From: a virus
Lineage: Duplodnaviria; Caudoviricetes
Virus record (IMG/VR): IMGVR_UViG_3300028840_005521
Location: 1 to 52,386 of that record
DNA length: 52,386 nt
Direction: 5' to 3' (one strand)
Shown here: positions 1 to 52,386 of the stretch, one piece after another
Position numbering within the stretch: position 1 is the stretch's first letter
Layout: each line of letters starts with the position of its first letter
Program-made: the position numbers and the translations under genes
The notes under the pieces: model-generated
The model's input: the letters and a program-made list of their open reading frames with translations, nothing else
What the model was told of the DNA's origin: nothing
The model's database searches: none

Positions 1-144
1 ATGTCCCCTTCGTCTGTTTGGTGCTCAGCGCATACTCGAGGCACTCAGCCTCAACTAAGCATTTCGTGCAATAGCTCAACGCTTCGGCCGTGGATTGGCC
101 ACGTTTGGGAAAGAACACGTCGCTATCGACCCCGACACACTGCG
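1..144. repeat. Terminal direct repeat copy 1 (circular assembly overlap)
   Basis: 1-144 is identical to 52243-52386. Confidence 0.97.
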
Positions 145-202
145 CTAGATCACGCCAAGCACCGGCTGGTCCCCAAATGTTGCGCAGATCGTCGTAGAGC
201 AC
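1..202 (-). CDS. whiB: WhiB-family Fe-S transcription factor, 5' part (continues across the junction to 52172; 90 aa in total)
   Basis: Manual translation from GTG at 202: MLYDDLRNIWGPAGAWRDLAQCVGVDSDVFFPKRGQSTAEALSYCTKCLVEAECLEYAL...GTWGG; four Cys and the GxWGG motif; TACACT -10 just upstream (leaderless). Confidence 0.92.
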   Translation of the reverse strand, partial: MLYDDLRNIWGPAGAWRDLAQCVGVDSDVFFPKRGQSTAEALSYCTKCLVEAECLEYALSTKQTKGT

Positions 203-231
203 AATGAAATAGTGTAGCTAACGGTCAGTGG

Positions 232-1152
232 CTACGTGACCACTTTTCCGCCAAGTTCCCGCTTGACCAAATGCAGGCTTCGGAGATCCCTGACCCGCAT
301 CCGGTTCTTCATGGCCCCGCCCAAGCCGATTCGCACCAGTTCCTCCATTGTGTAGTTGGGAAGATGCTGGTAAATCTGGGGAATCCGTATGGTTTCGTCG
401 CGAGTAATCAGGATCACGTCCTCGAGCTTCGCTGAATACAATTGTGCATACCCCTGTGTAGACAGTCGCTTGTCCAGAGTTCCGCTTGGGTCCTCGGCGA
501 AGTCGAAGTGTTCGGGAGGTAATGGTGGCCACCCAACCTTCCCCTCTTGGATGCCCAACGCCTTCTTGATGGCGTCCCTGAGCGTGTATTGGAGCTTGCG
601 GTTCCTCAACAGATACGCCGGGTGATATGCCGGCACCCAGATTCGCCCTTCACGCCACACAGCCCCGCCCTCAACGTCCCCAAATCGCCCCACAGGCCCG
701 ATAACAGCCTCGTAGGCACTCTTCCCCAGCAAGACGCCTACGAACGGCTGAGCGAGCTTCAGTTGCCCTTCGAGGTTCGGTCTGCACGCCTCTATTTCCT
801 CGGCGGTGGGGGTGCGATTGTCAGGCGGGCGACAACAAACAGCGTTAAGTACCATGACATCGCTTCGATCCACGTCACATTCCGCTAACGCCCTGTTAAG
901 TACCTTACCGCTCGGACCAACGAACGGTTCTCCCTGCTCATCTTCGTGACGGCCCGGCCCCTCGCCCACAATCACCAAACGGGCGAGGGTCGGGCCGTTC
1001 CAGGGAACAGGAGCCGTGCAGGATGAGAAAAGAGAACACGACTCGCAGTTGAGGATGGAATGGCGCACCCTCTGTTCCCTGTGGAGTCGAGCAAACTTAC
1101 GTCTGCTCTTCGGTGACTTGGCGTTCTTCGCAGCTTTCAGATAGTCGGGCAA
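232..1152 (-). CDS. udg: Family-4 uracil-DNA glycosylase with C-terminal extension
   Basis: CESC, VGEGPG, PFVGPSG, CRPPDNRTP and YHPAYLLR motifs. Confidence 0.92.
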   Translation of the reverse strand: MPDYLKAAKNAKSPKSRRKFARLHREQRVRHSILNCESCSLFSSCTAPVPWNGPTLARLVIVGEGPGRHEDEQGEPFVGPSGKVLNRALAECDVDRSDVMVLNAVCCRPPDNRTPTAEEIEACRPNLEGQLKLAQPFVGVLLGKSAYEAVIGPVGRFGDVEGGAVWREGRIWVPAYHPAYLLRNRKLQYTLRDAIKKALGIQEGKVGWPPLPPEHFDFAEDPSGTLDKRLSTQGYAQLYSAKLEDVILITRDETIRIPQIYQHLPNYTMEELVRIGLGGAMKNRMRVRDLRSLHLVKRELGGKVVT

Positions 1153-1309
1153 GTAGTTTCTCCAATCGTCTCATTAGGATCTCGCCGTGGCCATCCAGGT
1201 GATCATCGGTGAGAGGGATCTCGCAAAATGGGCAAAGCCTCATATGCCCGGCACCCTGCGCTCTCATCATGCTCCGCACCACCTTTACATGCTCCTCATT
1301 CCAGCTCAT
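1097..1309 (-). CDS. Small hypothetical protein with CxxC/His zinc motif
   Basis: MSWNEEH...CPFCE...HLDGH; start overlaps the stop of the upstream gene. Confidence 0.6.
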   Translation of the reverse strand: MSWNEEHVKVVRSMMRAQGAGHMRLCPFCEIPLTDDHLDGHGEILMRRLEKLLARLSESCEERQVTEEQT

Positions 1310-1545
1310 GGCACGTAATACAGCGGTGGGATGTGCGCATCTGCACCGTGACCGAATTCCCACGTCGCGACCAGCGCTTGATCTTCGGCCCAGTCACGGA
1401 ACACATCAACCGGATCCCACAGCGGCTTGATGACAAACAAGGCACCGCCGTGGCACCAGCCCGTCGGTTCTTCAATAGCCATGTGGGAAAGCGTGTAGCC
1501 ATGCACACATGGTTGCCTCGGGTCTCGCAGCTCCAATTCGATCAC
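1306..1545 (-). CDS. Hypothetical protein
   Basis: GTG at 1545 overlaps the TGA of the upstream gene. Confidence 0.55.
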   Translation of the reverse strand: MIELELRDPRQPCVHGYTLSHMAIEEPTGWCHGGALFVIKPLWDPVDVFRDWAEDQALVATWEFGHGADAHIPPLYYVP

Positions 1546-1739
1546 TTCCTTATCAGTTCCCACGGGAACATGGCGATCACGGCACCAATCAGATAGCCGG
1601 TAAACCCGACACGTACCAAGTCGTTTCCGGGGATCCCTGATCCGTTGTTGGCCCACAGATACACCACCCCGGCCACGGCACCCATCGCGATAGCCGTGAA
1701 GTGCAGAACCGTTCCCCAATACTTTGCTTCACTCTTCAT
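1542..1739 (-). CDS. Small two-TM membrane protein
   Basis: Two hydrophobic segments; coupled overlaps with neighbours. Confidence 0.65.
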   Translation of the reverse strand: MKSEAKYWGTVLHFTAIAMGAVAGVVYLWANNGSGIPGNDLVRVGFTGYLIGAVIAMFPWELIRK

Positions 1740-1935
1740 CTGGTGTTCCTTTCACTAGCTTGCTTGCTTTCTCCCAGTCATGACCAGCTTGGTGATAGTG
1801 CAACCGAAGCTGGCCAAACCAATGCGTGTACCCGAACATCTTTCCCGTAGCCAGCCCCTTAGCTACCTGGATGCCGGCTTCGTCGGTGTGGGCATCGAAG
1901 CAGGACTTGCAAATCCCCTCTGGCCAATCGCTCAT
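1729..1935 (-). CDS. Hypothetical protein (CxxC)
   Basis: MSDWPEGICKSC; ATGA overlap. Confidence 0.55.
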   Translation of the reverse strand: MSDWPEGICKSCFDAHTDEAGIQVAKGLATGKMFGYTHWFGQLRLHYHQAGHDWEKASKLVKGTPDEE

Positions 1936-2138
1936 CGCTTCCCCATTCCCTCGAGCCTCGGCAGGAAATGGTCGTGTGGCTCCACTGGCTTGTGACTGTC
2001 CTCTTCTTCCCCCGAATGGTTCTGGGTACAACCGATGAGCTGGTCACAACGCACACAAATCTCAATATCAGATCCGGGGTAAGTCACCTTCATCGTCTTC
2101 CTGCAGCAACCACATTTCTGTCCGACTCCACTTCTCAC
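1932..2138 (-). CDS. Small zinc-ribbon protein
   Basis: CGCC...CVRC; GTGA overlap. Confidence 0.55.
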   Translation of the reverse strand: MRSGVGQKCGCCRKTMKVTYPGSDIEICVRCDQLIGCTQNHSGEEEDSHKPVEPHDHFLPRLEGMGKR

Positions 2139-2794
2139 AACGCTTCCTGCAACCTCTTCGCCGTCACTTTCCCTATCCCGTCCACCTGCAACATTTCCTC
2201 ATATGTCATGGTCCACACTAGCGGCACGAACCCGCCATTCGCATCCAGCATTTTCTCGGCCGTGTCGGGTCCCACCCCGGGGAACGATTGCAGCACATGC
2301 ATCCCGAATCCCTTGTCACCGAGCTGGCCCCAAGCGTTCTTGGTGGGGCCGGGACGACGTTTCAGACTCGAATGCTTCTTCTTCTCGGCCCAATGCTGCA
2401 ACGTCTCGAGCAGCGTGACCGTGGCTGGCATGTTCCGTACCCAAATGCTCGGCACCCCATATTCGAACATCAGCGAAAACAGTATCCCGTGAACTTGGGA
2501 GAGGCTGATAGAAACATGATCGTTGCTAACAAGCTCCCCATCTGCCGACCACTTGCCGTACCCCTCCAACACCAGCAACACCTGCTTCATCCCGCCCATC
2601 ATGTTGAGCTGCGTATACAGCCGACCGTCGGCGAGAGAAGCAACGAAATCGTTCGGGAACTGTTTGCGCTGGACCCCGATCCGGTGCTTGCCAGCAAGGA
2701 TCATGAAGTCACAGCCGTGGCGTTCCGGCCCGCTTGAGACCTTGCCAATGTCGCGGAGGCGTTGCGGCTCAGTGGGGGAGACGAGGATGCTCAT
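2135..2794 (-). CDS. XPF/ERCC4-type structure-specific nuclease with tandem HhH
   Basis: GCDF...VQRK...DFVASLADGRL..Q core; SFPGVGPDTA and VDGIGKVTA HhH motifs; start re-called at 2794. Confidence 0.82.
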   Translation of the reverse strand: MSILVSPTEPQRLRDIGKVSSGPERHGCDFMILAGKHRIGVQRKQFPNDFVASLADGRLYTQLNMMGGMKQVLLVLEGYGKWSADGELVSNDHVSISLSQVHGILFSLMFEYGVPSIWVRNMPATVTLLETLQHWAEKKKHSSLKRRPGPTKNAWGQLGDKGFGMHVLQSFPGVGPDTAEKMLDANGGFVPLVWTMTYEEMLQVDGIGKVTAKRLQEAL

Positions 2795-2799
2795 CTCGC

Positions 2800-3651
2800 C
2801 TACTCCCCCTTCCTTTGCCGGATCTCCCAGTCCCCTATATCCCGCAGATACGCTTTGACAAATGCTTTCCTCGGCATCTCCCCCACGTTGATAGTGCTTT
2901 TCCCTACCCGCTCTTCCCACACTGCTTCTCGCGCCCTGTCCCCCACCATTACCAGCTGCCGACTCCCATCTTGCCGTTTCTTCATGTGCATGATCGTGTC
3001 GAAGCGATACCCGATACCTTTCTGCCCGACCGGCCACATGCCGTTGGTGATCTTGTAACGCTTCAGCTGGTCTGGGGTGGCGCCACGGTTCACATCCAGT
3101 TTCCGTTCGCTGGTGATCCCGATCGTGTGCGCCCGGGTCTTCATCGTCAATGGCAACTCGAAGCGCTTATACACCTTCGTGATGAACGTCCAGTCCATCC
3201 CTTCGTGCCCACCGAACTGTGCCTTGTGGCCCCGGTTGTCTTCTTCGGCTTTCTTGACCTCGGCCCGCATAGCCAAGAAGTAGTCCTCAGGTTCCTCTCC
3301 CATAACCTCGTTGATGTAGAGATACTGCGCCTCGTCCCAAGCCCAGTCCAACATGTCAACGATGATGACGTCGCCCCGCTTAGCTTTCCTCGAGACTTTC
3401 TTCGACACGTCGAGCGCTTCCCGCATATCGAACGGTTGATGGACCTCTACTAGCCCGGACTCTTCAGCCTCAGGAAACCACAGATCCCCCATCTTGTTCC
3501 AGGTGTGATCAGTGTCAATGATGTGGAACGTGCCTTCAAACCCGTATTTGGTGGCAGCGAAAATCATGTCGGCCCAGCATGTTGATTTCCCTACCTTCTC
3601 GCCGCCATAGATCAGGATGCGCTCAGGGGCGCGGTGTGTCGGTTGGAACAT
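2800..3651 (-). CDS. Sak4/AAA_24-like RecA-fold ATPase
   Basis: Walker A YGGEKVGKS, IIDTD, Walker B IIVD; next to an exonuclease. Confidence 0.8.
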   Translation of the reverse strand: MFQPTHRAPERILIYGGEKVGKSTCWADMIFAATKYGFEGTFHIIDTDHTWNKMGDLWFPEAEESGLVEVHQPFDMREALDVSKKVSRKAKRGDVIIVDMLDWAWDEAQYLYINEVMGEEPEDYFLAMRAEVKKAEEDNRGHKAQFGGHEGMDWTFITKVYKRFELPLTMKTRAHTIGITSERKLDVNRGATPDQLKRYKITNGMWPVGQKGIGYRFDTIMHMKKRQDGSRQLVMVGDRAREAVWEERVGKSTINVGEMPRKAFVKAYLRDIGDWEIRQRKGE

Positions 3652-3652
3652 G

Positions 3653-4666
3653 TCAATCCACCTTCGTGACTCTCGGGAACCGGGACTCTTTCACGTCCTG
3701 GCTCTGGCTAATCAGATCCTTTAGTTCTGATACGTCGATGCCCAGCTTCTCGGCTAGCTTCCCGGTGTTGAGGTAGCTCCGGGTATTGCCGCTACCCAAC
3801 ACCTTGAACCCGCCAGCGACCACTGTCATCCCTTTCGGCACCAACTCGTTGATGCGTTTGTTCACATCTTTGCGTTCCTCTTCGGCCATTTTGCCGCGCT
3901 TGATGTCTTTGCTGAGCCGGTGGTGGTGTTCGGCCAATCCGACGATCACTGCCTGGGTCACCGAGTCAACAGGCGCGTTCTCGTCGTCTTCTTCCGGGGC
4001 GAACGGTAGGTCATCGTGGAGGTAGGGGAATGGGCAGAAGAACTTCTCAGCAGCATCGACGTCGCAGCCGGGCAGCTCACCCTTCTTCCGCCACTTCTCT
4101 GCTTCGATGATCCGGCGCCGAATTTGACTCCACGATATAGGCGGGGTCTTGAGGTGCTGGATATTCAGCTCGCCAGAGTCTCGGTTCTTCACCACGTACT
4201 CGGCTTCCATCGCGTAGAAATGCATCTCGGATGAAATCTGGTATCCGTATTTGATGAACTCGGGCGAAACGAGGGCGGTTGCTGCGTCCGGGTACGACAA
4301 CCACTTCTTGTACCTCGTCTTGCTCATCGACTTGATCTCGATCACTCGGTCTTTGCGCGCCCGGGGCGGACGGCCAATCCCGTCGGGGTGGAAGCGAATG
4401 AAGACTCGAGGGACGATTTTGATATCTACCTGGTCTTGCTGGTGCCCGACTTTCCAGCCCATCTCTTTCAGCGCCTCAACTACGGCGGGTTCATGCAGGT
4501 TGCCCTCAGCTGCGGCGGCGGACATGATGCGGTCGGTGAACTCGCTGCGGTTCTCTTCGTACCCCTGCATCGCAGCAACGAGGGCTTTGACACACGAACC
4601 GACACCTGAGCCACGGTAGATCGAGATGTCACCTTCGCGGTAGGCGATCGGTCTGTTGTCACTCAT
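3653..4666 (-). CDS. Cas4/AddB-like PD-(D/E)xK exonuclease
   Basis: GNLHE, HPDG, IEIKS, YGYQ motifs; N- and C-terminal Cys. Confidence 0.82.
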   Translation of the reverse strand: MSDNRPIAYREGDISIYRGSGVGSCVKALVAAMQGYEENRSEFTDRIMSAAAAEGNLHEPAVVEALKEMGWKVGHQQDQVDIKIVPRVFIRFHPDGIGRPPRARKDRVIEIKSMSKTRYKKWLSYPDAATALVSPEFIKYGYQISSEMHFYAMEAEYVVKNRDSGELNIQHLKTPPISWSQIRRRIIEAEKWRKKGELPGCDVDAAEKFFCPFPYLHDDLPFAPEEDDENAPVDSVTQAVIVGLAEHHHRLSKDIKRGKMAEEERKDVNKRINELVPKGMTVVAGGFKVLGSGNTRSYLNTGKLAEKLGIDVSELKDLISQSQDVKESRFPRVTKVD

Positions 4667-4781
4667 CTGTTTCTCCTAAACCATCGTTTCCACCACGGCA
4701 GGTAAATGCTTACACACACATGACCTCTGTATGCAGAAATCAGCGCTTCGGCGAACTCGTCACTGGGTACTTCGATGAGGG

Positions 4782-5246
4782 TCAATGTGAACCACTCTCA
4801 TTCTTCTTCCTTCTCCTCTTGGTCCGCTCTGCGACATGCTTGTCAATCATGTCGCTGGCTTCCCCCCGCGTTGGTTTCTTGCAGGTACATTTCCAGAGAC
4901 CTTTCATCTCCAGAAACTCCCTCTGCTTGTCTGACATGGGTCGGGAACGCCACAGGGCTTCGGGGTCGTTGAACAGAACCTCTTTTCGCTCTTCCTCTTC
5001 GCGCAATACCTGTTCACGGCGCCTCTCCTGTTCACGAAATGCCACTTCTCGTTGCGCGAGCCGTTCAAGCATTCCGGTTGCTTTCTCGTCGATCTCCCGT
5101 GCCCGCTCTGGTGAGATGTCGGGGGAGGAATCCTTGAGGAAGGCTTCGACCATCGCGTCTTCCCCTTCAGTCTCTCTGAGAGTGCGTAGCCTCTCGTTGA
5201 CAATACGTAGCCTCTCCTTTGCTGCTGCCGTGTCAGTGTCAGTCAT
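4782..5246 (-). CDS. Hypothetical charged protein
   Basis: 154 aa; GAAAGGAA RBS. Confidence 0.7.
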   Translation of the reverse strand: MTDTDTAAAKERLRIVNERLRTLRETEGEDAMVEAFLKDSSPDISPERAREIDEKATGMLERLAQREVAFREQERRREQVLREEEERKEVLFNDPEALWRSRPMSDKQREFLEMKGLWKCTCKKPTRGEASDMIDKHVAERTKRRRKKNESGSH

Positions 5247-5330
5247 GTTTGTTCCTTTCGCCGAGCGCGGGGTGGGTTGGTAGGGGACACCTCACAGCCC
5301 ATATGTTCTCCCACCCCGCCACTCAACTCT

Positions 5331-5534
5331 CTAGGCGTTCTCTTTCGCCTCTTGGATGATCTGTTGCTCGAGTACGTCGATGAGAGACTGAACTTCGTCG
5401 CTGCGGCCGATCTCGTTCTCAGCCATCGTGTTCTCAATCATCTTCAGGAACGTGCCGGGCTTGATAGTCCGGGTCCGCCTCTGGGTCGGGGGTGTCGCCT
5501 TTTTCTTCGGCGTTGGCTTCGGTGTTTCTGTCAT
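5331..5534 (-). CDS. Hypothetical protein
   Basis: AGGAG RBS; 67 aa. Confidence 0.6.
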   Translation of the reverse strand: MTETPKPTPKKKATPPTQRRTRTIKPGTFLKMIENTMAENEIGRSDEVQSLIDVLEQQIIQEAKENA

Positions 5535-5627
5535 TCACATCTCCTAACTATGCCAGCTGGGTGCAGGGCAGAACTGTGTTGTTGCCTCCCTGTCTGCCCT
5601 GCACCCCTACTGCCATGCCACGCGGCC

Positions 5628-6320
5628 CTACTGGCCTTCTGCGAACAGGCCGTCTTCGTCGAGCAGGTCGGCGTGGAGGTCGTCGTACTCTTCAACCTGG
5701 GGGAACTTGTCGAGCGCTTCGTCGACGTAGTCCTCGAAGTCATCGAAGTCGCCAGCGAGCTTCACGAGCTTGCGCCGTAGCGCCTTCTCGCCGCCGCCGC
5801 TGTCCTTCTTCGACTCTGCCTTCTTGCCCTTCTTGGCCTTCTTCTTGGTTTCTGTGACGGAAACAGCGGTTGGCAGCGGCACACGGTATTCCTGCACCTC
5901 GCCGTCGCTGTCCTTGAACGAGAACTCGCGCCGAACCATGTGGAAGGTGAGTCCTTGCCACACCTTGGCCTCCCAGGGAGCTCCACGCTCACCCAGCAGC
6001 TCAGCTTCATCATCGCCGAGACCAACAGTGGTCCTGGCGAGGCGCCCGACACCTGCGGCCGAGTGGAACTTGTTACGGCCAGAGCCGTGCTCCACTGCTT
6101 CACCCTCTTCGACAACCTCCCAGCCCTTACCGGTGCTGTAGCGGTCGCGATGCTCTTCGTCTACCTCTTCGCCGTCCTGGAAGGCCGGCCCTTGGAGGAA
6201 GAGAAAGATGCGGTCGTCGTCGTTCTCTTCGTCGGGTCCGAACCAGGCTGCCTCGACTTGCAAATCATAATCGTCGAGCAGGCCATCGTCGGTACCCCAT
6301 GCGTCATATTGTTTTGACAA
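5628..6320 (-). CDS. Acidic protein, possible ssDNA-binding protein
   Basis: Beta-rich acidic domain, Lys-rich linker, acidic tail; position in the recombination module. Confidence 0.5.
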   Translation of the reverse strand: MSKQYDAWGTDDGLLDDYDLQVEAAWFGPDEENDDDRIFLFLQGPAFQDGEEVDEEHRDRYSTGKGWEVVEEGEAVEHGSGRNKFHSAAGVGRLARTTVGLGDDEAELLGERGAPWEAKVWQGLTFHMVRREFSFKDSDGEVQEYRVPLPTAVSVTETKKKAKKGKKAESKKDSGGGEKALRRKLVKLAGDFDDFEDYVDEALDKFPQVEEYDDLHADLLDEDGLFAEGQ

Positions 6321-6429
6321 TGTGATCTCCGTTCGTCAGATGAACTATTACAGTTGATGGCTTCGCCATCGGATTTGGATTTGCACCTCCATTTCGAATT
6401 GGCATCTCCCAAGTGGGGGTATGAGTTTA

Positions 6430-8592
6430 CTACTTCCCGTTGTTTCTTGCGAGACGTTTCCGTTTTCTCTTCTCCGCAGCCCGAACTAACTCTCGAGACT
6501 TCGGATGGTTCCGGGAAATCACCAGCGCTTCCTTCCACCAATTCGGGAAGAGTCGCTTGTGTTCCCTGAACAACTTGTTGAACTGTTGGTCAAGTATGTA
6601 GGTGTCGCACCAGTCAGACCTGCCCCTCATACCTCGGCCCGTCATTTGCGCAATAGCCCGGATGGTTTGCACTGCGTACCATTTCTGCCCGCCTTTGGAA
6701 TACATGCGAGCCTTCACCATCTTGTCGCCGAGATAGGGGTACGGGACTTTGGCGATGATGATCACTTCACACTCTTCGCCCGGCAAGTCGATGCCGCGCT
6801 CAAACGACGGGGCCAGCAGGACAGCGTTCGGTTGCTCGAGGAACCTGGCCAATGCCCGGTCCCTCTCCTGCGCCGACCAGTACGTCATGATGCGGCGGTC
6901 GGCAAGATAGGTATAGAGGTGTCGAGTGAGTTCGTAACTGACAGTGTGGACGAGGATCCGAGCGAACGGGTGGTCGGCGACAATCTCCGCAACCTGGTCG
7001 ACCAGGATCGGGTATGCCTCTTCCTTGGTTTTCTGTGTCACCCGGGTTTTGCCGACACTGAACACGGGACGGTTTTCAACAGGGAACGTGGAATCCATCT
7101 CGACATATGCCCATTCCCCGTGCTCGAGACCCAGATCCTCGGCCATCTGCTCAGCGGAAATCAACGTGGCGGACATGAGTAGGAACTGGTTTCCCCGGTC
7201 CCACAGCACGCTCCGCGCGACCTCCGCTACCCGCACCGGTTTGAACACCACTGTTGCCTCAGCGACGTCTTTGCCTTCGTACCCTGTCATGACCCAGTTG
7301 TCGCCGAGATCCCCGTCGCCGTCTCGAAGCATCTGTTTGATGCGCGCCTTGATCTGGCCCATACGCCGCAGTTCCCGCCGCGCCTTCACCGAAGCGCCAA
7401 ACATCGACGACTGCTTCGACAGCTCGAGACGGTACTTGTCGATCGCCGGGATCACTTCTTGTGTCAGCCACCGTTCCCAATCATCAGCGACAGTGCGTTT
7501 AGGTATCGTGTCGACCTTGAGTTTCTTCCTCAACCTCGGCCCGATCACTGTTTCGACATGGCTCATCAGTTGGTTCTCGAGCGTGTCGGCCTCGTCGATG
7601 ATCACCAGGTCACGACCGAAGAATCTCGAGCCGTCACCCGTGGTTTCGTGCAGGAAATATGCCGTGTTGAGTATCCCGAGAGGTGCGCTGGCTGCCTCGT
7701 TTTTCGCTACCTGATAGGCACAGGTATGCAGCGACGTACACCACGAACACGAGTCCGGGCCTTGACTCCAGCTGCCGTCACAATCCTCAGCGGTCAAGTC
7801 GTTGCGCAACTCTGTCCGGTAATTTGCCCGGCCCTTAATGACCCGGCCGTAAGAAAAGTCCTTCTCGATTTGGTTCTGCAACGACTTGGTGGTGCAGAGG
7901 AAAGGGGTGGGGACAGACCCGGCGTGGAGGCGCCGAATCGATTCGCCGATCAGTGTCTTGCCGGATCCTGTGGGCGCAGACAGGAACACCACTTTGTATC
8001 CGTCCTGGAAGAACTCAACCGTTTCCTTGACTGCCTCCCACTGGCCTTCTCGGTATTCCCTGAATTGGTGAGGCATCGGTATTGAACCGAACATCGGGTG
8101 GGTGAGGGGCGGAGCCTCATCGGGCAAAGAGAACTCCACCCCCTTTGAGTCACCCACCCGTTGCGGCAGAAGTGGAACGACAGGGGCGATAGGGGAACCG
8201 CTGTCGTCTTCTGCCTGATCTGGGGCTGCCGGCTGAATGTCGAGTAGCGTTAGCTCTTGGGGTGGTTCCGGCTCGGGTTCTTCTTGCATCTCCCCGGCGT
8301 ACTCCATCTCCTCGCGCCGACACAGCATGACCGCTACCTTGTGGGAACAGTTGCGCCGGTACTCGCCACCCATCGATGTTTGGCAGGAACAGAAATACTT
8401 GCCATCCTCGAGACCCACAAAGTACTGCGGTCGGGTATCGCTCAGCTTCGTATCACCCGTGATACGCCAGCTGTTCTCGTCCTTCCCTCGGAACACTTCA
8501 CGCTTCCTGGCACGCTTGATCAGCGACGGTCGCACGTTCAGCGGGGGAAGTGAATCCTCGGTTGCCCAATCTTCTCTCAATCTACTCTCCAC
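6430..8592 (-). CDS. DinG/XPD-family SF2 helicase with N-terminal SWIM zinc finger
   Basis: SWIM CSC...CSH; REGQ, APTGSGKT, Fe-S Cys cluster, IIDEAD, MSAT, RGIDLPG, QMTGRGMR. Confidence 0.9.
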   Translation of the reverse strand: MESRLREDWATEDSLPPLNVRPSLIKRARKREVFRGKDENSWRITGDTKLSDTRPQYFVGLEDGKYFCSCQTSMGGEYRRNCSHKVAVMLCRREEMEYAGEMQEEPEPEPPQELTLLDIQPAAPDQAEDDSGSPIAPVVPLLPQRVGDSKGVEFSLPDEAPPLTHPMFGSIPMPHQFREYREGQWEAVKETVEFFQDGYKVVFLSAPTGSGKTLIGESIRRLHAGSVPTPFLCTTKSLQNQIEKDFSYGRVIKGRANYRTELRNDLTAEDCDGSWSQGPDSCSWCTSLHTCAYQVAKNEAASAPLGILNTAYFLHETTGDGSRFFGRDLVIIDEADTLENQLMSHVETVIGPRLRKKLKVDTIPKRTVADDWERWLTQEVIPAIDKYRLELSKQSSMFGASVKARRELRRMGQIKARIKQMLRDGDGDLGDNWVMTGYEGKDVAEATVVFKPVRVAEVARSVLWDRGNQFLLMSATLISAEQMAEDLGLEHGEWAYVEMDSTFPVENRPVFSVGKTRVTQKTKEEAYPILVDQVAEIVADHPFARILVHTVSYELTRHLYTYLADRRIMTYWSAQERDRALARFLEQPNAVLLAPSFERGIDLPGEECEVIIIAKVPYPYLGDKMVKARMYSKGGQKWYAVQTIRAIAQMTGRGMRGRSDWCDTYILDQQFNKLFREHKRLFPNWWKEALVISRNHPKSRELVRAAEKRKRKRLARNNGK

Positions 8593-8609
8593 GTCACTAG
8601 AGGGGTATG

Positions 8610-8618
8610 AGTATAGCA
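8610..8618 (-). promoter_or_regulatory. Extended -10 promoter (TGCTATACT) for the helicase operon
   Basis: TGn-TAnnnT upstream of the helicase start; same class at 9442, 21799, 22779, 22974 and 34311. Confidence 0.5.
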
Positions 8619-8622
8619 GTGG

Positions 8623-9315
8623 CTACTTGCGCCCGCGGGTCCTCTTCAGCATCGCCCGATATTCCCCGATCAGGTCCTTCAGCTCTTTGCTGTACGGATT
8701 CGGAATCGAGTCGACATATGGTTCCCTATCAGCGAGGTACTTCCTCAGCGCCGTCCGCTCTCCCAGCTGCCATAGCCGCTCAGCGTTCGTTCTCACCGCT
8801 GCCATGAAACTCTCAGCTTCGTCCTGCTCGGCTTGGATTCGCAGCTCGTCGGCTAGCAGCATCGCAAGGTCGACAGTTTGCTCGAGGTCTTCGTTGTCGA
8901 TGGCTCGAGCGATCTGCTTGATTCGGTGGTAGAAGGCGTCACGGGCGATGTCTTCGATGGTGCGGTATTGGGGTATGCGCCCGGTTTGGATCAGCGCCCC
9001 CGCTGCGCCGGCGAGAGGCTTCGGGATGTTGACCCGCATATGGAAGCTGTGTCCTTTGCGGTCCTGGCTGTGTGTGTAGAAGTGGTGCGGGTCGTAGGGG
9101 TCGTCCTCGTCGATGGTGTCCCAAGCATCCAGCCCAGCACCGGTTTCCCGCGCCGCCCGGTACTCGGCTAACGCGGTGACATAGATCGATGATTTGGAGG
9201 CACTGAGCCTGTCTGCTTCCTGCTCGACCCATTCGAGAAGGTTCGTGTTGATCACGAAAGAGGTGCGAGTTGAGGCTGCTTTCTTCGGTTGATCATTGTC
9301 AACTACCACATGCAT
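8623..9315 (-). CDS. Tandem ribbon-helix-helix DNA-binding protein
   Basis: RTSFVINTNLLEWVEQEADRLSASKSSIYVTAL and HMRVNIPKPL...YRTIEDIARDA; AGGAG RBS before ATG 9315. Confidence 0.68.
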   Translation of the reverse strand: MHVVVDNDQPKKAASTRTSFVINTNLLEWVEQEADRLSASKSSIYVTALAEYRAARETGAGLDAWDTIDEDDPYDPHHFYTHSQDRKGHSFHMRVNIPKPLAGAAGALIQTGRIPQYRTIEDIARDAFYHRIKQIARAIDNEDLEQTVDLAMLLADELRIQAEQDEAESFMAAVRTNAERLWQLGERTALRKYLADREPYVDSIPNPYSKELKDLIGEYRAMLKRTRGRK

Positions 9316-9488
9316 CTCGAGTCTCCTGTCACGTCGGGGGTTAGATTCTAGCCTGTTTCCCGGGAATCGGGAAGTCATTGGTTTCCCCGGGTTTCCGGCC
9401 CGCCATTACGTTCTCAGATGTTTCCAGTTTCGTCCTTTTCCTGATACGCTTCCACCCGTAGATCTACATAGGCCCCAAGGAGCTCCCC

Positions 9489-9842
9489 GTGGCACGCACA
9501 GACTTACCAACAGCAACTCCCCTTTCGCAAGCCGGAGTGGTCAACCCGACATTCACCGCCGCGATTGTTGACGGCCATATGTTCAGCAACGACGGAAACA
9601 TCTGGCTTGAGGTACTCAACAACGATGCGAGCGCCAAGACAATCACGATCCAGACCGGCGCCGTCGAGCAAGGTGATCTTGCCATTGACGACCGCACAAT
9701 GGTGGTGCCGGCTGGCCAGGTTGGCTACATTGGCCCGTTCCCTCCGTCGCCGTACAACCAAGTGTCGGGTGCCGACGCGGGCAAGGTATATATCGACTAC
9801 TCGGCGACCACTTCTGTGACGGTGTGCCTGTTCAGGAAGTAG
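9489..9842 (+). CDS. Probable small virion (decoration-like) protein, isolated on the + strand
   Basis: AAGGAG RBS, own -10; beta-rich MART...NDG...IGPFP pattern resembling small actinophage structural proteins. Confidence 0.55.
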   Translation: MARTDLPTATPLSQAGVVNPTFTAAIVDGHMFSNDGNIWLEVLNNDASAKTITIQTGAVEQGDLAIDDRTMVVPAGQVGYIGPFPPSPYNQVSGADAGKVYIDYSATTSVTVCLFRK

Positions 9843-10419
9843 CGATCGGTCTTCCTCCCCTGGGAAATGAGCTGACCGGGGGATAGAGGTATTCCCACAC
9901 CATTTCGATGTGCCTGCATGGTTCTGGGGCCGGGTGGTATCGCCATCCGAGACCCTTCTTCCCCTTGTCGGCTCGCACCTGTGTCCTCTGATTGACCTTG
10001 CGGAAGAAGTACGCGGTGCAGGTGCAATCCGAGATCCGTCCCGGGTCGAACGTCACTGTGTAGGGACCTTCACCTAGCCTCTCCCAACCCGGTTCCGGGT
10101 CGTAAACATAGAAGGTGCGTACCGGAACACCCATCGGGCGCACCCGCTCTGGTTCTTCCGACTTACCGAACGGCCCGACCCACTCAAACAAAGCCACCCA
10201 CTCGTCCCGGCATCGTCCACATAGCTGATGGGATCCGCCGTCCTGCACCGACTCTTTCCGCACCTTCCATTTTGGTTCACCGAGAACGTAGAACGGCAGC
10301 CCGCATAGCGCCCACTCGCCATCGTATCTGGCCGTGTGGAAGATGTGTACGGTCTTGGTGAATGCGGTCCTCCACAATGCCCATCGGTCGTCCTCTGTTA
10401 CTTGGTCTCTCAACGTCAT
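9832..10419 (-). CDS. Zinc-finger plus SWIM-domain protein
   Basis: H..ALCG..CGRC N-terminal finger; YTVT..CTC..PCRH SWIM. Confidence 0.72.
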   Translation of the reverse strand: MTLRDQVTEDDRWALWRTAFTKTVHIFHTARYDGEWALCGLPFYVLGEPKWKVRKESVQDGGSHQLCGRCRDEWVALFEWVGPFGKSEEPERVRPMGVPVRTFYVYDPEPGWERLGEGPYTVTFDPGRISDCTCTAYFFRKVNQRTQVRADKGKKGLGWRYHPAPEPCRHIEMVWEYLYPPVSSFPRGGRPIATS

Positions 10420-10445
10420 GGTATTACCTCTTCTCTCCATCGTCT

Positions 10446-10667
10446 GGCATGAAAGTATTACGTAATACTCTCATGCCTAGTTTACTTTCTTCCGTAATAC
10501 TCCACAACTCCACTACCGGGGGTAATAACCTCATGCCATCATGCCAGGTTTCATAGGTATTACCCCTTATGCCGTCATGCCAGGGGTATTTCCACCTGGC
10601 ATTAACGCGCGCGCACGCGCGATATAGATATAGGGGAAATGGGGGGTCATTGGCATGAGAGTATTAC
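10446..10667. repeat. Array of GGCATGA(A/G)AGTATTAC motifs in both orientations
   Basis: Copies at 10446-61 (+), 10462-77 (-), 10522-37 (-) and 10652-67 (+), plus partial copies. Confidence 0.85.
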
Positions 10668-10933
10668 CCTCCCTTCTCTATGTAGTCATAGATCTGGTCG
10701 TCCAGGGCGTTGACAAGACGTAACCGCGGATCCGGTGAAGTCAGTACACGCTCAATGGCCCTCTCCATATCTATTGGAACACCAATAGCCTTGGCGGTTG
10801 CCAGAACTTCCTCGACCTCCATAGCCTCCTTCACGGGACGGCGTAAGCCAATAGCCACACAAGTCCCAACCACGGCCATGTTCGGCGCGCCTCGAAAGAT
10901 GTCGGCCAAGTGACGTAGTGTGTCTCCCTTCAC
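10664..10933 (-). CDS. Hypothetical protein
   Basis: Coupled ORF, 89 aa. Confidence 0.6.
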   Translation of the reverse strand: MKGDTLRHLADIFRGAPNMAVVGTCVAIGLRRPVKEAMEVEEVLATAKAIGVPIDMERAIERVLTSPDPRLRLVNALDDQIYDYIEKGG

Positions 10934-11193
10934 CCCGCCCTCTCTCCTCGGTTGAGTTCCCGCAGCTCGTCCAGCAACTCAACCCGCTCTTTGTCCAGTT
11001 GCACCTGGTCGATGTCGAAGAACTCGGCGATCAGGAACGAGTTGTTTTCCAGTGCCGGCTCCAGATAGTCGACATGGGTAGCCCACCCGGCCAGCTGGTA
11101 ACCGAACTCTCCCTGCGCCCAATCCAGGAACCTCTCGATCAGTACTTGATCCTCGAAGGTTCGGCTGTGGCGATCCAGCATCGATTCAGACAT
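10930..11193 (-). CDS. Hypothetical protein
   Basis: Coupled ORF; GGAGG RBS. Confidence 0.65.
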   Translation of the reverse strand: MSESMLDRHSRTFEDQVLIERFLDWAQGEFGYQLAGWATHVDYLEPALENNSFLIAEFFDIDQVQLDKERVELLDELRELNRGERAG

Positions 11194-11401
11194 CCTGTTC
11201 CTCCCTCATCAGCTCATACATCGTCTCGAAGTAGATCTCGTCCAACGGGTCCGGCTCCGGTGCCACCGTCGGCCACGGCGCGTCGTCTGGTTCCCCCCCA
11301 GCGCGCTCCAGATAGCTCGAGACGGGCGTGCCATCCCTAAAGGCATCCTCGAGACTGCCCTGCTCGAGATCACGGTCTCGAGCGACGTCACATGCTTCCA
11401 T
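11186..11401 (-). CDS. Acidic hypothetical protein
   Basis: Start re-called at MEACD. Confidence 0.55.
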   Translation of the reverse strand: MEACDVARDRDLEQGSLEDAFRDGTPVSSYLERAGGEPDDAPWPTVAPEPDPLDEIYFETMYELMREEQDV

Positions 11402-11403
11402 AG

Positions 11404-11571
11404 TCACTTCCTCTCTCTCAATGCTGTGCCTAGCCGCCACCCGGCCTTCACGCACACGACCACACCGATCACTAGCCAGCCGATCACTGGCAGCAAGACT
11501 GCCAGGAAATAGAAAGCCAAGATCACCATGTAGTCGCGGACGTCCTCAACCATGCTCGGTTCAACTCTCAT
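11404..11571 (-). CDS. Small membrane protein
   Basis: Long hydrophobic segment VILAFYFLAVLLPVIGWLVIGVVV. Confidence 0.6.
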   Translation of the reverse strand: MRVEPSMVEDVRDYMVILAFYFLAVLLPVIGWLVIGVVVCVKAGWRLGTALRERK

Positions 11572-11582
11572 GATCTGGCTTC

Positions 11583-11723
11583 TCACAGCTTCACCGCCGC
11601 CGAGTACACGAAGTACACGATCGATCCGAGTAGGAGAATCGCAGCCACCAGCCCGACGAAGGCAAGGTCGGCTTTGGTTGCCGGCTGCCAATCACCTTCG
11701 TCGCTAATCCTGTTTCTCTTCAT
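11583..11723 (-). CDS. Small single-TM protein (46 aa, not in ORF track)
   Basis: MKRNRISDEGDWQPATKADLAFVGLVAAILLLGSIVYFVYSAAVKL; GAAAGGAA RBS. Confidence 0.65.
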   Translation of the reverse strand: MKRNRISDEGDWQPATKADLAFVGLVAAILLLGSIVYFVYSAAVKL

Positions 11724-11871
11724 CCCGTTCCTTTCTCTCAAGCCATTCCAGCATCCACTGTTCCAGCTTCACCAACGGTTCATGCAGCAACAACAACACG
11801 ATCGCCAGCACAACCGACACGCCACCTAGCCACGTCATTGCTTCACCCATCTCGAACGGTTGCGGATTCAT
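11704..11871 (-). CDS. Small single-TM protein (55 aa, not in ORF track)
   Basis: MNPQPFEMGEAMTWLGGVSVVLAIVLLLLHEPL...; ATGA overlap. Confidence 0.6.
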   Translation of the reverse strand: MNPQPFEMGEAMTWLGGVSVVLAIVLLLLHEPLVKLEQWMLEWLERKERDEEKQD

Positions 11872-12188
11872 TCGTCACCTTCCAGGGATTTTACGATCGC
11901 ATTACGCAACCACCTGGGAATTGGTTTACCGGTCTTGTTCGCTCGCCATTCCACAATGTCACGCGCCCACCATATGGGCCGGTCGGTTGACCCGATCAGG
12001 TACGCTGGCTCTGGCATGTCCAGCTTGCCCGCTTTGCGTCGGTCGTTCCAGATGCGGGGAGTGTTCTTTGACACCGGGGCGTCCATCCAAATCAGGTTAA
12101 TCAAGTCGGCGATCTCCATGTCGGTAATCAGCTTCCCCATCATCGCTTTGATCTGGTTCTGTTCGCCACGGGTGAGAGGGACCGTCAT
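11868..12188 (-). CDS. AlpA/excisionase-like HTH DNA-binding protein
   Basis: EIADL...MPEP...PIWWARDIVEW pattern; start re-called at 12188. Confidence 0.62.
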   Translation of the reverse strand: MTVPLTRGEQNQIKAMMGKLITDMEIADLINLIWMDAPVSKNTPRIWNDRRKAGKLDMPEPAYLIGSTDRPIWWARDIVEWRANKTGKPIPRWLRNAIVKSLEGDE

Positions 12189-12439
12189 AGCAACCCCAAC
12201 CTGTCGGCCTCTTCGCAAAACCCTTCCCACCCCGCGTCGTCCAGCGCCGGGGCGCCGTACAATGCCCAGACACCATGCAGCTCGTCCCACTTCCACGGTT
12301 TCTCGAAGAAACCCAACACGAGGTCTACGTGTTCCCGGACACCCCAAAACAACTCGGCGAGGACATGCTTGGCGAAGTCGTTGACGTCTTCCGGGTCGTC
12401 GAACCAGCAGCAATGACGTTCGTGAAGTTCAGCTACCAT
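12185..12439 (-). CDS. Hypothetical protein
   Basis: Coupled ORF. Confidence 0.6.
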   Translation of the reverse strand: MVAELHERHCCWFDDPEDVNDFAKHVLAELFWGVREHVDLVLGFFEKPWKWDELHGVWALYGAPALDDAGWEGFCEEADRLGLL

Positions 12440-12666
12440 ACGTCATCCTCTCCGATCAGCCCAATGAAGCGAGCAAGATCCTCGTTACCGTTAGCGAGAT
12501 CCTGGGTAGCCCGATCTTCGATTGCCTCAAGTAGCGGCACGGTTTCCCACAGCTCCGCTTCCGGAGCGCCCCACTGTGCCCAACCATGTTCGGCAAAGTC
12601 GGCGTAGACCCTTACCTCTTGTTCGCTGTCTGTCACAAGGACAAACTCAATTGCGGCTAGTTTCAT
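12433..12666 (-). CDS. Acidic hypothetical protein
   Basis: GGAAAGGA RBS. Confidence 0.65.
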   Translation of the reverse strand: MKLAAIEFVLVTDSEQEVRVYADFAEHGWAQWGAPEAELWETVPLLEAIEDRATQDLANGNEDLARFIGLIGEDDVW

Positions 12667-13175
12667 ATCGCCATCCTTTCCTCGTTGTCGGTTGCGAACA
12701 CCGCAACCTGGTGCTTACACATGATGTTCGGATTGGTCTTCGCTGCCATGCATGTGCACACGGAAGCGAGATCCTGGTCGGCAGGCACCGTCACTGTGTA
12801 GATGTCACGCTCGCCAGCGACTCGAAAGATTCTGCCGGGAATCTCACGGACATTAGCCCGGGGAATTTGGGTCCCCCTTAGGGCAGCGCCCGGTTCGATC
12901 TCGGGCATGAATTGGTCCTGGTCGTGAGTAGCGAACCACGATCGCAGACAGGTCTTGCACACGTCGCCGGATAGCTTCACTTCGGATGGGACGGCGACCC
13001 AACGTTCCTGCCACCTTCCAATTCGACGTTCCTGCCACCTTCGAATCGGGTCGGGGAGTAACGTTGGGTCGCCGTGCAAGTACGGTCCGGCCATCCCGCA
13101 CAGCGCCCGCACTCCACCGTCGGTAAACACGTGCGCCTTACCGGTATCGAAAATCCATGCCTGCCAACTAGTCAC
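12663..13175 (-). CDS. Zinc-finger plus SWIM-domain protein (paralogue of 9832-10419)
   Basis: KAH..ALCG..CKTC; YTVTV..CTC..MCKH SWIM. Confidence 0.75.
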   Translation of the reverse strand: MTSWQAWIFDTGKAHVFTDGGVRALCGMAGPYLHGDPTLLPDPIRRWQERRIGRWQERWVAVPSEVKLSGDVCKTCLRSWFATHDQDQFMPEIEPGAALRGTQIPRANVREIPGRIFRVAGERDIYTVTVPADQDLASVCTCMAAKTNPNIMCKHQVAVFATDNEERMAI

Positions 13176-13599
13176 TGTTCACCGGCTTTCTATCTGGCGA
13201 CATTTCAACCGGCTTGATCGACCATGCCCTCTCATCGGCCCGCCGAGCTGCGTCCACGTCGCGCGCCTTCGCAGTCAACTTCCCCCCGGCGTCGGCCAGC
13301 ATCGACGCGTAGGCCTCGGGGATGGTGGGCCGCAGCTGGCTTTCAGCTTTCACCACTGTCCCAGTGTCCCAACGTGTCCCAATGCGGTCCTCTGGCGCCG
13401 CTGGGTAGACATGGAGACTCACCCGGTAGCCAACCGGTATCACAATCTCGACCATGACAAACGCTACGTCACTTTCAACGCCGGTTTCGTAGAATCGCCA
13501 GTCATTGACGTAAACGTGGGCAGTGCGTAGACCCGCGACCCTCACCCCATCGTATCCAGGGATGGTGTCAGTGAATCCCTTGTAGAAATGCAAATCCAT
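13168..13599 (-). CDS. Hypothetical protein
   Basis: GAAAGGAA RBS; 143 aa. Confidence 0.7.
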   Translation of the reverse strand: MDLHFYKGFTDTIPGYDGVRVAGLRTAHVYVNDWRFYETGVESDVAFVMVEIVIPVGYRVSLHVYPAAPEDRIGTRWDTGTVVKAESQLRPTIPEAYASMLADAGGKLTAKARDVDAARRADERAWSIKPVEMSPDRKPVNSD

Positions 13600-13612
13600 A
13601 TTGTTCCTTTCG

Positions 13613-14050
13613 CTAGACGTAATCGACGTCGACTAGTTCGTCCATTGGGAGCGTCACGGGACGAACACAGTTGCGGCATTCCATCTCGCCACCTTCGCCA
13701 CCTTCCATCCCGCAGTAGTGGCCACGCGCCTCATAGCCGTCGTCGACTCTGTGAACCGTGTACTCCCAGATGTTCCACGCGTCACCTTCGTTGACATTGC
13801 CACCAACCAACCCGCACCACGGGCATTCGAATTCGACGCCATTGTCCCCGGGTTCTTCCGGGTTTTCAGGGACGATTAGCAATGGCTTAGGCCCCTTCTC
13901 TGCCCCATCCAACGCTTTGCCTAGTGTCTCCCGCGCCGTCGTAAGTGCGTTCACTACCGATGGCTGGTCAAGTTCATCCAGGTAGGCAAGCGCGTAGTCG
14001 AGTGCGTCCCATGCGGTTGATAGGTGCTTGGCTTCGTGTGCCTCCATCAT
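13613..14050 (-). CDS. Hypothetical protein with C-terminal zinc ribbon
   Basis: CPWC...CRNC; GGAAAGGAA RBS before ATG 14050. Confidence 0.65.
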
Positions 14051-14208
14051 GTTCCTTTCCTGCTGGCCAGCACCACCTTGGCCGCTGCCAGCCTTTGCTT
14101 GTCCTCTTCCGTATTGAGCCAAGGCAACATCTGCAGTGCCTTGACCATGTTGCGTAGGGCATAGGTCGGTTGGTTGCCGACAATGGCTTTAGCGTCCTGG
14201 AGATTCAC
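14047..14208 (-). CDS. Small hypothetical protein (53 aa, not in ORF track)
   Basis: [44 protein letters not shown]...; coupled at both ends. Confidence 0.65.
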
Positions 14209-14594
14209 CGCTTCACCCCCCCGCTAACCGTCCGCAACTCGTCGGCGTCAAACTCGAACCAGCACCACGCCAGATCGCCTATGGGCCAGAGTTTGATCGT
14301 GCGGCCATTCAGATACCGGAATACCGGCCGCATCGTCCACTGGCTACCGTCGTCCGGGTAGGTGACAACGATGTCACCGTTCGGTTGCGCCTCTAGCCGG
14401 TTACTCTCCCCGTCGTTGAACAATGTGCGTTGCTCGGATAGCACCGTTGCCATGCCAACACTGTCGACATAAGGCACCGACCATCCGTTCCAATGTTCGC
14501 CTTTCACAACGTACGCAGGGATTGGTGGTAGCCATTCCTCGTCGAGCATCCGCCAGTCGCCCGTGATCTCGGTTCGTGTCAACTCGCTAAGCAT
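14205..14594 (-). CDS. Hypothetical protein
   Basis: WNGWSVPY...WCW; RBS present. Confidence 0.65.
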
Positions 14595-14784
14595 TGTCGA
14601 CTTCCTTTACTGGGTAGTCGGCCGGAATCGGTTCGCCATCGTGGTAGTACTCGAATGGGCAGCGGCCACTAGGCACGGGCGTCATTTGAGTACTAATGCT
14701 GTCGTCCCATGATCGGCCGCAGTTTCCGCATGTTGCTATGTCGAATCGGTTAGGCCGGGTTTCCCCGGGAATTTGGGTAGCCAT
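14587..14784 (-). CDS. Small Cys/His protein
   Basis: CGNCG...CPFEYYH; GGAAAGGAA RBS. Confidence 0.65.
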   Translation of the reverse strand: MATQIPGETRPNRFDIATCGNCGRSWDDSISTQMTPVPSGRCPFEYYHDGEPIPADYPVKEVDNA

Positions 14785-15002
14785 TAGGTTCCTTTCCTTG
14801 TGGCGTTTGGTCCTTTGCGCCGGGCGTTCACTCGGCGCCCCATGTCGTGTCGGTGGCCTACCAGCCGGGCTAGGCGAACCGTGCCCGGGTCGATCCTTGG
14901 CCCGTTCTTGTGTCGGTTAATCGTGTGGCATGGGTCGACCGATACGGCGTACACATGGCACGCTACGCAGCATCGGTCGGGACGGTGCAACCCATGAATC
15001 AC
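14784..15002 (-). CDS. Small Cys/His-rich basic protein
   Basis: Coupled ORF. Confidence 0.5.
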   Translation of the reverse strand: MIHGLHRPDRCCVACHVYAVSVDPCHTINRHKNGPRIDPGTVRLARLVGHRHDMGRRVNARRKGPNATRKGT

Positions 15003-15175
15003 TGTTCCCCCCCTTCATGCTCGGCCGCGTAATGGTCCTGGTATTCTCGTCGGCTGAAGGACTCGCCGTCCTTGCGATCAATCAACATGATCTCCACGCC
15101 GCACGCTGGACAGGACACAATCAGATTGGCGCCTAGCCACGCGACAGACCGGGCGTAGGGGATTCCGATACTCAT
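14999..15175 (-). CDS. Small C2H2-like zinc-finger protein
   Basis: CPAC...HYAAEH; start re-called. Confidence 0.55.
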   Translation of the reverse strand: MSIGIPYARSVAWLGANLIVSCPACGVEIMLIDRKDGESFSRREYQDHYAAEHEGGEQ

Positions 15176-15390
15176 CACAAGCTCCTCTGGGATATGCCAT
15201 ACCGGCTCCTCTGGGATATGCCATACCGGTCGGCGAGCACATAGACATCGGTCCAGCTTGATCCGCAATTGACACAACCGCATTCCTGCTTTGCTGTGGC
15301 GCCGTCGACCTCTACTGATCCCCCTTCGATATCGGTGTGGCCGCATACCGGGCACGCGGGTATGACGTCGACCGCTATGTGTGGATTCAT
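15175..15390 (-). CDS. Zinc-ribbon protein with a C-terminal 8-aa duplication
   Basis: CPVCG...CVNCG; RYGISQRS twice. Confidence 0.6.
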   Translation of the reverse strand: MNPHIAVDVIPACPVCGHTDIEGGSVEVDGATAKQECGCVNCGSSWTDVYVLADRYGISQRSRYGISQRSL

Positions 15391-15908
15391 TAGTATCCCC
15401 TTTCTAATTGCGCGTCCGTCTTGAGGACATCGGCCCCCGCTCGCGCCCTGCTTGCCTCTGTACGCAACCGTTCGGCCCATGCGGCCAATTCGTCGGCCTT
15501 CCCTTCCCATCTAGCAGCTTGCGCGTTGCGGGCGTTCTGGGCGATCTCGGCACGGTTAGCGGTGAAGACTTCATACAGCTCCGGGCCGAAGTCTTCCACT
15601 AATGCTCTCGCATAGCCTTCGGGCAGGGCGGGGAGCATGAAGCTAGGCCGGTCATCGATTGGTGCGCGCTGCAGGCTTCCCCCACCCCACGCGTAATCCC
15701 CGATTCGATTCCAACGCTCAAATTCGATACGCAGATACCCCTGGACTGCTACCCGCTTGCCTGGCGGTACATAGGCCGCGTCATGCATGTGGATCGTGGC
15801 GTAATAGTACGGCTGATCTTGCGGTAGGTCGGTTGATTCATCGACAAACTCGACAGTGAAAGCGTGCTCGCCCCGGTCAAGCGTGTAAGTGAAGTACTTA
15901 TTGGTCAT
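15390..15908 (-). CDS. Hypothetical protein
   Basis: GGAAAGGA RBS; 172 aa. Confidence 0.7.
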   Translation of the reverse strand: MTNKYFTYTLDRGEHAFTVEFVDESTDLPQDQPYYYATIHMHDAAYVPPGKRVAVQGYLRIEFERWNRIGDYAWGGGSLQRAPIDDRPSFMLPALPEGYARALVEDFGPELYEVFTANRAEIAQNARNAQAARWEGKADELAAWAERLRTEASRARAGADVLKTDAQLERGY

Positions 15909-15923
15909 TATCTGGTCCTTTCC

Positions 15924-16217
15924 TCAAATCTCTAGTCCCTTGGCGCAACCTTCGCACGCTATTTGGTGCCATCCCTCAAAAGGGCCTGTCCTTTTCATCA
16001 TCGTGCTTGTGTCTATTCCGCAGATCCCAACCTCTGTCCGCTGGGTCTTCGGAACATGCAATACAATATGAACTTGACCGAACGGCTGGCCGGGGGATTG
16101 CTCTCGCCTTAGCTCAATTCGTGTATCGATCATTGCTCTGTTCCTTTCCAGGGCAATCTGTTCCCGCTCGGCCCGGTAATCCCCGGGATATGTGTATGGC
16201 ATTAGCACCGTCCTCAC
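15924..16217 (-). CDS. Hypothetical protein (H..C..CxxC)
   Basis: Coupled ORF. Confidence 0.6.
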   Translation of the reverse strand: MRTVLMPYTYPGDYRAEREQIALERNRAMIDTRIELRREQSPGQPFGQVHIVLHVPKTQRTEVGICGIDTSTMMKRTGPFEGWHQIACEGCAKGLEI

Positions 16218-16483
16218 CCTTTCGTGTGATAGTTGCGGAGAATCTCGTCGCGCATCCTTGCGGGATATTCCCAGCGGAAACTGCTGGCATAAGTGTCGGT
16301 CACCCGGCTAGCGAACAAATCACCGATCCCCTTGACCCATTCGGCCAGCACTATGTGGCCGTGCAACGGTGACAGTGGGTCGATTAGTTTGAATCCCACT
16401 ACCCGGAAAGTTTCGCCCCCCTGGTCGACTTCGGCACCGACCTCTAGGTTGGCATTGGTGAAGTTGCTGATATGTGTACTCAC
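16214..16483 (-). CDS. Hypothetical protein
   Basis: GTGA overlap start. Confidence 0.6.
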   Translation of the reverse strand: MSTHISNFTNANLEVGAEVDQGGETFRVVGFKLIDPLSPLHGHIVLAEWVKGIGDLFASRVTDTYASSFRWEYPARMRDEILRNYHTKG

Positions 16484-16608
16484 GTGAGCACCCCCTTCAA
16501 CCTCTGTCGCTCGACCCTCCGCCTTGCTCGCTTGCACCCCTTCGCCGCGCGCCGTTCCATCTGCCTCTGCCACCTGGCCAGCTCGCCCCGCTCGCCGCGC
16601 GCCGTCAT
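16480..16608 (-). CDS. Small Arg-rich protein
   Basis: MTARGERGELARWQRQMERR...; coupled at both ends. Confidence 0.5.
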   Translation of the reverse strand: MTARGERGELARWQRQMERRAAKGCKRARRRVERQRLKGVLT

Positions 16609-17081
16609 CGGAGCACCAACGATCGCACCATCGAGTTGAATAGGGTCGGGTCGTCGGTTGTCGCTAGGGTCAACTCGTTGAGAGTTTCCCGGACCCATTG
16701 CAGAATGGCGCCGGGGTTCTCGGCGGTCATCATGCGGCCATCCAGCTCGTGGAGTACTTCCAGCATTGAATTGCGGGCATCCATTTCTTGCGCGTCACGT
16801 AGCTCGGCGGTGAGGTCTTCCAGCTCGTATTGCGCCTCGTCTAGCGCATTGGATGCCCGATTGATCTTTTCCTCTAGGGCGAAGAGGGATCTACCGATTG
16901 TCTTCTGGACGCCTTCTATGATTCCCCGCGACCATTCACTGCAATCGCCTTCGGTCTCACTGTCGGTTATCTGATTGAGGTTGCTAGTTGCGGTCTGCAA
17001 CTCGTCAAACTCTTCACCGACTGCTGTCACTGCCCGATGAAGTCTGTACGCTTCATCTGCAAAGTCTATCTTCCTAGCCAT
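16605..17081 (-). CDS. Acidic coiled-coil early protein
   Basis: Heptad pattern; GGAAAGGAA RBS. Confidence 0.7.
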   Translation of the reverse strand: MARKIDFADEAYRLHRAVTAVGEEFDELQTATSNLNQITDSETEGDCSEWSRGIIEGVQKTIGRSLFALEEKINRASNALDEAQYELEDLTAELRDAQEMDARNSMLEVLHELDGRMMTAENPGAILQWVRETLNELTLATTDDPTLFNSMVRSLVLR

Positions 17082-17111
17082 TGTCTGTTCCTTTCCTATG
17101 GCTTAGAGTCG

Positions 17112-17139
17112 AGTGTAGTGATTCTGCTACACATTACAA
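17112..17139 (-). promoter_or_regulatory. Leftward sigmaA-type promoter
   Basis: TTGTAA-16nt-TACACT upstream of 17081. Confidence 0.55.
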
Positions 17140-17468
17140 GGGGGTTTTTCTCCGGGATTTTGGGTCCCATTAGGCCCCGGGATTTTGCCTTACCATTTGC
17201 CCCGGGTTTTCGGGTTTCCATTAGGGTTTGGCCGCATGAGCTCTTCCAGGATCTTCCAGAAGGATATGTGTGCCGGCGCATGTGATGACTAGTCACCATA
17301 TGTGTGCCGGCATATATATCCGGTGACGCATATGCACGTCGGTGCATATGGTTTCCTTCTACTTTCCTTGCTCAAGACCCATATACTGGAAAGTTTTTAG
17401 CCGGCGTCTAGCTGGCACCCTATTCGGTTGTCGGTTGTCGGTTCCTTTCCTTTCGATTGCCTACCGTT

Positions 17469-17509
17469 AAAGGTCCCGCGCCACTAGGACGCGGGACCTT
17501 TCACGCTAG
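17469..17509 (-). repeat. Post-stop hairpin element, copy 1
   Basis: AAAGGTCCCGCG-9nt-CGCGGGACCTTT-CACGCTAG abutting the stop at 17510. Confidence 0.8.
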
Positions 17510-17908
17510 TCAATCGAGAAGGTCGGCTACGACATATCTATACTCAGTGCCATATTCGAGCAGCAAAGATGCCGGGTCATCATGATTATCCACGACGAGA
17601 CTCATTATGTGCTCCAGGCTATCGACAGATCTAGCCTCACCGGTTTCGCCCTCCACGATTGTCGCGACTGCTAGCGCTACGATCGCGTATTCCCCACTCG
17701 TTCGACCATAACGCGAACAAGGAACCATTCCACTTTCGTCGGTCAAATAAGCTATCGCTTGCGCGTCGGTCAGAGGTCCCAACGAATCAAGGTAACGCAA
17801 CACCGCCCGGGGATAGTTATGCTGACCATACGGTGAGGAATCCTCGTCATGTCGATATTCCTTGTTACATCGGTCACCATGCCCATTGCGGCTATAGCAT
17901 CTGGTCAT
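17510..17908 (-). CDS. Hypothetical early protein
   Basis: GGAAAGGAA RBS; 132 aa. Confidence 0.7.
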   Translation of the reverse strand: MTRCYSRNGHGDRCNKEYRHDEDSSPYGQHNYPRAVLRYLDSLGPLTDAQAIAYLTDESGMVPCSRYGRTSGEYAIVALAVATIVEGETGEARSVDSLEHIMSLVVDNHDDPASLLLEYGTEYRYVVADLLD

Positions 17909-17940
17909 CTATTCCTTTCCTTTCGTCGACTAAGTATCGG

Positions 17941-17978
17941 GAAAGGTCCCACCAATGGCGCGGGACCTTTCGCGCTAG
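17941..17978 (-). repeat. Post-stop hairpin element, copy 2
   Basis: GAAAGGTCCC-11nt-GGGACCTTTC-GCGCTAG abutting the stop at 17979. Confidence 0.8.
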
Positions 17979-18605
17979 CTAGTCGATAGTGGCGACAGAC
18001 GAACCCGGACGACGCCCGAAGTTATAAGTACTATTAGCCGCCCATCGTGATTTGCTAATTAGGTCCCGATGATATTGGTTCGAAAGGTCGACTAGTTCGA
18101 CCATCCAATATTCATATACCGATTCCGGCTCGGAATACCATTCATAGACCTTATCGACACTTGCTTGATATTTAGTAAACTTTTCACCCTGTTCGTCGAC
18201 TGCTTCGAAGGTATAGCAGTCGACTCCGCGATCCTTGTGATGGATTGTTCTAGTTAAGGTTAGATCGCCACTGGGCGCGATCTTCCAGGCAGAGATGTCA
18301 ACATAAGCTCGATCGTCGTCCAGGGTCCCAACGTCAAGCGCGAACCAGTAAGGCCCATCACCGTAATCGTTGACATATCCGTAGCCGTCGCCACCTCTAA
18401 GTGTTCCGATTCGTTCGGCGGTAGCTTCAGCAGCATATTCCACTGCAGACGGATCATTAGGTCGAAAACCAATTACCCTCGACAAATAGATTTCGCCCAT
18501 TCCTTCGTGATGTGAGATTACAACTAGCGCCATGTCCTTTCCTTTCGTCGGCACTATGACGCCGACCCCTAATCGGTAGGAGTCGGCGCGGATAGTGTCT
18601 ACCAA
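17979..18605 (-). CDS. Hypothetical early protein (likely start near 18533, MALVV)
   Basis: Long ORF; internal GAAAGGAAAGGA RBS before MALVV. Confidence 0.7.
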   Translation of the reverse strand: MVDTIRADSYRLGVGVIVPTKGKDMALVVISHHEGMGEIYLSRVIGFRPNDPSAVEYAAEATAERIGTLRGGDGYGYVNDYGDGPYWFALDVGTLDDDRAYVDISAWKIAPSGDLTLTRTIHHKDRGVDCYTFEAVDEQGEKFTKYQASVDKVYEWYSEPESVYEYWMVELVDLSNQYHRDLISKSRWAANSTYNFGRRPGSSVATID

Positions 18606-19237
18606 AAGAAGTTATGCGCACACTCTTCAAATTCGCAATTATTAGAATCAGGGTCTCCACACAACAATTCAGCACAGATCAAGTTACCTTCGAAGAAGTC
18701 AACAAGCATATTCTCTGGTAGTACCCGCTCGTTCAACCATTCAAGCGATTCTTGAGCGATCTCGTAGACCCATTCTGTTTCCGGCGATTCTTCAATTGTT
18801 TTTCCTAATCGATAATCCTCAAGTGCCTTCCTGTCTGAAGGTCGCAGTCGGTATCCATATGACACTGCGATATCAATTGCGCGATAAGTGTTATGCCAAC
18901 CTAGGGCCGAATCTAGCCAACAACCGACTTCGCCGGTGAAGGATTGCGTTGGGAGGCATTCCCGACCCCAGCGATTGTCCATTTTCAGCACATCGGAAAG
19001 GATTTCTTCGAACACGTCGCCAGATACCCTTATTGTTTTGTCGGCTGATAGGTAGTTGAGGTGTTTTCTGGTCGTTGGTCCCCACTCATTTTCCATTTCG
19101 CGTAATGTCCACCCTTCGCCGGTGACATATACGCCGATTGGAGTCGAATAGCTGAACCCTACCTTCACATCATGCCCGATTCCGACGATTGAGAAGTTGT
19201 CCCGATTCGTTGGATGATCAATGTCGATACTCATCAT
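18599..19237 (-). CDS. Hypothetical early protein
   Basis: FSYSTPIG...WGPTTRKHLN N-domain plus acidic C-domain; GAAAGGAA RBS. Confidence 0.75.
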   Translation of the reverse strand: MMSIDIDHPTNRDNFSIVGIGHDVKVGFSYSTPIGVYVTGEGWTLREMENEWGPTTRKHLNYLSADKTIRVSGDVFEEILSDVLKMDNRWGRECLPTQSFTGEVGCWLDSALGWHNTYRAIDIAVSYGYRLRPSDRKALEDYRLGKTIEESPETEWVYEIAQESLEWLNERVLPENMLVDFFEGNLICAELLCGDPDSNNCEFEECAHNFFW

Positions 19238-19245
19238 GTTCCTTT

Positions 19246-19323
19246 CTATCGCTTGGTTGCGATTCTTGCGACCAGGACGGCCCTAATGATGACTAGCGCT
19301 ACGATGACAATTCCAGTTTCCAC
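19246..19323 (-). CDS. 25-aa hydrophobic peptide, first gene of the leftward operon
   Basis: METGIVIVALVIIRAVLVARIATKR; GGAAAGGAAAGGAA RBS. Confidence 0.5.
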   Translation of the reverse strand: METGIVIVALVIIRAVLVARIATKR

Positions 19324-19369
19324 AATTCCTTTCCTTTCCTTGTGGAGTCTTCCCTTTCTCTATCGGTCC

Positions 19370-19399
19370 ATTATAAGCTTGACTGTAGCTATTCTGCAA
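19370..19399 (-). promoter_or_regulatory. Leftward early promoter
   Basis: TTGCAG-18nt-TATAAT. Confidence 0.6.
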
Positions 19400-19619
19400 C
19401 TTAATTCGGGCGATTTCTCGATTGCTAATTTTCACCCTTAACGAGCTCTCCCACGACCCCAACGACCCGGCCCATAGCTTCTGGAGTAATAGGTGAGCAA
19501 TAACTTACCTTTCGGTGTAAGGCTAATGGTCAGGGTGTAGCTGCTATGTCGGGCTCAGTGATCATCGGGTCGACAGGTAGCTAGAGAGTTATTGGTAATA
19601 ATTGGAAAAGACTCAATAG

Positions 19620-19970
19620 GTAAATACTGGGAAGGGTGAGAATTATTCTCAACTACCAATGATTGCCAATCGCTCGGCGACCCAGATATTGCCAATTGAG
19701 AATGGATATCAATTGGTAAATATTTCCAGCCGGCAGAGCTCTGGGAAATACTGGAAAACGACTAGTAAATCCTGGAAATGGCAAATACTGGAAACGAATT
19801 TCCAGTAAATGCCAACCACTCCCAGAAAATGGAAAACCCCGGCGAGGACTAGCCCCAAAACCGGGGCATAGCTCACACAATTTTTGCCCCCAAACTGCTG
19901 AAGGTTTACTTGTTTAGGAGGTAAGAATGGGGGGGTCATAGGGGTCGTTTACTTGTTTGGATAGTAAGCG
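19620..19970. repeat. Non-coding repeat region with AAATACTGGAAA-like motifs and GTTTACTTGTTT twice
   Basis: Motifs near 19622, 19746, 19768, 19783 and inverted near 19799; 12-mer near 19904 and 19947. Confidence 0.7.
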
Positions 19971-20172
19971 GCGGGGTAGTAGAATAGGGGCGACGGCACA
20001 CCTGGGCGGGACGCCCCAACCTGCCAACTAATCACGGCAGGGGCAGCTGATAACTGCGAGCGCCACGACAGGTGAGGATGCCGGGGCCCGCGACCCGACA
20101 ACGGCTGCGGAGGCCACCCCCGGCAACCAAGCCGTCAGGCGACCAAAGGAAGGCGCAAGGAAAGGACAACTA

Positions 20173-20490
20173 ATGGACGAACCCAGGTTCACAATCGAGC
20201 ACACCCACCGAGTCGTCAAACTCGAGTACCGGCTGCGACCCGCCAACAAACGGAAGCGCATCGTGCTGCTCGACCACACCGGCAACTACTACAAGGTCGA
20301 CAAAATCATGGTCCACGTCAGCGGCCAAAAGCAAGCCACCGCCGTGTTCTACGGCTACCGCATCATGCCCGACACCGGAGCTCACCTCGACCCGTCCCCC
20401 ACCCACTTCGTACCCGACGAGAAACTGATCGCCGGGATCAAAGAAGAAATCGAAGGGATCGTGCGGCAACAAATCGAAACACTACTATGA
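20173..20490 (+). CDS. Hypothetical protein
   Basis: AAGGAAAGGA RBS. Confidence 0.72.
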   Translation: MDEPRFTIEHTHRVVKLEYRLRPANKRKRIVLLDHTGNYYKVDKIMVHVSGQKQATAVFYGYRIMPDTGAHLDPSPTHFVPDEKLIAGIKEEIEGIVRQQIETLL

Positions 20491-20702
20491 GCGACAGGAG
20501 CAAGATGGACAGCAACGACGTATTGGCCCAAGTACAGGACAAGCTCGAGGCAAGCGACAAAGCCGGCATCGTCGCGATCACCGACAACGGGACAGTCGTG
20601 CTCAACCTCGAGCCGGTAGTGCTCGCCACCCTCAAGGTGCTGGAAGAGAACAACTACCTAGAGCTGGGGCCAGTCAACGAAGAAGACAATGGCGATGGGT
20701 GA
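20487..20702 (+). CDS. Hypothetical protein
   Basis: ATGA overlap. Confidence 0.62.
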   Translation: MSDRSKMDSNDVLAQVQDKLEASDKAGIVAITDNGTVVLNLEPVVLATLKVLEENNYLELGPVNEEDNGDG

Positions 20703-20790
20703 ACATTGGAAGTCGAACCTGGTAAACACACTGGCGTCCTTAGTGATGCTGGTCTGGGTGCTGGTCGCATTCCTGGAGGTGATTCGGTGA
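20695..20790 (+). CDS. 31-aa single-TM peptide (not in ORF track)
   Basis: MGEHWKSNLVNTLASLVMLVWVLVAFLEVIR. Confidence 0.45.
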   Translation: MGEHWKSNLVNTLASLVMLVWVLVAFLEVIR

Positions 20791-21047
20791 GTGCCGAGAT
20801 GAGTGACGAACAGACACGCATAGTTACGTATAAGACTATGTGGGTACCCGCATCTCCGTTCAAGATCGACGCCGCAAAGTACAAAGATGGAATCTCCGTG
20901 TGGTTGCCGCACCAATGCGACGAATGGGAAATCGTTGGCCGTGCTCCAACCGTCGAGGCCGCAGCGAAAGTGTTGCGAGAGTTTGCCTCCGATCTGTTGA
21001 CGGCTGCCGGTTCGCTGGAGGAACTGATCGGAGGGGTTGATGAGTGA
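20787..21047 (+). CDS. Hypothetical protein
   Basis: GGAGG RBS; GTG 20787 or ATG 20799; contains WLPHQCDEW. Confidence 0.65.
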   Translation: MSAEMSDEQTRIVTYKTMWVPASPFKIDAAKYKDGISVWLPHQCDEWEIVGRAPTVEAAAKVLREFASDLLTAAGSLEELIGGVDE

Positions 21048-21273
21048 CGAACAGACCCGCACCGAACCCCTAATGGAAGCTCTTGAACTGGCCTGGGGGC
21101 TGATAGCCAACGCTAGCAACTGGGATTTAGAGGGACCAGCTATCGGCACCGAATCCCTTCCCAGTTCTCTGTTCGACACCGACGAGATCACATGGGGCCT
21201 AGATGACGAGGACGAGTATCAAATCGTCGCCATGCGTGAGTATGTCGAGCCGTCCGTAGACGACGTGTACTGA
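21040..21273 (+). CDS. Acidic hypothetical protein
   Basis: GGAGG RBS. Confidence 0.6.
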   Translation: MSDEQTRTEPLMEALELAWGLIANASNWDLEGPAIGTESLPSSLFDTDEITWGLDDEDEYQIVAMREYVEPSVDDVY

Positions 21274-21317
21274 CCTTTCAGGAGCACGCATAACCACCGA
21301 TATGTATCGGAGAAATC

Positions 21318-21575
21318 TTGACCATGCAACTGCTCATAGCAAATGAACGATTGACAATGGACAGCCTGATGGCCATCGCCAATGCGCTACCTAAACACGC
21401 CTACCTTGATTTGCACGGTTGTCAGATTGACAACTGGGACGGTAATCGATTGCCTAAAGATGGGCCAACGTTTTTCGTTTCGGGATGCCTTTGTGTCGGA
21501 GCAGAGGAATCGGTGGGCATAAACATAGATACTTCGTACCGACAGAGCAATGGGTTAGCTGAGGATGCGCCGTAA
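21318..21575 (+). CDS. Hypothetical protein
   Basis: GGAG RBS. Confidence 0.55.
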   Translation: MTMQLLIANERLTMDSLMAIANALPKHAYLDLHGCQIDNWDGNRLPKDGPTFFVSGCLCVGAEESVGINIDTSYRQSNGLAEDAP

Positions 21576-21840
21576 ACTTGACGGACGTCATACGATGCGT
21601 TCATGAATGAACTAGCTCAACCATACCGCGACCCAGTTTTCAATCTCGAACTTGGCCAGCGAGTAATCGAAGAACTCATGACCCAAGAGGATTGGGATTT
21701 CCTACTCGACCGGCTTTTCTTATCCGAACTGGAAACACCGGAAATCAAACTCTCTAAGTATTCCTGACACCACGAATTGTGGCGGAAACTTCGCGTTCTG
21801 CTAACCTATTCACCAATGACGATGCGAGTAGGAGTGGTGC

Positions 21841-22716
21841 ATGACGGACTACTACCGGGCCGGGCTTAACAAGCTCGACCTCAAAGAACCGCCGAAGGGC
21901 GGACCTGCGATTCTTCTCTACGACCTCGAGACGGCGCCAGCAAACGCATGGGACTGGAGCGCTTACCGATCGAACGTAGTCGACGTTCAGCAACCCCCCT
22001 ACGTCCTGTGCTTCGCATACAAGTGGCTCAACAAACCAGGCGTCGGTTTCGTAGCCATCAACCACAACCCCGAGTTCGAAGCTGGGGGTTGCGTTCTTTG
22101 CTCCAACAACAACGACGACAGATGGGTCGCTGAACGGCTCGGTGCTCTGTTCGACCGAGCTGACATCACCATCGCCCACAACGGCGACAAGTTCGACAAA
22201 CGCAAAGCCAACTCAATGTTCCTAGCCCACGACCTCACCCCGCCGTCCCCTTACCAAACCATCGACACGCTGAAGGAGTCGAAACGCTACTTCGCCGAGT
22301 TCAAACACAATCTCGACTATGTGACCCGCCACCACGGACTCGGCGGCAAAGAGCCCAACACCGGATTCGAGCTTTGGTACCGCTGCATGGTTGGCGACCC
22401 GAAAGCGTGGCGGGACATGGAGAAGTACAACCGACGTGACGTGATGCAGCTCGAGAAGTGGTATTTGAAGATCCGGCCCTGGATTGGCGAACCCGGGAAG
22501 AAGCATCACCCGAACCTGGCGTTCTGGGGTGAGGACGGGATACTCACCTGCCCCAAGTGCCTCTCGACGAAAGTCTGGAAACGGGGATATCACCGCACCA
22601 CCGTGTCCGAATTCCAAACCGTTCAATGTCAGAACTGTGGCGGTTACTCGAGGGCCAGGGCCAGGGTTTCGCAGCGCCGGCCGAACCCGGACTCCCCACG
22701 GGTCGGAGCTCTGTAA
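21841..22716 (+). CDS. DnaQ/RNase H-like (DEDD) 3'-5' exonuclease with C-terminal zinc ribbon
   Basis: YDLET, AHNGDKFD, IDTL, YNRRDV; CPKC...CQNC. Confidence 0.87.
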   Translation: MTDYYRAGLNKLDLKEPPKGGPAILLYDLETAPANAWDWSAYRSNVVDVQQPPYVLCFAYKWLNKPGVGFVAINHNPEFEAGGCVLCSNNNDDRWVAERLGALFDRADITIAHNGDKFDKRKANSMFLAHDLTPPSPYQTIDTLKESKRYFAEFKHNLDYVTRHHGLGGKEPNTGFELWYRCMVGDPKAWRDMEKYNRRDVMQLEKWYLKIRPWIGEPGKKHHPNLAFWGEDGILTCPKCLSTKVWKRGYHRTTVSEFQTVQCQNCGGYSRARARVSQRRPNPDSPRVGAL

Positions 22717-22793
22717 GGAACTGTCAGCGACTCTCAGGTAGCGTTGAGAAAGGCATCTGCTGCGTTGCTCGCATCAGCTGCTATACTCGCCAC

Positions 22794-22904
22794 CGACACA
22801 GTTGCCCGGCAGATTGGAGTCCCGGGCAAGGCGCCCGGTCATGGTGCCCGACATATGCGAGAAGGCCCCTGTGATTTGTTCCTTTCCTTCAGGGGCCTTC
22901 TCGC
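22794..22904 (+). ncRNA. Candidate small RNA 1 (three hairpins, anti-SD loop)
   Basis: Extended -10 at 22779-87; two small hairpins, then a 15-bp stem (22857-71/22890-904) with loop TGATTTGTTCCTTTCCTT; no credible ORF. Confidence 0.55.
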
Positions 22905-22988
22905 GTCTAGCGTTGGAAAACCGATAACGGTATCGGTAAACCGATAACGATTATCAACACGACCGGAATTATGTGCTAGAGTCCGCGA

Positions 22989-23059
22989 CGAGGCAGGCAT
23001 CCAAGCTCCCTCTCCACGTCAGGCGAACGGCCCCCATCCACCTCTGGGGGCCGTTTGTT
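22989..23059 (+). ncRNA. Candidate small RNA 2
   Basis: Extended -10 at 22974-82; C/T-rich stretch; terminator hairpin 23025-23056 followed by GTT. Confidence 0.48.
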
Positions 23060-23091
23060 GTAGTATGTGGCTCTGGTGTTGGGAGGTTCGA

Positions 23092-23274
23092 ATGATCCAA
23101 AAGTCAGATCCCGTGATTGCGCCCCCGGTTGGGTGGTCCTATCACAAGCCGACATTGAAATATCGCGACGGCCTACCCGTCGGTAACTGCGGGACGCTCG
23201 GTAACTTTATGCCGGAACATATCGCCATCGAACTCGGTCTTGAGCGTTGCAAGCGATGCAACTGGAAAGTTTGA
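23092..23274 (+). CDS. Small H..C..CxxC zinc-binding protein
   Basis: GGGAGG RBS; YH..NCG..CKRC. Confidence 0.6.
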   Translation: MIQKSDPVIAPPVGWSYHKPTLKYRDGLPVGNCGTLGNFMPEHIAIELGLERCKRCNWKV

Positions 23275-23341
23275 CGAGTTTGACGTTTGCGGTAATATTG
23301 GCAAGATAGTAAACTACCCCCAGTAGCCGAAAGGGTTATAC

Positions 23342-23491
23342 ATGAGCAAGAAGAGCAAGATGATCACAGTCACGGTCAAGCCAATCCCGGCGAGTCTGTG
23401 GAAGGACATCAAGCTGACAGCGGTCGCCCAGGAACGAACCGTTGCTGATGTCGTAACCGAGGCGCTAGGTAGGTACGTCAAAGACAAGTGA
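23342..23491 (+). CDS. Ribbon-helix-helix protein (49 aa, not in ORF track)
   Basis: MSKKSKMITVTVKPIPASLWKDIKLTAVAQERTVADVVTEALGRYVKDK. Confidence 0.75.
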   Translation: MSKKSKMITVTVKPIPASLWKDIKLTAVAQERTVADVVTEALGRYVKDK

Positions 23492-23500
23492 GGTGCAACG

Positions 23501-24601
23501 ATGCTGAGGAAACTGGTAGGGACCTTCACCGCCGCCATACTGCTACTGGCAATACCGTTAGCTGCAGCCGCGGATCCAATCAACCCCAACGACCCTGATT
23601 ATTGGGAAGACAAATTCGAGCACGCCGGCCACTGCGTCAAATACGAAACACCGTCAGACACGCCCCACGGATACGAAACTGCTGATGGGTTAGCTGTAGT
23701 GCTAAACCCCATCCAGCCAGCATGGGGAGATCATTGGGAAGGACTAGTAGTCAAAGCGGCGACGGAAAACGCGGTGTACCCCCATCCCACAGCAGGGGTG
23801 GCATACTACGGAGCCAACCCTGAATATGAGGTCTCCCATTGGATCGTGTGCAAGGCCCAGGAGGAACCGCCATCAACGACCACCACCACTTCTACAACAA
23901 CCCCCCCGACTACAAGCACGACCACAACCACCACACCGGTTACTACCACAACAACCGTCGTCACCACCACCACCGCACCACCGACTACCACCACTACGGA
24001 ACCGCCTGTTACAACGACGACTGTGCCGGAACCAAAGCTGCCGACAATATGGTGTGAGTGGGACAACCGGGACAAAGACACCGGGGCACACGAGCCGATC
24101 ATTTCGGACTGGCCGATGCAGCTAGACCCAGGGCTGTTCCAGTTCGCCTACGTGGCATACGATCGGGTAACCGGTGACTACATCGGTATGCAAGAGTTCG
24201 GTCCGACCACTCCCGGCTACCACGACTCGTGGGTGGATCCATACCCGCCTGTGCCGGAAACCGGGTTCATCGTTGAGTTCATCGTCAACGGCGAGCTGTA
24301 CTACACGCTTGACGACCCGGACTGTGTGAAAGAGACACCGCCGACCACCACCTCGCCGACCACCACCTCGCTACCGCCAGTCACAACCACCACCATCCCG
24401 GTGTGCCACGACCATGACGGCGACGGGGTGAAGACCTACCAGGTCGACACCGAGAACCACAAGAAAGGCGAGGTCTGCGAACTGCCCAATACCGGTGCGG
24501 AACTGGAAGACATCGCTATCGGAGCGGGCGTTATGCTAGCTCTCGGCATGTTGGCGCTCGCAGTGGAAGCTGACCGGCGAGCAAGACGAAACGAGATCTG
24601 A
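23501..24601 (+). CDS. Secreted Thr/Pro-rich protein with LPxTG sortase signal
   Basis: Signal peptide ending AAA-D; poly-Thr linkers; LPNTG, hydrophobic helix, RRARR tail. Confidence 0.82.
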   Translation: MLRKLVGTFTAAILLLAIPLAAAADPINPNDPDYWEDKFEHAGHCVKYETPSDTPHGYETADGLAVVLNPIQPAWGDHWEGLVVKAATENAVYPHPTAGVAYYGANPEYEVSHWIVCKAQEEPPSTTTTTSTTTPPTTSTTTTTTPVTTTTTVVTTTTAPPTTTTTEPPVTTTTVPEPKLPTIWCEWDNRDKDTGAHEPIISDWPMQLDPGLFQFAYVAYDRVTGDYIGMQEFGPTTPGYHDSWVDPYPPVPETGFIVEFIVNGELYYTLDDPDCVKETPPTTTSPTTTSLPPVTTTTIPVCHDHDGDGVKTYQVDTENHKKGEVCELPNTGAELEDIAIGAGVMLALGMLALAVEADRRARRNEI

Positions 24602-24886
24602 TTGAAAACCTTCGACGGCATTCTCGAGGCATGGGCGAGGCGTTGGGTACTGATCGGCGAATGTGCCGGAAGTGTCTTGCTCCCCGGCGCCGTCGAAGCG
24701 CTACATCAGGAACTTGTTGAGAGCGGATGGTCCCCCCCTGCTCCCCCCCCATCCTTCCCCCTCGGCGGGGGGGGAGCCATCCAGCCGAACACCTCCACCC
24801 CACCCCAGATTCACCCCAACCAGATGACCGTGCAAGACTGCATAGCTGAAGACTATGTGGACCCGCATGTCACGCGACCGCACTGA
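24602..24886 (+). CDS. Hypothetical Pro-rich protein
   Basis: ORF directly after the previous stop. Confidence 0.45.
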   Translation: MKTFDGILEAWARRWVLIGECAGSVLLPGAVEALHQELVESGWSPPAPPPSFPLGGGGAIQPNTSTPPQIHPNQMTVQDCIAEDYVDPHVTRPH

Positions 24887-24928
24887 CCCCCATAAGCGCT
24901 CATGACAGGTTTCCGTGACGAAATCCTG

Positions 24929-25144
24929 TCAACCCCCCTCAGCAAGTAGCGCTCTTTTCGCTGGCTGGCTCACGTCACAGTGCAGGCACCAAACCCAGAT
25001 GTCGTAGAATTTGTAGATTGGAAACTCGCCAATACGCACCTGGAACCGGTACTGCATGTATCTCCCACAGAGCGAACAGAAGCCTGGGGTGACACCTGAA
25101 GTGTCCTCCAATTCGCTTTCCCAGTTCTCGTGCATACCGTCCAT
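24929..25144 (-). CDS. Small zinc-ribbon protein, divergent from terS
   Basis: CSLC...CLHC; TACAAT -10 6 nt before ATG 25144. Confidence 0.55.
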   Translation of the reverse strand: MDGMHENWESELEDTSGVTPGFCSLCGRYMQYRFQVRIGEFPIYKFYDIWVWCLHCDVSQPAKRALLAEGG

Positions 25145-25162
25145 TCGGGTATTGTAGATGTG

Positions 25163-25930
25163 ATGAGAGAAGTTAACGATGTTGTCAAAGCAGCTAAACA
25201 AGTCGAGAATGCTTTCAACCTGAAACCAGATGAGAGGATCGAAGACTTGCCTGAAGTTGATTCCAGCGGCGTCAACCTGTCCGCCAGCTTCCGGGAACCC
25301 TGGGAGCGAAGCCCCGACGAAACCGAGAAGGCATGGGCCGCTTTCCAGCTTTACCGAGATCTCGGTCCGAAGCGCCGAACCAAAGATTTGCAAGACGCCG
25401 GGTTCTCCTCAGCGTCGATACATGGCTGGAGACACAAGTACGAATGGAACCAGCGCGTATCCGCCTGGGACATCGCCCAGGACCGCATCTACCAGCTACG
25501 TCGAATCGAAGCTGTCAAAGAGATGGCGGACCGTCACGCCAGTATCATTGTCGACGCCCTCGAGTCCATGTCGATCCCGTTCAAAGCGTTGCAGAGGAAG
25601 CTCAAGACCAACCCTCACGCCATCGACGAACTCAGCGAAAAGGACACGATCAAGCTGCTGGACACGGCTTCGAAGATGGCGCGCAACATGCCGGGACTCA
25701 TGTCATCCGAACGGCTGGTGCGGGGAATGCCAACAGAGATCATCGAGCACTCGGGGGAGGTGACACACACGCATGACCTACACCGAGACCAGATCGGAGA
25801 CATCCTCACAGCCCTCAGATCCGCTGGGGCTTTTACAGACGGAGGATCTAACGGAAGCGGAAGTGGCGACGATCTCGAGATCATTGAAGCTGAGATTGTC
25901 GAGTTACATACCGACGATCCCGTTCCCTAA
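25163..25930 (+). CDS. terS: Terminase small subunit
   Basis: WERSPDETEKAWAAFQLYRDLG...W..RVSAWD; directly upstream of terL. Confidence 0.8.
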   Translation: MREVNDVVKAAKQVENAFNLKPDERIEDLPEVDSSGVNLSASFREPWERSPDETEKAWAAFQLYRDLGPKRRTKDLQDAGFSSASIHGWRHKYEWNQRVSAWDIAQDRIYQLRRIEAVKEMADRHASIIVDALESMSIPFKALQRKLKTNPHAIDELSEKDTIKLLDTASKMARNMPGLMSSERLVRGMPTEIIEHSGEVTHTHDLHRDQIGDILTALRSAGAFTDGGSNGSGSGDDLEIIEAEIVELHTDDPVP

Positions 25931-27290
25931 GCAACACGCCTTCCTGTTGCTCTACGACACCCGGGAAGTGCTGTATGGCGGGGCTGCCGGCCCGGGCAAA
26001 AGTGAAGGGCTGTTGATGGAAGCCTCCCGCGACGTCGACGACTACCCCACCCAAGCCCTCATCATTCGCCGCACCTACAAAGACCTTGCCCAGCCCGGAG
26101 GTCTCATTCATCGATCCCACCAGTGGTGGAGAAATACTAAGGCGCATTGGGATGGCACCAACTTCACATGGCGGTTCCCATCCGGCGCAACCGTCTCGTT
26201 CGGTTACATGGAACACGAAGGCGACGAGCTGCGATACCAGGGTGGTGAATACCACGTCGTATGTTTCGATGAGCTCACCCAAATACGTGAATCCCAATAC
26301 CTCTACTTGTTCACCCGGACCAGGCGTGTCGAAGGCTTCCCCGTGCCGCCGCGTGTTCGCTCGGCTTCCAACCCTGGGGGACCCGGACACGAATGGGTGC
26401 GGAAACGCTGGAACCTCCCATACGGCCCAGCCTATCCTCTGTCGAAAACCCGCAAATACATCGGCGCTACGCTCGACGACAACCCGTATTTGGATCAGGA
26501 AGACTACGAAGCGTCGTTGCAGATTCTCGCCGACACAGCCGACGGCAACAGCGTCACATACGAACAGTTGCGACACGGCGACTGGTCGGCGCAAGCCTCA
26601 GGCGGGTTCCTGGATCCGAGACGGTTCAAGCAGATCGGCTGGAAAGACGTCCCCGAACCGCACCAGTTCGAACTCGTGTTGCGCTACTGGGACTTCGCCG
26701 CTACCCAACCGTCCGACCTAAACCCGAACCCGGACTGGACCGCAGGGGTGAAAATTGGGCGGACCCTACCCAAAGGCCGCGAAATCATCGACCCCCGGAC
26801 CGGCAACCACATCATCCCCACCCAGGACTACTACATCTTCGACATCAACCGCTTCCGCACCGACCCGGGCAACGTCGAACTGGAAGTCAAGTCAACAGCT
26901 AGGCGGGACGGCGCTGGTGTCGCTGTGTGGGTCGAACAAGAACGAGGATCTGCCGGCAAGTCGCTGGTGTGGCGATTCCAGAACGACGTGCTACCCGGCT
27001 ACCACGTCCACGGCCTCTACGCCACATCGGACAAAGAGACTCGTGCCAAAGCGGTCGCCAACCTGTCAACCTCTGGCCACATCTACCTCGTTGAAGGACC
27101 GTGGGTCGACGATTTCCTCGCCGAAGTTGGGGCGTTCCCGGAAGGCGACCACGACGATCAGATCGACGCTGTATCAAATGGGATTATCTGTCTCGAGCGA
27201 CAGAAACGGATGTACGCTGGGGGCGAAGTAAAGCGTGTCGGGGGATTGAAATCGAAACGTCAGAAGAAAGTGGGGCACTATGGCTACTGA
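25773..27290 (+). CDS. terL: Terminase large subunit
   Basis: YGGAAGPGKS, FDELTQ, SNPGG, WDFAA, HDDQID. Confidence 0.95.
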   Translation: MTYTETRSETSSQPSDPLGLLQTEDLTEAEVATISRSLKLRLSSYIPTIPFPKQHAFLLLYDTREVLYGGAAGPGKSEGLLMEASRDVDDYPTQALIIRRTYKDLAQPGGLIHRSHQWWRNTKAHWDGTNFTWRFPSGATVSFGYMEHEGDELRYQGGEYHVVCFDELTQIRESQYLYLFTRTRRVEGFPVPPRVRSASNPGGPGHEWVRKRWNLPYGPAYPLSKTRKYIGATLDDNPYLDQEDYEASLQILADTADGNSVTYEQLRHGDWSAQASGGFLDPRRFKQIGWKDVPEPHQFELVLRYWDFAATQPSDLNPNPDWTAGVKIGRTLPKGREIIDPRTGNHIIPTQDYYIFDINRFRTDPGNVELEVKSTARRDGAGVAVWVEQERGSAGKSLVWRFQNDVLPGYHVHGLYATSDKETRAKAVANLSTSGHIYLVEGPWVDDFLAEVGAFPEGDHDDQIDAVSNGIICLERQKRMYAGGEVKRVGGLKSKRQKKVGHYGY

Positions 27291-27519
27291 GATACTGGCA
27301 GCATACGAAGGCCTCATGACCAAGAAGGATATGCGAAGGCTGAAAAGGAAACGGCGGGTTTGCAAACACAAAGGCCACATCTTTTACGCCGAGTTCTACG
27401 ACTCGTCAACCGGTGAAGTGTATTGCGAATGTCGGCGCTGCTTCCCTCACAAGGATTCAATTTTGAGAGGGAACCTCTATGATCTAATGCCGAAGGCAGA
27501 CATGAACGGAGACAACTGA
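27280..27519 (+). CDS. Small Cys/His protein
   Basis: CKHKGH...CRRC; coupled to the portal gene. Confidence 0.55.
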   Translation: MATEILAAYEGLMTKKDMRRLKRKRRVCKHKGHIFYAEFYDSSTGEVYCECRRCFPHKDSILRGNLYDLMPKADMNGDN

Positions 27520-29018
27520 TGGCCGTGCCTTTCGATGACACAAGCATCTCGAACGAGGTGCGGCAAGCGATCTTGCGTAAAGAACTTGAAACGCTCACAG
27601 CCAACGAGCAGGAATATCAGCGACTCAGAAGCTACTTCGACGGTAAGCAAGAGCTCACGTTCAGCACCGAAGTGTTTCACGAAACGTTCGGCGATGCTTT
27701 CGAAGGGTTTGCCGACAACTGGATGACACCGATCGTCGACACCGTGTTGGACAAGATGGAGCTGCGGGGAATCCAGCCGGCGAACGAAGAGATGCAAAAC
27801 CGGATGCAAACCCTCTGGGACGTGTTTCGGCGCAACGAGATCGATGAGGAACAGTTCTACCTTCACCAAGGATCCCTCGTTGAATCCACTGCCTACATGA
27901 TCGTTTGGCCAGACCAATCCAAAGGCGGAGTCAGGTTCGACTGGCAGCCCGCCTCCCTCGTTCGTGTCCGCTACTCGAGCGAAGACCGCAAGCGACCCCT
28001 GTGGGCTGTGAAACGCTGGGAAGCTGAAAGCGGCGACATCTACGTCTCGATCTACGACGACCAGGCAGTGTGGAAGTTCATCGAGAAAGAAGGATCCGAC
28101 GCCAGTTTGAAAGCCTCGAGCGCCGACGCCTACACAGAGATCGTCGACTCGGCGTTCCTCAACAACATGGTGAAGCGGGAAGTCGAAGGCGAAGAGTGGC
28201 CACTACGTCACCGGTTCGGACGGGTACCTGTAGTCGAATTCCCCAACGTTGGGTTCCGTAGCGAAATCGCCGACGCCACCAGGCAGCAAGACGCCATGAA
28301 CAAAACCCTCGTTGACATGATGGTTGCCGGTTCGTTCATGGCCTTCCCGCAACGCTACGTAGAAACCGCAGCCCATGCCCCCATCGGTGGATGGAACGCC
28401 GGGGCTGGCGAAGTGTGGCACTTCCGTCCCGGGTTTGACGCCGACGGACGACCCATCCAATCCACGTTCGGCCAGTTCGACACATCCGACCCATCCAACT
28501 ACATCAAAGTCGTTGAGATGTGGCTGCAACACATTGCCTTCACGTCCCGCACCCCGGTTCGCTACTTCATGTCGTCGGATAGGGGCGGGAGAGGCGATGC
28601 GCCGAGCGGTGAGTCGCTGCAGGTAGAAGACAAGCCCCTGAACGACAAGGTGGCGCGGAAGCAGAAGATTCTTGGTAACCGCTGGGTCGAGTTGGCATCG
28701 ATGGCAGCCACCTACGTCGATGGGGTCAACCCGAACGATCTGATCCTCGCCGAAATGATCTGGGAAGACCCGAGATACGAGAACCGGATCGCTGTGCTCG
28801 AGGAAGCAAAGTCGATGGTTGAGGTCGGGTTGCCGTTCAAGTGGATCATCCGCCAACTAGGTCTCAGGCCGGAAGAGATCGAAGACATCGAACGGTACAA
28901 GGACGAGGAAGTTGCCGAACAGCAACAGCGCCAAGACGAGATGATGGAACGAGCGAATAGTCAAGATTCTGACCAGAATTCAGACTCGGGTTCCGACGAC
29001 GAATCCGACGACGAGTAG
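27519..29018 (+). CDS. Portal protein (SPP1 gp6-like)
   Basis: YFDGKQ, NW..IVD, GRVPVVEF, FPQR, SGESL; size and position. Confidence 0.9.
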   Translation: MAVPFDDTSISNEVRQAILRKELETLTANEQEYQRLRSYFDGKQELTFSTEVFHETFGDAFEGFADNWMTPIVDTVLDKMELRGIQPANEEMQNRMQTLWDVFRRNEIDEEQFYLHQGSLVESTAYMIVWPDQSKGGVRFDWQPASLVRVRYSSEDRKRPLWAVKRWEAESGDIYVSIYDDQAVWKFIEKEGSDASLKASSADAYTEIVDSAFLNNMVKREVEGEEWPLRHRFGRVPVVEFPNVGFRSEIADATRQQDAMNKTLVDMMVAGSFMAFPQRYVETAAHAPIGGWNAGAGEVWHFRPGFDADGRPIQSTFGQFDTSDPSNYIKVVEMWLQHIAFTSRTPVRYFMSSDRGGRGDAPSGESLQVEDKPLNDKVARKQKILGNRWVELASMAATYVDGVNPNDLILAEMIWEDPRYENRIAVLEEAKSMVEVGLPFKWIIRQLGLRPEEIEDIERYKDEEVAEQQQRQDEMMERANSQDSDQNSDSGSDDESDDE

Positions 29019-29113
29019 CGCTGCGAAACGCTAACAAACTTCCATAACCTGCCATATTCGTCTACGCTCCGAGTTAACACCCAATTCCTAGATGGAAACC
29101 CAGGAGGTGCAAG

Positions 29114-29773
29114 GTGTTGATTCATAGAGCAGAGGACTACTTGGTAAGCGTTCCGGCCCGGGCGTATTGGGGAGCAGAAGGCGAGGATCCCCCAGCGGAT
29201 CCGCCACCGCCCGAAACACCCCCCGCCCCGGAACCGCAGGACAAGCAACCCGAGACCTTCCCCGCCGATTACGTCGAGAGGCTGCGAGCGGAAGCCGCCG
29301 CCAATCGAGTGAAGAGCAAGGAAGAGAAGGAACGCGCCGAGAAGGCCGAAGCGGAACTGAAGAAGATCCGAGACGCTGAGTTGTCGGAGATCGAGAAGGC
29401 GCAAAAGCTGGCAGAAGAGTCGACCTCTCGAGCCAGTGCTGCGGAAGCAAAAGCTCAGGCCCTTGCGTTGGCATTGACCGTAGAGCGGGAAGCCAACAAG
29501 CTGAACTTTCGCGACCCCAGTGACGCCCAGTCAATGCTCAGCCTTGACAACATCGAACTCGATGACGACGGGCTGCCGGCAAGAGACGGAATCGAAAAGC
29601 AGCTGACGAAGCTGGCGAAGAAGAAACCGTATCTGCTCAAAGAATCAAGCCCCGGAGACGGCGACGGTGGGCCGAAAGACCCACCCAAACCAACCGATGC
29701 TTTCAGCAAGAAACGAGAAGAAGAAGCCGCGAGACTCAAGGAACAGGGCTACATCGCAATGCCCACCCGGTAG
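29114..29773 (+). CDS. Capsid scaffolding protein
   Basis: YVERLRAEAA coiled coil, KPYL; position. Confidence 0.85.
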   Translation: MLIHRAEDYLVSVPARAYWGAEGEDPPADPPPPETPPAPEPQDKQPETFPADYVERLRAEAAANRVKSKEEKERAEKAEAELKKIRDAELSEIEKAQKLAEESTSRASAAEAKAQALALALTVEREANKLNFRDPSDAQSMLSLDNIELDDDGLPARDGIEKQLTKLAKKKPYLLKESSPGDGDGGPKDPPKPTDAFSKKREEEAARLKEQGYIAMPTR

Positions 29774-29827
29774 GCCAGGCGCCCCAGGCATATCCTCCCG
29801 AAAGTTTCGCAAGGAAGGAGTCTCTAA

Positions 29828-30274
29828 GTGAGACCAGACCAAGCCCCTGAAGGGGGTAAATTCCGGGCTACAGCGGCAGCAGCCATTGATGGTACGACCG
29901 GTGCCTGGGGCGATGCGGACATGCTATGTGTCGCGCTCGACGCCTCCGGGCAACTGATCCTTGCCACCAATAACGATGTTGTCGGTGTCATCTGGACCCC
30001 TGAAGGCCGCAAAGTAGCTGCGGACGGCTCGCACAAGGATGTGATCGGTGATCGCAAGTACACCGTGTTCACCCGTGCCGAGTTCGTGGAAGTAGACACG
30101 GCCGCTTCGCCAGCACTGACCGCTGGCGACAAAATCTACGCAACCGCTTCCGGTGACGTGCTCGACACGGGCATGACCACCGGCGATGTGTTCGTAGGTG
30201 CCGTGATCGCCGACGCCAACGATGCAGGTGGACGCCTGCTCATCGACATCGGCCTACTCCCGGCTGCCACATAG
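29828..30274 (+). CDS. Capsid decoration/cement protein
   Basis: Small Ala/Gly beta protein between scaffold and capsid. Confidence 0.62.
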   Translation: MRPDQAPEGGKFRATAAAAIDGTTGAWGDADMLCVALDASGQLILATNNDVVGVIWTPEGRKVAADGSHKDVIGDRKYTVFTRAEFVEVDTAASPALTAGDKIYATASGDVLDTGMTTGDVFVGAVIADANDAGGRLLIDIGLLPAAT

Positions 30275-30282
30275 AAAGGACG

Positions 30283-31539
30283 GTGAACGTGAAGACCTAT
30301 CTCACTAAAGCCGCCCTTGATGCGGCTATTGCAAACCCATACGAAACCCTCCATGAACTGTTCGAAGAGGTTCGCCTCGGCAACTACTTCGGCGACGTTC
30401 TCGAGGGGCGCTCTGCCCTGAGCATTTTCGGTGCGGCAGAGGGAGCAGCCCCGGCTGGCTTCCTTGCCCGTGAAGACACTCTCGACACTGTTCCCGGCAA
30501 CCGGGGACTCACTGTTGACGGGCAAAGCGTTAACGACATCTGGACCGAAATGCAGGCCATGCTGTCGGCGTTCAACGCGAGCGCTGATGCCATTGTGGCC
30601 TACTTGACGTTCCCGGTGGTCGCCCACACCGAGCGTGTTGGCGTACCTATCAACCCCGGGTTCCAGAAAGCCACCGAGTTCGGACGCCCGAGCAAGATTC
30701 GGATGCAGCACGTTCTGCGCGGATTCCCAATCGAGCACTTCGACCTCGGCGACGGCTACACCCAGGAATACATCGATCTGGCAACCGGCGCTCAGCTACT
30801 CGCTGTGCAAGCCACTGTCACGACCGCCTGGGCGCAGCTACGGCGCGATATTGTCCTCAAGGCGTTGATGGAGGAATCCAACTACACCGACCAGGACGGT
30901 ATTGCAGTCAAGAGGCTCTACAACGGCGACGGTGAGGTTCCCCCCACCATCAAGCGTTGGACCCATGCCGGCACCCACACCCACTACCTGTACTCGGCAG
31001 GTATCGCGTTCGCTCAGGCCGATCTGGACTCGATGTCCGATCACCTGATCCACCACGGGTTCCGCGAGTTCGGCGATGCAGCTTTCATTCTGCACACGAA
31101 CCGTGACGACCTTCCTGGTGTGCGCGCATTTGCCAACTTCATCCCGGCAGAGACCGGCGAGCGTCCCCAGGAACTCGCCAACTCTGGTGTGGTACGAGGC
31201 CTCCAGCGTGGTGCTGGTGGACTCCAGGTAGAAGGCTGGTGCAACGACTGGACCATCGTTCAGAACAACGACGTCCCCAGCGGCTACCTCGTCGGTACCG
31301 TCTCCGGTGGACCGTTCGACGTTCGGAACGTTGTCGGTTTGCGTGTCCATGAGAACCCAAGCGCCCGCGGCTTGCGTCTCATCGAAGGCAACCGGCAGAA
31401 CTACCCGCTCTACGATTCCGTGTACGACGGATATCTCGGCGCCGGCGTAGGCCAGCGTGGTGCAGCGGTCATCATGTACGAGGACACCGGAACTGGCTCG
31501 GCATACGTCGACCCGACCGGTTTCCAAACTGGTGAGTAG
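30283..31539 (+). CDS. Major capsid protein
   Basis: 418 aa after scaffold/decoration; followed by a terminator. Confidence 0.85.
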   Translation: MNVKTYLTKAALDAAIANPYETLHELFEEVRLGNYFGDVLEGRSALSIFGAAEGAAPAGFLAREDTLDTVPGNRGLTVDGQSVNDIWTEMQAMLSAFNASADAIVAYLTFPVVAHTERVGVPINPGFQKATEFGRPSKIRMQHVLRGFPIEHFDLGDGYTQEYIDLATGAQLLAVQATVTTAWAQLRRDIVLKALMEESNYTDQDGIAVKRLYNGDGEVPPTIKRWTHAGTHTHYLYSAGIAFAQADLDSMSDHLIHHGFREFGDAAFILHTNRDDLPGVRAFANFIPAETGERPQELANSGVVRGLQRGAGGLQVEGWCNDWTIVQNNDVPSGYLVGTVSGGPFDVRNVVGLRVHENPSARGLRLIEGNRQNYPLYDSVYDGYLGAGVGQRGAAVIMYEDTGTGSAYVDPTGFQTGE

Positions 31540-31560
31540 CAACACGAACCAGTAAGCCCA

Positions 31561-31592
31561 GGAGGGGAGAGACCAGTTCTCTCCCCTCCGTT
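31561..31592 (+). terminator. Intrinsic terminator after the capsid gene
   Basis: GGAGGGGAGAGA/TCTCTCCCCTCC hairpin. Confidence 0.75.
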
Positions 31593-31668
31593 ACATCAGG
31601 TCGGTGCCGGGAGGCAGATGGGACGGCATCTCCCCCACCCCTCCCGGCACCCCTGAAAGAGAGATGCA

Positions 31669-32001
31669 ATGAAGATAGATGAGGGTCAACTCCAGCTGCG
31701 GATACGGGAACTGAAACGAACCGGCCGACCGGAGAAGGCATACCAGCTCCAAGTGGCAATCAAAGAAGGCAGGACGCCGGCCAAGCACCTGCTGTACGAT
31801 CAGGGGGAAAGCCCCGAAGAGAAAGAGATCATCGGCGAGATGCCGCCACGGACAGGAAGAGGATCTGGCAAGGTAGAGTGGGAAGCGTTCGCTCGAGAAC
31901 ACACCGACTGGCCAGACGAACTGATCGAAGGCGCTGGCGGACGGGACGACCTGATCAAAATGCTCGAGCTGAACGGGATCATCCCAAAAGAAAAGCGGTA
32001 G
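31669..32001 (+). CDS. Small head-associated protein
   Basis: C-terminal K.EW..FA...RDDLI helical motif; position after the capsid gene. Confidence 0.55.
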   Translation: MKIDEGQLQLRIRELKRTGRPEKAYQLQVAIKEGRTPAKHLLYDQGESPEEKEIIGEMPPRTGRGSGKVEWEAFAREHTDWPDELIEGAGGRDDLIKMLELNGIIPKEKR

Positions 32002-32050
32002 AGCTCAGTGAGTCTTGTAAGCTGGCGTGCAAATACACTGGGAGCAAGCA

Positions 32051-32269
32051 ATGGACGGATACACAATCGCTTGGCTACTGTGGGGCGCCATGTTCGTAGC
32101 CATCGAAGGCGCAGCGCTGCTCCGCAAAGAATCAGGCGACACGCTGAGTGAACACGTCTGGAAATGTTTCTCAGTGAAAGACAAGGCAAAGGGCTGGGTG
32201 GTGCGAAGAGGCGTGCTCGCCGTATTCCTCGCCTGGTTGACCGCCCACCTACTGGGAGCCGGGATCTGA
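32051..32269 (+). CDS. Small two-TM membrane protein
   Basis: YTIAWLLW...GDTLSEHVW...WLTAH. Confidence 0.65.
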   Translation: MDGYTIAWLLWGAMFVAIEGAALLRKESGDTLSEHVWKCFSVKDKAKGWVVRRGVLAVFLAWLTAHLLGAGI

Positions 32270-32655
32270 TGGTTGCTGAACGAGAATACGCGATGGTGAT
32301 GGCTGAGGTGGCCGCTCATGGTGGCTCGTTTTATGCGACCGCGATCGACAACAGCCAGGTGTTCAGCTACTACTTCGAGGCACACATCCGGGCAGCTGAG
32401 GAAACATACGGCTGTGACGTGTATCCGTATGCATACGGGACTGAAGGGTCGTTCCTGGTCATGGCTGCTGGTCATCATGGCTGGTGGCACGACCCGGAAA
32501 CAGCAACGTTGTATATGTCACAAGGGACCGACACCGACAAAGCGATCGTGTTCGGGTTGAACGCTGACCGGCTAGCGACGATCCTCGCAGCGGCGGCTAC
32601 TGACGGGATCAACGTGGTGCGGCAGGTCCGGTTGGACACGAACGAGGTGATCTAA
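32269..32655 (+). CDS. Hypothetical protein
   Basis: TGATG and TAATG coupling. Confidence 0.65.
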   Translation: MVAEREYAMVMAEVAAHGGSFYATAIDNSQVFSYYFEAHIRAAEETYGCDVYPYAYGTEGSFLVMAAGHHGWWHDPETATLYMSQGTDTDKAIVFGLNADRLATILAAAATDGINVVRQVRLDTNEVI

Positions 32656-34286
32656 TGGCCTTCACCGTTGTAGCCAACCTCGCCAACATCGACCTCGCTG
32701 AGTCTGCGACCACCTGGTCCATCGGGTCGCTGGACGCTGACAAGTATGTGCAAGGCAACAACTCGGTCGGGTTCTACATGACGAAGAACTTCCGGGGGTC
32801 CGTAACCATCACCCCTGCCTCATCAGTGGCGTGGGCCACCGGGGACCACCTCTATTTCTGGTTAGCATCGGACGTAGCCTCCAAGACCGAGGCCAAGACT
32901 ACCGGCACCACTACCGCTTCCGGGTACACCGTTCGGGTCACCCTGGCGTCCGGTGCATACCGCGAATGGCACTTCGCCGGATCAGATGTGTGGGACGGTG
33001 GCTGGCGCTGTTTTGTGATCGACCTCGGGCACACCGGCAATGAGCTGTACGCCAGCTCCGGTACTTTCTCGTCGGCATCCAACATCGCCAGCGTCACCTA
33101 CTACGTTGACCTCTCCAATTCGGGCAACATTCGGAACGTTCCGGCCAACCACTACGGAGACGCCATCCGAGTCGGCACCGGGCTGACCGCCTACAACACC
33201 TCCGCAACCGACGCAGCATTCGACCTGGCCGATATCGCAGCGGCCGATATGGCAACCGCCAACATGTACGGCATCCTCCAGACCCAGACCAAGGGCGGGT
33301 CTGCTCTCGGATGCCAAGGCCGAATCATCCTCGGAGACAGCGGGTCCACCAACCATCTCGACTTCGACTCCCAGGGAGAGCTACTGGAGTTCCTCCAAAG
33401 GGACGGCACCGGGGCAGGCATCGTTGCCAATGCCTTGTACGGCATCGAGGTGGTAGCCAACTCGACCGGCACCGACCAGGACTTCAAGATGGGGACCAAG
33501 GTGGGAACCGGAGCCAATGCTCGTGGCCGGGACGGCACCACCATCAGATCCGGTGGCTCAGCGGTGTACTGGTACTTCGAGTCGGTCGACGCTGACCTTC
33601 ACAACTTCACCATGTATGGCTCTACCCTGAGTGGAGCAATCGGTGGTACCAACTATGGCGTAGATCTGGACACCCCAACCACCACATTCGAAGTTGCGGG
33701 CTGCGTGTTCGATAGCTGTGAGGGCGTGGTGCTAGCCGACGCTGTGGCCACCTTCTGTACCTGGCAAAACTCTGCCACCGATGCCACCACCGGGGCGCTT
33801 GTGTGGCAAGACACCGAAACCGACATCGAGAACTGCTCGTTCATCAACAACGTGAACGGTATCTACATCGGGACGTTGACCGGGGACATCACCCTTTCCG
33901 GCATGACCTGGAGCGGCAACACCTACGACATCGAGTATGAGCACACCGCAGACTGGGACGCCAACTATGACGGGACCGCTCCATCGATCAATAACACCTC
34001 TACCGGCACGTTGACGGCAGTCTCCTCCAAGACCGCCACCTTCACCCCTGTCGAGAACGGATCGGCGTTTACGATCACCAGGAACAGCGACAACTTCCTC
34101 CTGCATGATGTTTCGTCCACTACTGGAGGCCAGGTCGTGTATACCTACGACGGTGCTCTGGATGCGACAGCAGCCACGGTTCACATCATCATTGTTGGTA
34201 AAGAACCCATCGACTTTCCGTGGACATTGGCAGAGGGGACTGTCCCCGTTTCTCAAGTCACAGATCGCATCTATTCCAACCCCTAG
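32655..34286 (+). CDS. Large beta-rich virion protein A (probable beta-helix region; ends DRIYSNP)
   Basis: Ser/Thr/Gly-rich; IENCSFINN-type repeats. Confidence 0.7.
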   Translation: MAFTVVANLANIDLAESATTWSIGSLDADKYVQGNNSVGFYMTKNFRGSVTITPASSVAWATGDHLYFWLASDVASKTEAKTTGTTTASGYTVRVTLASGAYREWHFAGSDVWDGGWRCFVIDLGHTGNELYASSGTFSSASNIASVTYYVDLSNSGNIRNVPANHYGDAIRVGTGLTAYNTSATDAAFDLADIAAADMATANMYGILQTQTKGGSALGCQGRIILGDSGSTNHLDFDSQGELLEFLQRDGTGAGIVANALYGIEVVANSTGTDQDFKMGTKVGTGANARGRDGTTIRSGGSAVYWYFESVDADLHNFTMYGSTLSGAIGGTNYGVDLDTPTTTFEVAGCVFDSCEGVVLADAVATFCTWQNSATDATTGALVWQDTETDIENCSFINNVNGIYIGTLTGDITLSGMTWSGNTYDIEYEHTADWDANYDGTAPSINNTSTGTLTAVSSKTATFTPVENGSAFTITRNSDNFLLHDVSSTTGGQVVYTYDGALDATAATVHIIIVGKEPIDFPWTLAEGTVPVSQVTDRIYSNP

Positions 34287-34370
34287 ACGCGTGACCCCTT
34301 TGACATCTGATGCTACGGTACGGAGAGATTTCCAAGATTTGTCAAACGCGAGGCGGCAAAGGACTAGCAC

Positions 34371-35972
34371 ATGGCGAAGATTACCGATCCTGACCAGTTG
34401 AATTTCGGCACTGAAATAGTGGTCGACACTACTGGTCCCAAAACCATTCAGCTAGTGGCGACCGGGAACCTGTCGAACGCTTCTCCAGCTGCCGTTAATG
34501 GTGTCACGATGCAGGCTGTCTATTCAAAGACAGTCGAGGGCTGGGAATCCACCCTTGCTTATCGTCGCCACTCGTTCCCGATCAAGATGTATACCCCAAA
34601 CGAGGGAGAGTGGATCAACTCCTGGGCGCCAGATGACGTCACCACCAACGAGCTGATCCGTGACGCCGGGATGATCGAGACCGACGGTACCTGGCACATG
34701 GGTCTGTTCACCCTGGGAGATTTCCCAGCAGACACAGACCAGGGATACTACGTCCAGTCTGGTGCTCTCGACGGGACCGTGGTCAACTTTGACCATACCG
34801 GTGAGATCAACGAGATGGTGGAGATCAAGGGAACTGGTGGTACCCCGGACAACACGTCCTACCTCGGTGTGTTCTATCGGACCCGCCCCAACTACTACGA
34901 CTTCTACGAAGTGGTCTCCGGGCTGCAGCTCTCTGCCCTGACCGCTAAGCGCGAATCGATTCCTCTCGGATCCACACCAGATCCACAGATCACCGAGTCG
35001 GACGCCAACATCGACGCCAACACGCCATACACCGGCATGACGCTCGACTTCCTGACCGGCGAGTACGGACTCGAAGGTGCGGCAGGCGGTGCAGAGACGT
35101 GGGCCATCTCCCAGGTGTATGCTGCTGGAGATGCCATTGCCGACTCGAGCGGTAGATACTTCCGGGTCACCGTCGGCGGCACATCGGCTGGTAACGACTC
35201 TGACCTGGCCGGTGGTTCGGACACGGGTGTGACCTACGAGGTCCACCCGGGTGAGCGCCAGATTGGATCGACCTACTATCTGTTCTCCCGGATCATCGAC
35301 GGCAACTTCGGATCTTTGTCTGAGTGTTACCAGTGGGGATGTCGCCAGGAGCGGCAAACCGGTGACATCAACGACGACATCAACCTTGACGGATTCGGAA
35401 CCGTGAAGGGCCAGCTCTGTCCGCACCTGTTCCAGTACCAGGCCGCCGGGTTCGACGGCACCATCCTCAAGCTGGCCGAAGGTGTCATGCTTGATGACCC
35501 GGCAGCAGCCGAAGCTAACAACATCGTCTTCTACCCGCACTCACTTGATGGCACCTACCCCAACTCAGGCAATGGTGTGCAGTACCCGTTCACGGTCAAC
35601 ATCCAGGTGCTCGATGCATCATCCAGCAACAACCTGGCCGGTGGCCGACTCACTTTGTTCTTCGCCAACGACGATGCCGGCGACAACCTCGGGTATGACT
35701 TCGACACCGACAATGCCATCGTGATGCAGGAAGACGACCTGACTCCGATCGACATCGCATCGTTCACGGCTGCTGAAATGAACTTCACCTACGACTATGA
35801 CGTGAACACCCAGCGAGGCACTGGCTCGGATGGCACACCTGTTCCTGTCAAGGCAGTGGCGATTAACGCAGGATCCTCTGAACCTATTGTGGTGGATGCC
35901 ACACTGACCAGAATCGACAACGTTGCGATTCGGATCAGTGCCCAGGACGACAGGAACTACTCGAATCCGTAA
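34371..35972 (+). CDS. Large virion protein B (ends DRNYSNP)
   Basis: Acidic beta-rich 533 aa; candidate own promoter at 34311. Confidence 0.7.
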   Translation: MAKITDPDQLNFGTEIVVDTTGPKTIQLVATGNLSNASPAAVNGVTMQAVYSKTVEGWESTLAYRRHSFPIKMYTPNEGEWINSWAPDDVTTNELIRDAGMIETDGTWHMGLFTLGDFPADTDQGYYVQSGALDGTVVNFDHTGEINEMVEIKGTGGTPDNTSYLGVFYRTRPNYYDFYEVVSGLQLSALTAKRESIPLGSTPDPQITESDANIDANTPYTGMTLDFLTGEYGLEGAAGGAETWAISQVYAAGDAIADSSGRYFRVTVGGTSAGNDSDLAGGSDTGVTYEVHPGERQIGSTYYLFSRIIDGNFGSLSECYQWGCRQERQTGDINDDINLDGFGTVKGQLCPHLFQYQAAGFDGTILKLAEGVMLDDPAAAEANNIVFYPHSLDGTYPNSGNGVQYPFTVNIQVLDASSSNNLAGGRLTLFFANDDAGDNLGYDFDTDNAIVMQEDDLTPIDIASFTAAEMNFTYDYDVNTQRGTGSDGTPVPVKAVAINAGSSEPIVVDATLTRIDNVAIRISAQDDRNYSNP

Positions 35973-35981
35973 GGGAGCACC

Positions 35982-36326
35982 ATGAGTGAGGTTGAGATAA
36001 TGGACGATGACATCAAGGTGTGGGAGCCGACTCACGGAAGTTCCAACACGGGAAAACGACGCCTGTGGAGACGCAACCGGAACGCTGCCTATCGCCAAGC
36101 ATACAAAGAGCGAATCGGCGAAGACCACCCGGCCTCTCTTGAGGAAGAGCCGGGGGAGGATCTTCGCAAGTTGCTCGAGAAGACCGAGCCTCCGCACGGG
36201 ATGAACTGGGATGACTTCGGGAAACTCTGGGATCTGCATCCCGAGCATCCGTACACCCCGGTCTTGAGGAAGCAGTCGGTGGATGCTGAGTGGCAGCGTC
36301 ACCTCGAAGAGCAGGGTCTAGCGTAG
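35982..36326 (+). CDS. Hypothetical charged protein
   Basis: AAGGGAG RBS. Confidence 0.65.
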   Translation: MSEVEIMDDDIKVWEPTHGSSNTGKRRLWRRNRNAAYRQAYKERIGEDHPASLEEEPGEDLRKLLEKTEPPHGMNWDDFGKLWDLHPEHPYTPVLRKQSVDAEWQRHLEEQGLA

Positions 36327-36335
36327 GAGGCCACT

Positions 36336-37061
36336 GTGGGGGCCAAGCTCTACGCAGACACAGCTAACAAAGTTCTGGTGATCACTCAGGCACCGGATGG
36401 TGACGGGTTCATCGACATCAACGTCCAAGTGGATGTGTGGTCTGACCTGATCGAAGACTGGGAAAGCGACGTGGTGCTTCGAGGTCACACGTTCCCAATT
36501 GTTCTCGTCGGCGCTCAGACAATCTCGGCTGGGAAGCTCGGGTCGACATACGTGTTGCTCGACCCGTGGCAGATCGAACCATACGAAGCCGACCATGACC
36601 TGAACATCAACGGCAACCTGTTCACCGAATCGGCATTGACGAAGCTGGTGTTGCCAACAGTTGGTGACTACACCGTGACTGTGAACCGGAACCTGTCGAC
36701 ACTCGTTGAGGTTGTCGAAACCGGCACGTCCGGGTTGACCCCAACCGAGTCGCAGGCACTCATCGACATCGATGCGAACGTCGACGCGTTGATTGTCGAC
36801 GTGGCTGCGCTCGAGGCCAAGATCGATTTGCTACTCAGCGCCCAGGATCTCACCAACGAGCAGAAAGAAGCGGAGCACTGGACAGAGATCTCACTAGCGC
36901 CCGAAACGACACCAGGGAAGCTGGTGCTGCGCAACACGTCGGTGCTGAGGCGATGGGAAGCTGACGCATATGAAACGGAGCCGGGAACCACCCCGATGAT
37001 CGGTTACCGCGGCACCGGTCTCGAGTACATCGGTCAGCTAGCGGAGGTGGCGTATTCGTGA
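36336..37061 (+). CDS. Virion protein C (N-domain paralogous to B, plus coiled coil)
   Basis: VWSDLIEDWES..LRGHTFPI; heptad segment; AGGAGG RBS. Confidence 0.7.
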   Translation: MGAKLYADTANKVLVITQAPDGDGFIDINVQVDVWSDLIEDWESDVVLRGHTFPIVLVGAQTISAGKLGSTYVLLDPWQIEPYEADHDLNINGNLFTESALTKLVLPTVGDYTVTVNRNLSTLVEVVETGTSGLTPTESQALIDIDANVDALIVDVAALEAKIDLLLSAQDLTNEQKEAEHWTEISLAPETTPGKLVLRNTSVLRRWEADAYETEPGTTPMIGYRGTGLEYIGQLAEVAYS

Positions 37062-37426
37062 GCCATACCGTCTATGCCCACCTGCCGGCCATCGGTCTCG
37101 GCAAACGAGACCCGATCCGTCCGCACGTAACAGGCGGTATCGGGGCGGGCTTGCCCTTGTTCATAACCGAAATCCTCGGTTCTCGCACCTACAGAGACGG
37201 GCTGCGTTCATACGTCGATCTCGACGCGGCGACCGTCAACGCCATACGCACCTACCTGATAGCTGAACGAGGCTTTGACGTCACAGAACGAACGTTTGTC
37301 CCATTTATCAGGTCAACGTCGCCTCTCGAGCGGCTCTGGTCGGATGTGATAAGGATCTGGGGCAAGTCGCAGCGGGAAGGCACATCGGCCCGCCTGTATC
37401 TCGACTCGAAACGCAACTACGACTAG
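37058..37426 (+). CDS. Hypothetical protein
   Basis: GTGA coupling. Confidence 0.65.
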   Translation: MSHTVYAHLPAIGLGKRDPIRPHVTGGIGAGLPLFITEILGSRTYRDGLRSYVDLDAATVNAIRTYLIAERGFDVTERTFVPFIRSTSPLERLWSDVIRIWGKSQREGTSARLYLDSKRNYD

Positions 37427-37435
37427 GATTCCAAC

Positions 37436-37813
37436 ATGGCTCTTTCCGCAGAAATCGTAACCCTGATCCGGGATGAAATCGGTGGTGACCCTGACTTCTC
37501 CGACGACGACGCCGGGTTTGACTCCGCTACCCAACTCGGGTCGCTCGAGGCTATCTACACAGCTGCCAAGCGTGGCAACGAGAACGTGCTCAGGACTGCC
37601 TTGATCTGTTGGCGGTTGCGACAGAAGGACTATGTGAAGCGCGGGTTCGACGCCACCGCATCTGGTTCGTTGATGGCACGTCGGCAGCGCATGAGGGAAC
37701 TGGACCGGATCGTGAAGGAATACGAGATGCTGGTTGACACGACCGCCCGACACGCCAACTCAACGGTGCAAAGCGACTATCAGCAACACGCTGACAGCTC
37801 AGAGTTCAGCTAA
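37436..37813 (+). CDS. Head-to-tail adaptor
   Basis: LIRDEIG.D...; size and position. Confidence 0.6.
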   Translation: MALSAEIVTLIRDEIGGDPDFSDDDAGFDSATQLGSLEAIYTAAKRGNENVLRTALICWRLRQKDYVKRGFDATASGSLMARRQRMRELDRIVKEYEMLVDTTARHANSTVQSDYQQHADSSEFS

Positions 37814-38205
37814 TGCGTGACAAGGCTTATCGGCTACTCCTCGAGCTGATAGTCGATGATTTGCAGAAATACACCGAAGCCTATTTGCCGGAAGAAGCTG
37901 TGGCGCTGATCACCGACAAAGGATGTATCCATCCGCTCATCAACCAGCGCAGATCAAAACATCAGTTCATGGTTTCCACCACGCTCGTGAAAGAAGCGAT
38001 CGAGGAGATCCATTACAGAGGTGATAGGGCTGTAGCTATCTTCCACAGCCACCCCACCTCGTCTGCCAACCCATCAGACGCCGACAAAGAGATGATGCAG
38101 CAAGCAGATGACACCGTGTTCATGATCCTGGGAACAGACCGCCTCTCGGCGTATATGTGGGAAGATGGGGAAGCCAAAGAGATAGCCCGAACCCGCCTGG
38201 AGTAG
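37813..38205 (+). CDS. JAB/MPN+ (JAMM) metalloprotease
   Basis: PEE...HSHPTSSANPSDAD fits E..HxHx7Sx2D. Confidence 0.88.
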   Translation: MRDKAYRLLLELIVDDLQKYTEAYLPEEAVALITDKGCIHPLINQRRSKHQFMVSTTLVKEAIEEIHYRGDRAVAIFHSHPTSSANPSDADKEMMQQADDTVFMILGTDRLSAYMWEDGEAKEIARTRLE

Positions 38206-38208
38206 CCG

Positions 38209-38673
38209 ATGGCCGACCTGATAACAGAACTGGAGCTCAACGGCCTGCGAGAAGATTTCAACGAGATGATGGGGACTGCTGCGGGTCGGGACGCCAAGAT
38301 GACAATTGAGATCACTCGGGTGACCAGCAGCACAGTTGGTGAGATGGACGAAGACACGCTGCAGTACCCTGACGCTGTTCCCAGCATCATCTACAGCGGT
38401 GAGGCATACATCTCGCCCATTGTGTTCCGGCGCGACCGTCAAGAAATCGCAGGTGGAGAAACAGTGCGGATTCGTCAATACCGCTGCCTGCTGCCGTGGG
38501 ACGCCCCGAACATAGAACTCGATGATGTGGTGAAGATTCTCACCTCCTCCGATCCGCATTTTGCCGGCAGGATCCTTGACGTCACCGACGTCATGTTTGA
38601 GGCAGAACTAGCTGCACGCCGCATCACGCTGACCGACACTGGCGCATCGGACGGCAACACCGAGAACTGTTAG
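38209..38673 (+). CDS. Head closure (stopper) protein
   Basis: IYSG.A.I...Y...LPWDAP...D.V.I pattern; position. Confidence 0.7.
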   Translation: MADLITELELNGLREDFNEMMGTAAGRDAKMTIEITRVTSSTVGEMDEDTLQYPDAVPSIIYSGEAYISPIVFRRDRQEIAGGETVRIRQYRCLLPWDAPNIELDDVVKILTSSDPHFAGRILDVTDVMFEAELAARRITLTDTGASDGNTENC

Positions 38674-38682
38674 GGGGTAGCC

Positions 38683-39516
38683 GTGCCACCAGGCCAGCTC
38701 TCACTGTTCACAAGAGCTTCAGAAAACAAGCGAATAGCGAAGCAATCCGGGATGGCTCTCGAGATGACTATCCAGGGGGCGCTAACCACGTTCGAACACT
38801 TCGTTGTGTCGCCCGCCTATCTCGCTGCCGGATCCCAATCAGTCGTGCAAGTCACCGGCATCCTTCTCGCCGACTATGCCCGCGAGTTCCACCGTCCCAA
38901 CATCGACACGGGTGACACGTTCAACTCGATTGGGCCAAGCGACCGTGGCTCAGTGTTCATGGAGGCACCCGGCACCTACGCAGTTGATGTCGGCCCCCGC
39001 ACCCCGCAAGCCCTATTTCTCGAGTTCGGTTTCACTCATTGGAAATCCGGCAAGTTCATCCGTTACCCGTTCATGATTCCTGCCGCTGATCTGGTGGCAC
39101 CAATCTTCGCCGACGCGATGCTGCAAGTTGTTCAAGGCGTCGGTCGGCGCCGTTCATACACCAACCCGGTAGCGTCGGCGACAGGAACGATGGACAGTTT
39201 CCGCTCAAGCCTGTACTCGTTCTCGAAAGCGGCAGGTGACGTGCGAGTGCTTGGTTTCGGTGGATTGGCCGGTGCTCGAGGCGCTGCCCTTTCCACAGCC
39301 AAGATCCTCGGTGACGTTGAAGGTGTCATGAGGGCAGCACTATTTGCTCGTGTTTCCCGTCGTGTCGCCGGTAGGTTCGCCTCAGGCAGCCTCAGGGCCA
39401 GTGTCTCGGCAAACGTCGTTGGACCCAACACCCAGTTCGCATTAACCGGTGACCGTCTCCTCAGCCGGTTCACAGGCTTCGGTGTTGGGCGAGGATTTGG
39501 TAGCATCGGGCTGTAA
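38683..39516 (+). CDS. HK97 gp10-like neck protein with Gly/Arg-rich extension
   Basis: IDTG...SI, ALFLEFG, PFMIPA. Confidence 0.72.
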   Translation: MPPGQLSLFTRASENKRIAKQSGMALEMTIQGALTTFEHFVVSPAYLAAGSQSVVQVTGILLADYAREFHRPNIDTGDTFNSIGPSDRGSVFMEAPGTYAVDVGPRTPQALFLEFGFTHWKSGKFIRYPFMIPAADLVAPIFADAMLQVVQGVGRRRSYTNPVASATGTMDSFRSSLYSFSKAAGDVRVLGFGGLAGARGAALSTAKILGDVEGVMRAALFARVSRRVAGRFASGSLRASVSANVVGPNTQFALTGDRLLSRFTGFGVGRGFGSIGL

Positions 39517-39528
39517 GGGAGCGACCAC

Positions 39529-39954
39529 ATGCCACGACCGAAAATCAAACCCATTGTGAAAGCCGTAGAGAACGTGCTGAGTGGTATCATGTTGGGCGGG
39601 AAGCAGATCCCGATAGGGTTAGGCGAAGCACCGGAATGCCCACCACCGTATCTCATCATCTCTTCCGGCACCCAGGGTGGATACACTGGACCGTGGACTG
39701 ATCCAGACGCTGACGCCAGCGACCGGATCCAAATCACTGCTGTGGGCATCTCCGATGAGACGTCGCTAGGGGCTTTAGACAAAGCCAGGGAACAGCTCAC
39801 TTTCGCCAACCTGGTAGCAGAAGGGATACCGGACCGGAAGATTCTCAGCGTAAATCTGAACCTGTCTCGCGGCGGGTTCGTTGAGCAGCGGGGAATTCCA
39901 GAGCCGCTATTCTCAAACGTCGATCAGTACTTGATCGCCACAACGCCCGGTTAG
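39529..39954 (+). CDS. Tail terminator
   Basis: PPYLII...QITAVG; upstream of the major tail gene. Confidence 0.7.
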   Translation: MPRPKIKPIVKAVENVLSGIMLGGKQIPIGLGEAPECPPPYLIISSGTQGGYTGPWTDPDADASDRIQITAVGISDETSLGALDKAREQLTFANLVAEGIPDRKILSVNLNLSRGGFVEQRGIPEPLFSNVDQYLIATTPG

Positions 39955-39962
39955 GAGACACG

Positions 39963-40403
39963 ATGGCCGAAGAAGTATGGGTTGAGCACAAGGTTCTTGG
40001 CGGTGCGCCCCGCAAGGTCACGAAACAGGAATTCGAGAAACGCTTAGGGTCGAAAGGCTGGAGTCTTTGCAATCCAGTGCCGCGCAAAACCGTTCCTTCC
40101 TTCGGGGTTAGCGACGTGGAGGGGCAGCGCCGGGCAGAGTTGAAAGAAGCTCAGGAAGCGGCTCGCAACACTCCCGTGTTCGAACCGGGCGAGATACGAA
40201 GAATGGAGCTCAGGCTGAAACAGGATCAGCTACCCTCGTTCGACCCGGCCGCTGAGCGACGGGCCGAGTTGCAAGCCAACAATCTCGAACGAGTGTTGGA
40301 AGATCTGGTTGTAGAAGCGGAAGCTGTTGACCTGGAAGAAGAGGTCGAGATCATTTTCGAACCTGACCCGGAGCTGCTGTCTGGCGAAGAGCTTGACGAA
40401 TAA
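39963..40403 (+). CDS. Acidic hypothetical protein
   Basis: AGGAG RBS. Confidence 0.6.
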   Translation: MAEEVWVEHKVLGGAPRKVTKQEFEKRLGSKGWSLCNPVPRKTVPSFGVSDVEGQRRAELKEAQEAARNTPVFEPGEIRRMELRLKQDQLPSFDPAAERRAELQANNLERVLEDLVVEAEAVDLEEEVEIIFEPDPELLSGEELDE

Positions 40404-40464
40404 TTCCCCCTGTAGCAAGATTTTCCAGTATGCTCCCCTGAGAGCCAACGCCAAGGAGTAACTG

Positions 40465-40953
40465 ATGGCCCGAATAACCCCAGATGGGTATACCAAGGTT
40501 CACGTCGTCGACACGATTTCTTCGCTTGCCGCACCCACGGAAGCTGAGATCGCTGCCGGCACCGAAGTCACCCCGTTTCTCACCCCAGCTGGGCTGGACA
40601 CCCCCGAAGAAGGAACCGACGCCGACTCGAGCGACCTGAGTTCGGCTCGGGACAAGTCCATCCCGGCAACAATCGGTGGTGTGATCACCGGAGAGTTTTA
40701 CCGTGACGACGGGACAGGTGGCACAACCGACGACGCATGGACCGCTATGCCTCGCCTCAAGATCACGCACCTTGTCATCGCAAGGTTCGGTGGTTCAGAC
40801 ACCGACAACGCCATTCAGGCCACAGACAGCGTTGAGGTTTGGCCGGTGCGTGTATCGCAGCGTTCCAACTCTCGTCTTGCCCGTGGCGATGCCCTGCGTT
40901 TCACCGTCAACTTCGCCCTCAGGGACGACCCGGTAGACGGCACGGTTGCCTAG
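40465..40953 (+). CDS. Major tail (tube) protein
   Basis: DG.TKV..V.TI...APT.AEI...VEVWPV, actinophage tail-tube pattern. Confidence 0.85.
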   Translation: MARITPDGYTKVHVVDTISSLAAPTEAEIAAGTEVTPFLTPAGLDTPEEGTDADSSDLSSARDKSIPATIGGVITGEFYRDDGTGGTTDDAWTAMPRLKITHLVIARFGGSDTDNAIQATDSVEVWPVRVSQRSNSRLARGDALRFTVNFALRDDPVDGTVA

Positions 40954-41023
40954 AACTGGATACCTGTACGTCGGGTTCCGCCACTCTCTGAGTCTATTCG
41001 GAACCATCAGGCGCAGGCTCCAC

Positions 41024-41056
41024 GACCAGACCCGCTATACTCGGCGGGTCTGGTTT
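41024..41056 (+). terminator. Intrinsic terminator after the major tail gene
   Basis: ACCAGACCCGC/GCGGGTCTGGT hairpin plus TT. Confidence 0.7.
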
Positions 41057-41075
41057 GCGTATGACAGGAGATGCA

Positions 41076-41702
41076 ATGGATCCAACAAGTGATGAAGCGG
41101 GCATGGAAGCTACTTTCGATAAGCCAACAACAATGGCCGAGATCTTGGCGGCGAAGAAACGCATTGTGAAAACGGTCCAAATCCAACTTGACAGCGGGAT
41201 TGCTTTGCGGTTGGAGGAACTGCAGGAACAAAGGGCGCAAGCGGTCAGGGACGACCGGCGCATGAACCGCAACCCGCTGGCCCCCGGGATCGAGCGGCAA
41301 ATCGAGGAACTCACAGAGCAGGCTCGAGACACCGTTGTTGAGTTCAAATTTGGGTCGATTGGCCGGGCCGCTTTCGAAAAGCTGATGCGCGCTCACAAGC
41401 CCGACCAGGAAGACAAGAAGGAAGGCAGCGTGTTCAACACGAAGACCTTCCCGCCGATTTTGGTGGCCGCCACGTCGATCGAACCAGAGATCAACGAAGA
41501 GCAAGCCAAGCAGATGTTCAACAGCCCCGAATGGAACCAGGGCGAGTTGCTGAAGTTGTTCACGGCGGCGATGCTTGCCAATTCGGAATCCCCTGATATC
41601 CCTTTATCCAACAGCGGCTCCGAACCGATGCCCGCTATCGAGCTGAAGTCCAATTCTGCGTCGACAGCGGAATCCCCTACTCCCACTTCCTCGGACGAGT
41701 AA
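41076..41702 (+). CDS. Tail assembly chaperone (gpG-like)
   Basis: Between tail tube and TMP; AGGAG RBS before ATG 41076. Confidence 0.82.
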   Translation: MDPTSDEAGMEATFDKPTTMAEILAAKKRIVKTVQIQLDSGIALRLEELQEQRAQAVRDDRRMNRNPLAPGIERQIEELTEQARDTVVEFKFGSIGRAAFEKLMRAHKPDQEDKKEGSVFNTKTFPPILVAATSIEPEINEEQAKQMFNSPEWNQGELLKLFTAAMLANSESPDIPLSNSGSEPMPAIELKSNSASTAESPTPTSSDE

Positions 41703-41986
41703 TCGCACCCGGCGAAGAGTTCTGGACTGAGCGTGACAGAGAAATCGTTGTAGCTTGGTTCGCCGAGAAGAACCAGGAGTGTCCCCGGTGTGGTACCAGG
41801 ACGGAAGAGTGGGACGAAGACTACGACGCCTACGTTGCTGAAGGCAGGCGTTGCCTTGGGTGCGAGAAGATCGAATTCGAGCTTGAATCGTGGCGTGACG
41901 AAGGCAACCCTCGAGGCATCTCTGTTCGCCTTGTTCGCCCAGATCAGCAAATAAGGCCTACAATTCCCCCAGCATCTTCCAAATAA
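41600..41986 (+). CDS. Tail chaperone gpT part, reached by -1 frameshift at CCCTTTA
   Basis: C CCT TTA at 41600-06; the -1 frame is open to TAA 41986 and encodes CPRCG...CLGC. Confidence 0.8.
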   Translation, partial: PFIQQRLRTDARYRAEVQFCVDSGIPYSHFLGRVIAPGEEFWTERDREIVVAWFAEKNQECPRCGTRTEEWDEDYDAYVAEGRRCLGCEKIEFELESWRDEGNPRGISVRLVRPDQQIRPTIPPASSK

Positions 41987-42002
41987 CTGAGAGGGGCCGT
42001 CC

Positions 42003-45000
42003 GTGGCCGATCAGACCATTACCATACGCGTTAATGCGATCACAGGCCAAGCCCAAGCCCAACTTCTCGCAGTAGGCAAATCCACCGGCCAGATGGTCGG
42101 CCGAATGGACACTGCCGCCAGATCCGCCCAAGCCAAGATGCAGGCTTTCGGCTCTGCAGCTGCCACCTTCGGTAAAGTAGTGACCCTGGGTGTTGCTGGC
42201 GGGCTTGCGCTGTCTGCGAAAGCTGCCATCGATTTCGAATCGTCATTCACCGGTGTGAGGAAAACACTCGACGCGACCGAACCGCAGTTTCAGAAACTGA
42301 GCGACGGGATCCGGGACCTAGCCAAAGAAATCCCAGTTAGCGTGAACGAGCTCAATCGGATTGCCGAATTGGGAGGTCAGCTCGGCATCTCGGTGGGTGG
42401 TATCGAAGGCTTCACTGAAACCATTGCAAAAGTCGGGGCGACCACCACTGTCGCTGCAGACGAAGCGGCGATTTCGTTTGCCCGGATAGCCAACATCCTT
42501 GGGCTGGGTGAAAACCAATTCAGCCAACTCGGGTCCTCGCTAGTGGATCTGGGCAACAACTTCGCTACAACTGAAGACCAGATCCTCACTTTTGCTCTCC
42601 GCATTGCCCCGGTGGGCCAAACCGTCGGATTGACCGCCGACCAGGTGTTGGCATTAGCCACTGCGTTCTCGTCTGTTGGTGTGCCGGCTGAGCGTGGCGG
42701 AACTGCGGTGCAAAGAACATTCATCGAGATCGCTCGGGCAGTGCAAGAGGGTGGTGCAACTCTTGACACCTTTGCAGAGGTCGCGGGTGTCACTGTCGGA
42801 GAATTCTCTGAGCTGTTTGAAAGCGATGCAGCCGCAGCCCTCGATTTGTTCCTCATCGGGTTGGGTCAAGTTGCTGCTGCCGGGGGGAACGTATTTGATG
42901 TGCTCGACCGGGTGAATCTTGGCAACCAGCGAACAGTGCAAGCGTTGCTTGCTGTCGCCAACTCGAGCGGCATTCTCACCGAAGCGTTAGAAACCGGTGC
43001 TTCAGCATTCAACGAATACGATGCCCTGACCGAAGAGTTCGACAAACGCCTCGAGACGACTGCCAGCAAGCTCACAATCGCCAAGAACCAGATCGTCGAC
43101 TTGGGTATCGAGATCGGGACCACATTGCTGCCACTGATCGGAGACGCAGCCGAGAAGTTCCAAGACTTCGCTGCTGGCATCGGGGCTGTCGACGGACCGG
43201 CCCGAGCCTTGCTAAAGATACTTGCAGCGTTGATACCGGCACTGACCATCTCTGGGATAGCTGGCAGCAAGCTCACAAAGATCTTCGGAGTGTTCCTGCC
43301 AAATGCTTTCAAGGGCGCCACCGCCAGTGCAGCACTTCTCCGGGGAGCTCTCGGGTTCGGCTTCCTCGCAGCTGTCGGCGCAGTGGTGAAGATCATAACC
43401 GATATCGGCACAGCAGCCAGAGAGTCGAGCCAACGCGTCGATGATCTGGCCGAAGCTGTTGCGAACGTTGGGTCTTCGAACGTCCGTGACTTGATTATTG
43501 GTGGGTTGGGCGAGAAAGACCGGAAGCTGCTTGACGATCTGGGCATCAGTTACAAAGTGTTCGCTGATGCTGTGCTCGGCAACGAAGTCGCACAGAAAAT
43601 CCTCGAAGACTTCCTGGTGATCGAAGACTCAACTGGTGCCTATCTCGAAACAGCAGACAAAGCGATCCAGTTGCAGAGCTTGTTGACGGAACGCACCGAC
43701 GAGTACACAGCGGCTTTGGAGCGGCAACGCCAGGCGGCGGCTCAGGAGGTGGAGCAAGCGAATTTGGAAGCCATCGCGGAGGGCTACGAATCGATCGACG
43801 AGAAGATGCGCGAAGAAGCACTGATGAACGCGGCATCTGGGATTACGGAAATTGGCGATGCTGCGGACTATACGGCTGACGAGTTGGACGAACTCGCTGA
43901 CCAAATGGAAGACGCCTTTGACGAGTTCGATTCGATTATTGACGCTTCCGACAATTTCATCGATTCGATTGTCAACCTGGCAGAAGCCCAGGCCGAACTC
44001 AACGACACTACTGAACCCACTTTCGAACAGCTTCAGGCAGTGAGGGGCGCATTCACCGATCTAACCCGGGCTGCTCGAGACCTCGGCCCCGAAGGCATCC
44101 AACCAGCCATTGCCCAGCTCGACCAGATGTTGCTTCTTGGTCTCTTAAACGAGGAGCAGTACCTCGAGTTCTTGAACATCCTGCTCACGATGCAGCCAGT
44201 GGCTAACGCCTTCGCTGGTGGTGCCGATTTGATCGTAGGCAACATGGACGCTGTGGCCGGTGCCGCAGAAATCGCTGGTGTCTCTGTTTCCGAATTCATC
44301 AACTTGCTACTCGGCCTCGACGCAGCCATGTTGGGAACAATCCAGAACGCCGGCAACTTCGCGGCAGCAATCGGGTTAGCCAACCGGGCTGTGCAGTCGG
44401 GTCTCGGCACCACCGTTTTCGGAGCTATCGCTGAAGACCTCGGCACCGACATCAGGTTGGTGGATCAGATAGCTCGCCGCATCCAGGAACTCGAAAGTGG
44501 TTTCGTATCTATCGGTGGCGACATCGCAACGGCTATTGGCACAGGGATTCGCGGTGGCGGTGGCGGTGGCGGTGGCGGTGGGGCTGGCCCCATCGAAGAG
44601 GCCGTTGAGGATGAACTCGAGGCAGCGTTAGAACTAATCCAGAGCCAACTCGACGCGTTCCGTGGGGCCATCGACGCCAACAGGGACTACATCAAGAGCA
44701 TTCAGGAACTCAAAGACGCTGAGGAAGAGCTGGCCGAGCTCAGACGGGAACAAGCCGACCTCCCGGACCAGATAGCCGAAGCTGAAGAACGGTTGCAAAG
44801 AGCGCGGGAGGATGCGGCTCGTGTCACTTTGGATGAGCAACTGGCAATCGAGATCGCTGAGGAAAACCTTGCCAGAGCGCAACTGGCTTATGCGCAGGGG
44901 CGTATATCTCTCACCGAACTGCAGATAGCAGAACGTGAACTCGAAGAAGCCCGAGCTGACGCCACTGGGCCAACCGATGAAGTAGCCGAAGCTGAGGAAG

Positions 45001-45740
45001 AGCTTGAAGATCTGCGGCAAAGAGAAATCGAGATTGCCGAAGACCTCGCCGACGCTGAACTTGCCCTACTTGATGCCCAGCTGGCCCTTATCGACGCTCA
45101 AATAGATCTCGTTAATGCCGGTAGGGACTTCAACGAACTGGGAAGAGACGGTATCGACATCTTCAGGGCATTGGCAGAAGAGGTCGGGCTGACGGCAGAA
45201 GCTATTGAACGCCTGATCGAACTAGGCCTCGGGGTCGAAGATGTGGACTCGGTTCTTGGAGGTCGGCTGATACCGGCAATATCAGGAGGGGACGAAGATG
45301 ATGGCGCCCCAACTGATCCGTCATCTCGCACCTACACAGTCAAAGCCGGCGACACGCTCGGAGCCATAGCCGCACGCCTGGGCACGTCAGTGAGCAACCT
45401 GGTTGCTCTCAACGGCACCGTATACAACTCACTATCAGGTGTCTCGAGATCACTTGACCCGGATCTCATTTACCCAGGCGACATTCTCAAATACGCTTTG
45501 GGTGGAGTGGTGCCCGGGATGCTCGGGCAGCCCCAGCTCGCTATTGTGCATGGCGGCGAACAGATCCTTTCCCCATCAGCGACTCGGCGCCAACATCAAC
45601 TAGAATCCCAGCCCATAATGATCGAGAACCTGAATTTGCAGGGAGTGTTTGACCCAACTCGACCCCAAGAGTGGGCCCGGATCATGCGAGCAGTGAGAAA
45701 CGACCTGGAATATGACAGACGGTCACGAGGGGGCAGATAA
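42003..45740 (+). CDS. Tape measure protein with C-terminal LysM domain
   Basis: AIDFESSFTGVRKT core; long helical region; YTVKAGDTL..IA..LG...IYPGDIL LysM. Confidence 0.93.
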   Translation: MADQTITIRVNAITGQAQAQLLAVGKSTGQMVGRMDTAARSAQAKMQAFGSAAATFGKVVTLGVAGGLALSAKAAIDFESSFTGVRKTLDATEPQFQKLSDGIRDLAKEIPVSVNELNRIAELGGQLGISVGGIEGFTETIAKVGATTTVAADEAAISFARIANILGLGENQFSQLGSSLVDLGNNFATTEDQILTFALRIAPVGQTVGLTADQVLALATAFSSVGVPAERGGTAVQRTFIEIARAVQEGGATLDTFAEVAGVTVGEFSELFESDAAAALDLFLIGLGQVAAAGGNVFDVLDRVNLGNQRTVQALLAVANSSGILTEALETGASAFNEYDALTEEFDKRLETTASKLTIAKNQIVDLGIEIGTTLLPLIGDAAEKFQDFAAGIGAVDGPARALLKILAALIPALTISGIAGSKLTKIFGVFLPNAFKGATASAALLRGALGFGFLAAVGAVVKIITDIGTAARESSQRVDDLAEAVANVGSSNVRDLIIGGLGEKDRKLLDDLGISYKVFADAVLGNEVAQKILEDFLVIEDSTGAYLETADKAIQLQSLLTERTDEYTAALERQRQAAAQEVEQANLEAIAEGYESIDEKMREEALMNAASGITEIGDAADYTADELDELADQMEDAFDEFDSIIDASDNFIDSIVNLAEAQAELNDTTEPTFEQLQAVRGAFTDLTRAARDLGPEGIQPAIAQLDQMLLLGLLNEEQYLEFLNILLTMQPVANAFAGGADLIVGNMDAVAGAAEIAGVSVSEFINLLLGLDAAMLGTIQNAGNFAAAIGLANRAVQSGLGTTVFGAIAEDLGTDIRLVDQIARRIQELESGFVSIGGDIATAIGTGIRGGGGGGGGGGAGPIEEAVEDELEAALELIQSQLDAFRGAIDANRDYIKSIQELKDAEEELAELRREQADLPDQIAEAEERLQRAREDAARVTLDEQLAIEIAEENLARAQLAYAQGRISLTELQIAERELEEARADATGPTDEVAEAEEELEDLRQREIEIAEDLADAELALLDAQLALIDAQIDLVNAGRDFNELGRDGIDIFRALAEEVGLTAEAIERLIELGLGVEDVDSVLGGRLIPAISGGDEDDGAPTDPSSRTYTVKAGDTLGAIAARLGTSVSNLVALNGTVYNSLSGVSRSLDPDLIYPGDILKYALGGVVPGMLGQPQLAIVHGGEQILSPSATRRQHQLESQPIMIENLNLQGVFDPTRPQEWARIMRAVRNDLEYDRRSRGGR

Positions 45741-47101
45741 TGGGTGTACTCGAAGTGGGCCGCTGGGGTAGGGATGTCTTAACCACCGATCCTTCCAACA
45801 TGTCGTTCCGGGTTAGTGGTGACGACGAGGTTGTGAACATTAATGGATTCATCAAAGACACATCGTCATTGGCGGATGCTTTGACACTGCGGGACCAGCT
45901 GGTCGGGCAAGTCAAGTCGACTCGACGGATAGGGCTAGTCGACGTTCATTCCGACGTCGACGACACTATTGACGGGTTCTACATTCTTGAGAGTGCCTCG
46001 ATGAATGTGGAACGCAGTTTGGGATCGCTGATCGACAAGGGTTTCATCCCATACCAAATGTCACTGAGGAAACTCAATACGAACTTGTTCGAATCGGTAG
46101 TTAGCGGGGCGAAACTTGGCGGTTATACCAACGGCGACCCATTCGTTGCGCCGCCGACGGGCATGGAGGTAGTGAACCCTGAATCGTCTCTAGTTTCCGG
46201 ATCCACATACTTCAACAATGTGGCACGACCCGTCGAACCAGTAGCCGATTCTGACACCTCGATGCAGGTGCTTTACAACATCAACGCCCCTGGATCCGCT
46301 CTTCCAATCGCCCCATCATGGTATTGCTCGCCGCGATTGTTCGCTGGCGGAGCGGTAACTTTCAAGCTCGACGGCAAAGTAGTGTCCGGCCTTACCACCT
46401 ATCACAACAAGACCACTAGCTTCTCGGGCGTTACTGGCGATCCGCTCGAGGACGACGACTGGGAACTTTCTAATGGCATTATTCGTATTGTTGGGGCTGC
46501 CGATACGACAGCAGTGTTCGCTATTGAACTGTACGAAGGAACTGGTAATGGTTGGACTTCATCAGAAGAATTCGGGCTGACATCAACAGCTACCACCGTG
46601 ATTACTCATCAGCCGTGGGAGTACCTTACGGTCTTGCGGAACGATTACGAAGCTGTGACGGTCCGGTTTGTCAACCGCCATGAGATAGGTGGGTTAAGCA
46701 TCGCTAAGCGCCGCATCCTGGACTTGAACCTTCGACGTGGCTCAAGGTTCGCAACTCTCAGATCGCAGCTTCACGTCACCAGTTCTAATGGCGGTCTTGA
46801 GCACGCCACCGGATCTGCGGCTACTGATCCTTCCGGTTCAGAACCCAATTTCATTGAACGCTCAACGAACGACGCGAGTGGCAATCGGTGGGCTATGGGG
46901 GGCGGTGGAACCACCGATCTCGTTAATGGTGGCTTGGTGCAAAATGCCCCATACCATGTTCCGTTTGAAGGCTGGATCGGATATGTCCTTGATGGTTCCT
47001 CCGCGATAACCGGCGACACGTCAACCAATCTTGATGCTCAGTTCTCTTTTCCGATACACGAACGCGTCCTTCCTGTGGTTCCTGGTGGGGTGCTAGTGTG
47101 A
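45740..47101 (+). CDS. Minor tail protein (Dit-like)
   Basis: Directly after TMP. Confidence 0.7.
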   Translation: MGVLEVGRWGRDVLTTDPSNMSFRVSGDDEVVNINGFIKDTSSLADALTLRDQLVGQVKSTRRIGLVDVHSDVDDTIDGFYILESASMNVERSLGSLIDKGFIPYQMSLRKLNTNLFESVVSGAKLGGYTNGDPFVAPPTGMEVVNPESSLVSGSTYFNNVARPVEPVADSDTSMQVLYNINAPGSALPIAPSWYCSPRLFAGGAVTFKLDGKVVSGLTTYHNKTTSFSGVTGDPLEDDDWELSNGIIRIVGAADTTAVFAIELYEGTGNGWTSSEEFGLTSTATTVITHQPWEYLTVLRNDYEAVTVRFVNRHEIGGLSIAKRRILDLNLRRGSRFATLRSQLHVTSSNGGLEHATGSAATDPSGSEPNFIERSTNDASGNRWAMGGGGTTDLVNGGLVQNAPYHVPFEGWIGYVLDGSSAITGDTSTNLDAQFSFPIHERVLPVVPGGVLV

Positions 47102-48669
47102 TTACCGAAGAGCTCATGGAACATGGTCGCTGGGATCTGTCTCTCAGCGAAACCACCCCGTCAGGTATCAGAGACAGGATCGTTGAACGGGGACACATCC
47201 TCATTACTAATGTGCGTATCGATCCGATCACATTCGCCGACGGCACAATCACCGACGCCTCGATGAAGGCCCTATCAGAATACACCGGTCGGGTAGATAG
47301 GGTCTCGCCCGGACTGGCAGGGGTCACCTCTTGTGACATTGGCGGGACCCACGTCTCGGTTTGGCTGGGAGATTCCGACGGACGCGGTGTCATCTTCACT
47401 ACCACCAAAACGTTTTCGGCTGCTACTTGGTCGTCGTTCATCAGTTCGATTCGCCCCACTTCGATCGCGGCCGGCACAGTTACCAATAATCCGTCAACGG
47501 TCACTGCTGATTACTTCGGGATCACAGCCAAAGCAGCCCTAGATCACGCTTGTCCCATTGCTGGCGCCGAATGGAAAGTCACCAACGACGGCAAACTTGA
47601 CTCGGGGGTCGAAGGCGACTTGTTTGTCACTACCCCGGAGGCTCTGATTATTCGCGAAAGTGTCAGTTGGGATCCGAACATTACAGTGCGCCCGTCGCCA
47701 CGCATGGGAGTTCAGCTCGACAGCAACAAATGGGTCTCGGAAGTGCATCTGGCAGGCCGGGTAAGCGCTGCAGCCGGGGACGAAGATATCATCCTCGCCT
47801 CAGCCGACCTTACCGATATCAGCGCCACCAACCCATATAAAGATTTTCAAGGGAACGCCGACACCACCGCGATTCTTCACAATGATACCGTCTCGTTTGT
47901 TGCCCAAGCTCAAGGCGCAGCTGAGGCCGCATTATCCGCATTCATCGAACTCGAGGAATTAGTAACCGTTGACTTGAATGGCTTCTATGTCGGTGGTGAG
48001 TTCTCTGTCGGTGATTACGTTTGGGTATTCGACCCCCCGTATATTTGGGACTCAAGCAACCAGCTTTTCTTTGCTGGCAATTTCATCTTTCCACGGAAAA
48101 TGCGGGTGTATGCACGCACCTGGCCGGTGCTTAAGGGCATGGGGGTGTACTACCGGGACAAAGACGGCAACTACACCGATTTGAGCGACTATGTGCGCGA
48201 AACTGGCACAGCCACCATCGACGTTGGCAAACGCCCCAATAACCCGATCAGCGACATTCAGCAAATCGCCAGAACTGGCCTCTTCTACGCCCAGCTTCCA
48301 CCCGACCTAACCAACTCCCTGATTGACACATTTGTTTACTCCATTCCCGGCGAACTCGAAGTAGCAACTGGCGACCTACGAGTACCGATGTCTTACGCTG
48401 GCGATATTGTGCGAATCCGGTTTGCGCTCGGCACAGCCCCTACCGGGAGTTCAGCGATTGCTGACGTCAACAAAAACGGGACAACGGTTTACACAACCCA
48501 AGCCAACCGTCCAACGATTGCAGACGGGGCTAACGACTCGGGTGCTGGAACGAGTCCAGACGTCACAGCTTTCGTAGCTGGGGACTACTTAACTGTCGAC
48601 ATTGATCAAATAGGAAGCACCACGGCCGGGAACGATGGTGTAGTGATAATCGAGGTGACCAAAGAATGA
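47098..48669 (+). CDS. Minor tail (hub/Tal-like) protein with C-terminal beta domain
   Basis: Position; TAPTGS...AGDYLTVDIDQIGST tail-type domain. Confidence 0.72.
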   Translation: MITEELMEHGRWDLSLSETTPSGIRDRIVERGHILITNVRIDPITFADGTITDASMKALSEYTGRVDRVSPGLAGVTSCDIGGTHVSVWLGDSDGRGVIFTTTKTFSAATWSSFISSIRPTSIAAGTVTNNPSTVTADYFGITAKAALDHACPIAGAEWKVTNDGKLDSGVEGDLFVTTPEALIIRESVSWDPNITVRPSPRMGVQLDSNKWVSEVHLAGRVSAAAGDEDIILASADLTDISATNPYKDFQGNADTTAILHNDTVSFVAQAQGAAEAALSAFIELEELVTVDLNGFYVGGEFSVGDYVWVFDPPYIWDSSNQLFFAGNFIFPRKMRVYARTWPVLKGMGVYYRDKDGNYTDLSDYVRETGTATIDVGKRPNNPISDIQQIARTGLFYAQLPPDLTNSLIDTFVYSIPGELEVATGDLRVPMSYAGDIVRIRFALGTAPTGSSAIADVNKNGTTVYTTQANRPTIADGANDSGAGTSPDVTAFVAGDYLTVDIDQIGSTTAGNDGVVIIEVTKE

Positions 48670-49697
48670 GTTTGCTGTTCATGGACGGGTTCGATGATGA
48701 CCTATGCAACGCTGGTTACAAAGGGTACATAGGTCAGTCACCTACCGGTAGCGACATATCCACCACTTATGGTCGCTTCTCCACCAAAGGTGCACGCATA
48801 GGCGACATAACCAATGATTACCTTGATCGGGCTACTGGCTCAACGAACGACACAATTATCCTGGGATTCGGTGGGTACATAGCTAACCTCAGCAACGCAG
48901 ATGTGTTTGTGAGGCTGCTTGACAGCGGGATTGTTCAAATCCAGTTTCGCCTATACGATGACGGTTCGATCTCGGCATTTCGAAGTAGCACCCTGCTTGG
49001 CAACAGCGGTCCAAACAAGTTCCTTGAGGATGTGTGGCAATACTGGGAGATCAAGGTCAAGATTGCTAACACTGGCGGCACCGTAGACGTTCGGGTCAAC
49101 GGAGTTAGCATCCTGTCTTTGTCTAGCCAAGACACGCAACAATCAGCGAACGCGTATGTGACTAACTGGCAAGTAGCTGGCGGATCCGGCTACATCGAAG
49201 AATTTTGGATAGATGATCTTGTCGTAATGGACGGGTCAGGTTCATCACCATACAACAACTTCCTCGGTGACATTCATGTTGAATTGATTCTTCCCGATGG
49301 TAATGGCAATAGCAGTGGCATGTCGGGTAGTGACGGGAATAGCACCGACAATTATTTACTCGTCGACGACAACCCGGTAGTCACCACCGACTATGTGGAG
49401 GCGACAACGGAGGGCACCAAGGATACCTATGCGATGGAGAACCTATCGGCCGCTACGACAGCTTCGGTTTACGGGATCCAAGTGGCGCTGGTTGAACAGA
49501 AAGACGATTCGAACGCTAAGTACATGCGACCGGTTATTCGCCGCAGCTCAACAGACTATGTAGGCACCTCCATTTCGCTATCGACGTCGTGGGCTGGCGA
49601 TATGCAAATCTGGGAACAGGATCCTTCTACCGCGGCTAACTGGACGGTGACAAACATCAACGGGCTCGAAGTCGGACAAGAGGTGCGTGATTCGTGA
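48666..49697 (+). CDS. Tail tip / receptor-binding protein candidate
   Basis: MSLLFMDGFD...WQYWEIKV...IDDLVV lectin-like pattern. Confidence 0.65.
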   Translation: MSLLFMDGFDDDLCNAGYKGYIGQSPTGSDISTTYGRFSTKGARIGDITNDYLDRATGSTNDTIILGFGGYIANLSNADVFVRLLDSGIVQIQFRLYDDGSISAFRSSTLLGNSGPNKFLEDVWQYWEIKVKIANTGGTVDVRVNGVSILSLSSQDTQQSANAYVTNWQVAGGSGYIEEFWIDDLVVMDGSGSSPYNNFLGDIHVELILPDGNGNSSGMSGSDGNSTDNYLLVDDNPVVTTDYVEATTEGTKDTYAMENLSAATTASVYGIQVALVEQKDDSNAKYMRPVIRRSSTDYVGTSISLSTSWAGDMQIWEQDPSTAANWTVTNINGLEVGQEVRDS

Positions 49698-49906
49698 CAG
49701 CTGGTAGGTCCGCAAGAACCTCTACTGAAGCAATTGTTCAGGCAGGCGCACCTGAAGGTCAAGTAGCACGCACCTCGGTCGAAGCGATCGTTCAAGCAGC
49801 TTCACCCAAAGCCCAAATGGCGCGTCTATCTGTTGAGGTCATAGTGCCGCCTCCAGCTGCTGCCGCCGATGTTGTTGCCAGGTGGGGAATACAGTGGAAG
49901 CAGTAA
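49694..49906 (+). CDS. Small tail protein with three 18-aa repeats
   Basis: ARTSTEAIVQ / ARTSVEAIVQ / ARLSVEVIVP. Confidence 0.65.
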   Translation: MTAGRSARTSTEAIVQAGAPEGQVARTSVEAIVQAASPKAQMARLSVEVIVPPPAAAADVVARWGIQWKQ

Positions 49907-49952
49907 CTAGTTATGAGGTGCAGAAATCGATTAACGAACTACGCTAAACCCT

Positions 49953-50075
49953 ATGACAGCCCCACCGCCAAATCACGTCCCAATCGCTGAAGCAATCTTC
50001 GCTTGGGTAGACGAAAGTCGCATCCTCCGACGGAAGACAGCTACTTCTATGTCGAATGCCGATGTGGCAATTTGA
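49953..50075 (+). pseudogene. Truncated paralogue of the N-terminus of 50234-50641
   Basis: IAEAIFAWVDESR versus IASAIFAWVEESR; stops after 40 aa. Confidence 0.55.
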
Positions 50076-50233
50076 TGGTTCCGAGAACCGATGACGATGC
50101 CATGATCAACTTGTATTTCGACATGATCAGAAGGTGCCTCAAGGGGGCGTATTACTTGACGAACAACGTCAGGGTAGAGGTTCCCGGTTGACCGACAATT
50201 TCTTTTTTGACCAATCCGGCTACTGTGGTAATC

Positions 50234-50641
50234 ATGACAACCGGATCGCCCTCAACCCCACCTCACACCGACATTGCTTCGGCGATTTTCGCTTGGGTGG
50301 AAGAGAGTCGCGAGTACCGGACGCAAACGCACAGCGATCTTTGTTCGTCGATTGAGCAATTGAACGTTACGACTCTTGAAATGAATGGGTTGATGCGCAG
50401 CCTCGAGGTAGCGTTAACCGGAGACGAACTAGGCAACCCAGGTATCGTGGCCAGACAAAACAGCCTCCAAGGTCAAATAGACCAGGATCGTGCCGATCGG
50501 AAGAAAGCCGACGAACGGCTTCATGGCCGCATCGACGAACTCGAGAAGTGGCGCAGCAAGTTGATAGGTGTCGGGATCGGAATCGGCGCCGTATCTGGGA
50601 CAGTTGTGGCTATACTCACCCAGGTGTTCAACAGCGGGTAA
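50234..50641 (+). CDS. Lysis-module coiled-coil protein with C-terminal TM
   Basis: L.GDELGNPGIV, coiled coil, terminal hydrophobic helix. Confidence 0.7.
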   Translation: MTTGSPSTPPHTDIASAIFAWVEESREYRTQTHSDLCSSIEQLNVTTLEMNGLMRSLEVALTGDELGNPGIVARQNSLQGQIDQDRADRKKADERLHGRIDELEKWRSKLIGVGIGIGAVSGTVVAILTQVFNSG

Positions 50642-50663
50642 CGCCGACCTGGGAGGTGCCACC

Positions 50664-51647
50664 ATCTACTACCTGTATGAAAACCAGAATCCCCACGCCC
50701 CCGTCCGTTCGAACGGTTTGAGATTCTGGGGATACCCAAGCCGGAAGGGCGGGGTGAAGCCAACCATCATCGTTGTTCACACCGCCGAGAACATTCCTGA
50801 TTTCAACCCACCGGACCGTGGCGCCGAGTCGATAGCCAACTACTTCGCCAACACGTCTCGACCGGTTTCTTGCCACAGCGTTGTCGACTCTGATTCCAAC
50901 ATCCCTCTGCTTCCCGACGAGGCCGTAGCGTTTCATGTCCGCGGCTACAACACGCCGGGATGGGGTATTGAGATCGCAACCCAGGCTGCAGCTTGGGACC
51001 GCATACCGGCTTGGCACAAAGAGGCGCTACTGGACGCTGCAGCGAAAGAATGCGCCAGGGTTGCTGAGAAGTTCAACATCCCGATAGTGTTCCGGGATGC
51101 TCGCCAGATCGTCGCCGGGCTGCCGGGCTTCACCGGTCACACTAACCTGGATCCGACCCGGCGATCCGACCCGGGATTCGACACAAACGACTGGGCCGAC
51201 TTTCTGGCCCGTGTGAAAAGCTACACCCAACCGAAAGAGGACGAGATGAGCCTATACCCAATGGAGCAGGGCGACGGAATGGGCGCTCGAGAGTTCAAGA
51301 AGTCAGATGTCGCCTACGAGCAGTCCCGGTACAACTTCGTGTTCACCCCAGCTGTGCCACTAGTTGAGGACGGCAGGTACGGGCCGAAGAGTACAGAGGC
51401 GTTCGCCAACATCCCCGGTGCTCCCACCCCGGCCAACAGCCCCAAAGGGTCGCTGTTCACCGGCAAGATGGGTAAAGAACTCGACATTTTGGTTGCACAG
51501 AAAGCCAACGAATCGGTCCACAAGAACTTCGGTGTTGCCCTGAGTTCAGTCACGCGCGACATCGACGATTTGCAGGAACAGTGTTCGACCGGCAGCTCAG
51601 GCTACGTCGAGCACACACACAAGACAGATGGAGGTACACCAACGTGA
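50664..51647 (+). CDS. Endolysin, N-acetylmuramoyl-L-alanine amidase (Amidase_2) with C-terminal binding domain
   Basis: IVVHTAE, SCH, AFH, GIEI, GH...RSDPG; start inferred at ATC after GGGAGG. Confidence 0.88.
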   Translation: MYYLYENQNPHAPVRSNGLRFWGYPSRKGGVKPTIIVVHTAENIPDFNPPDRGAESIANYFANTSRPVSCHSVVDSDSNIPLLPDEAVAFHVRGYNTPGWGIEIATQAAAWDRIPAWHKEALLDAAAKECARVAEKFNIPIVFRDARQIVAGLPGFTGHTNLDPTRRSDPGFDTNDWADFLARVKSYTQPKEDEMSLYPMEQGDGMGAREFKKSDVAYEQSRYNFVFTPAVPLVEDGRYGPKSTEAFANIPGAPTPANSPKGSLFTGKMGKELDILVAQKANESVHKNFGVALSSVTRDIDDLQEQCSTGSSGYVEHTHKTDGGTPT

Positions 51648-51889
51648 ACGACTATATCATTGGCCATATCCGCACCTACATTCCGATGCTTATCGGTTAC
51701 CTAGCAATGGTGCTGGCTCGAGAGTTCGGGATTATCATCGACGAGAACACGCAAGCGAACCTGGTCGCAGCATTCGGTGGGTTGGTCGCCGCCGTCTACT
51801 ACGGGCTAGTTCGCCTGATAGCCGAGAAGTGGCCGCAGGTAGGTAACCTGCTCGGTGTCAACAAGGCGCCGGCGTACTTCGAAGGCTAG
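51644..51889 (+). CDS. Holin
   Basis: IRTYIP, two TMs, YY..VR..E.WP..G.LLG; GTGA overlap with the lysin. Confidence 0.78.
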   Translation: MNDYIIGHIRTYIPMLIGYLAMVLAREFGIIIDENTQANLVAAFGGLVAAVYYGLVRLIAEKWPQVGNLLGVNKAPAYFEG

Positions 51890-51909
51890 ACGAGAACAAG
51901 CAAGACGAG

Positions 51910-51945
51910 AGATACCGGTAGCGGAACAGCTACCGGTATCTTTTT
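51910..51945. terminator. Terminator between the convergent arms
   Basis: AGATACCGGTAGC/GCTACCGGTATCT hairpin plus T run. Confidence 0.8.
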
Positions 51946-52175
51946 GTCATCTTGTTCAGGCCCTTCTTCCACCGCTTGTCGCTAGAGAAGGTCGCGTGGG
52001 CGTATAGCGCCCATTCTGCATCAAAGTCGTAGGCCCAAATCACCCGATCCGGGGTGAGCAGCTCGATTTCCGGTGCCCACCTGTGTGCCATTTCTCCGAG
52101 TTTGGGGTGCCCGTACTCGAATAGGGCTGGGGGCCGATCAGGAACCGCAATGGCAAAGCCAGACAGGATGTTCAA
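51930..52175 (-). CDS. Hypothetical protein downstream of whiB
   Basis: TTG start overlapping the whiB TGA. Confidence 0.55.
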   Translation of the reverse strand: MNILSGFAIAVPDRPPALFEYGHPKLGEMAHRWAPEIELLTPDRVIWAYDFDAEWALYAHATFSSDKRWKKGLNKMTKRYR

Positions 52176-52386
52176 GGCGGACCTGATCTTTTTGTTGGGG
52201 CGCGCCTTATCTTTTTCCGCTCTTGCCGTGTCTTTCCACCCCATGTCCCCTTCGTCTGTTTGGTGCTCAGCGCATACTCGAGGCACTCAGCCTCAACTAA
52301 GCATTTCGTGCAATAGCTCAACGCTTCGGCCGTGGATTGGCCACGTTTGGGAAAGAACACGTCGCTATCGACCCCGACACACTGCG
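52172..52386 (-). CDS. whiB: WhiB-family protein, 3' part
   Basis: CTKC...C...GTWGG.T..ER and a basic tail. Confidence 0.92.
   Translation of the reverse strand, partial: QCVGVDSDVFFPKRGQSTAEALSYCTKCLVEAECLEYALSTKQTKGTWGGKTRQERKKIRRAPTKRSGPP
52243..52386. repeat. Terminal direct repeat copy 2
   Basis: Identical to 1-144. Confidence 0.97.

What the first reader, a model, noticed from the sequence alone, without database searches (positions are those of the whole stretch)
22779..22904. Candidate phage sRNA whose loop is antisense to the Shine-Dalgarno shared by the early genes
Seen: an extended -10, about 110 nt with no ORF, ending in a perfect 15-bp stem with the 18-nt loop UGAUUUGUUCCUUUCCUU. 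The early leftward genes use a distinctive GAAAGGAA(C) RBS. The loop matches these over 10-12 contiguous nt at 5248-59, 13601-11, 14050-61, 14788-99, 17086-97, 17441-52, 17912-22, 19237-46 and 19326-36, whereas most structural genes use GGAG/GGAGG types. Established: C/U-rich loops that pair with SD regions repress translation (S. aureus RNAIII). Inference: one trans-acting RNA silences a whole early regulon through a common RBS barcode, acting as an early-to-late switch or as immunity in a phage with no recognised repressor.
Basis: partly seen in the sequence, partly recalled or inferred. Interest (0 to 1): 0.82.

Follow-up and report, generated by a model that had tools for sequence, protein, structure and literature searches.

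The report
Phage RNA hairpin mirroring early ribosome sites
An uncultured phage carries a strongly folded non-coding stretch whose open hairpin loop is the mirror image of the ribosome-binding tag on about a dozen of its early genes, so it probably makes a small RNA that controls their translation, though no such RNA has yet been seen.

Summary
Arms 22857-22871 and 22890-22904 form a perfect 15-bp stem around the 18-nt loop TGATTTGTTCCTTTCCTT. The loop contains the two commonest 9-mers of this 52-kb phage genome. All other copies lie in the same genomic orientation, at 13 leftward sites, and 12 of those sit directly before start codons. No rightward gene has GAAAGGAA.

New here: a metagenomic relative is known only through one predicted protein (P0121), which lets seven substitutions be inferred. 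Two form a compensatory G-C to A-U change in the stem. Two turn + strand wobble pairs into Watson-Crick pairs; those positions are mismatches on the - strand. A 20-nt indel breaks the - strand reading frame. This supports a structured, non-coding + strand RNA.

Trans-repression of the tagged early genes is the best reading (about 0.5) but is untested. I found no RNA data, could not fetch a relative's DNA, and could not test loop/tag co-variation. Rivals are a terminator or processing hairpin at the early/late boundary, and a - strand relic.

The element matches no Rfam family. The closest known analogues are the P1/P7 c4 and P4 CI RNAs. Earlier AI notes of this scan report the same pattern in other phages.

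The parts
22779..22787 (+). Extended -10-like element TGCTATACT (candidate promoter; a start near 22794 is inferred)
   Evidence: The same 11-mer CTGCTATACTC occurs only once more, on the - strand at 8609-8619, in the 30-nt gap before the helicase gene. The residues EYSS that overlap it in the relative's ORF are unchanged.
22802..22829 (+). Hairpin a (8 + 3 pairs), containing a U14.G19 wobble on the + strand
   Evidence: The inferred change at 22814 turns the wobble into C-G in the relative.
22830..22848 (+). Hairpin b (6 pairs), containing a G33.U45 wobble on the + strand
   Evidence: The inferred change at 22833 turns the wobble into A-U in the relative.
22857..22904 (+). Main hairpin: perfect 15-bp stem (22857-71 / 22890-904) and 18-nt loop 22872-22889, TGATTTGTTCCTTTCCTT
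   Evidence: The pair 22865-22896 changes from G-C to A-U in the relative.
23026..23064 (+). Canonical + strand terminator (11-bp stem, 8-nt loop, then TGTTGTAGT). Possible true 3' end if the main hairpin does not terminate.
19326..19338 (-). Double tag GGAAAGGAAAGGAA before GTG of a 25-codon hydrophobic ORF, the first leftward ORF
19239..19246 (-). Tag GAAAGGAAC before the ATG of gene 18599-19234
18539..18546 (-). Tag GAAAGGAAAGGAC before the ATG of gene 17979-18533
17912..17924 (-). Double tag before the ATG of gene 17510-17908 (duplex with the loop -21.0 kcal/mol)
17442..17454 (-). Orphan double tag with no nearby start codon
17088..17095 (-). Tag before the ATG of gene 16605-17081 (duplex -21.2 kcal/mol)
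16141..16148 (-). Tag 6 nt before the ATG at 16133
14789..14796 (-). Tag before the ATG of gene 14587-14784
14052..14059 (-). Tag before the ATG of gene 13613-14047
13604..13611 (-). Tag before the ATG of gene 13168-13599
11728..11735 (-). Tag 3 nt before an ATG
5252..5259 (-). Tag before the ATG of gene 4782-5246 (12-nt match to the loop)
1746..1753 (-). Tag 5 nt before an ATG
20157..20166 (+). AAGGAAAGGA before the ATG of the first rightward gene (20173-20490). It has a 10-nt complement to the loop and a duplex of -15.6 kcal/mol.

Best explanation
The 375-nt gap lies between the + strand exonuclease-like gene (21841-22716) and the next + strand gene (ATG at 23092). It encodes a structured, non-coding + strand RNA.

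The RNA would start after the extended -10 at 22779, or be cut from the 3' end of the upstream operon. It folds into two small hairpins and one very stable 15-bp hairpin. The 18-nt open loop of that hairpin acts as a seed. It base-pairs over 9-12 nt with the tag (A)AGGAAAGGAAC(A), which overlaps the Shine-Dalgarno site of about a dozen promoter-proximal early genes (12 leftward sites, and more weakly the first rightward gene). Pairing would block 30S binding and/or expose the mRNAs to decay, so the whole early set would be turned down together.

Shown: the hairpin, the accessible loop, the specificity of the loop/tag match, and conservation of the + strand helices in one relative. Inferred: transcription, the 3' end, pairing in vivo, the direction of the effect and its timing.
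For: (1) The loop holds GTTCCTTTC and TCCTTTCCT, the two commonest 9-mers of the genome at 11 copies each. All 10 other copies of GTTCCTTTC are in the left arm in the same orientation, and 12 of the 13 tag sites directly precede a start codon.

(2) Loop-to-initiation-region duplexes of <= -16 kcal/mol occur for 8 of 37 leftward and 0 of 48 rightward crude gene calls (Fisher p = 0.0008). At <= -14 kcal/mol the observed count is 18 of 85. For 200 composition-matched shuffled loops the mean is 6.1 and the maximum 17, and none reaches 18.

(3) In an annotation-free scan of the left-arm - strand, 8 of the 10 best sites are start-codon-proximal (7) or the orphan tag at 17442 (1).

(4) No loop of four other long hairpins (5573, 23037, 24751, 31615) matches a start-codon site.

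(5) The loop is predicted unpaired and the stem paired in three contexts. The 271-nt stretch 22794-23064 has z = -6.4.

(6) Relative P0121: 7 inferred substitutions in 132 nt. Changes at 22865 and 22896 are partners and go from G-C to A-U. Changes at 22833 and 22814 convert the only two + strand wobble pairs to Watson-Crick pairs. The window has 32 of 32 pairs on the + strand and 30 of 32 on the - strand. The chance that 7 random visible substitutions repair both is 0.0011.

(7) A 20-nt indel shifts the - strand ORF between frames, so that ORF is not a conserved protein.

(8) A + strand U-tract terminator follows at 23026-23064, and both neighbouring genes are on the + strand.
Against: - No transcript evidence exists, and no RNA run is listed.
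- There is no -35 element, and the promoter scan found nothing at 22779.
- The hairpin has no U tract and an 18-nt loop, so it may not define a 3' end.
- Keeping all + strand pairs under 7 random visible substitutions has p = 0.08, which is only modest. The relative's DNA was never seen: substitutions are inferred from one predicted protein, and synonymous sites are invisible.
- Loop/tag co-variation could not be tested.
- The tag core can pair with the usual 16S tail, so any C/U-rich loop gets some matches; shuffled loops average 6.1 of 85 at <= -14 kcal/mol.
- The loop copy has the same genomic orientation as every other tag, which a - strand origin also explains.
- Only 8 of 37 crude leftward gene calls carry the tag.
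- None of the 80 metagenome loci fetched shows the tag enrichment; these and five earlier loci were screened. None of the 13 nearest shows a comparable hairpin, and 77 loci of 5 kb or more gave no comparable hairpin-loop match.
Confidence: 0.5

Rival explanations
1. A cis-acting boundary element only. The hairpin would be a U-tract-less terminator, an RNase III-type processing or stabilising site, or part of an antitermination leader. It would separate the rightward early/middle genes from the late genes. Its loop match to the early tag would have no function in trans.
For: - It sits 140 nt after the last replication-type gene and before the packaging and structural genes.
- This phage has other long G+C-rich hairpins without U tracts after genes, for example 31561-31589 and 31603-31651 after the ORF 30283-31539, which I take to be the capsid gene (not searched against any family), and 24740-24777.
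- Conservation of + strand helices fits a cis RNA element equally well.
- A second promoter-like site and a true terminator follow.
Against: - It does not explain why an unusually large 18-nt loop holds the genome's two commonest 9-mers. The chance of one given 9-mer in one loop is 3.8e-5, and 0 of 200 shuffled loops reach the observed target count.
- No loop of four other long hairpins shows such matches.
- Large loops weaken terminators.
Confidence: 0.25
2. A - strand feature. The loop would be a fourteenth copy of the leftward ribosome-site tag, either a relic of a lost leftward gene start or cassette junction, or an RBS-like decoy displayed on a - strand RNA. It would not be an antisense seed.
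For: - All 14 tag copies share one genomic orientation.
- An orphan tag without a start codon exists at 17442.
- A similar hairpin at 5559-5606 (14-bp stem, 20-nt loop) displays GGGAGG on the transcribed - strand.
- Six of 119 unrelated phage stretches with the same 15-mer have it in a weak hairpin. By eye, the L215/L217 hairpin looks like an ordinary RBS-plus-ATG hairpin on the other strand.
Against: - No ATG, GTG or TTG lies within 10 nt after the tag. The next ATG is 27 nt away, behind the stem.
- Both flanking genes are on the + strand, the terminator is on the + strand, and no - strand promoter was found.
- The window has two A.C/C.A mismatches on the - strand where the + strand has wobbles.
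- The - strand frame is broken between relatives.
- A relic sitting exactly in the loop of a perfect, covarying 15-bp stem is unlikely.
Confidence: 0.1
3. A DNA-level palindrome, such as a protein-binding site or cruciform connected with replication or packaging.
For: - A perfect 15-bp inverted repeat with a compensatory change keeps the palindrome.
- Operator-like repeats lie right beside it at 22918-22954.
Against: - Wobble-type changes in the neighbouring helices make sense only for RNA.
- An 18-nt asymmetric spacer that matches the RBS tag is not expected for a dimer-binding site.
- The adjacent repeat is partly deleted in the relative.
Confidence: 0.05
4. The region encodes a small protein: + ORF 22744-22947 or 22802-22927, or - ORF 22839-23000.
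For: - Open frames of 41-67 aa exist.
- The - ORF has a GGAGAGGGAG-type site 5 nt before its ATG.
- A gene caller called a 68-aa ORF in the relative.
Against: - Codon scores are -0.06 to -0.15, against 0.23 +/- 0.13 for true frames.
- No Pfam or PHROG match even at E <= 1.
- The only homologue in 5.8 billion proteins is P0121, and it switches frame after 24 residues.
- The + ORF found only two spurious matches to proteins of 1123 and 992 aa.
Confidence: 0.05

Closest known systems
c4 antisense RNA of phages P1 and P7 (immI region)
   Same: It is a phage-encoded small structured RNA. Complementary sequences presented in its loops pair around a ribosome-binding site of the phage's own mRNA and block translation. 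This is from passages of section 7 of PMC12197685, read.
   Different: By my recollection, c4 acts on one downstream target (icd/ant) in the same transcript and serves lysogenic immunity. Here the candidate seed matches about 13 dispersed sites on the opposite arm, and there is no evidence of lysogeny. There is no Rfam match at gathering score, nor at E <= 10 on 22650-23150.
CI RNA of satellite phage P4 (recalled; no paper read)
   Same: RNA-based control of early phage expression through short complementary boxes.
   Different: By recollection, P4 CI causes premature transcription termination on its own leader rather than occluding an RBS. No sequence or structure match was found.
6C sRNA of Actinobacteria and C-rich-loop sRNAs of Gram-positives such as S. 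aureus RNAIII
   Same: Chaperone-independent binding of many mRNAs through pyrimidine-rich hairpin loops that pair with purine-rich ribosome sites. For PMC6486639 I saw only the title and the start of the abstract. RNAIII is recalled.
   Different: Those are host RNAs with C-rich loops. This is a phage RNA with a U/C loop matched to an extended private tag. No Rfam hit was found.
Lambda PR'-tR' 6S leader with Q antitermination, and HK022 put RNA (recalled; no paper read)
   Same: A short structured transcript made just upstream of the late genes and ended by a terminator.
   Different: Those act in cis on RNA polymerase and need no complementarity to other mRNAs. No Q-like gene or put-like motif was identified or tested here.

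Membership tests
C4 antisense RNA family (Rfam) | Match to the family covariance model | tested here: not met
   No family reached its gathering score in the whole window. At E <= 10 on 22650-23150, only six generic hairpin (miRNA-precursor) matches appeared, at 13-18 bits against gathering scores of 69-197.
C4 antisense RNA family (Rfam) | Loop sequences complementary to the ribosome-binding region of a phage mRNA | tested here: met
   Exact complements of 9-12 nt to 13 tag sites. The loop is predicted unpaired.
C4 antisense RNA family (Rfam) | Target lies downstream in the same operon; RNA is processed from that transcript (recalled feature) | tested here: not met
   All but one of the matching sites are on the opposite strand, 3.5-21 kb away.
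6C sRNA (Rfam) | Match to the covariance model; two hairpins with C-rich loops | tested here: not met
   No hit. The loop has 5 C among 18 nt and no C run.
Canonical intrinsic (rho-independent) terminator | G+C-rich stem, loop of 3-8 nt, and a U tract directly after the stem | tested here: not met
   The stem is 73% G+C, but the loop is 18 nt and the tail is GTCTAGCGTT. The scan did not report it. The hairpin at 23026-23055 with tail TGTTGTAGT looks like one by eye, though the scan did not list it.
Trans-acting base-pairing sRNA (general class) | An independent or processed stable transcript of the stated strand | not testable with these tools
   No RNA run was listed. There is only indirect support from + strand-specific wobble pairs.
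Trans-acting base-pairing sRNA (general class) | Seed and target sites co-vary among relatives | not testable with these tools
   The only close relative is known from one predicted 68-aa protein. More distant relatives lack the element.
Protein-coding gene | Reading frame and protein conserved in relatives | tested here: not met
   P0121 follows window frame A for 24 residues, then frame B. No family match was found.

The most novel reading that the evidence does not exclude
One RNA of about 110 nt (or about 270 nt) made at the early/late boundary acts as a master translational off-switch of a lytic-type phage. Its loop recognises a private extension of the Shine-Dalgarno site (GAAAGGAAC) carried only by the promoter-proximal early genes of both arms. 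At least 12 unrelated early genes would then be silenced together, while late genes, which avoid the tag completely, escape. A second unpaired stretch further along the same transcript (23010-23021) may likewise cover the helicase start region.
Probability: 0.4. Interest if true: 0.8.

Novelty: new variant of a known kind. Interest (0 to 1): 0.6.

Why it matters
Temporal shut-off of early genes in phages is usually ascribed to proteins, such as repressors, RNA polymerase modifiers, nucleases, or translational repressors like T4 RegA (recalled). A single phage RNA that reads a shared tag on the ribosome sites of a whole early gene class would be an RNA-only regulon switch.

The known phage antisense RNAs I am aware of (c4, sar, OOP, P4 CI) each act on one or two nearby targets. 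My literature searches did not surface a description of such a multi-target system. One search found 4 papers and listed 3. One search found 89 and listed 12. One search found 20 and listed 15. I saw only titles and abstract starts, apart from passages of PMC12197685. I could not see subscription journals or supplementary files.

Earlier AI notes of this scan report the same pattern in several unrelated uncultured phages. This window adds another lineage, from sediment and seawater metagenomes, and a small piece of structural covariation. It does not add the decisive loop/tag co-variation.

Tried and rejected
Relatives
- Phage GenBank collection by blastn: no match.
- IMG/VR by the exonuclease protein (best 37%), terminase (best 41%) and the 366-aa protein (none).
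- IMG/VR by exact stretches of the hairpin: none.
- IMG/VR by the 15-nt loop core: 119 unrelated stretches. Six had the motif in a weak hairpin of 6-8 bp. By eye, the L215/L217 hairpin is an ordinary RBS-plus-ATG on the other strand.
- Metagenome contigs with an 11-sequence exonuclease alignment: 80 loci kept of 546, best 54%. None has >= 2 GAAAGGAAC. Of the 13 nearest loci, none has a comparable downstream hairpin. Of 77 loci >= 5 kb, none has a hairpin loop repeated at RBS-like sites.
- GTDB genomes: best 44%, on a contig binned with a Planctomycetota MAG. This is too distant to name a host.

Expression and reads
- No RNA holder was listed.
- Read laying on four DNA runs: two runs hold a relative that is mostly 90-99% alike, as short contigs. 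The output does not show cover over the hairpin, so I drew nothing from it.

Second candidate RNA (22974-23062)
- Its 12-mer match to the helicase start region is real.
- However, 1.2 such 12-mers are expected by chance between the gap and the genome. A long-segment duplex ranking did not list the helicase start region among its ten best of the 85 gene starts plus two alternative helicase starts.
- I do not count it as support.

H1-H2 loop-loop pairing
- The duplex is -12.3 kcal/mol, reached by 32 of 1000 shuffles. I treat it as marginal and do not use it.

Protein searches
- The + ORF against 1.84 billion representatives gave two spurious hits to long proteins.

Full report
CONTEXT

The window is a complete 52,386-bp virus record with direct terminal repeats. 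Genes from about 19,340 down to 1 lie on the - strand, and genes from 20,173 onward lie on the + strand.

The finding lies in a 375-nt gap. On one side is a + strand DNA-polymerase-exonuclease-like gene at 21841-22716 (phrog_403, E = 2e-76). On the other is a + strand 60-codon ORF whose likely ATG is at 23092. Further on are an Arc-like ribbon-helix-helix ORF at 23342-23488 (phrog_6506, E = 1.6e-4), the small terminase (25130) and the large terminase (25773). The element therefore sits at the boundary between rightward early/replication genes and late genes.

THE OBSERVATION

- The arms 22857-22871 and 22890-22904 are perfectly complementary over 15 nt, with 18 nt between them. This is the longest perfect hairpin in the genome among 19 with stem >= 9.
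- Folded as RNA, 22779-22910 has z = -4.0 on the + strand and -3.9 on the - strand.
- In three transcript contexts the stem is paired with probability > 0.99 and 14 of 18 loop bases are unpaired with probability > 0.9.
- TGCTATACT at 22779-22787 is an extended -10-like element. There is no -35, and the consensus scan found nothing there.
- The 11-mer CTGCTATACTC occurs only once more. That copy is on the - strand in the 30-nt gap before the helicase gene (6430-8592; phrog_2488) and is correctly oriented for it. An 11-mer match by itself is expected by chance: 4.7 such matches are expected between the gap and the genome. Only its position and orientation make it suggestive.

THE LOOP AND THE TAG

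- GTTCCTTTC occurs 11 times, all in one orientation, against 0.46 expected. TTCCTTTC occurs 17 times, all in one orientation.
- On the - strand these read GAAAGGAA(C). They form 13 sites between 1746 and 19338, and 12 of them lie 0-6 nt before an ATG or GTG. The site at 17442 has no start codon nearby.
- GAAAGGAA never occurs on the + strand.
- GTTCCTTTC and TCCTTTCCT are the two commonest 9-mers of the whole genome, and the loop holds both.
Four more exist.
- With 85 crude gene calls of my own (greedy ORFs; start chosen by a generic anti-SD score), the tag is present at 8 of 37 leftward and 0 of 48 rightward starts (Fisher p = 0.0008).
- Loop/initiation-region duplexes of <= -16 kcal/mol occur at 8 of 37 leftward versus 0 of 48 rightward starts. 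At <= -14 kcal/mol the counts are 14 of 37 versus 4 of 48.
- Two hundred shuffled loops of the same composition give on average 6.1 targets at <= -14 kcal/mol, with a maximum of 17, against 18 observed. Composition explains part of the signal. The order of the bases explains the rest.
- An annotation-free scan of the left-arm - strand puts start-codon or tag sites at 8 of the 10 best places.
- The first rightward gene (20173) carries AAGGAAAGGA, a 10-nt complement to the loop. The tag therefore marks the promoter-proximal genes on both sides of the central control region, rather than simply 'leftward' genes.
- PHROG searches on 10 leftward genes from the tagged region found no assigned function: 8 had no match and 2 matched families of unknown function. 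That fits early genes but proves nothing.

WHICH STRAND, AND IS IT CODING?

ORFs of 26-67 aa cross the hairpin on both strands. Their codon scores are -0.06 to -0.15, compared with 0.23 +/- 0.13 for true frames and -0.30 +/- 0.22 for wrong frames. They match no Pfam or PHROG family even at E <= 1.

Searching 5.8 billion proteins with the 53-aa - strand ORF returned one protein, P0121, of 68 aa from a 1328-bp metagenome contig. A search with P0121 itself found nothing else. P0121 equals window - strand frame A for 24 residues (22 identical) and then continues in frame B to the stop. The simplest explanation is a 20-nt deletion in the relative at about 22907-22926, which removes one copy of the repeat AAACCGATAAC. 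A frame that is not kept between close relatives is not a conserved protein.

Because the ORF runs across the hairpin, its seven amino-acid differences fix seven base changes in 132 nt.

| + strand position | Inferred change | Effect on the predicted + strand structure |
|---|---|---|
| 22865 and 22896 | G-C pair to A-U | Base-pairing partners in the 15-bp stem: a compensatory change |
| 22833 | G.U to A-U | Wobble to Watson-Crick in hairpin b |
| 22814 | U.G to C-G | Wobble to Watson-Crick in hairpin a |
| 22889 | T to C | Last loop base |
| 22836 | C to G or T | Loop of hairpin b |
| 22800 | A to G | Linker |

The window has 32 of 32 predicted pairs on the + strand but 30 of 32 on the - strand. 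The relative has 32 of 32 on both. In simulation, 7 random visible substitutions keep all + strand pairs in 8% of trials, and repair both - strand mismatches in 0.11%.

I read this as real, though thin, evidence for a structured RNA read from the + strand. The caveats: the relative's DNA was never seen, synonymous sites are invisible, and this is a single sequence. The + strand reading also agrees with the U-tract terminator at 23026-23064, which works only on the + strand, and with the orientation of both neighbouring genes.

WHAT IT DOES

Three points favour it.

- The loop is unusually large for a terminator.
- It matches the consensus of the tags, including the AAC(A) extension. As far as I recall, that extension cannot pair with the conserved 16S tail.
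- Late genes avoid the tag completely.

Several steps remain inferences: transcription from 22779, the 3' end, pairing in vivo, repression rather than another outcome, and timing. On the 3' end, the hairpin lacks a U tract. This phage does have other U-tract-less hairpins after genes, but the transcript may equally run to 23062 and be about 270 nt long (z = -6.4). 'Immunity' has no support: I found no integrase or repressor, but I did not annotate every gene.

RIVALS

- A purely cis-acting boundary hairpin (terminator, processing site or antitermination leader) explains the position, the strand and the helix conservation. It does not explain the loop.
- A - strand relic or decoy explains the shared orientation of all 14 tag copies. 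It is echoed by the orphan tag at 17442 and by the similar hairpin at 5559-5606, whose transcribed - strand loop shows GGGAGG. It conflicts with the lack of a start codon, the + strand context, the two - strand mismatches and the broken frame.
- A DNA palindrome and a small protein are the least likely readings.

COMPARISON WITH KNOWN SYSTEMS

No Rfam family matches, either at gathering score or at E <= 10 on the gap. The element is therefore not a member of the C4 or 6C families.

It would work like c4 of P1/P7, where loop-presented sequences pair around a ribosome-binding site (PMC12197685, passages read). It also resembles the C-rich-loop sRNAs such as 6C (PMC6486639, title and abstract start only). 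It differs in acting on many dispersed targets through a shared tag.

My three literature searches surfaced no description of such a phage system. I saw only listings, apart from the passages named above.

Earlier AI notes of this scan describe the same pattern in other uncultured phages, some with reported loop/tag co-variation. I did not check those notes and do not count them as evidence here.

VERDICT

A structured non-coding + strand RNA is likely (about 0.8). Trans-repression of the tagged early genes is the best but unproven mechanism (about 0.5). Novelty: a new variant of a known kind. Interest: 0.6.

Noticed in passing
window 22974-23064: A second promoter-like element (TGCTAGAGT) is followed about 50 nt later by a canonical + strand terminator (11-bp stem, loop TCCACCTC, then TGTTGTAGT). 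Its stretch CTCTCCACGTCA (23010-21) is identical to + strand 8585-96 at the helicase start. About 1.2 such 12-mers are expected by chance, and a duplex ranking did not single out the helicase.
   Followed up: partly
window 22918-22954: Operator-like repeats: AAACCGATAACG occurs twice, the inverted repeat ACCGATA-N4-TATCGGT is present, and so is GATAA-CGA-TTATC just upstream of the second promoter-like site. The relative behind P0121 appears to lack 20 nt here (one repeat copy) and to have changed the second half-site.
   Followed up: partly
window 23342-23488: A 49-codon ORF with a weak Arc-like ribbon-helix-helix match (phrog_6506, E = 1.6e-4; Pfam RHH_5 below cut-off). It is a candidate regulator for the nearby repeats.
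   Followed up: partly
window 5559-5606: A second long perfect hairpin (14-bp stem, 20-nt loop) lies between two leftward genes. On the transcribed - strand its loop shows GGGAGGCAACAA, which resembles the tag. It could pair with the 22872-22889 loop at -12.3 kcal/mol, a value reached by 32 of 1000 shuffles.
   Followed up: partly
window 17469-17501 and 17941-17971: Two related - strand hairpins (GAAAGGTCCC...GGGACCTTTC) lie after stop codons and 15-25 nt before double tags. Their 3' arm CCTTTC(C) could alternatively pair with the downstream tag, forming a possible cis anti-RBS switch. The first is followed by the orphan tag and (CCGACAA)2.
   Followed up: no
window 8609-8619 (- strand): CTGCTATACTC, identical to the candidate promoter at 22778-22788, sits in the 30-nt gap before the helicase gene. 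The two may form a shared promoter class.
   Followed up: partly
window 19300-19338 (- strand): The first leftward ORF after the control region is a 25-codon hydrophobic peptide with a GTG start, preceded by a double tag.
   Followed up: no
window 19600-19850: The divergent control region between the two arms is packed with repeats of TTCCAGTATTT and TTGGCAAT in both orientations. It also holds several sigma-70-like promoters on both strands.
   Followed up: no
window 31561-31651 and 24740-24777: Long G+C-rich hairpins without U tracts lie after ORF 30283-31539 (which I take to be the capsid gene, not tested) and after the 366-aa gene. Several have pyrimidine-rich + strand loops, for example ATCCTTCCCCCTCGGC. 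The loop of 31603-31651 shares 15 nt with + strand 2872-2886.
   Followed up: no
window 20173-22716 versus relatives: The exonuclease-like protein has 574 relatives in metagenomes (best 78%, then 60%). The nearest in IMG/VR is 37% identical, and the nearest in GTDB genomes is 44%, on a contig binned with a Planctomycetota MAG. The phage lineage is poorly sampled and its host is unknown.
   Followed up: partly

What the first reader, a model, noticed from the sequence alone, without database searches (positions are those of the whole stretch)
32655..37061. Three-gene module with tip/shaft/base domain logic: candidate pilus-like head filament
Seen: inserted between the capsid and adaptor genes. 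A (543 aa) and B (533 aa) share a C-terminal module (YTYD...IIVGKEPI...TL...SQVTDRIYSNP versus FTYD...AINAGSSEPI...TL...SAQDDRNYSNP). B and C (241 aa) share an N-terminal module (VYSKTVEGWES...RRHSFPI versus VWSDLIEDWES...RGHTFPI). So A has only the C-module plus a probable beta-helix, B has both modules and a candidate own promoter (34311), and C has only the N-module plus a coiled coil. Established: pili polymerise by terminal strand donation with distinct tip, shaft and anchor subunits, and some phages such as phiCbK carry head filaments. Inference: the DRxYSNP tail docks into the N-module, giving C-(B)n-A, a polymeric capsid or neck appendage with an adhesin tip.
Basis: partly seen in the sequence, partly recalled or inferred. 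Interest (0 to 1): 0.82.

Follow-up and report, generated by a model that had tools for sequence, protein, structure and literature searches.

The report
Syn5-type phage horn gene cassette
These genes are relatives of the ones that build the unexplained "horn" on the head of cyanophage Syn5, and their matching end-pieces suggest they plug together end to end into an optional extra fibre on this long-tailed phage.

Summary
A (32655-34286), B (34371-35972) and C (36336-37061), plus an overlooked 114-aa gene (35982-36326), form one cassette.

- B matches Syn5 gp53 over its full length (E 1e-50). C matches gp55 (E 1e-7). A's C-terminal end matches that of gp54.
- A+B+C occur together in 70 of 83 sources examined. 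The B family has 1,173 representatives.
- The B/C N-module is real: profile-profile probability 96%, E 4.5e-9.
- The A/B tail D-R-x-Y-x-N-P is conserved in both families.
- Docking of B(400-533) on C(1-130) passed in silico: ipSAE 0.76 against a best control of 0.01. Both reader-spotted motifs lie in the interface.
- A relative with 77% identical capsid protein lacks the cassette, so it is accessory.

Not supported: B's own promoter, pilus-type strand donation and (B)n polymerisation. Four natural B~C fusions argue for 1:1 stoichiometry. The beta-helix in A is unconfirmed.

A head location rests on the Syn5 horn papers, which I recall but could not read, and on gene position. This scan met the same cassette before in at least 14 other genomes. 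Verdict: a new member of a known but poorly understood kind.

The parts
32655..34286 (+). Gene A (543 aa), gp54-type subunit: an exchangeable N-terminal body plus a conserved C-terminal docking domain
   Evidence: ORF. No Pfam or PHROG family. Full-length homologues at 22-33% identity in many cassettes, whereas close relative L004 shares only the last 107 aa (76%). The BLAST family has 81 proteins in 76 of 83 sources and includes Syn5 gp54.
33924..34283 (+). A C-terminal 120 aa: conserved domain ending in the tail LPIxQxxDRxYxNP (tail residues 537-543 = nt 34263-34283)
   Evidence: Alignment A3 of 37 A proteins, D537 invariant. Tails listed. Weak profile match to B's C-terminal domain (probability 37%, E 3.5e-4). 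55% identity over 20 aa to the gp54 C-terminus (E 0.005).
34371..35972 (+). Gene B (533 aa), gp53-type hub subunit
   Evidence: 30% identity to Syn5 gp53 over the full length, E 1e-50. 1,173 representatives at E<=1e-3. AF2 model pLDDT 85.7, pTM 0.76.
34410..34604 (+). B residues 14-78: the part of the N-module shared with C (putative socket for a tail domain)
   Evidence: hhalign probability 96%, E 4.5e-9 against the C-only profile. It aligns with the stretch of C that forms the predicted interface.
35580..35969 (+). B residues 404-533: CnaB/transthyretin-like beta-sandwich ending in the tail DRNYSNP (527-533 = nt 35949-35969)
   Evidence: Fold search: Z 8.8, rmsd 2.3, 93 aligned to SlaB 8qox_B, and Z 7-8 to CnaB pilin domains. 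Predicted to bind the C N-module. Interface residues are 425-430, 444-451, 461, 494-507 and 527-533.
35982..36326 (+). Gene s114 (114 aa), a conserved small cassette gene of unknown role (assembly factor is a guess)
   Evidence: Iterated profile finds it in 36 of 83 sources, always between B and C. No Pfam, PHROG or Atlas lead.
36336..37061 (+). Gene C (241 aa), gp55-type subunit: N-module plus helical stalk plus a short C-terminal part
   Evidence: E 1.3e-7 to Syn5 gp55 and 1.6e-5 to Panino CDS0097. Alignment A2 of 35 C proteins.
36336..36710 (+). C residues 1-125: N-module (socket), a confidently predicted fold with no solved look-alike found
   Evidence: pLDDT 87-98 over residues 1-120. Best VIA Z 4.3 (FHA secretion domain, rmsd 4.0, 87 aligned); no Foldseek hit at E<=0.001. 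Interface residues 9-10, 31-53, 57, 60-62, 67, 70.
36741..36842 (+). C residues 136-169: two helices, a candidate coiled-coil stalk
   Evidence: DSSP on the model gives H136-152 and H156-169, pLDDT about 60-75. Oligomeric state not tested.
32164..32655 (+). Flanking 163-aa gene, part of the indel relative to L084 but not part of the conserved cassette
   Evidence: No homologue in L084. Found only in the window among the 83 sources.
37058..37426 (+). Flanking 122-aa gene, part of the indel relative to L084 but not part of the conserved cassette
   Evidence: No homologue in L084. No relatives in the loci.

Best explanation
An accessory four-gene cassette (A, B, s114, C), homologous to the gp54/gp53/gp55 genes of cyanophage Syn5, encodes an extra virion fibre that most likely sits on the head, like the Syn5 horn.

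B is the conserved hub. Its C-terminal beta-sandwich with the free DRNYSNP tail plugs onto the N-module of C. This step is supported in silico.

A has a related C-terminal domain with an almost identical tail. It is inferred to plug in the same way onto the homologous N-module of B. That gives a heteromeric end-to-end chain A-B-C, each link possibly oligomeric, rather than a long B polymer.

The bodies of A and C are exchangeable, presumably ligand-binding, ends. s114 may be an assembly helper.

Shown: homology, conservation, accessory status. Supported by prediction only: the B-C contact. Inferred: the A-B contact, head location, adhesive function.
For: 1. Homology to all three Syn5 genes.
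- B-gp53: 30% identity over the full length, E 1e-50.
- C-gp55: E 1.3e-7.
- A and gp54 C-terminal ends: E 0.005.
- A and gp54 fall in one BLAST family.
- GenBank marks gp53 and gp54 as structural proteins.

2. The cassette is conserved. A+B+C occur in 70 of 83 sources, in the order A-B-(s)-C or B-A-C.

3. The B C-domain binds the C N-module in silico.
- ipSAE 0.76 (runs 0.75, 0.80, 0.76); best of 3 controls 0.01.
- The mark was reached by 58 of 80 solved complexes and 2 of 110 mismatched pairs.
- The runs share at least 61% of their contacts; partner pLDDT is at least 81.
- The interface holds the tail (527-533) and the conserved C motif (31-53).
- No solved relative exists by sequence, so a pass from memory is unlikely.

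4. Four natural fusions put a C-type N-module directly after B's tail: P0108, P0111, P0153 and L050.

5. The part of the N-module that B and C share is the part in the interface.

6. A and B tails of one cassette are more alike than those of different cassettes: 3.78 against 2.87 of 6 variable positions, permutation p 5e-5, 40 de-duplicated loci. The B and C socket motifs behave likewise: 8.84 against 7.77 of 27, p 5e-5, 31 loci.

7. The cassette is accessory. L084 (portal 69%, capsid 77%, tail tube 75% identical) lacks g163-A-B-s114-C-g122 and has other ORFs in that slot.

8. The position is in the head/neck block here. The recognisable flanking genes elsewhere are mostly terminase, portal, protease and Ig-domain proteins.
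Against: - That gp53 and gp54 are the horn is my recall of Raytcheva 2014. The paper is not held; I saw only its title.
- Nothing shows that these proteins are in this phage's virion, or where.
- The text passages I read on phage Panino, which has the cassette, describe a plain podovirus and mention no head appendage.
- Some cassettes lie beside tail-fibre families (2 members each for several families). In Syn5 the genes lie between the tail-fibre and terminase genes.
- Only one of the three proposed contacts was tested, with my own alignments, so the calibration holds only roughly.
- Homology of the A and B C-terminal domains is weak beyond the tail (37%).
- The permutation tests do not remove shared ancestry.
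- Gipson 2014 placed gp55 on capsid hexons. That rests on secondary-structure reasoning only, but if right, C would be a capsid knob rather than a fibre link.
Confidence: 0.6

Rival explanations
1. One reading: a pilus-like polymer C-(B)n-A. B subunits stack head to tail through tail-into-N-module docking, with C as the single base and A as the adhesin tip.
For: - In this phage the A and B tails are near-identical (DRIYSNP and DRNYSNP). The B and C socket motifs match at 11 of 27 columns, against an average of 8.84 for B and C of one cassette. So B's tail might also fit B's own N-module.
- The B-C docking passed.
- A's body is swapped in a close relative, as expected for a tip.
I did not check that claim.
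Against:
- Four natural B~C fusions give every B its own C module, which occupies the tail and fixes a 1:1 ratio.
- In the Syn5-type clades the C socket motif differs clearly from B's. That suggests specific pairing of each tail with one socket.
- C often carries long, variable extensions, up to 806 aa in total, which is unlike a base.
- No pilin motif (LPxTG, YPKN) is present.
- A search for longer fused forms found none, which is weak evidence.
Confidence: 0.15
2. The cassette builds a tail- or neck-borne side fibre (a collar or whisker, or an auxiliary receptor-binding fibre), not a head appendage.
For: - In the window it lies just upstream of the neck genes.
- Some other cassettes lie beside tail-fibre families.
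- Syn5 gp53-55 follow the tail-fibre gene region.
- A homologues can carry a right-handed beta-helix, as tailspikes do (1 of 15). Long C forms look beta-helical.
- Foldseek rows for the B model include 'tail-collar fiber' and 'baseplate' proteins, at low TM.
Against: - The only experimental localisation in the family, which I recall, is the Syn5 horn at the vertex opposite the tail.
- Terminase, portal and protease genes dominate the recognisable flanks.
- The window's own distal tail genes lie after the tape-measure gene (42003-45740).
Confidence: 0.2
3. The N-module is a capsid-binding knob, as Gipson 2014 proposed for gp55. C would then be a capsid decoration present in many copies, and B would be anchored to the shell by the same module, so the predicted B-C contact would not be the biological one.
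For: - Gipson et al. assign gp55 to two knob densities per hexon (passages read).
- The N-module is an independently folding domain of about 125 aa.
Against: - That assignment rests on secondary-structure content only, by the authors' own account.
- gp55 is not annotated as structural in the Syn5 record, while gp53, gp54 and gp58 are.
- C co-occurs with B in the cassette and is fused to B's tail in four proteins.
- The B-C docking scored 0.76 against 0.01 for the controls.
Confidence: 0.05

Closest known systems
Cyanophage Syn5 genes 53-54-55 (Autographiviridae, Voetvirus; NC_009531). gp53 and gp54 are the horn proteins (Raytcheva et al. 2014, recalled; title seen). gp55 is a proposed capsid knob (Gipson et al. 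2014, passages read).
   Same: All three proteins have homologues here: B-gp53 E 1e-50, C-gp55 E 1.3e-7, A and gp54 C-terminal ends E 0.005. The genes are adjacent. The C-terminal [DE]RxYxNP tails and the YS..K..W...FP N-module motif are the same.
   Different: - The host phage is a long-tailed phage with an actinophage-like capsid protein, not a T7-like podovirus.
- Gene order is A-B-s-C, not B-A-C.
- A fourth gene, s114, has no match among the Syn5 proteins compared (gp46-48, gp50, gp52-58).
- C has a helical stalk and about 70 extra residues.
- No micrograph exists for this phage.
Multi-protein end-to-end fibres such as the T4 long tail fibre gp34-gp35-gp36-gp37 (recalled, not tested here)
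   Same: Separate gene products join end to end through dedicated terminal domains, with exchangeable distal parts.
   Different: There is no sequence or fold relation. The connectors here are a C-terminal beta-sandwich plus heptad tail and an N-module of about 125 aa of unmatched fold. The likely site is the head, not the baseplate.
Sortase-assembled Gram-positive pili (CnaB-domain pilins)
   Same: B's C-terminal domain has a CnaB/transthyretin-like sandwich: Z 7-8, rmsd 2.5-3.1, 86-98 aligned to GBS pilins and a CnaB2 domain.
   Different: No LPxTG or YPKN motif is present. The Z values are in the range the tool calls common. No sortase gene is nearby. The resemblance is of fold only.
   Same: The idea of a terminal peptide of one subunit completing or binding the next subunit.
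   Different: The predicted interface is a broad domain face plus the tail, not a single donated strand. The N-module matched no solved fold clearly. The cassette has no usher or chaperone genes.
Other head appendages: phiCbK head filament, phi29 head fibres gp8.5, T4 Hoc (recalled)
   Same: Dispensable capsid-borne structures thought to help adsorption. The cassette here is likewise dispensable.
   Different: No homology was found. Among 50,697 phage records, B matched only 6: two Syn5 records, S-TIP28, one Caudoviricetes sp., Panino and Rctr197k.

Membership tests
Syn5-type horn cassette (gp53/gp54/gp55) | A full-length gp53 homologue | tested here: met
   B against gp53: 30.1% identity over residues 1-533, tblastn E 2e-43 and BLASTP E 1e-50.
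Syn5-type horn cassette (gp53/gp54/gp55) | A gp54-type protein with the conserved C-terminal domain and tail | tested here: met
   A against the gp54 C-terminal end: 55% over 20 aa, E 0.005. Both are in one BLAST family of 81 proteins. Alignment A3 has the tail aspartate invariant.
Syn5-type horn cassette (gp53/gp54/gp55) | A gp55 homologue (N-module protein) | tested here: met
   C against gp55: E 1.3e-7. gp55 (L065) aligns in A2.
Syn5-type horn cassette (gp53/gp54/gp55) | The three genes adjacent on one strand | tested here: met
   Window 32655-37061. The same holds in 70 of 83 sources.
Syn5-type horn cassette (gp53/gp54/gp55) | The products form a horn at the capsid vertex opposite the tail | not testable with these tools
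   This needs electron microscopy of virions. The phage is known only as an uncultivated virus record.
Sortase-dependent pilins | LPxTG sorting signal and pilin motif | tested here: not met
   No LPxTG or YPKN in A, B, s114 or C.
Sortase-dependent pilins | CnaA/CnaB Ig-like domains | tested here: inconclusive
   B 404-531 matches CnaB-type domains at Z 7-8 (rmsd 2.5-3.1, 86-98 aligned). That range is common for unrelated sandwiches.
Chaperone-usher pilins (donor-strand exchange) | Incomplete Ig-like pilin fold completed by a donated strand | tested here: inconclusive
   The C N-module model gave no match at Z>=5 among 48,161 chains (best 4.3, rmsd 4.0, 87 aligned, FHA secretion domain). Foldseek gave none at E<=0.001. 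The geometry of the tail in the complex could not be inspected.
Tailspike / right-handed beta-helix proteins (for A) | Match to a beta-helix family | tested here: inconclusive
   Pfam Beta_helix hits 1 of 15 A homologues (E 2.3e-4), not the window's A. No PDB hit by sequence. The Atlas's named structural neighbours have TM<=0.42. A itself was not folded here.

The most novel reading that the evidence does not exclude
The Syn5 'horn' is not an oddity of one cyanophage. It is the visible form of a widespread, mobile plug-and-socket kit: a hub B, a C-terminally docked A, an N-terminally docked C, and often a helper s. Tailed phages of every morphotype carry it, here a long-tailed phage with an actinophage-like capsid. 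The kit mounts exchangeable ligand-binding bodies on the capsid as a second, head-borne adsorption organ. Under this reading gp55 is part of the horn, not a capsid knob.
Probability: 0.35. Interest if true: 0.8.

Novelty: new member of a known kind. Interest (0 to 1): 0.62.

Why it matters
The Syn5 horn has no solved structure or known function in the papers I could search.

If this cassette is its general form, three things follow:
- The horn's assembly becomes directly testable with small recombinant pieces, such as B 400-533 with C 1-130, and tail deletions.
- The published assignment of gp55 to capsid knobs would need re-examination.
- A large, unnamed family of virion proteins would gain a role. 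The B family has 1,173 representatives at 50% identity, with no Pfam or PHROG family.

It would also mean that many uncultivated phages carry a dispensable second attachment organ, which bears on host-range prediction.

Tried and rejected
- DNA-level search of the region against 50,697 phage records: no match.
- tblastn of A: no match.
- Pfam and PHROGs for A, B and s114: nothing. C gave only sub-threshold chance hits.
- PDB by sequence for A, B, C and the A family: nothing below E 0.07. The 9d7z Ig-like hit was inspected and rejected as insignificant.
- Fold search of the whole B model. Only the C-terminal sandwich is matched, at Z up to 8.8. The full-length pilin alignments have TM 0.13-0.19 and rmsd 17-20, so I do not count them.
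- Fold search of the C model: no Z>=5. This does not show that the fold is new.
- Search for longer fused forms of B (934-2665 aa): none, which is weak evidence.
- Isopeptide or SpyTag-like idea for the tail: dropped, because no conserved lysine partner appears in the N-module alignments.
- A column-by-column covariation test between A's tail arginine and B's N-module. I saw a T against Y/F pattern by eye but did not test it on a tree, as there are too few independent changes. It is not used as evidence.
- ESM Atlas for s114: no lead.
- Reading the Syn5 horn papers: not held. Other papers citing Syn5 gave no protein assignment for the horn.
- Supplementary files of papers were not opened. Those of Gipson 2014 and of the Panino paper could bear on gp55 and on virion proteins.
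- Host identification: no tRNA genes. There is only capsid kinship to actinophages.


Full report
WHAT IS THERE

The window is a complete 52,386-bp virus record with terminal repeats. It has the gene order of a long-tailed phage.
- Portal: 27519-29018 (PF05133, E 1.8e-25).
- Scaffold-like gene, then a cement-like gene.
- Major capsid protein: 30283-31539 (phrog_3990, E 2e-66).
- A small connector-like gene: 31669-32001 (phrog_6587, E 1.6e-5).
- The region in question.
- A JAB-domain gene, DUF6093, a Neck1-like gene, and the tail tube protein at 40465-40953 (PF25595, E 1.5e-25).
- A 1,245-aa tape-measure-sized ORF.

The capsid protein's relatives in the phage collection are all actinobacteriophages: 161 records at 35-37% identity. 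An actinobacterial host is therefore an inference, not a finding.

A fourth gene, s114 (35982-36326), lies between B and C and was not mentioned.

THE TWO SHARED MODULES

Pairwise, B and C share 11 of 24 residues (E 3e-5). A and B give nothing significant (E 1.9). The case rests on families.

I collected 165 B relatives and 80 viral loci.

A profile made only of C-type N-modules matches a profile made only of B proteins at 96% probability (E 4.5e-9, 52 columns, C 3-62 against B 14-78). I had first removed one fusion protein that otherwise dominates the comparison.

For the C-terminal module, the profile match between the A family and the B family is weak (37%, E 3.5e-4). But both families end in the same short tail:
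- A-type: LPIxQxxD[R]xYxNP.
- B-type..ERNYSNP.
- In the window: DRIYSNP and DRNYSNP.

B's C-terminal 130 residues fold as a CnaB/transthyretin-like sandwich in my model (Z 8.8, rmsd 2.3, 93 aligned to SlaB; Z 7-8 to pilin CnaB domains). The A family's last 90 residues have the sequence look of the same kind of domain. The best viral structural neighbour of the B model is Syn5 gp54, an A-type protein (E 9e-7, but TM 0.25).

So the N-module is confirmed. The tail is confirmed. Homology of the whole C-terminal domain is likely.

WHAT IT IS RELATED TO

tblastn of B against 50,697 phage records found six records:
- Syn5 twice (30.1% over the whole length, E 2e-43);
- the Syn5-like S-TIP28;
- one Caudoviricetes sp.;
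- Maribacter phage Panino;
- virus Rctr197k.

The Syn5 match is gp53. Its neighbours match too:
- C matches gp55 (E 1.3e-7) and Panino CDS0097 (E 1.6e-5).
- A's C-terminal end matches that of gp54 (E 0.005).

By my recollection of Raytcheva et al. 2014, gp53 and gp54 are the proteins of the Syn5 horn, a slender projection at the vertex opposite the tail. I could not read that paper. I saw its title in a reference list, and the GenBank record marks gp53 and gp54 as structural proteins.

Gipson et al. 2014 (passages read) proposed gp55 as a capsid knob. By their own account that rests on secondary-structure content.

CONSERVATION

I grouped the ORFs of 83 sources (window, Syn5, Panino and 80 loci; these include some near-duplicates) by BLAST.
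- The B+C family is in 82 of 83 sources.
- The A family is in 76 of 83.
- The s114 family is in 33 of 83, or 36 with an iterated profile.
- A, B and C together are in 70 of 83.

Of the other 13:
- Ten have the cassette within about 1.3 kb of a locus end.
- Two (L048, L070) have the missing genes; they were lost by my greedy gene choice.
- One (L074) remains without a C within 2.3 kb.

Gene order is A-B-(s)-C or B-A-C. None of the window's flanking genes belongs to the cassette. An exhaustive profile search gives 1,173 B-family representatives at E<=1e-3, 868 at 1e-10 and 518 at 1e-30.

ACCESSORY STATUS

L084 is the one close relative found through the capsid protein. Its identities are portal 69%, capsid 77%, JAB 64% and tail tube 75%. 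It has no trace of g163, A, B, s114, C or g122. The slot there holds ORFs of 109 and 362 aa. So the cassette is dispensable for making this kind of virion. That fits an accessory appendage better than a core neck or tail part.

HOW IT MAY WORK

The tool's verdict is that the model supports binding but does not show it.
- ipSAE 0.76 (0.75, 0.80, 0.76); best of three controls 0.01.
- That mark was reached by 58 of 80 solved complexes and 2 of 110 mismatched pairs. The counts hold only roughly, because my own alignments were used.
- The runs share at least 61% of contacts; partner pLDDT is at least 81.

The interface contains B's tail (527-533). It also holds the B-family motif FDT..A.V (444-451) and the strand 494-507. 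No solved relative exists by sequence, so recall of a known complex is unlikely.

Independent support comes from four natural proteins in which a C-type N-module follows B's tail with almost no linker: P0108, P0111, P0153 and L050.

The part of the N-module shared by B and C is the interface part. So I infer that B's N-module receives A's tail domain. That step is untested.

Tails of A and B from one cassette resemble each other more than tails from different cassettes (3.78 against 2.87 of 6 positions, p 5e-5, 40 loci). So do the B and C motifs (8.84 against 7.77 of 27, p 5e-5, 31 loci). Shared ancestry inflates such tests, so I treat them as consistent, not decisive.

Nothing shows a B polymer. 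The fusions give each B its own C, which argues for 1:1.

The tip and base labels are open.
- A's body is replaced in L004, whose B is 81% identical, while the last 107 residues stay 76% identical.
- C ranges from 143 to 806 aa, with beta-helix-like extensions in some loci.

No pilin motifs are present. The N-module matched no solved fold clearly (best Z 4.3). The promoter is not supported. The beta-helix in A is only hinted at (1 of 15 homologues).

HEAD OR TAIL?

For the head:
- the Syn5 localisation (recalled);
- the position here in the head/neck block;
- flanks elsewhere dominated by terminase, portal, protease and Ig-domain families (families overlap, so the counts are not additive).

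Against:
- a few tail-fibre families among the flanks;
- the Syn5 genes' place after the tail-fibre gene;
- the Panino paper's text, which describes a plain podovirus and mentions no appendage (passages read).

I put the head at roughly 55-60%.

EARLIER NOTES OF THIS SCAN

After I had reached the Syn5 link, a look-up showed that the scan has reported this cassette on other DNA in at least 14 genomes. One note claims a repeating subunit. I did not rely on these notes. My tests agree on the homology and the docking idea. My fusion evidence speaks against a polymer as the general rule.

NOVELTY

I found no paper describing horn-gene relatives outside the Syn5-like cyanophages. The library lacks most subscription journals.

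This is a new member of a known but barely understood kind. The wider pattern (a mobile plug-and-socket cassette) is the interesting part.

Noticed in passing
window 37813-38205 (+): A 130-aa JAB/MPN metalloprotease-domain protein (PF14464, E 3.1e-10, above cut-off; also minor-tail PHROGs) sits among the neck genes. It is conserved in relative L084 (64% identity).
   Followed up: partly
L084:12193-13647: In the close relative that lacks the cassette, the same slot holds unrelated ORFs of 109 and 362 aa. So this position between the connector-like gene and the neck genes is a variable accessory slot.
   Followed up: partly
P0108, P0111, P0153; L050:10001-11947: Natural B~C fusion proteins (644-652 aa). 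The tail motif is degenerate (D/E-x-G-Y) and runs straight into a C-type N-module.
   Followed up: yes
L004:2026-3588 against window 32655-34286: A's N-terminal body is replaced in a phage whose B is 81% identical. Only the last 107 aa are conserved (76%). This is a domain swap at the docking-domain boundary.
   Followed up: partly
L010:3076-4494, L014:2631-3962, L017:12251-13642, L026:12285-13463, L043:7842-9020, L056:4692-5969: Long C-type proteins (about 390-470 aa) carry a repetitive, beta-helix-looking extension after the N-module. So C can be a large exchangeable body too.
   Followed up: no
Syn5 gp55 (L001:11226-11696): gp55, published as a candidate capsid knob, belongs by homology and synteny to the horn cassette. 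Its GenBank entry is not marked structural, while gp53, gp54 and gp58 are.
   Followed up: partly
window 18001-20000: G+C drops to 0.476 (elsewhere 0.52-0.60), and AT skew changes sign near 20 kb, where the gene strand switches. This is probably the divergent early/late control region.
   Followed up: no
L077:2463-9941: A 2,492-aa A-type protein with the standard tail, in a contig of 210 kb. The cassette also occurs in very large phage genomes (contigs of 146-210 kb among the loci).
   Followed up: no
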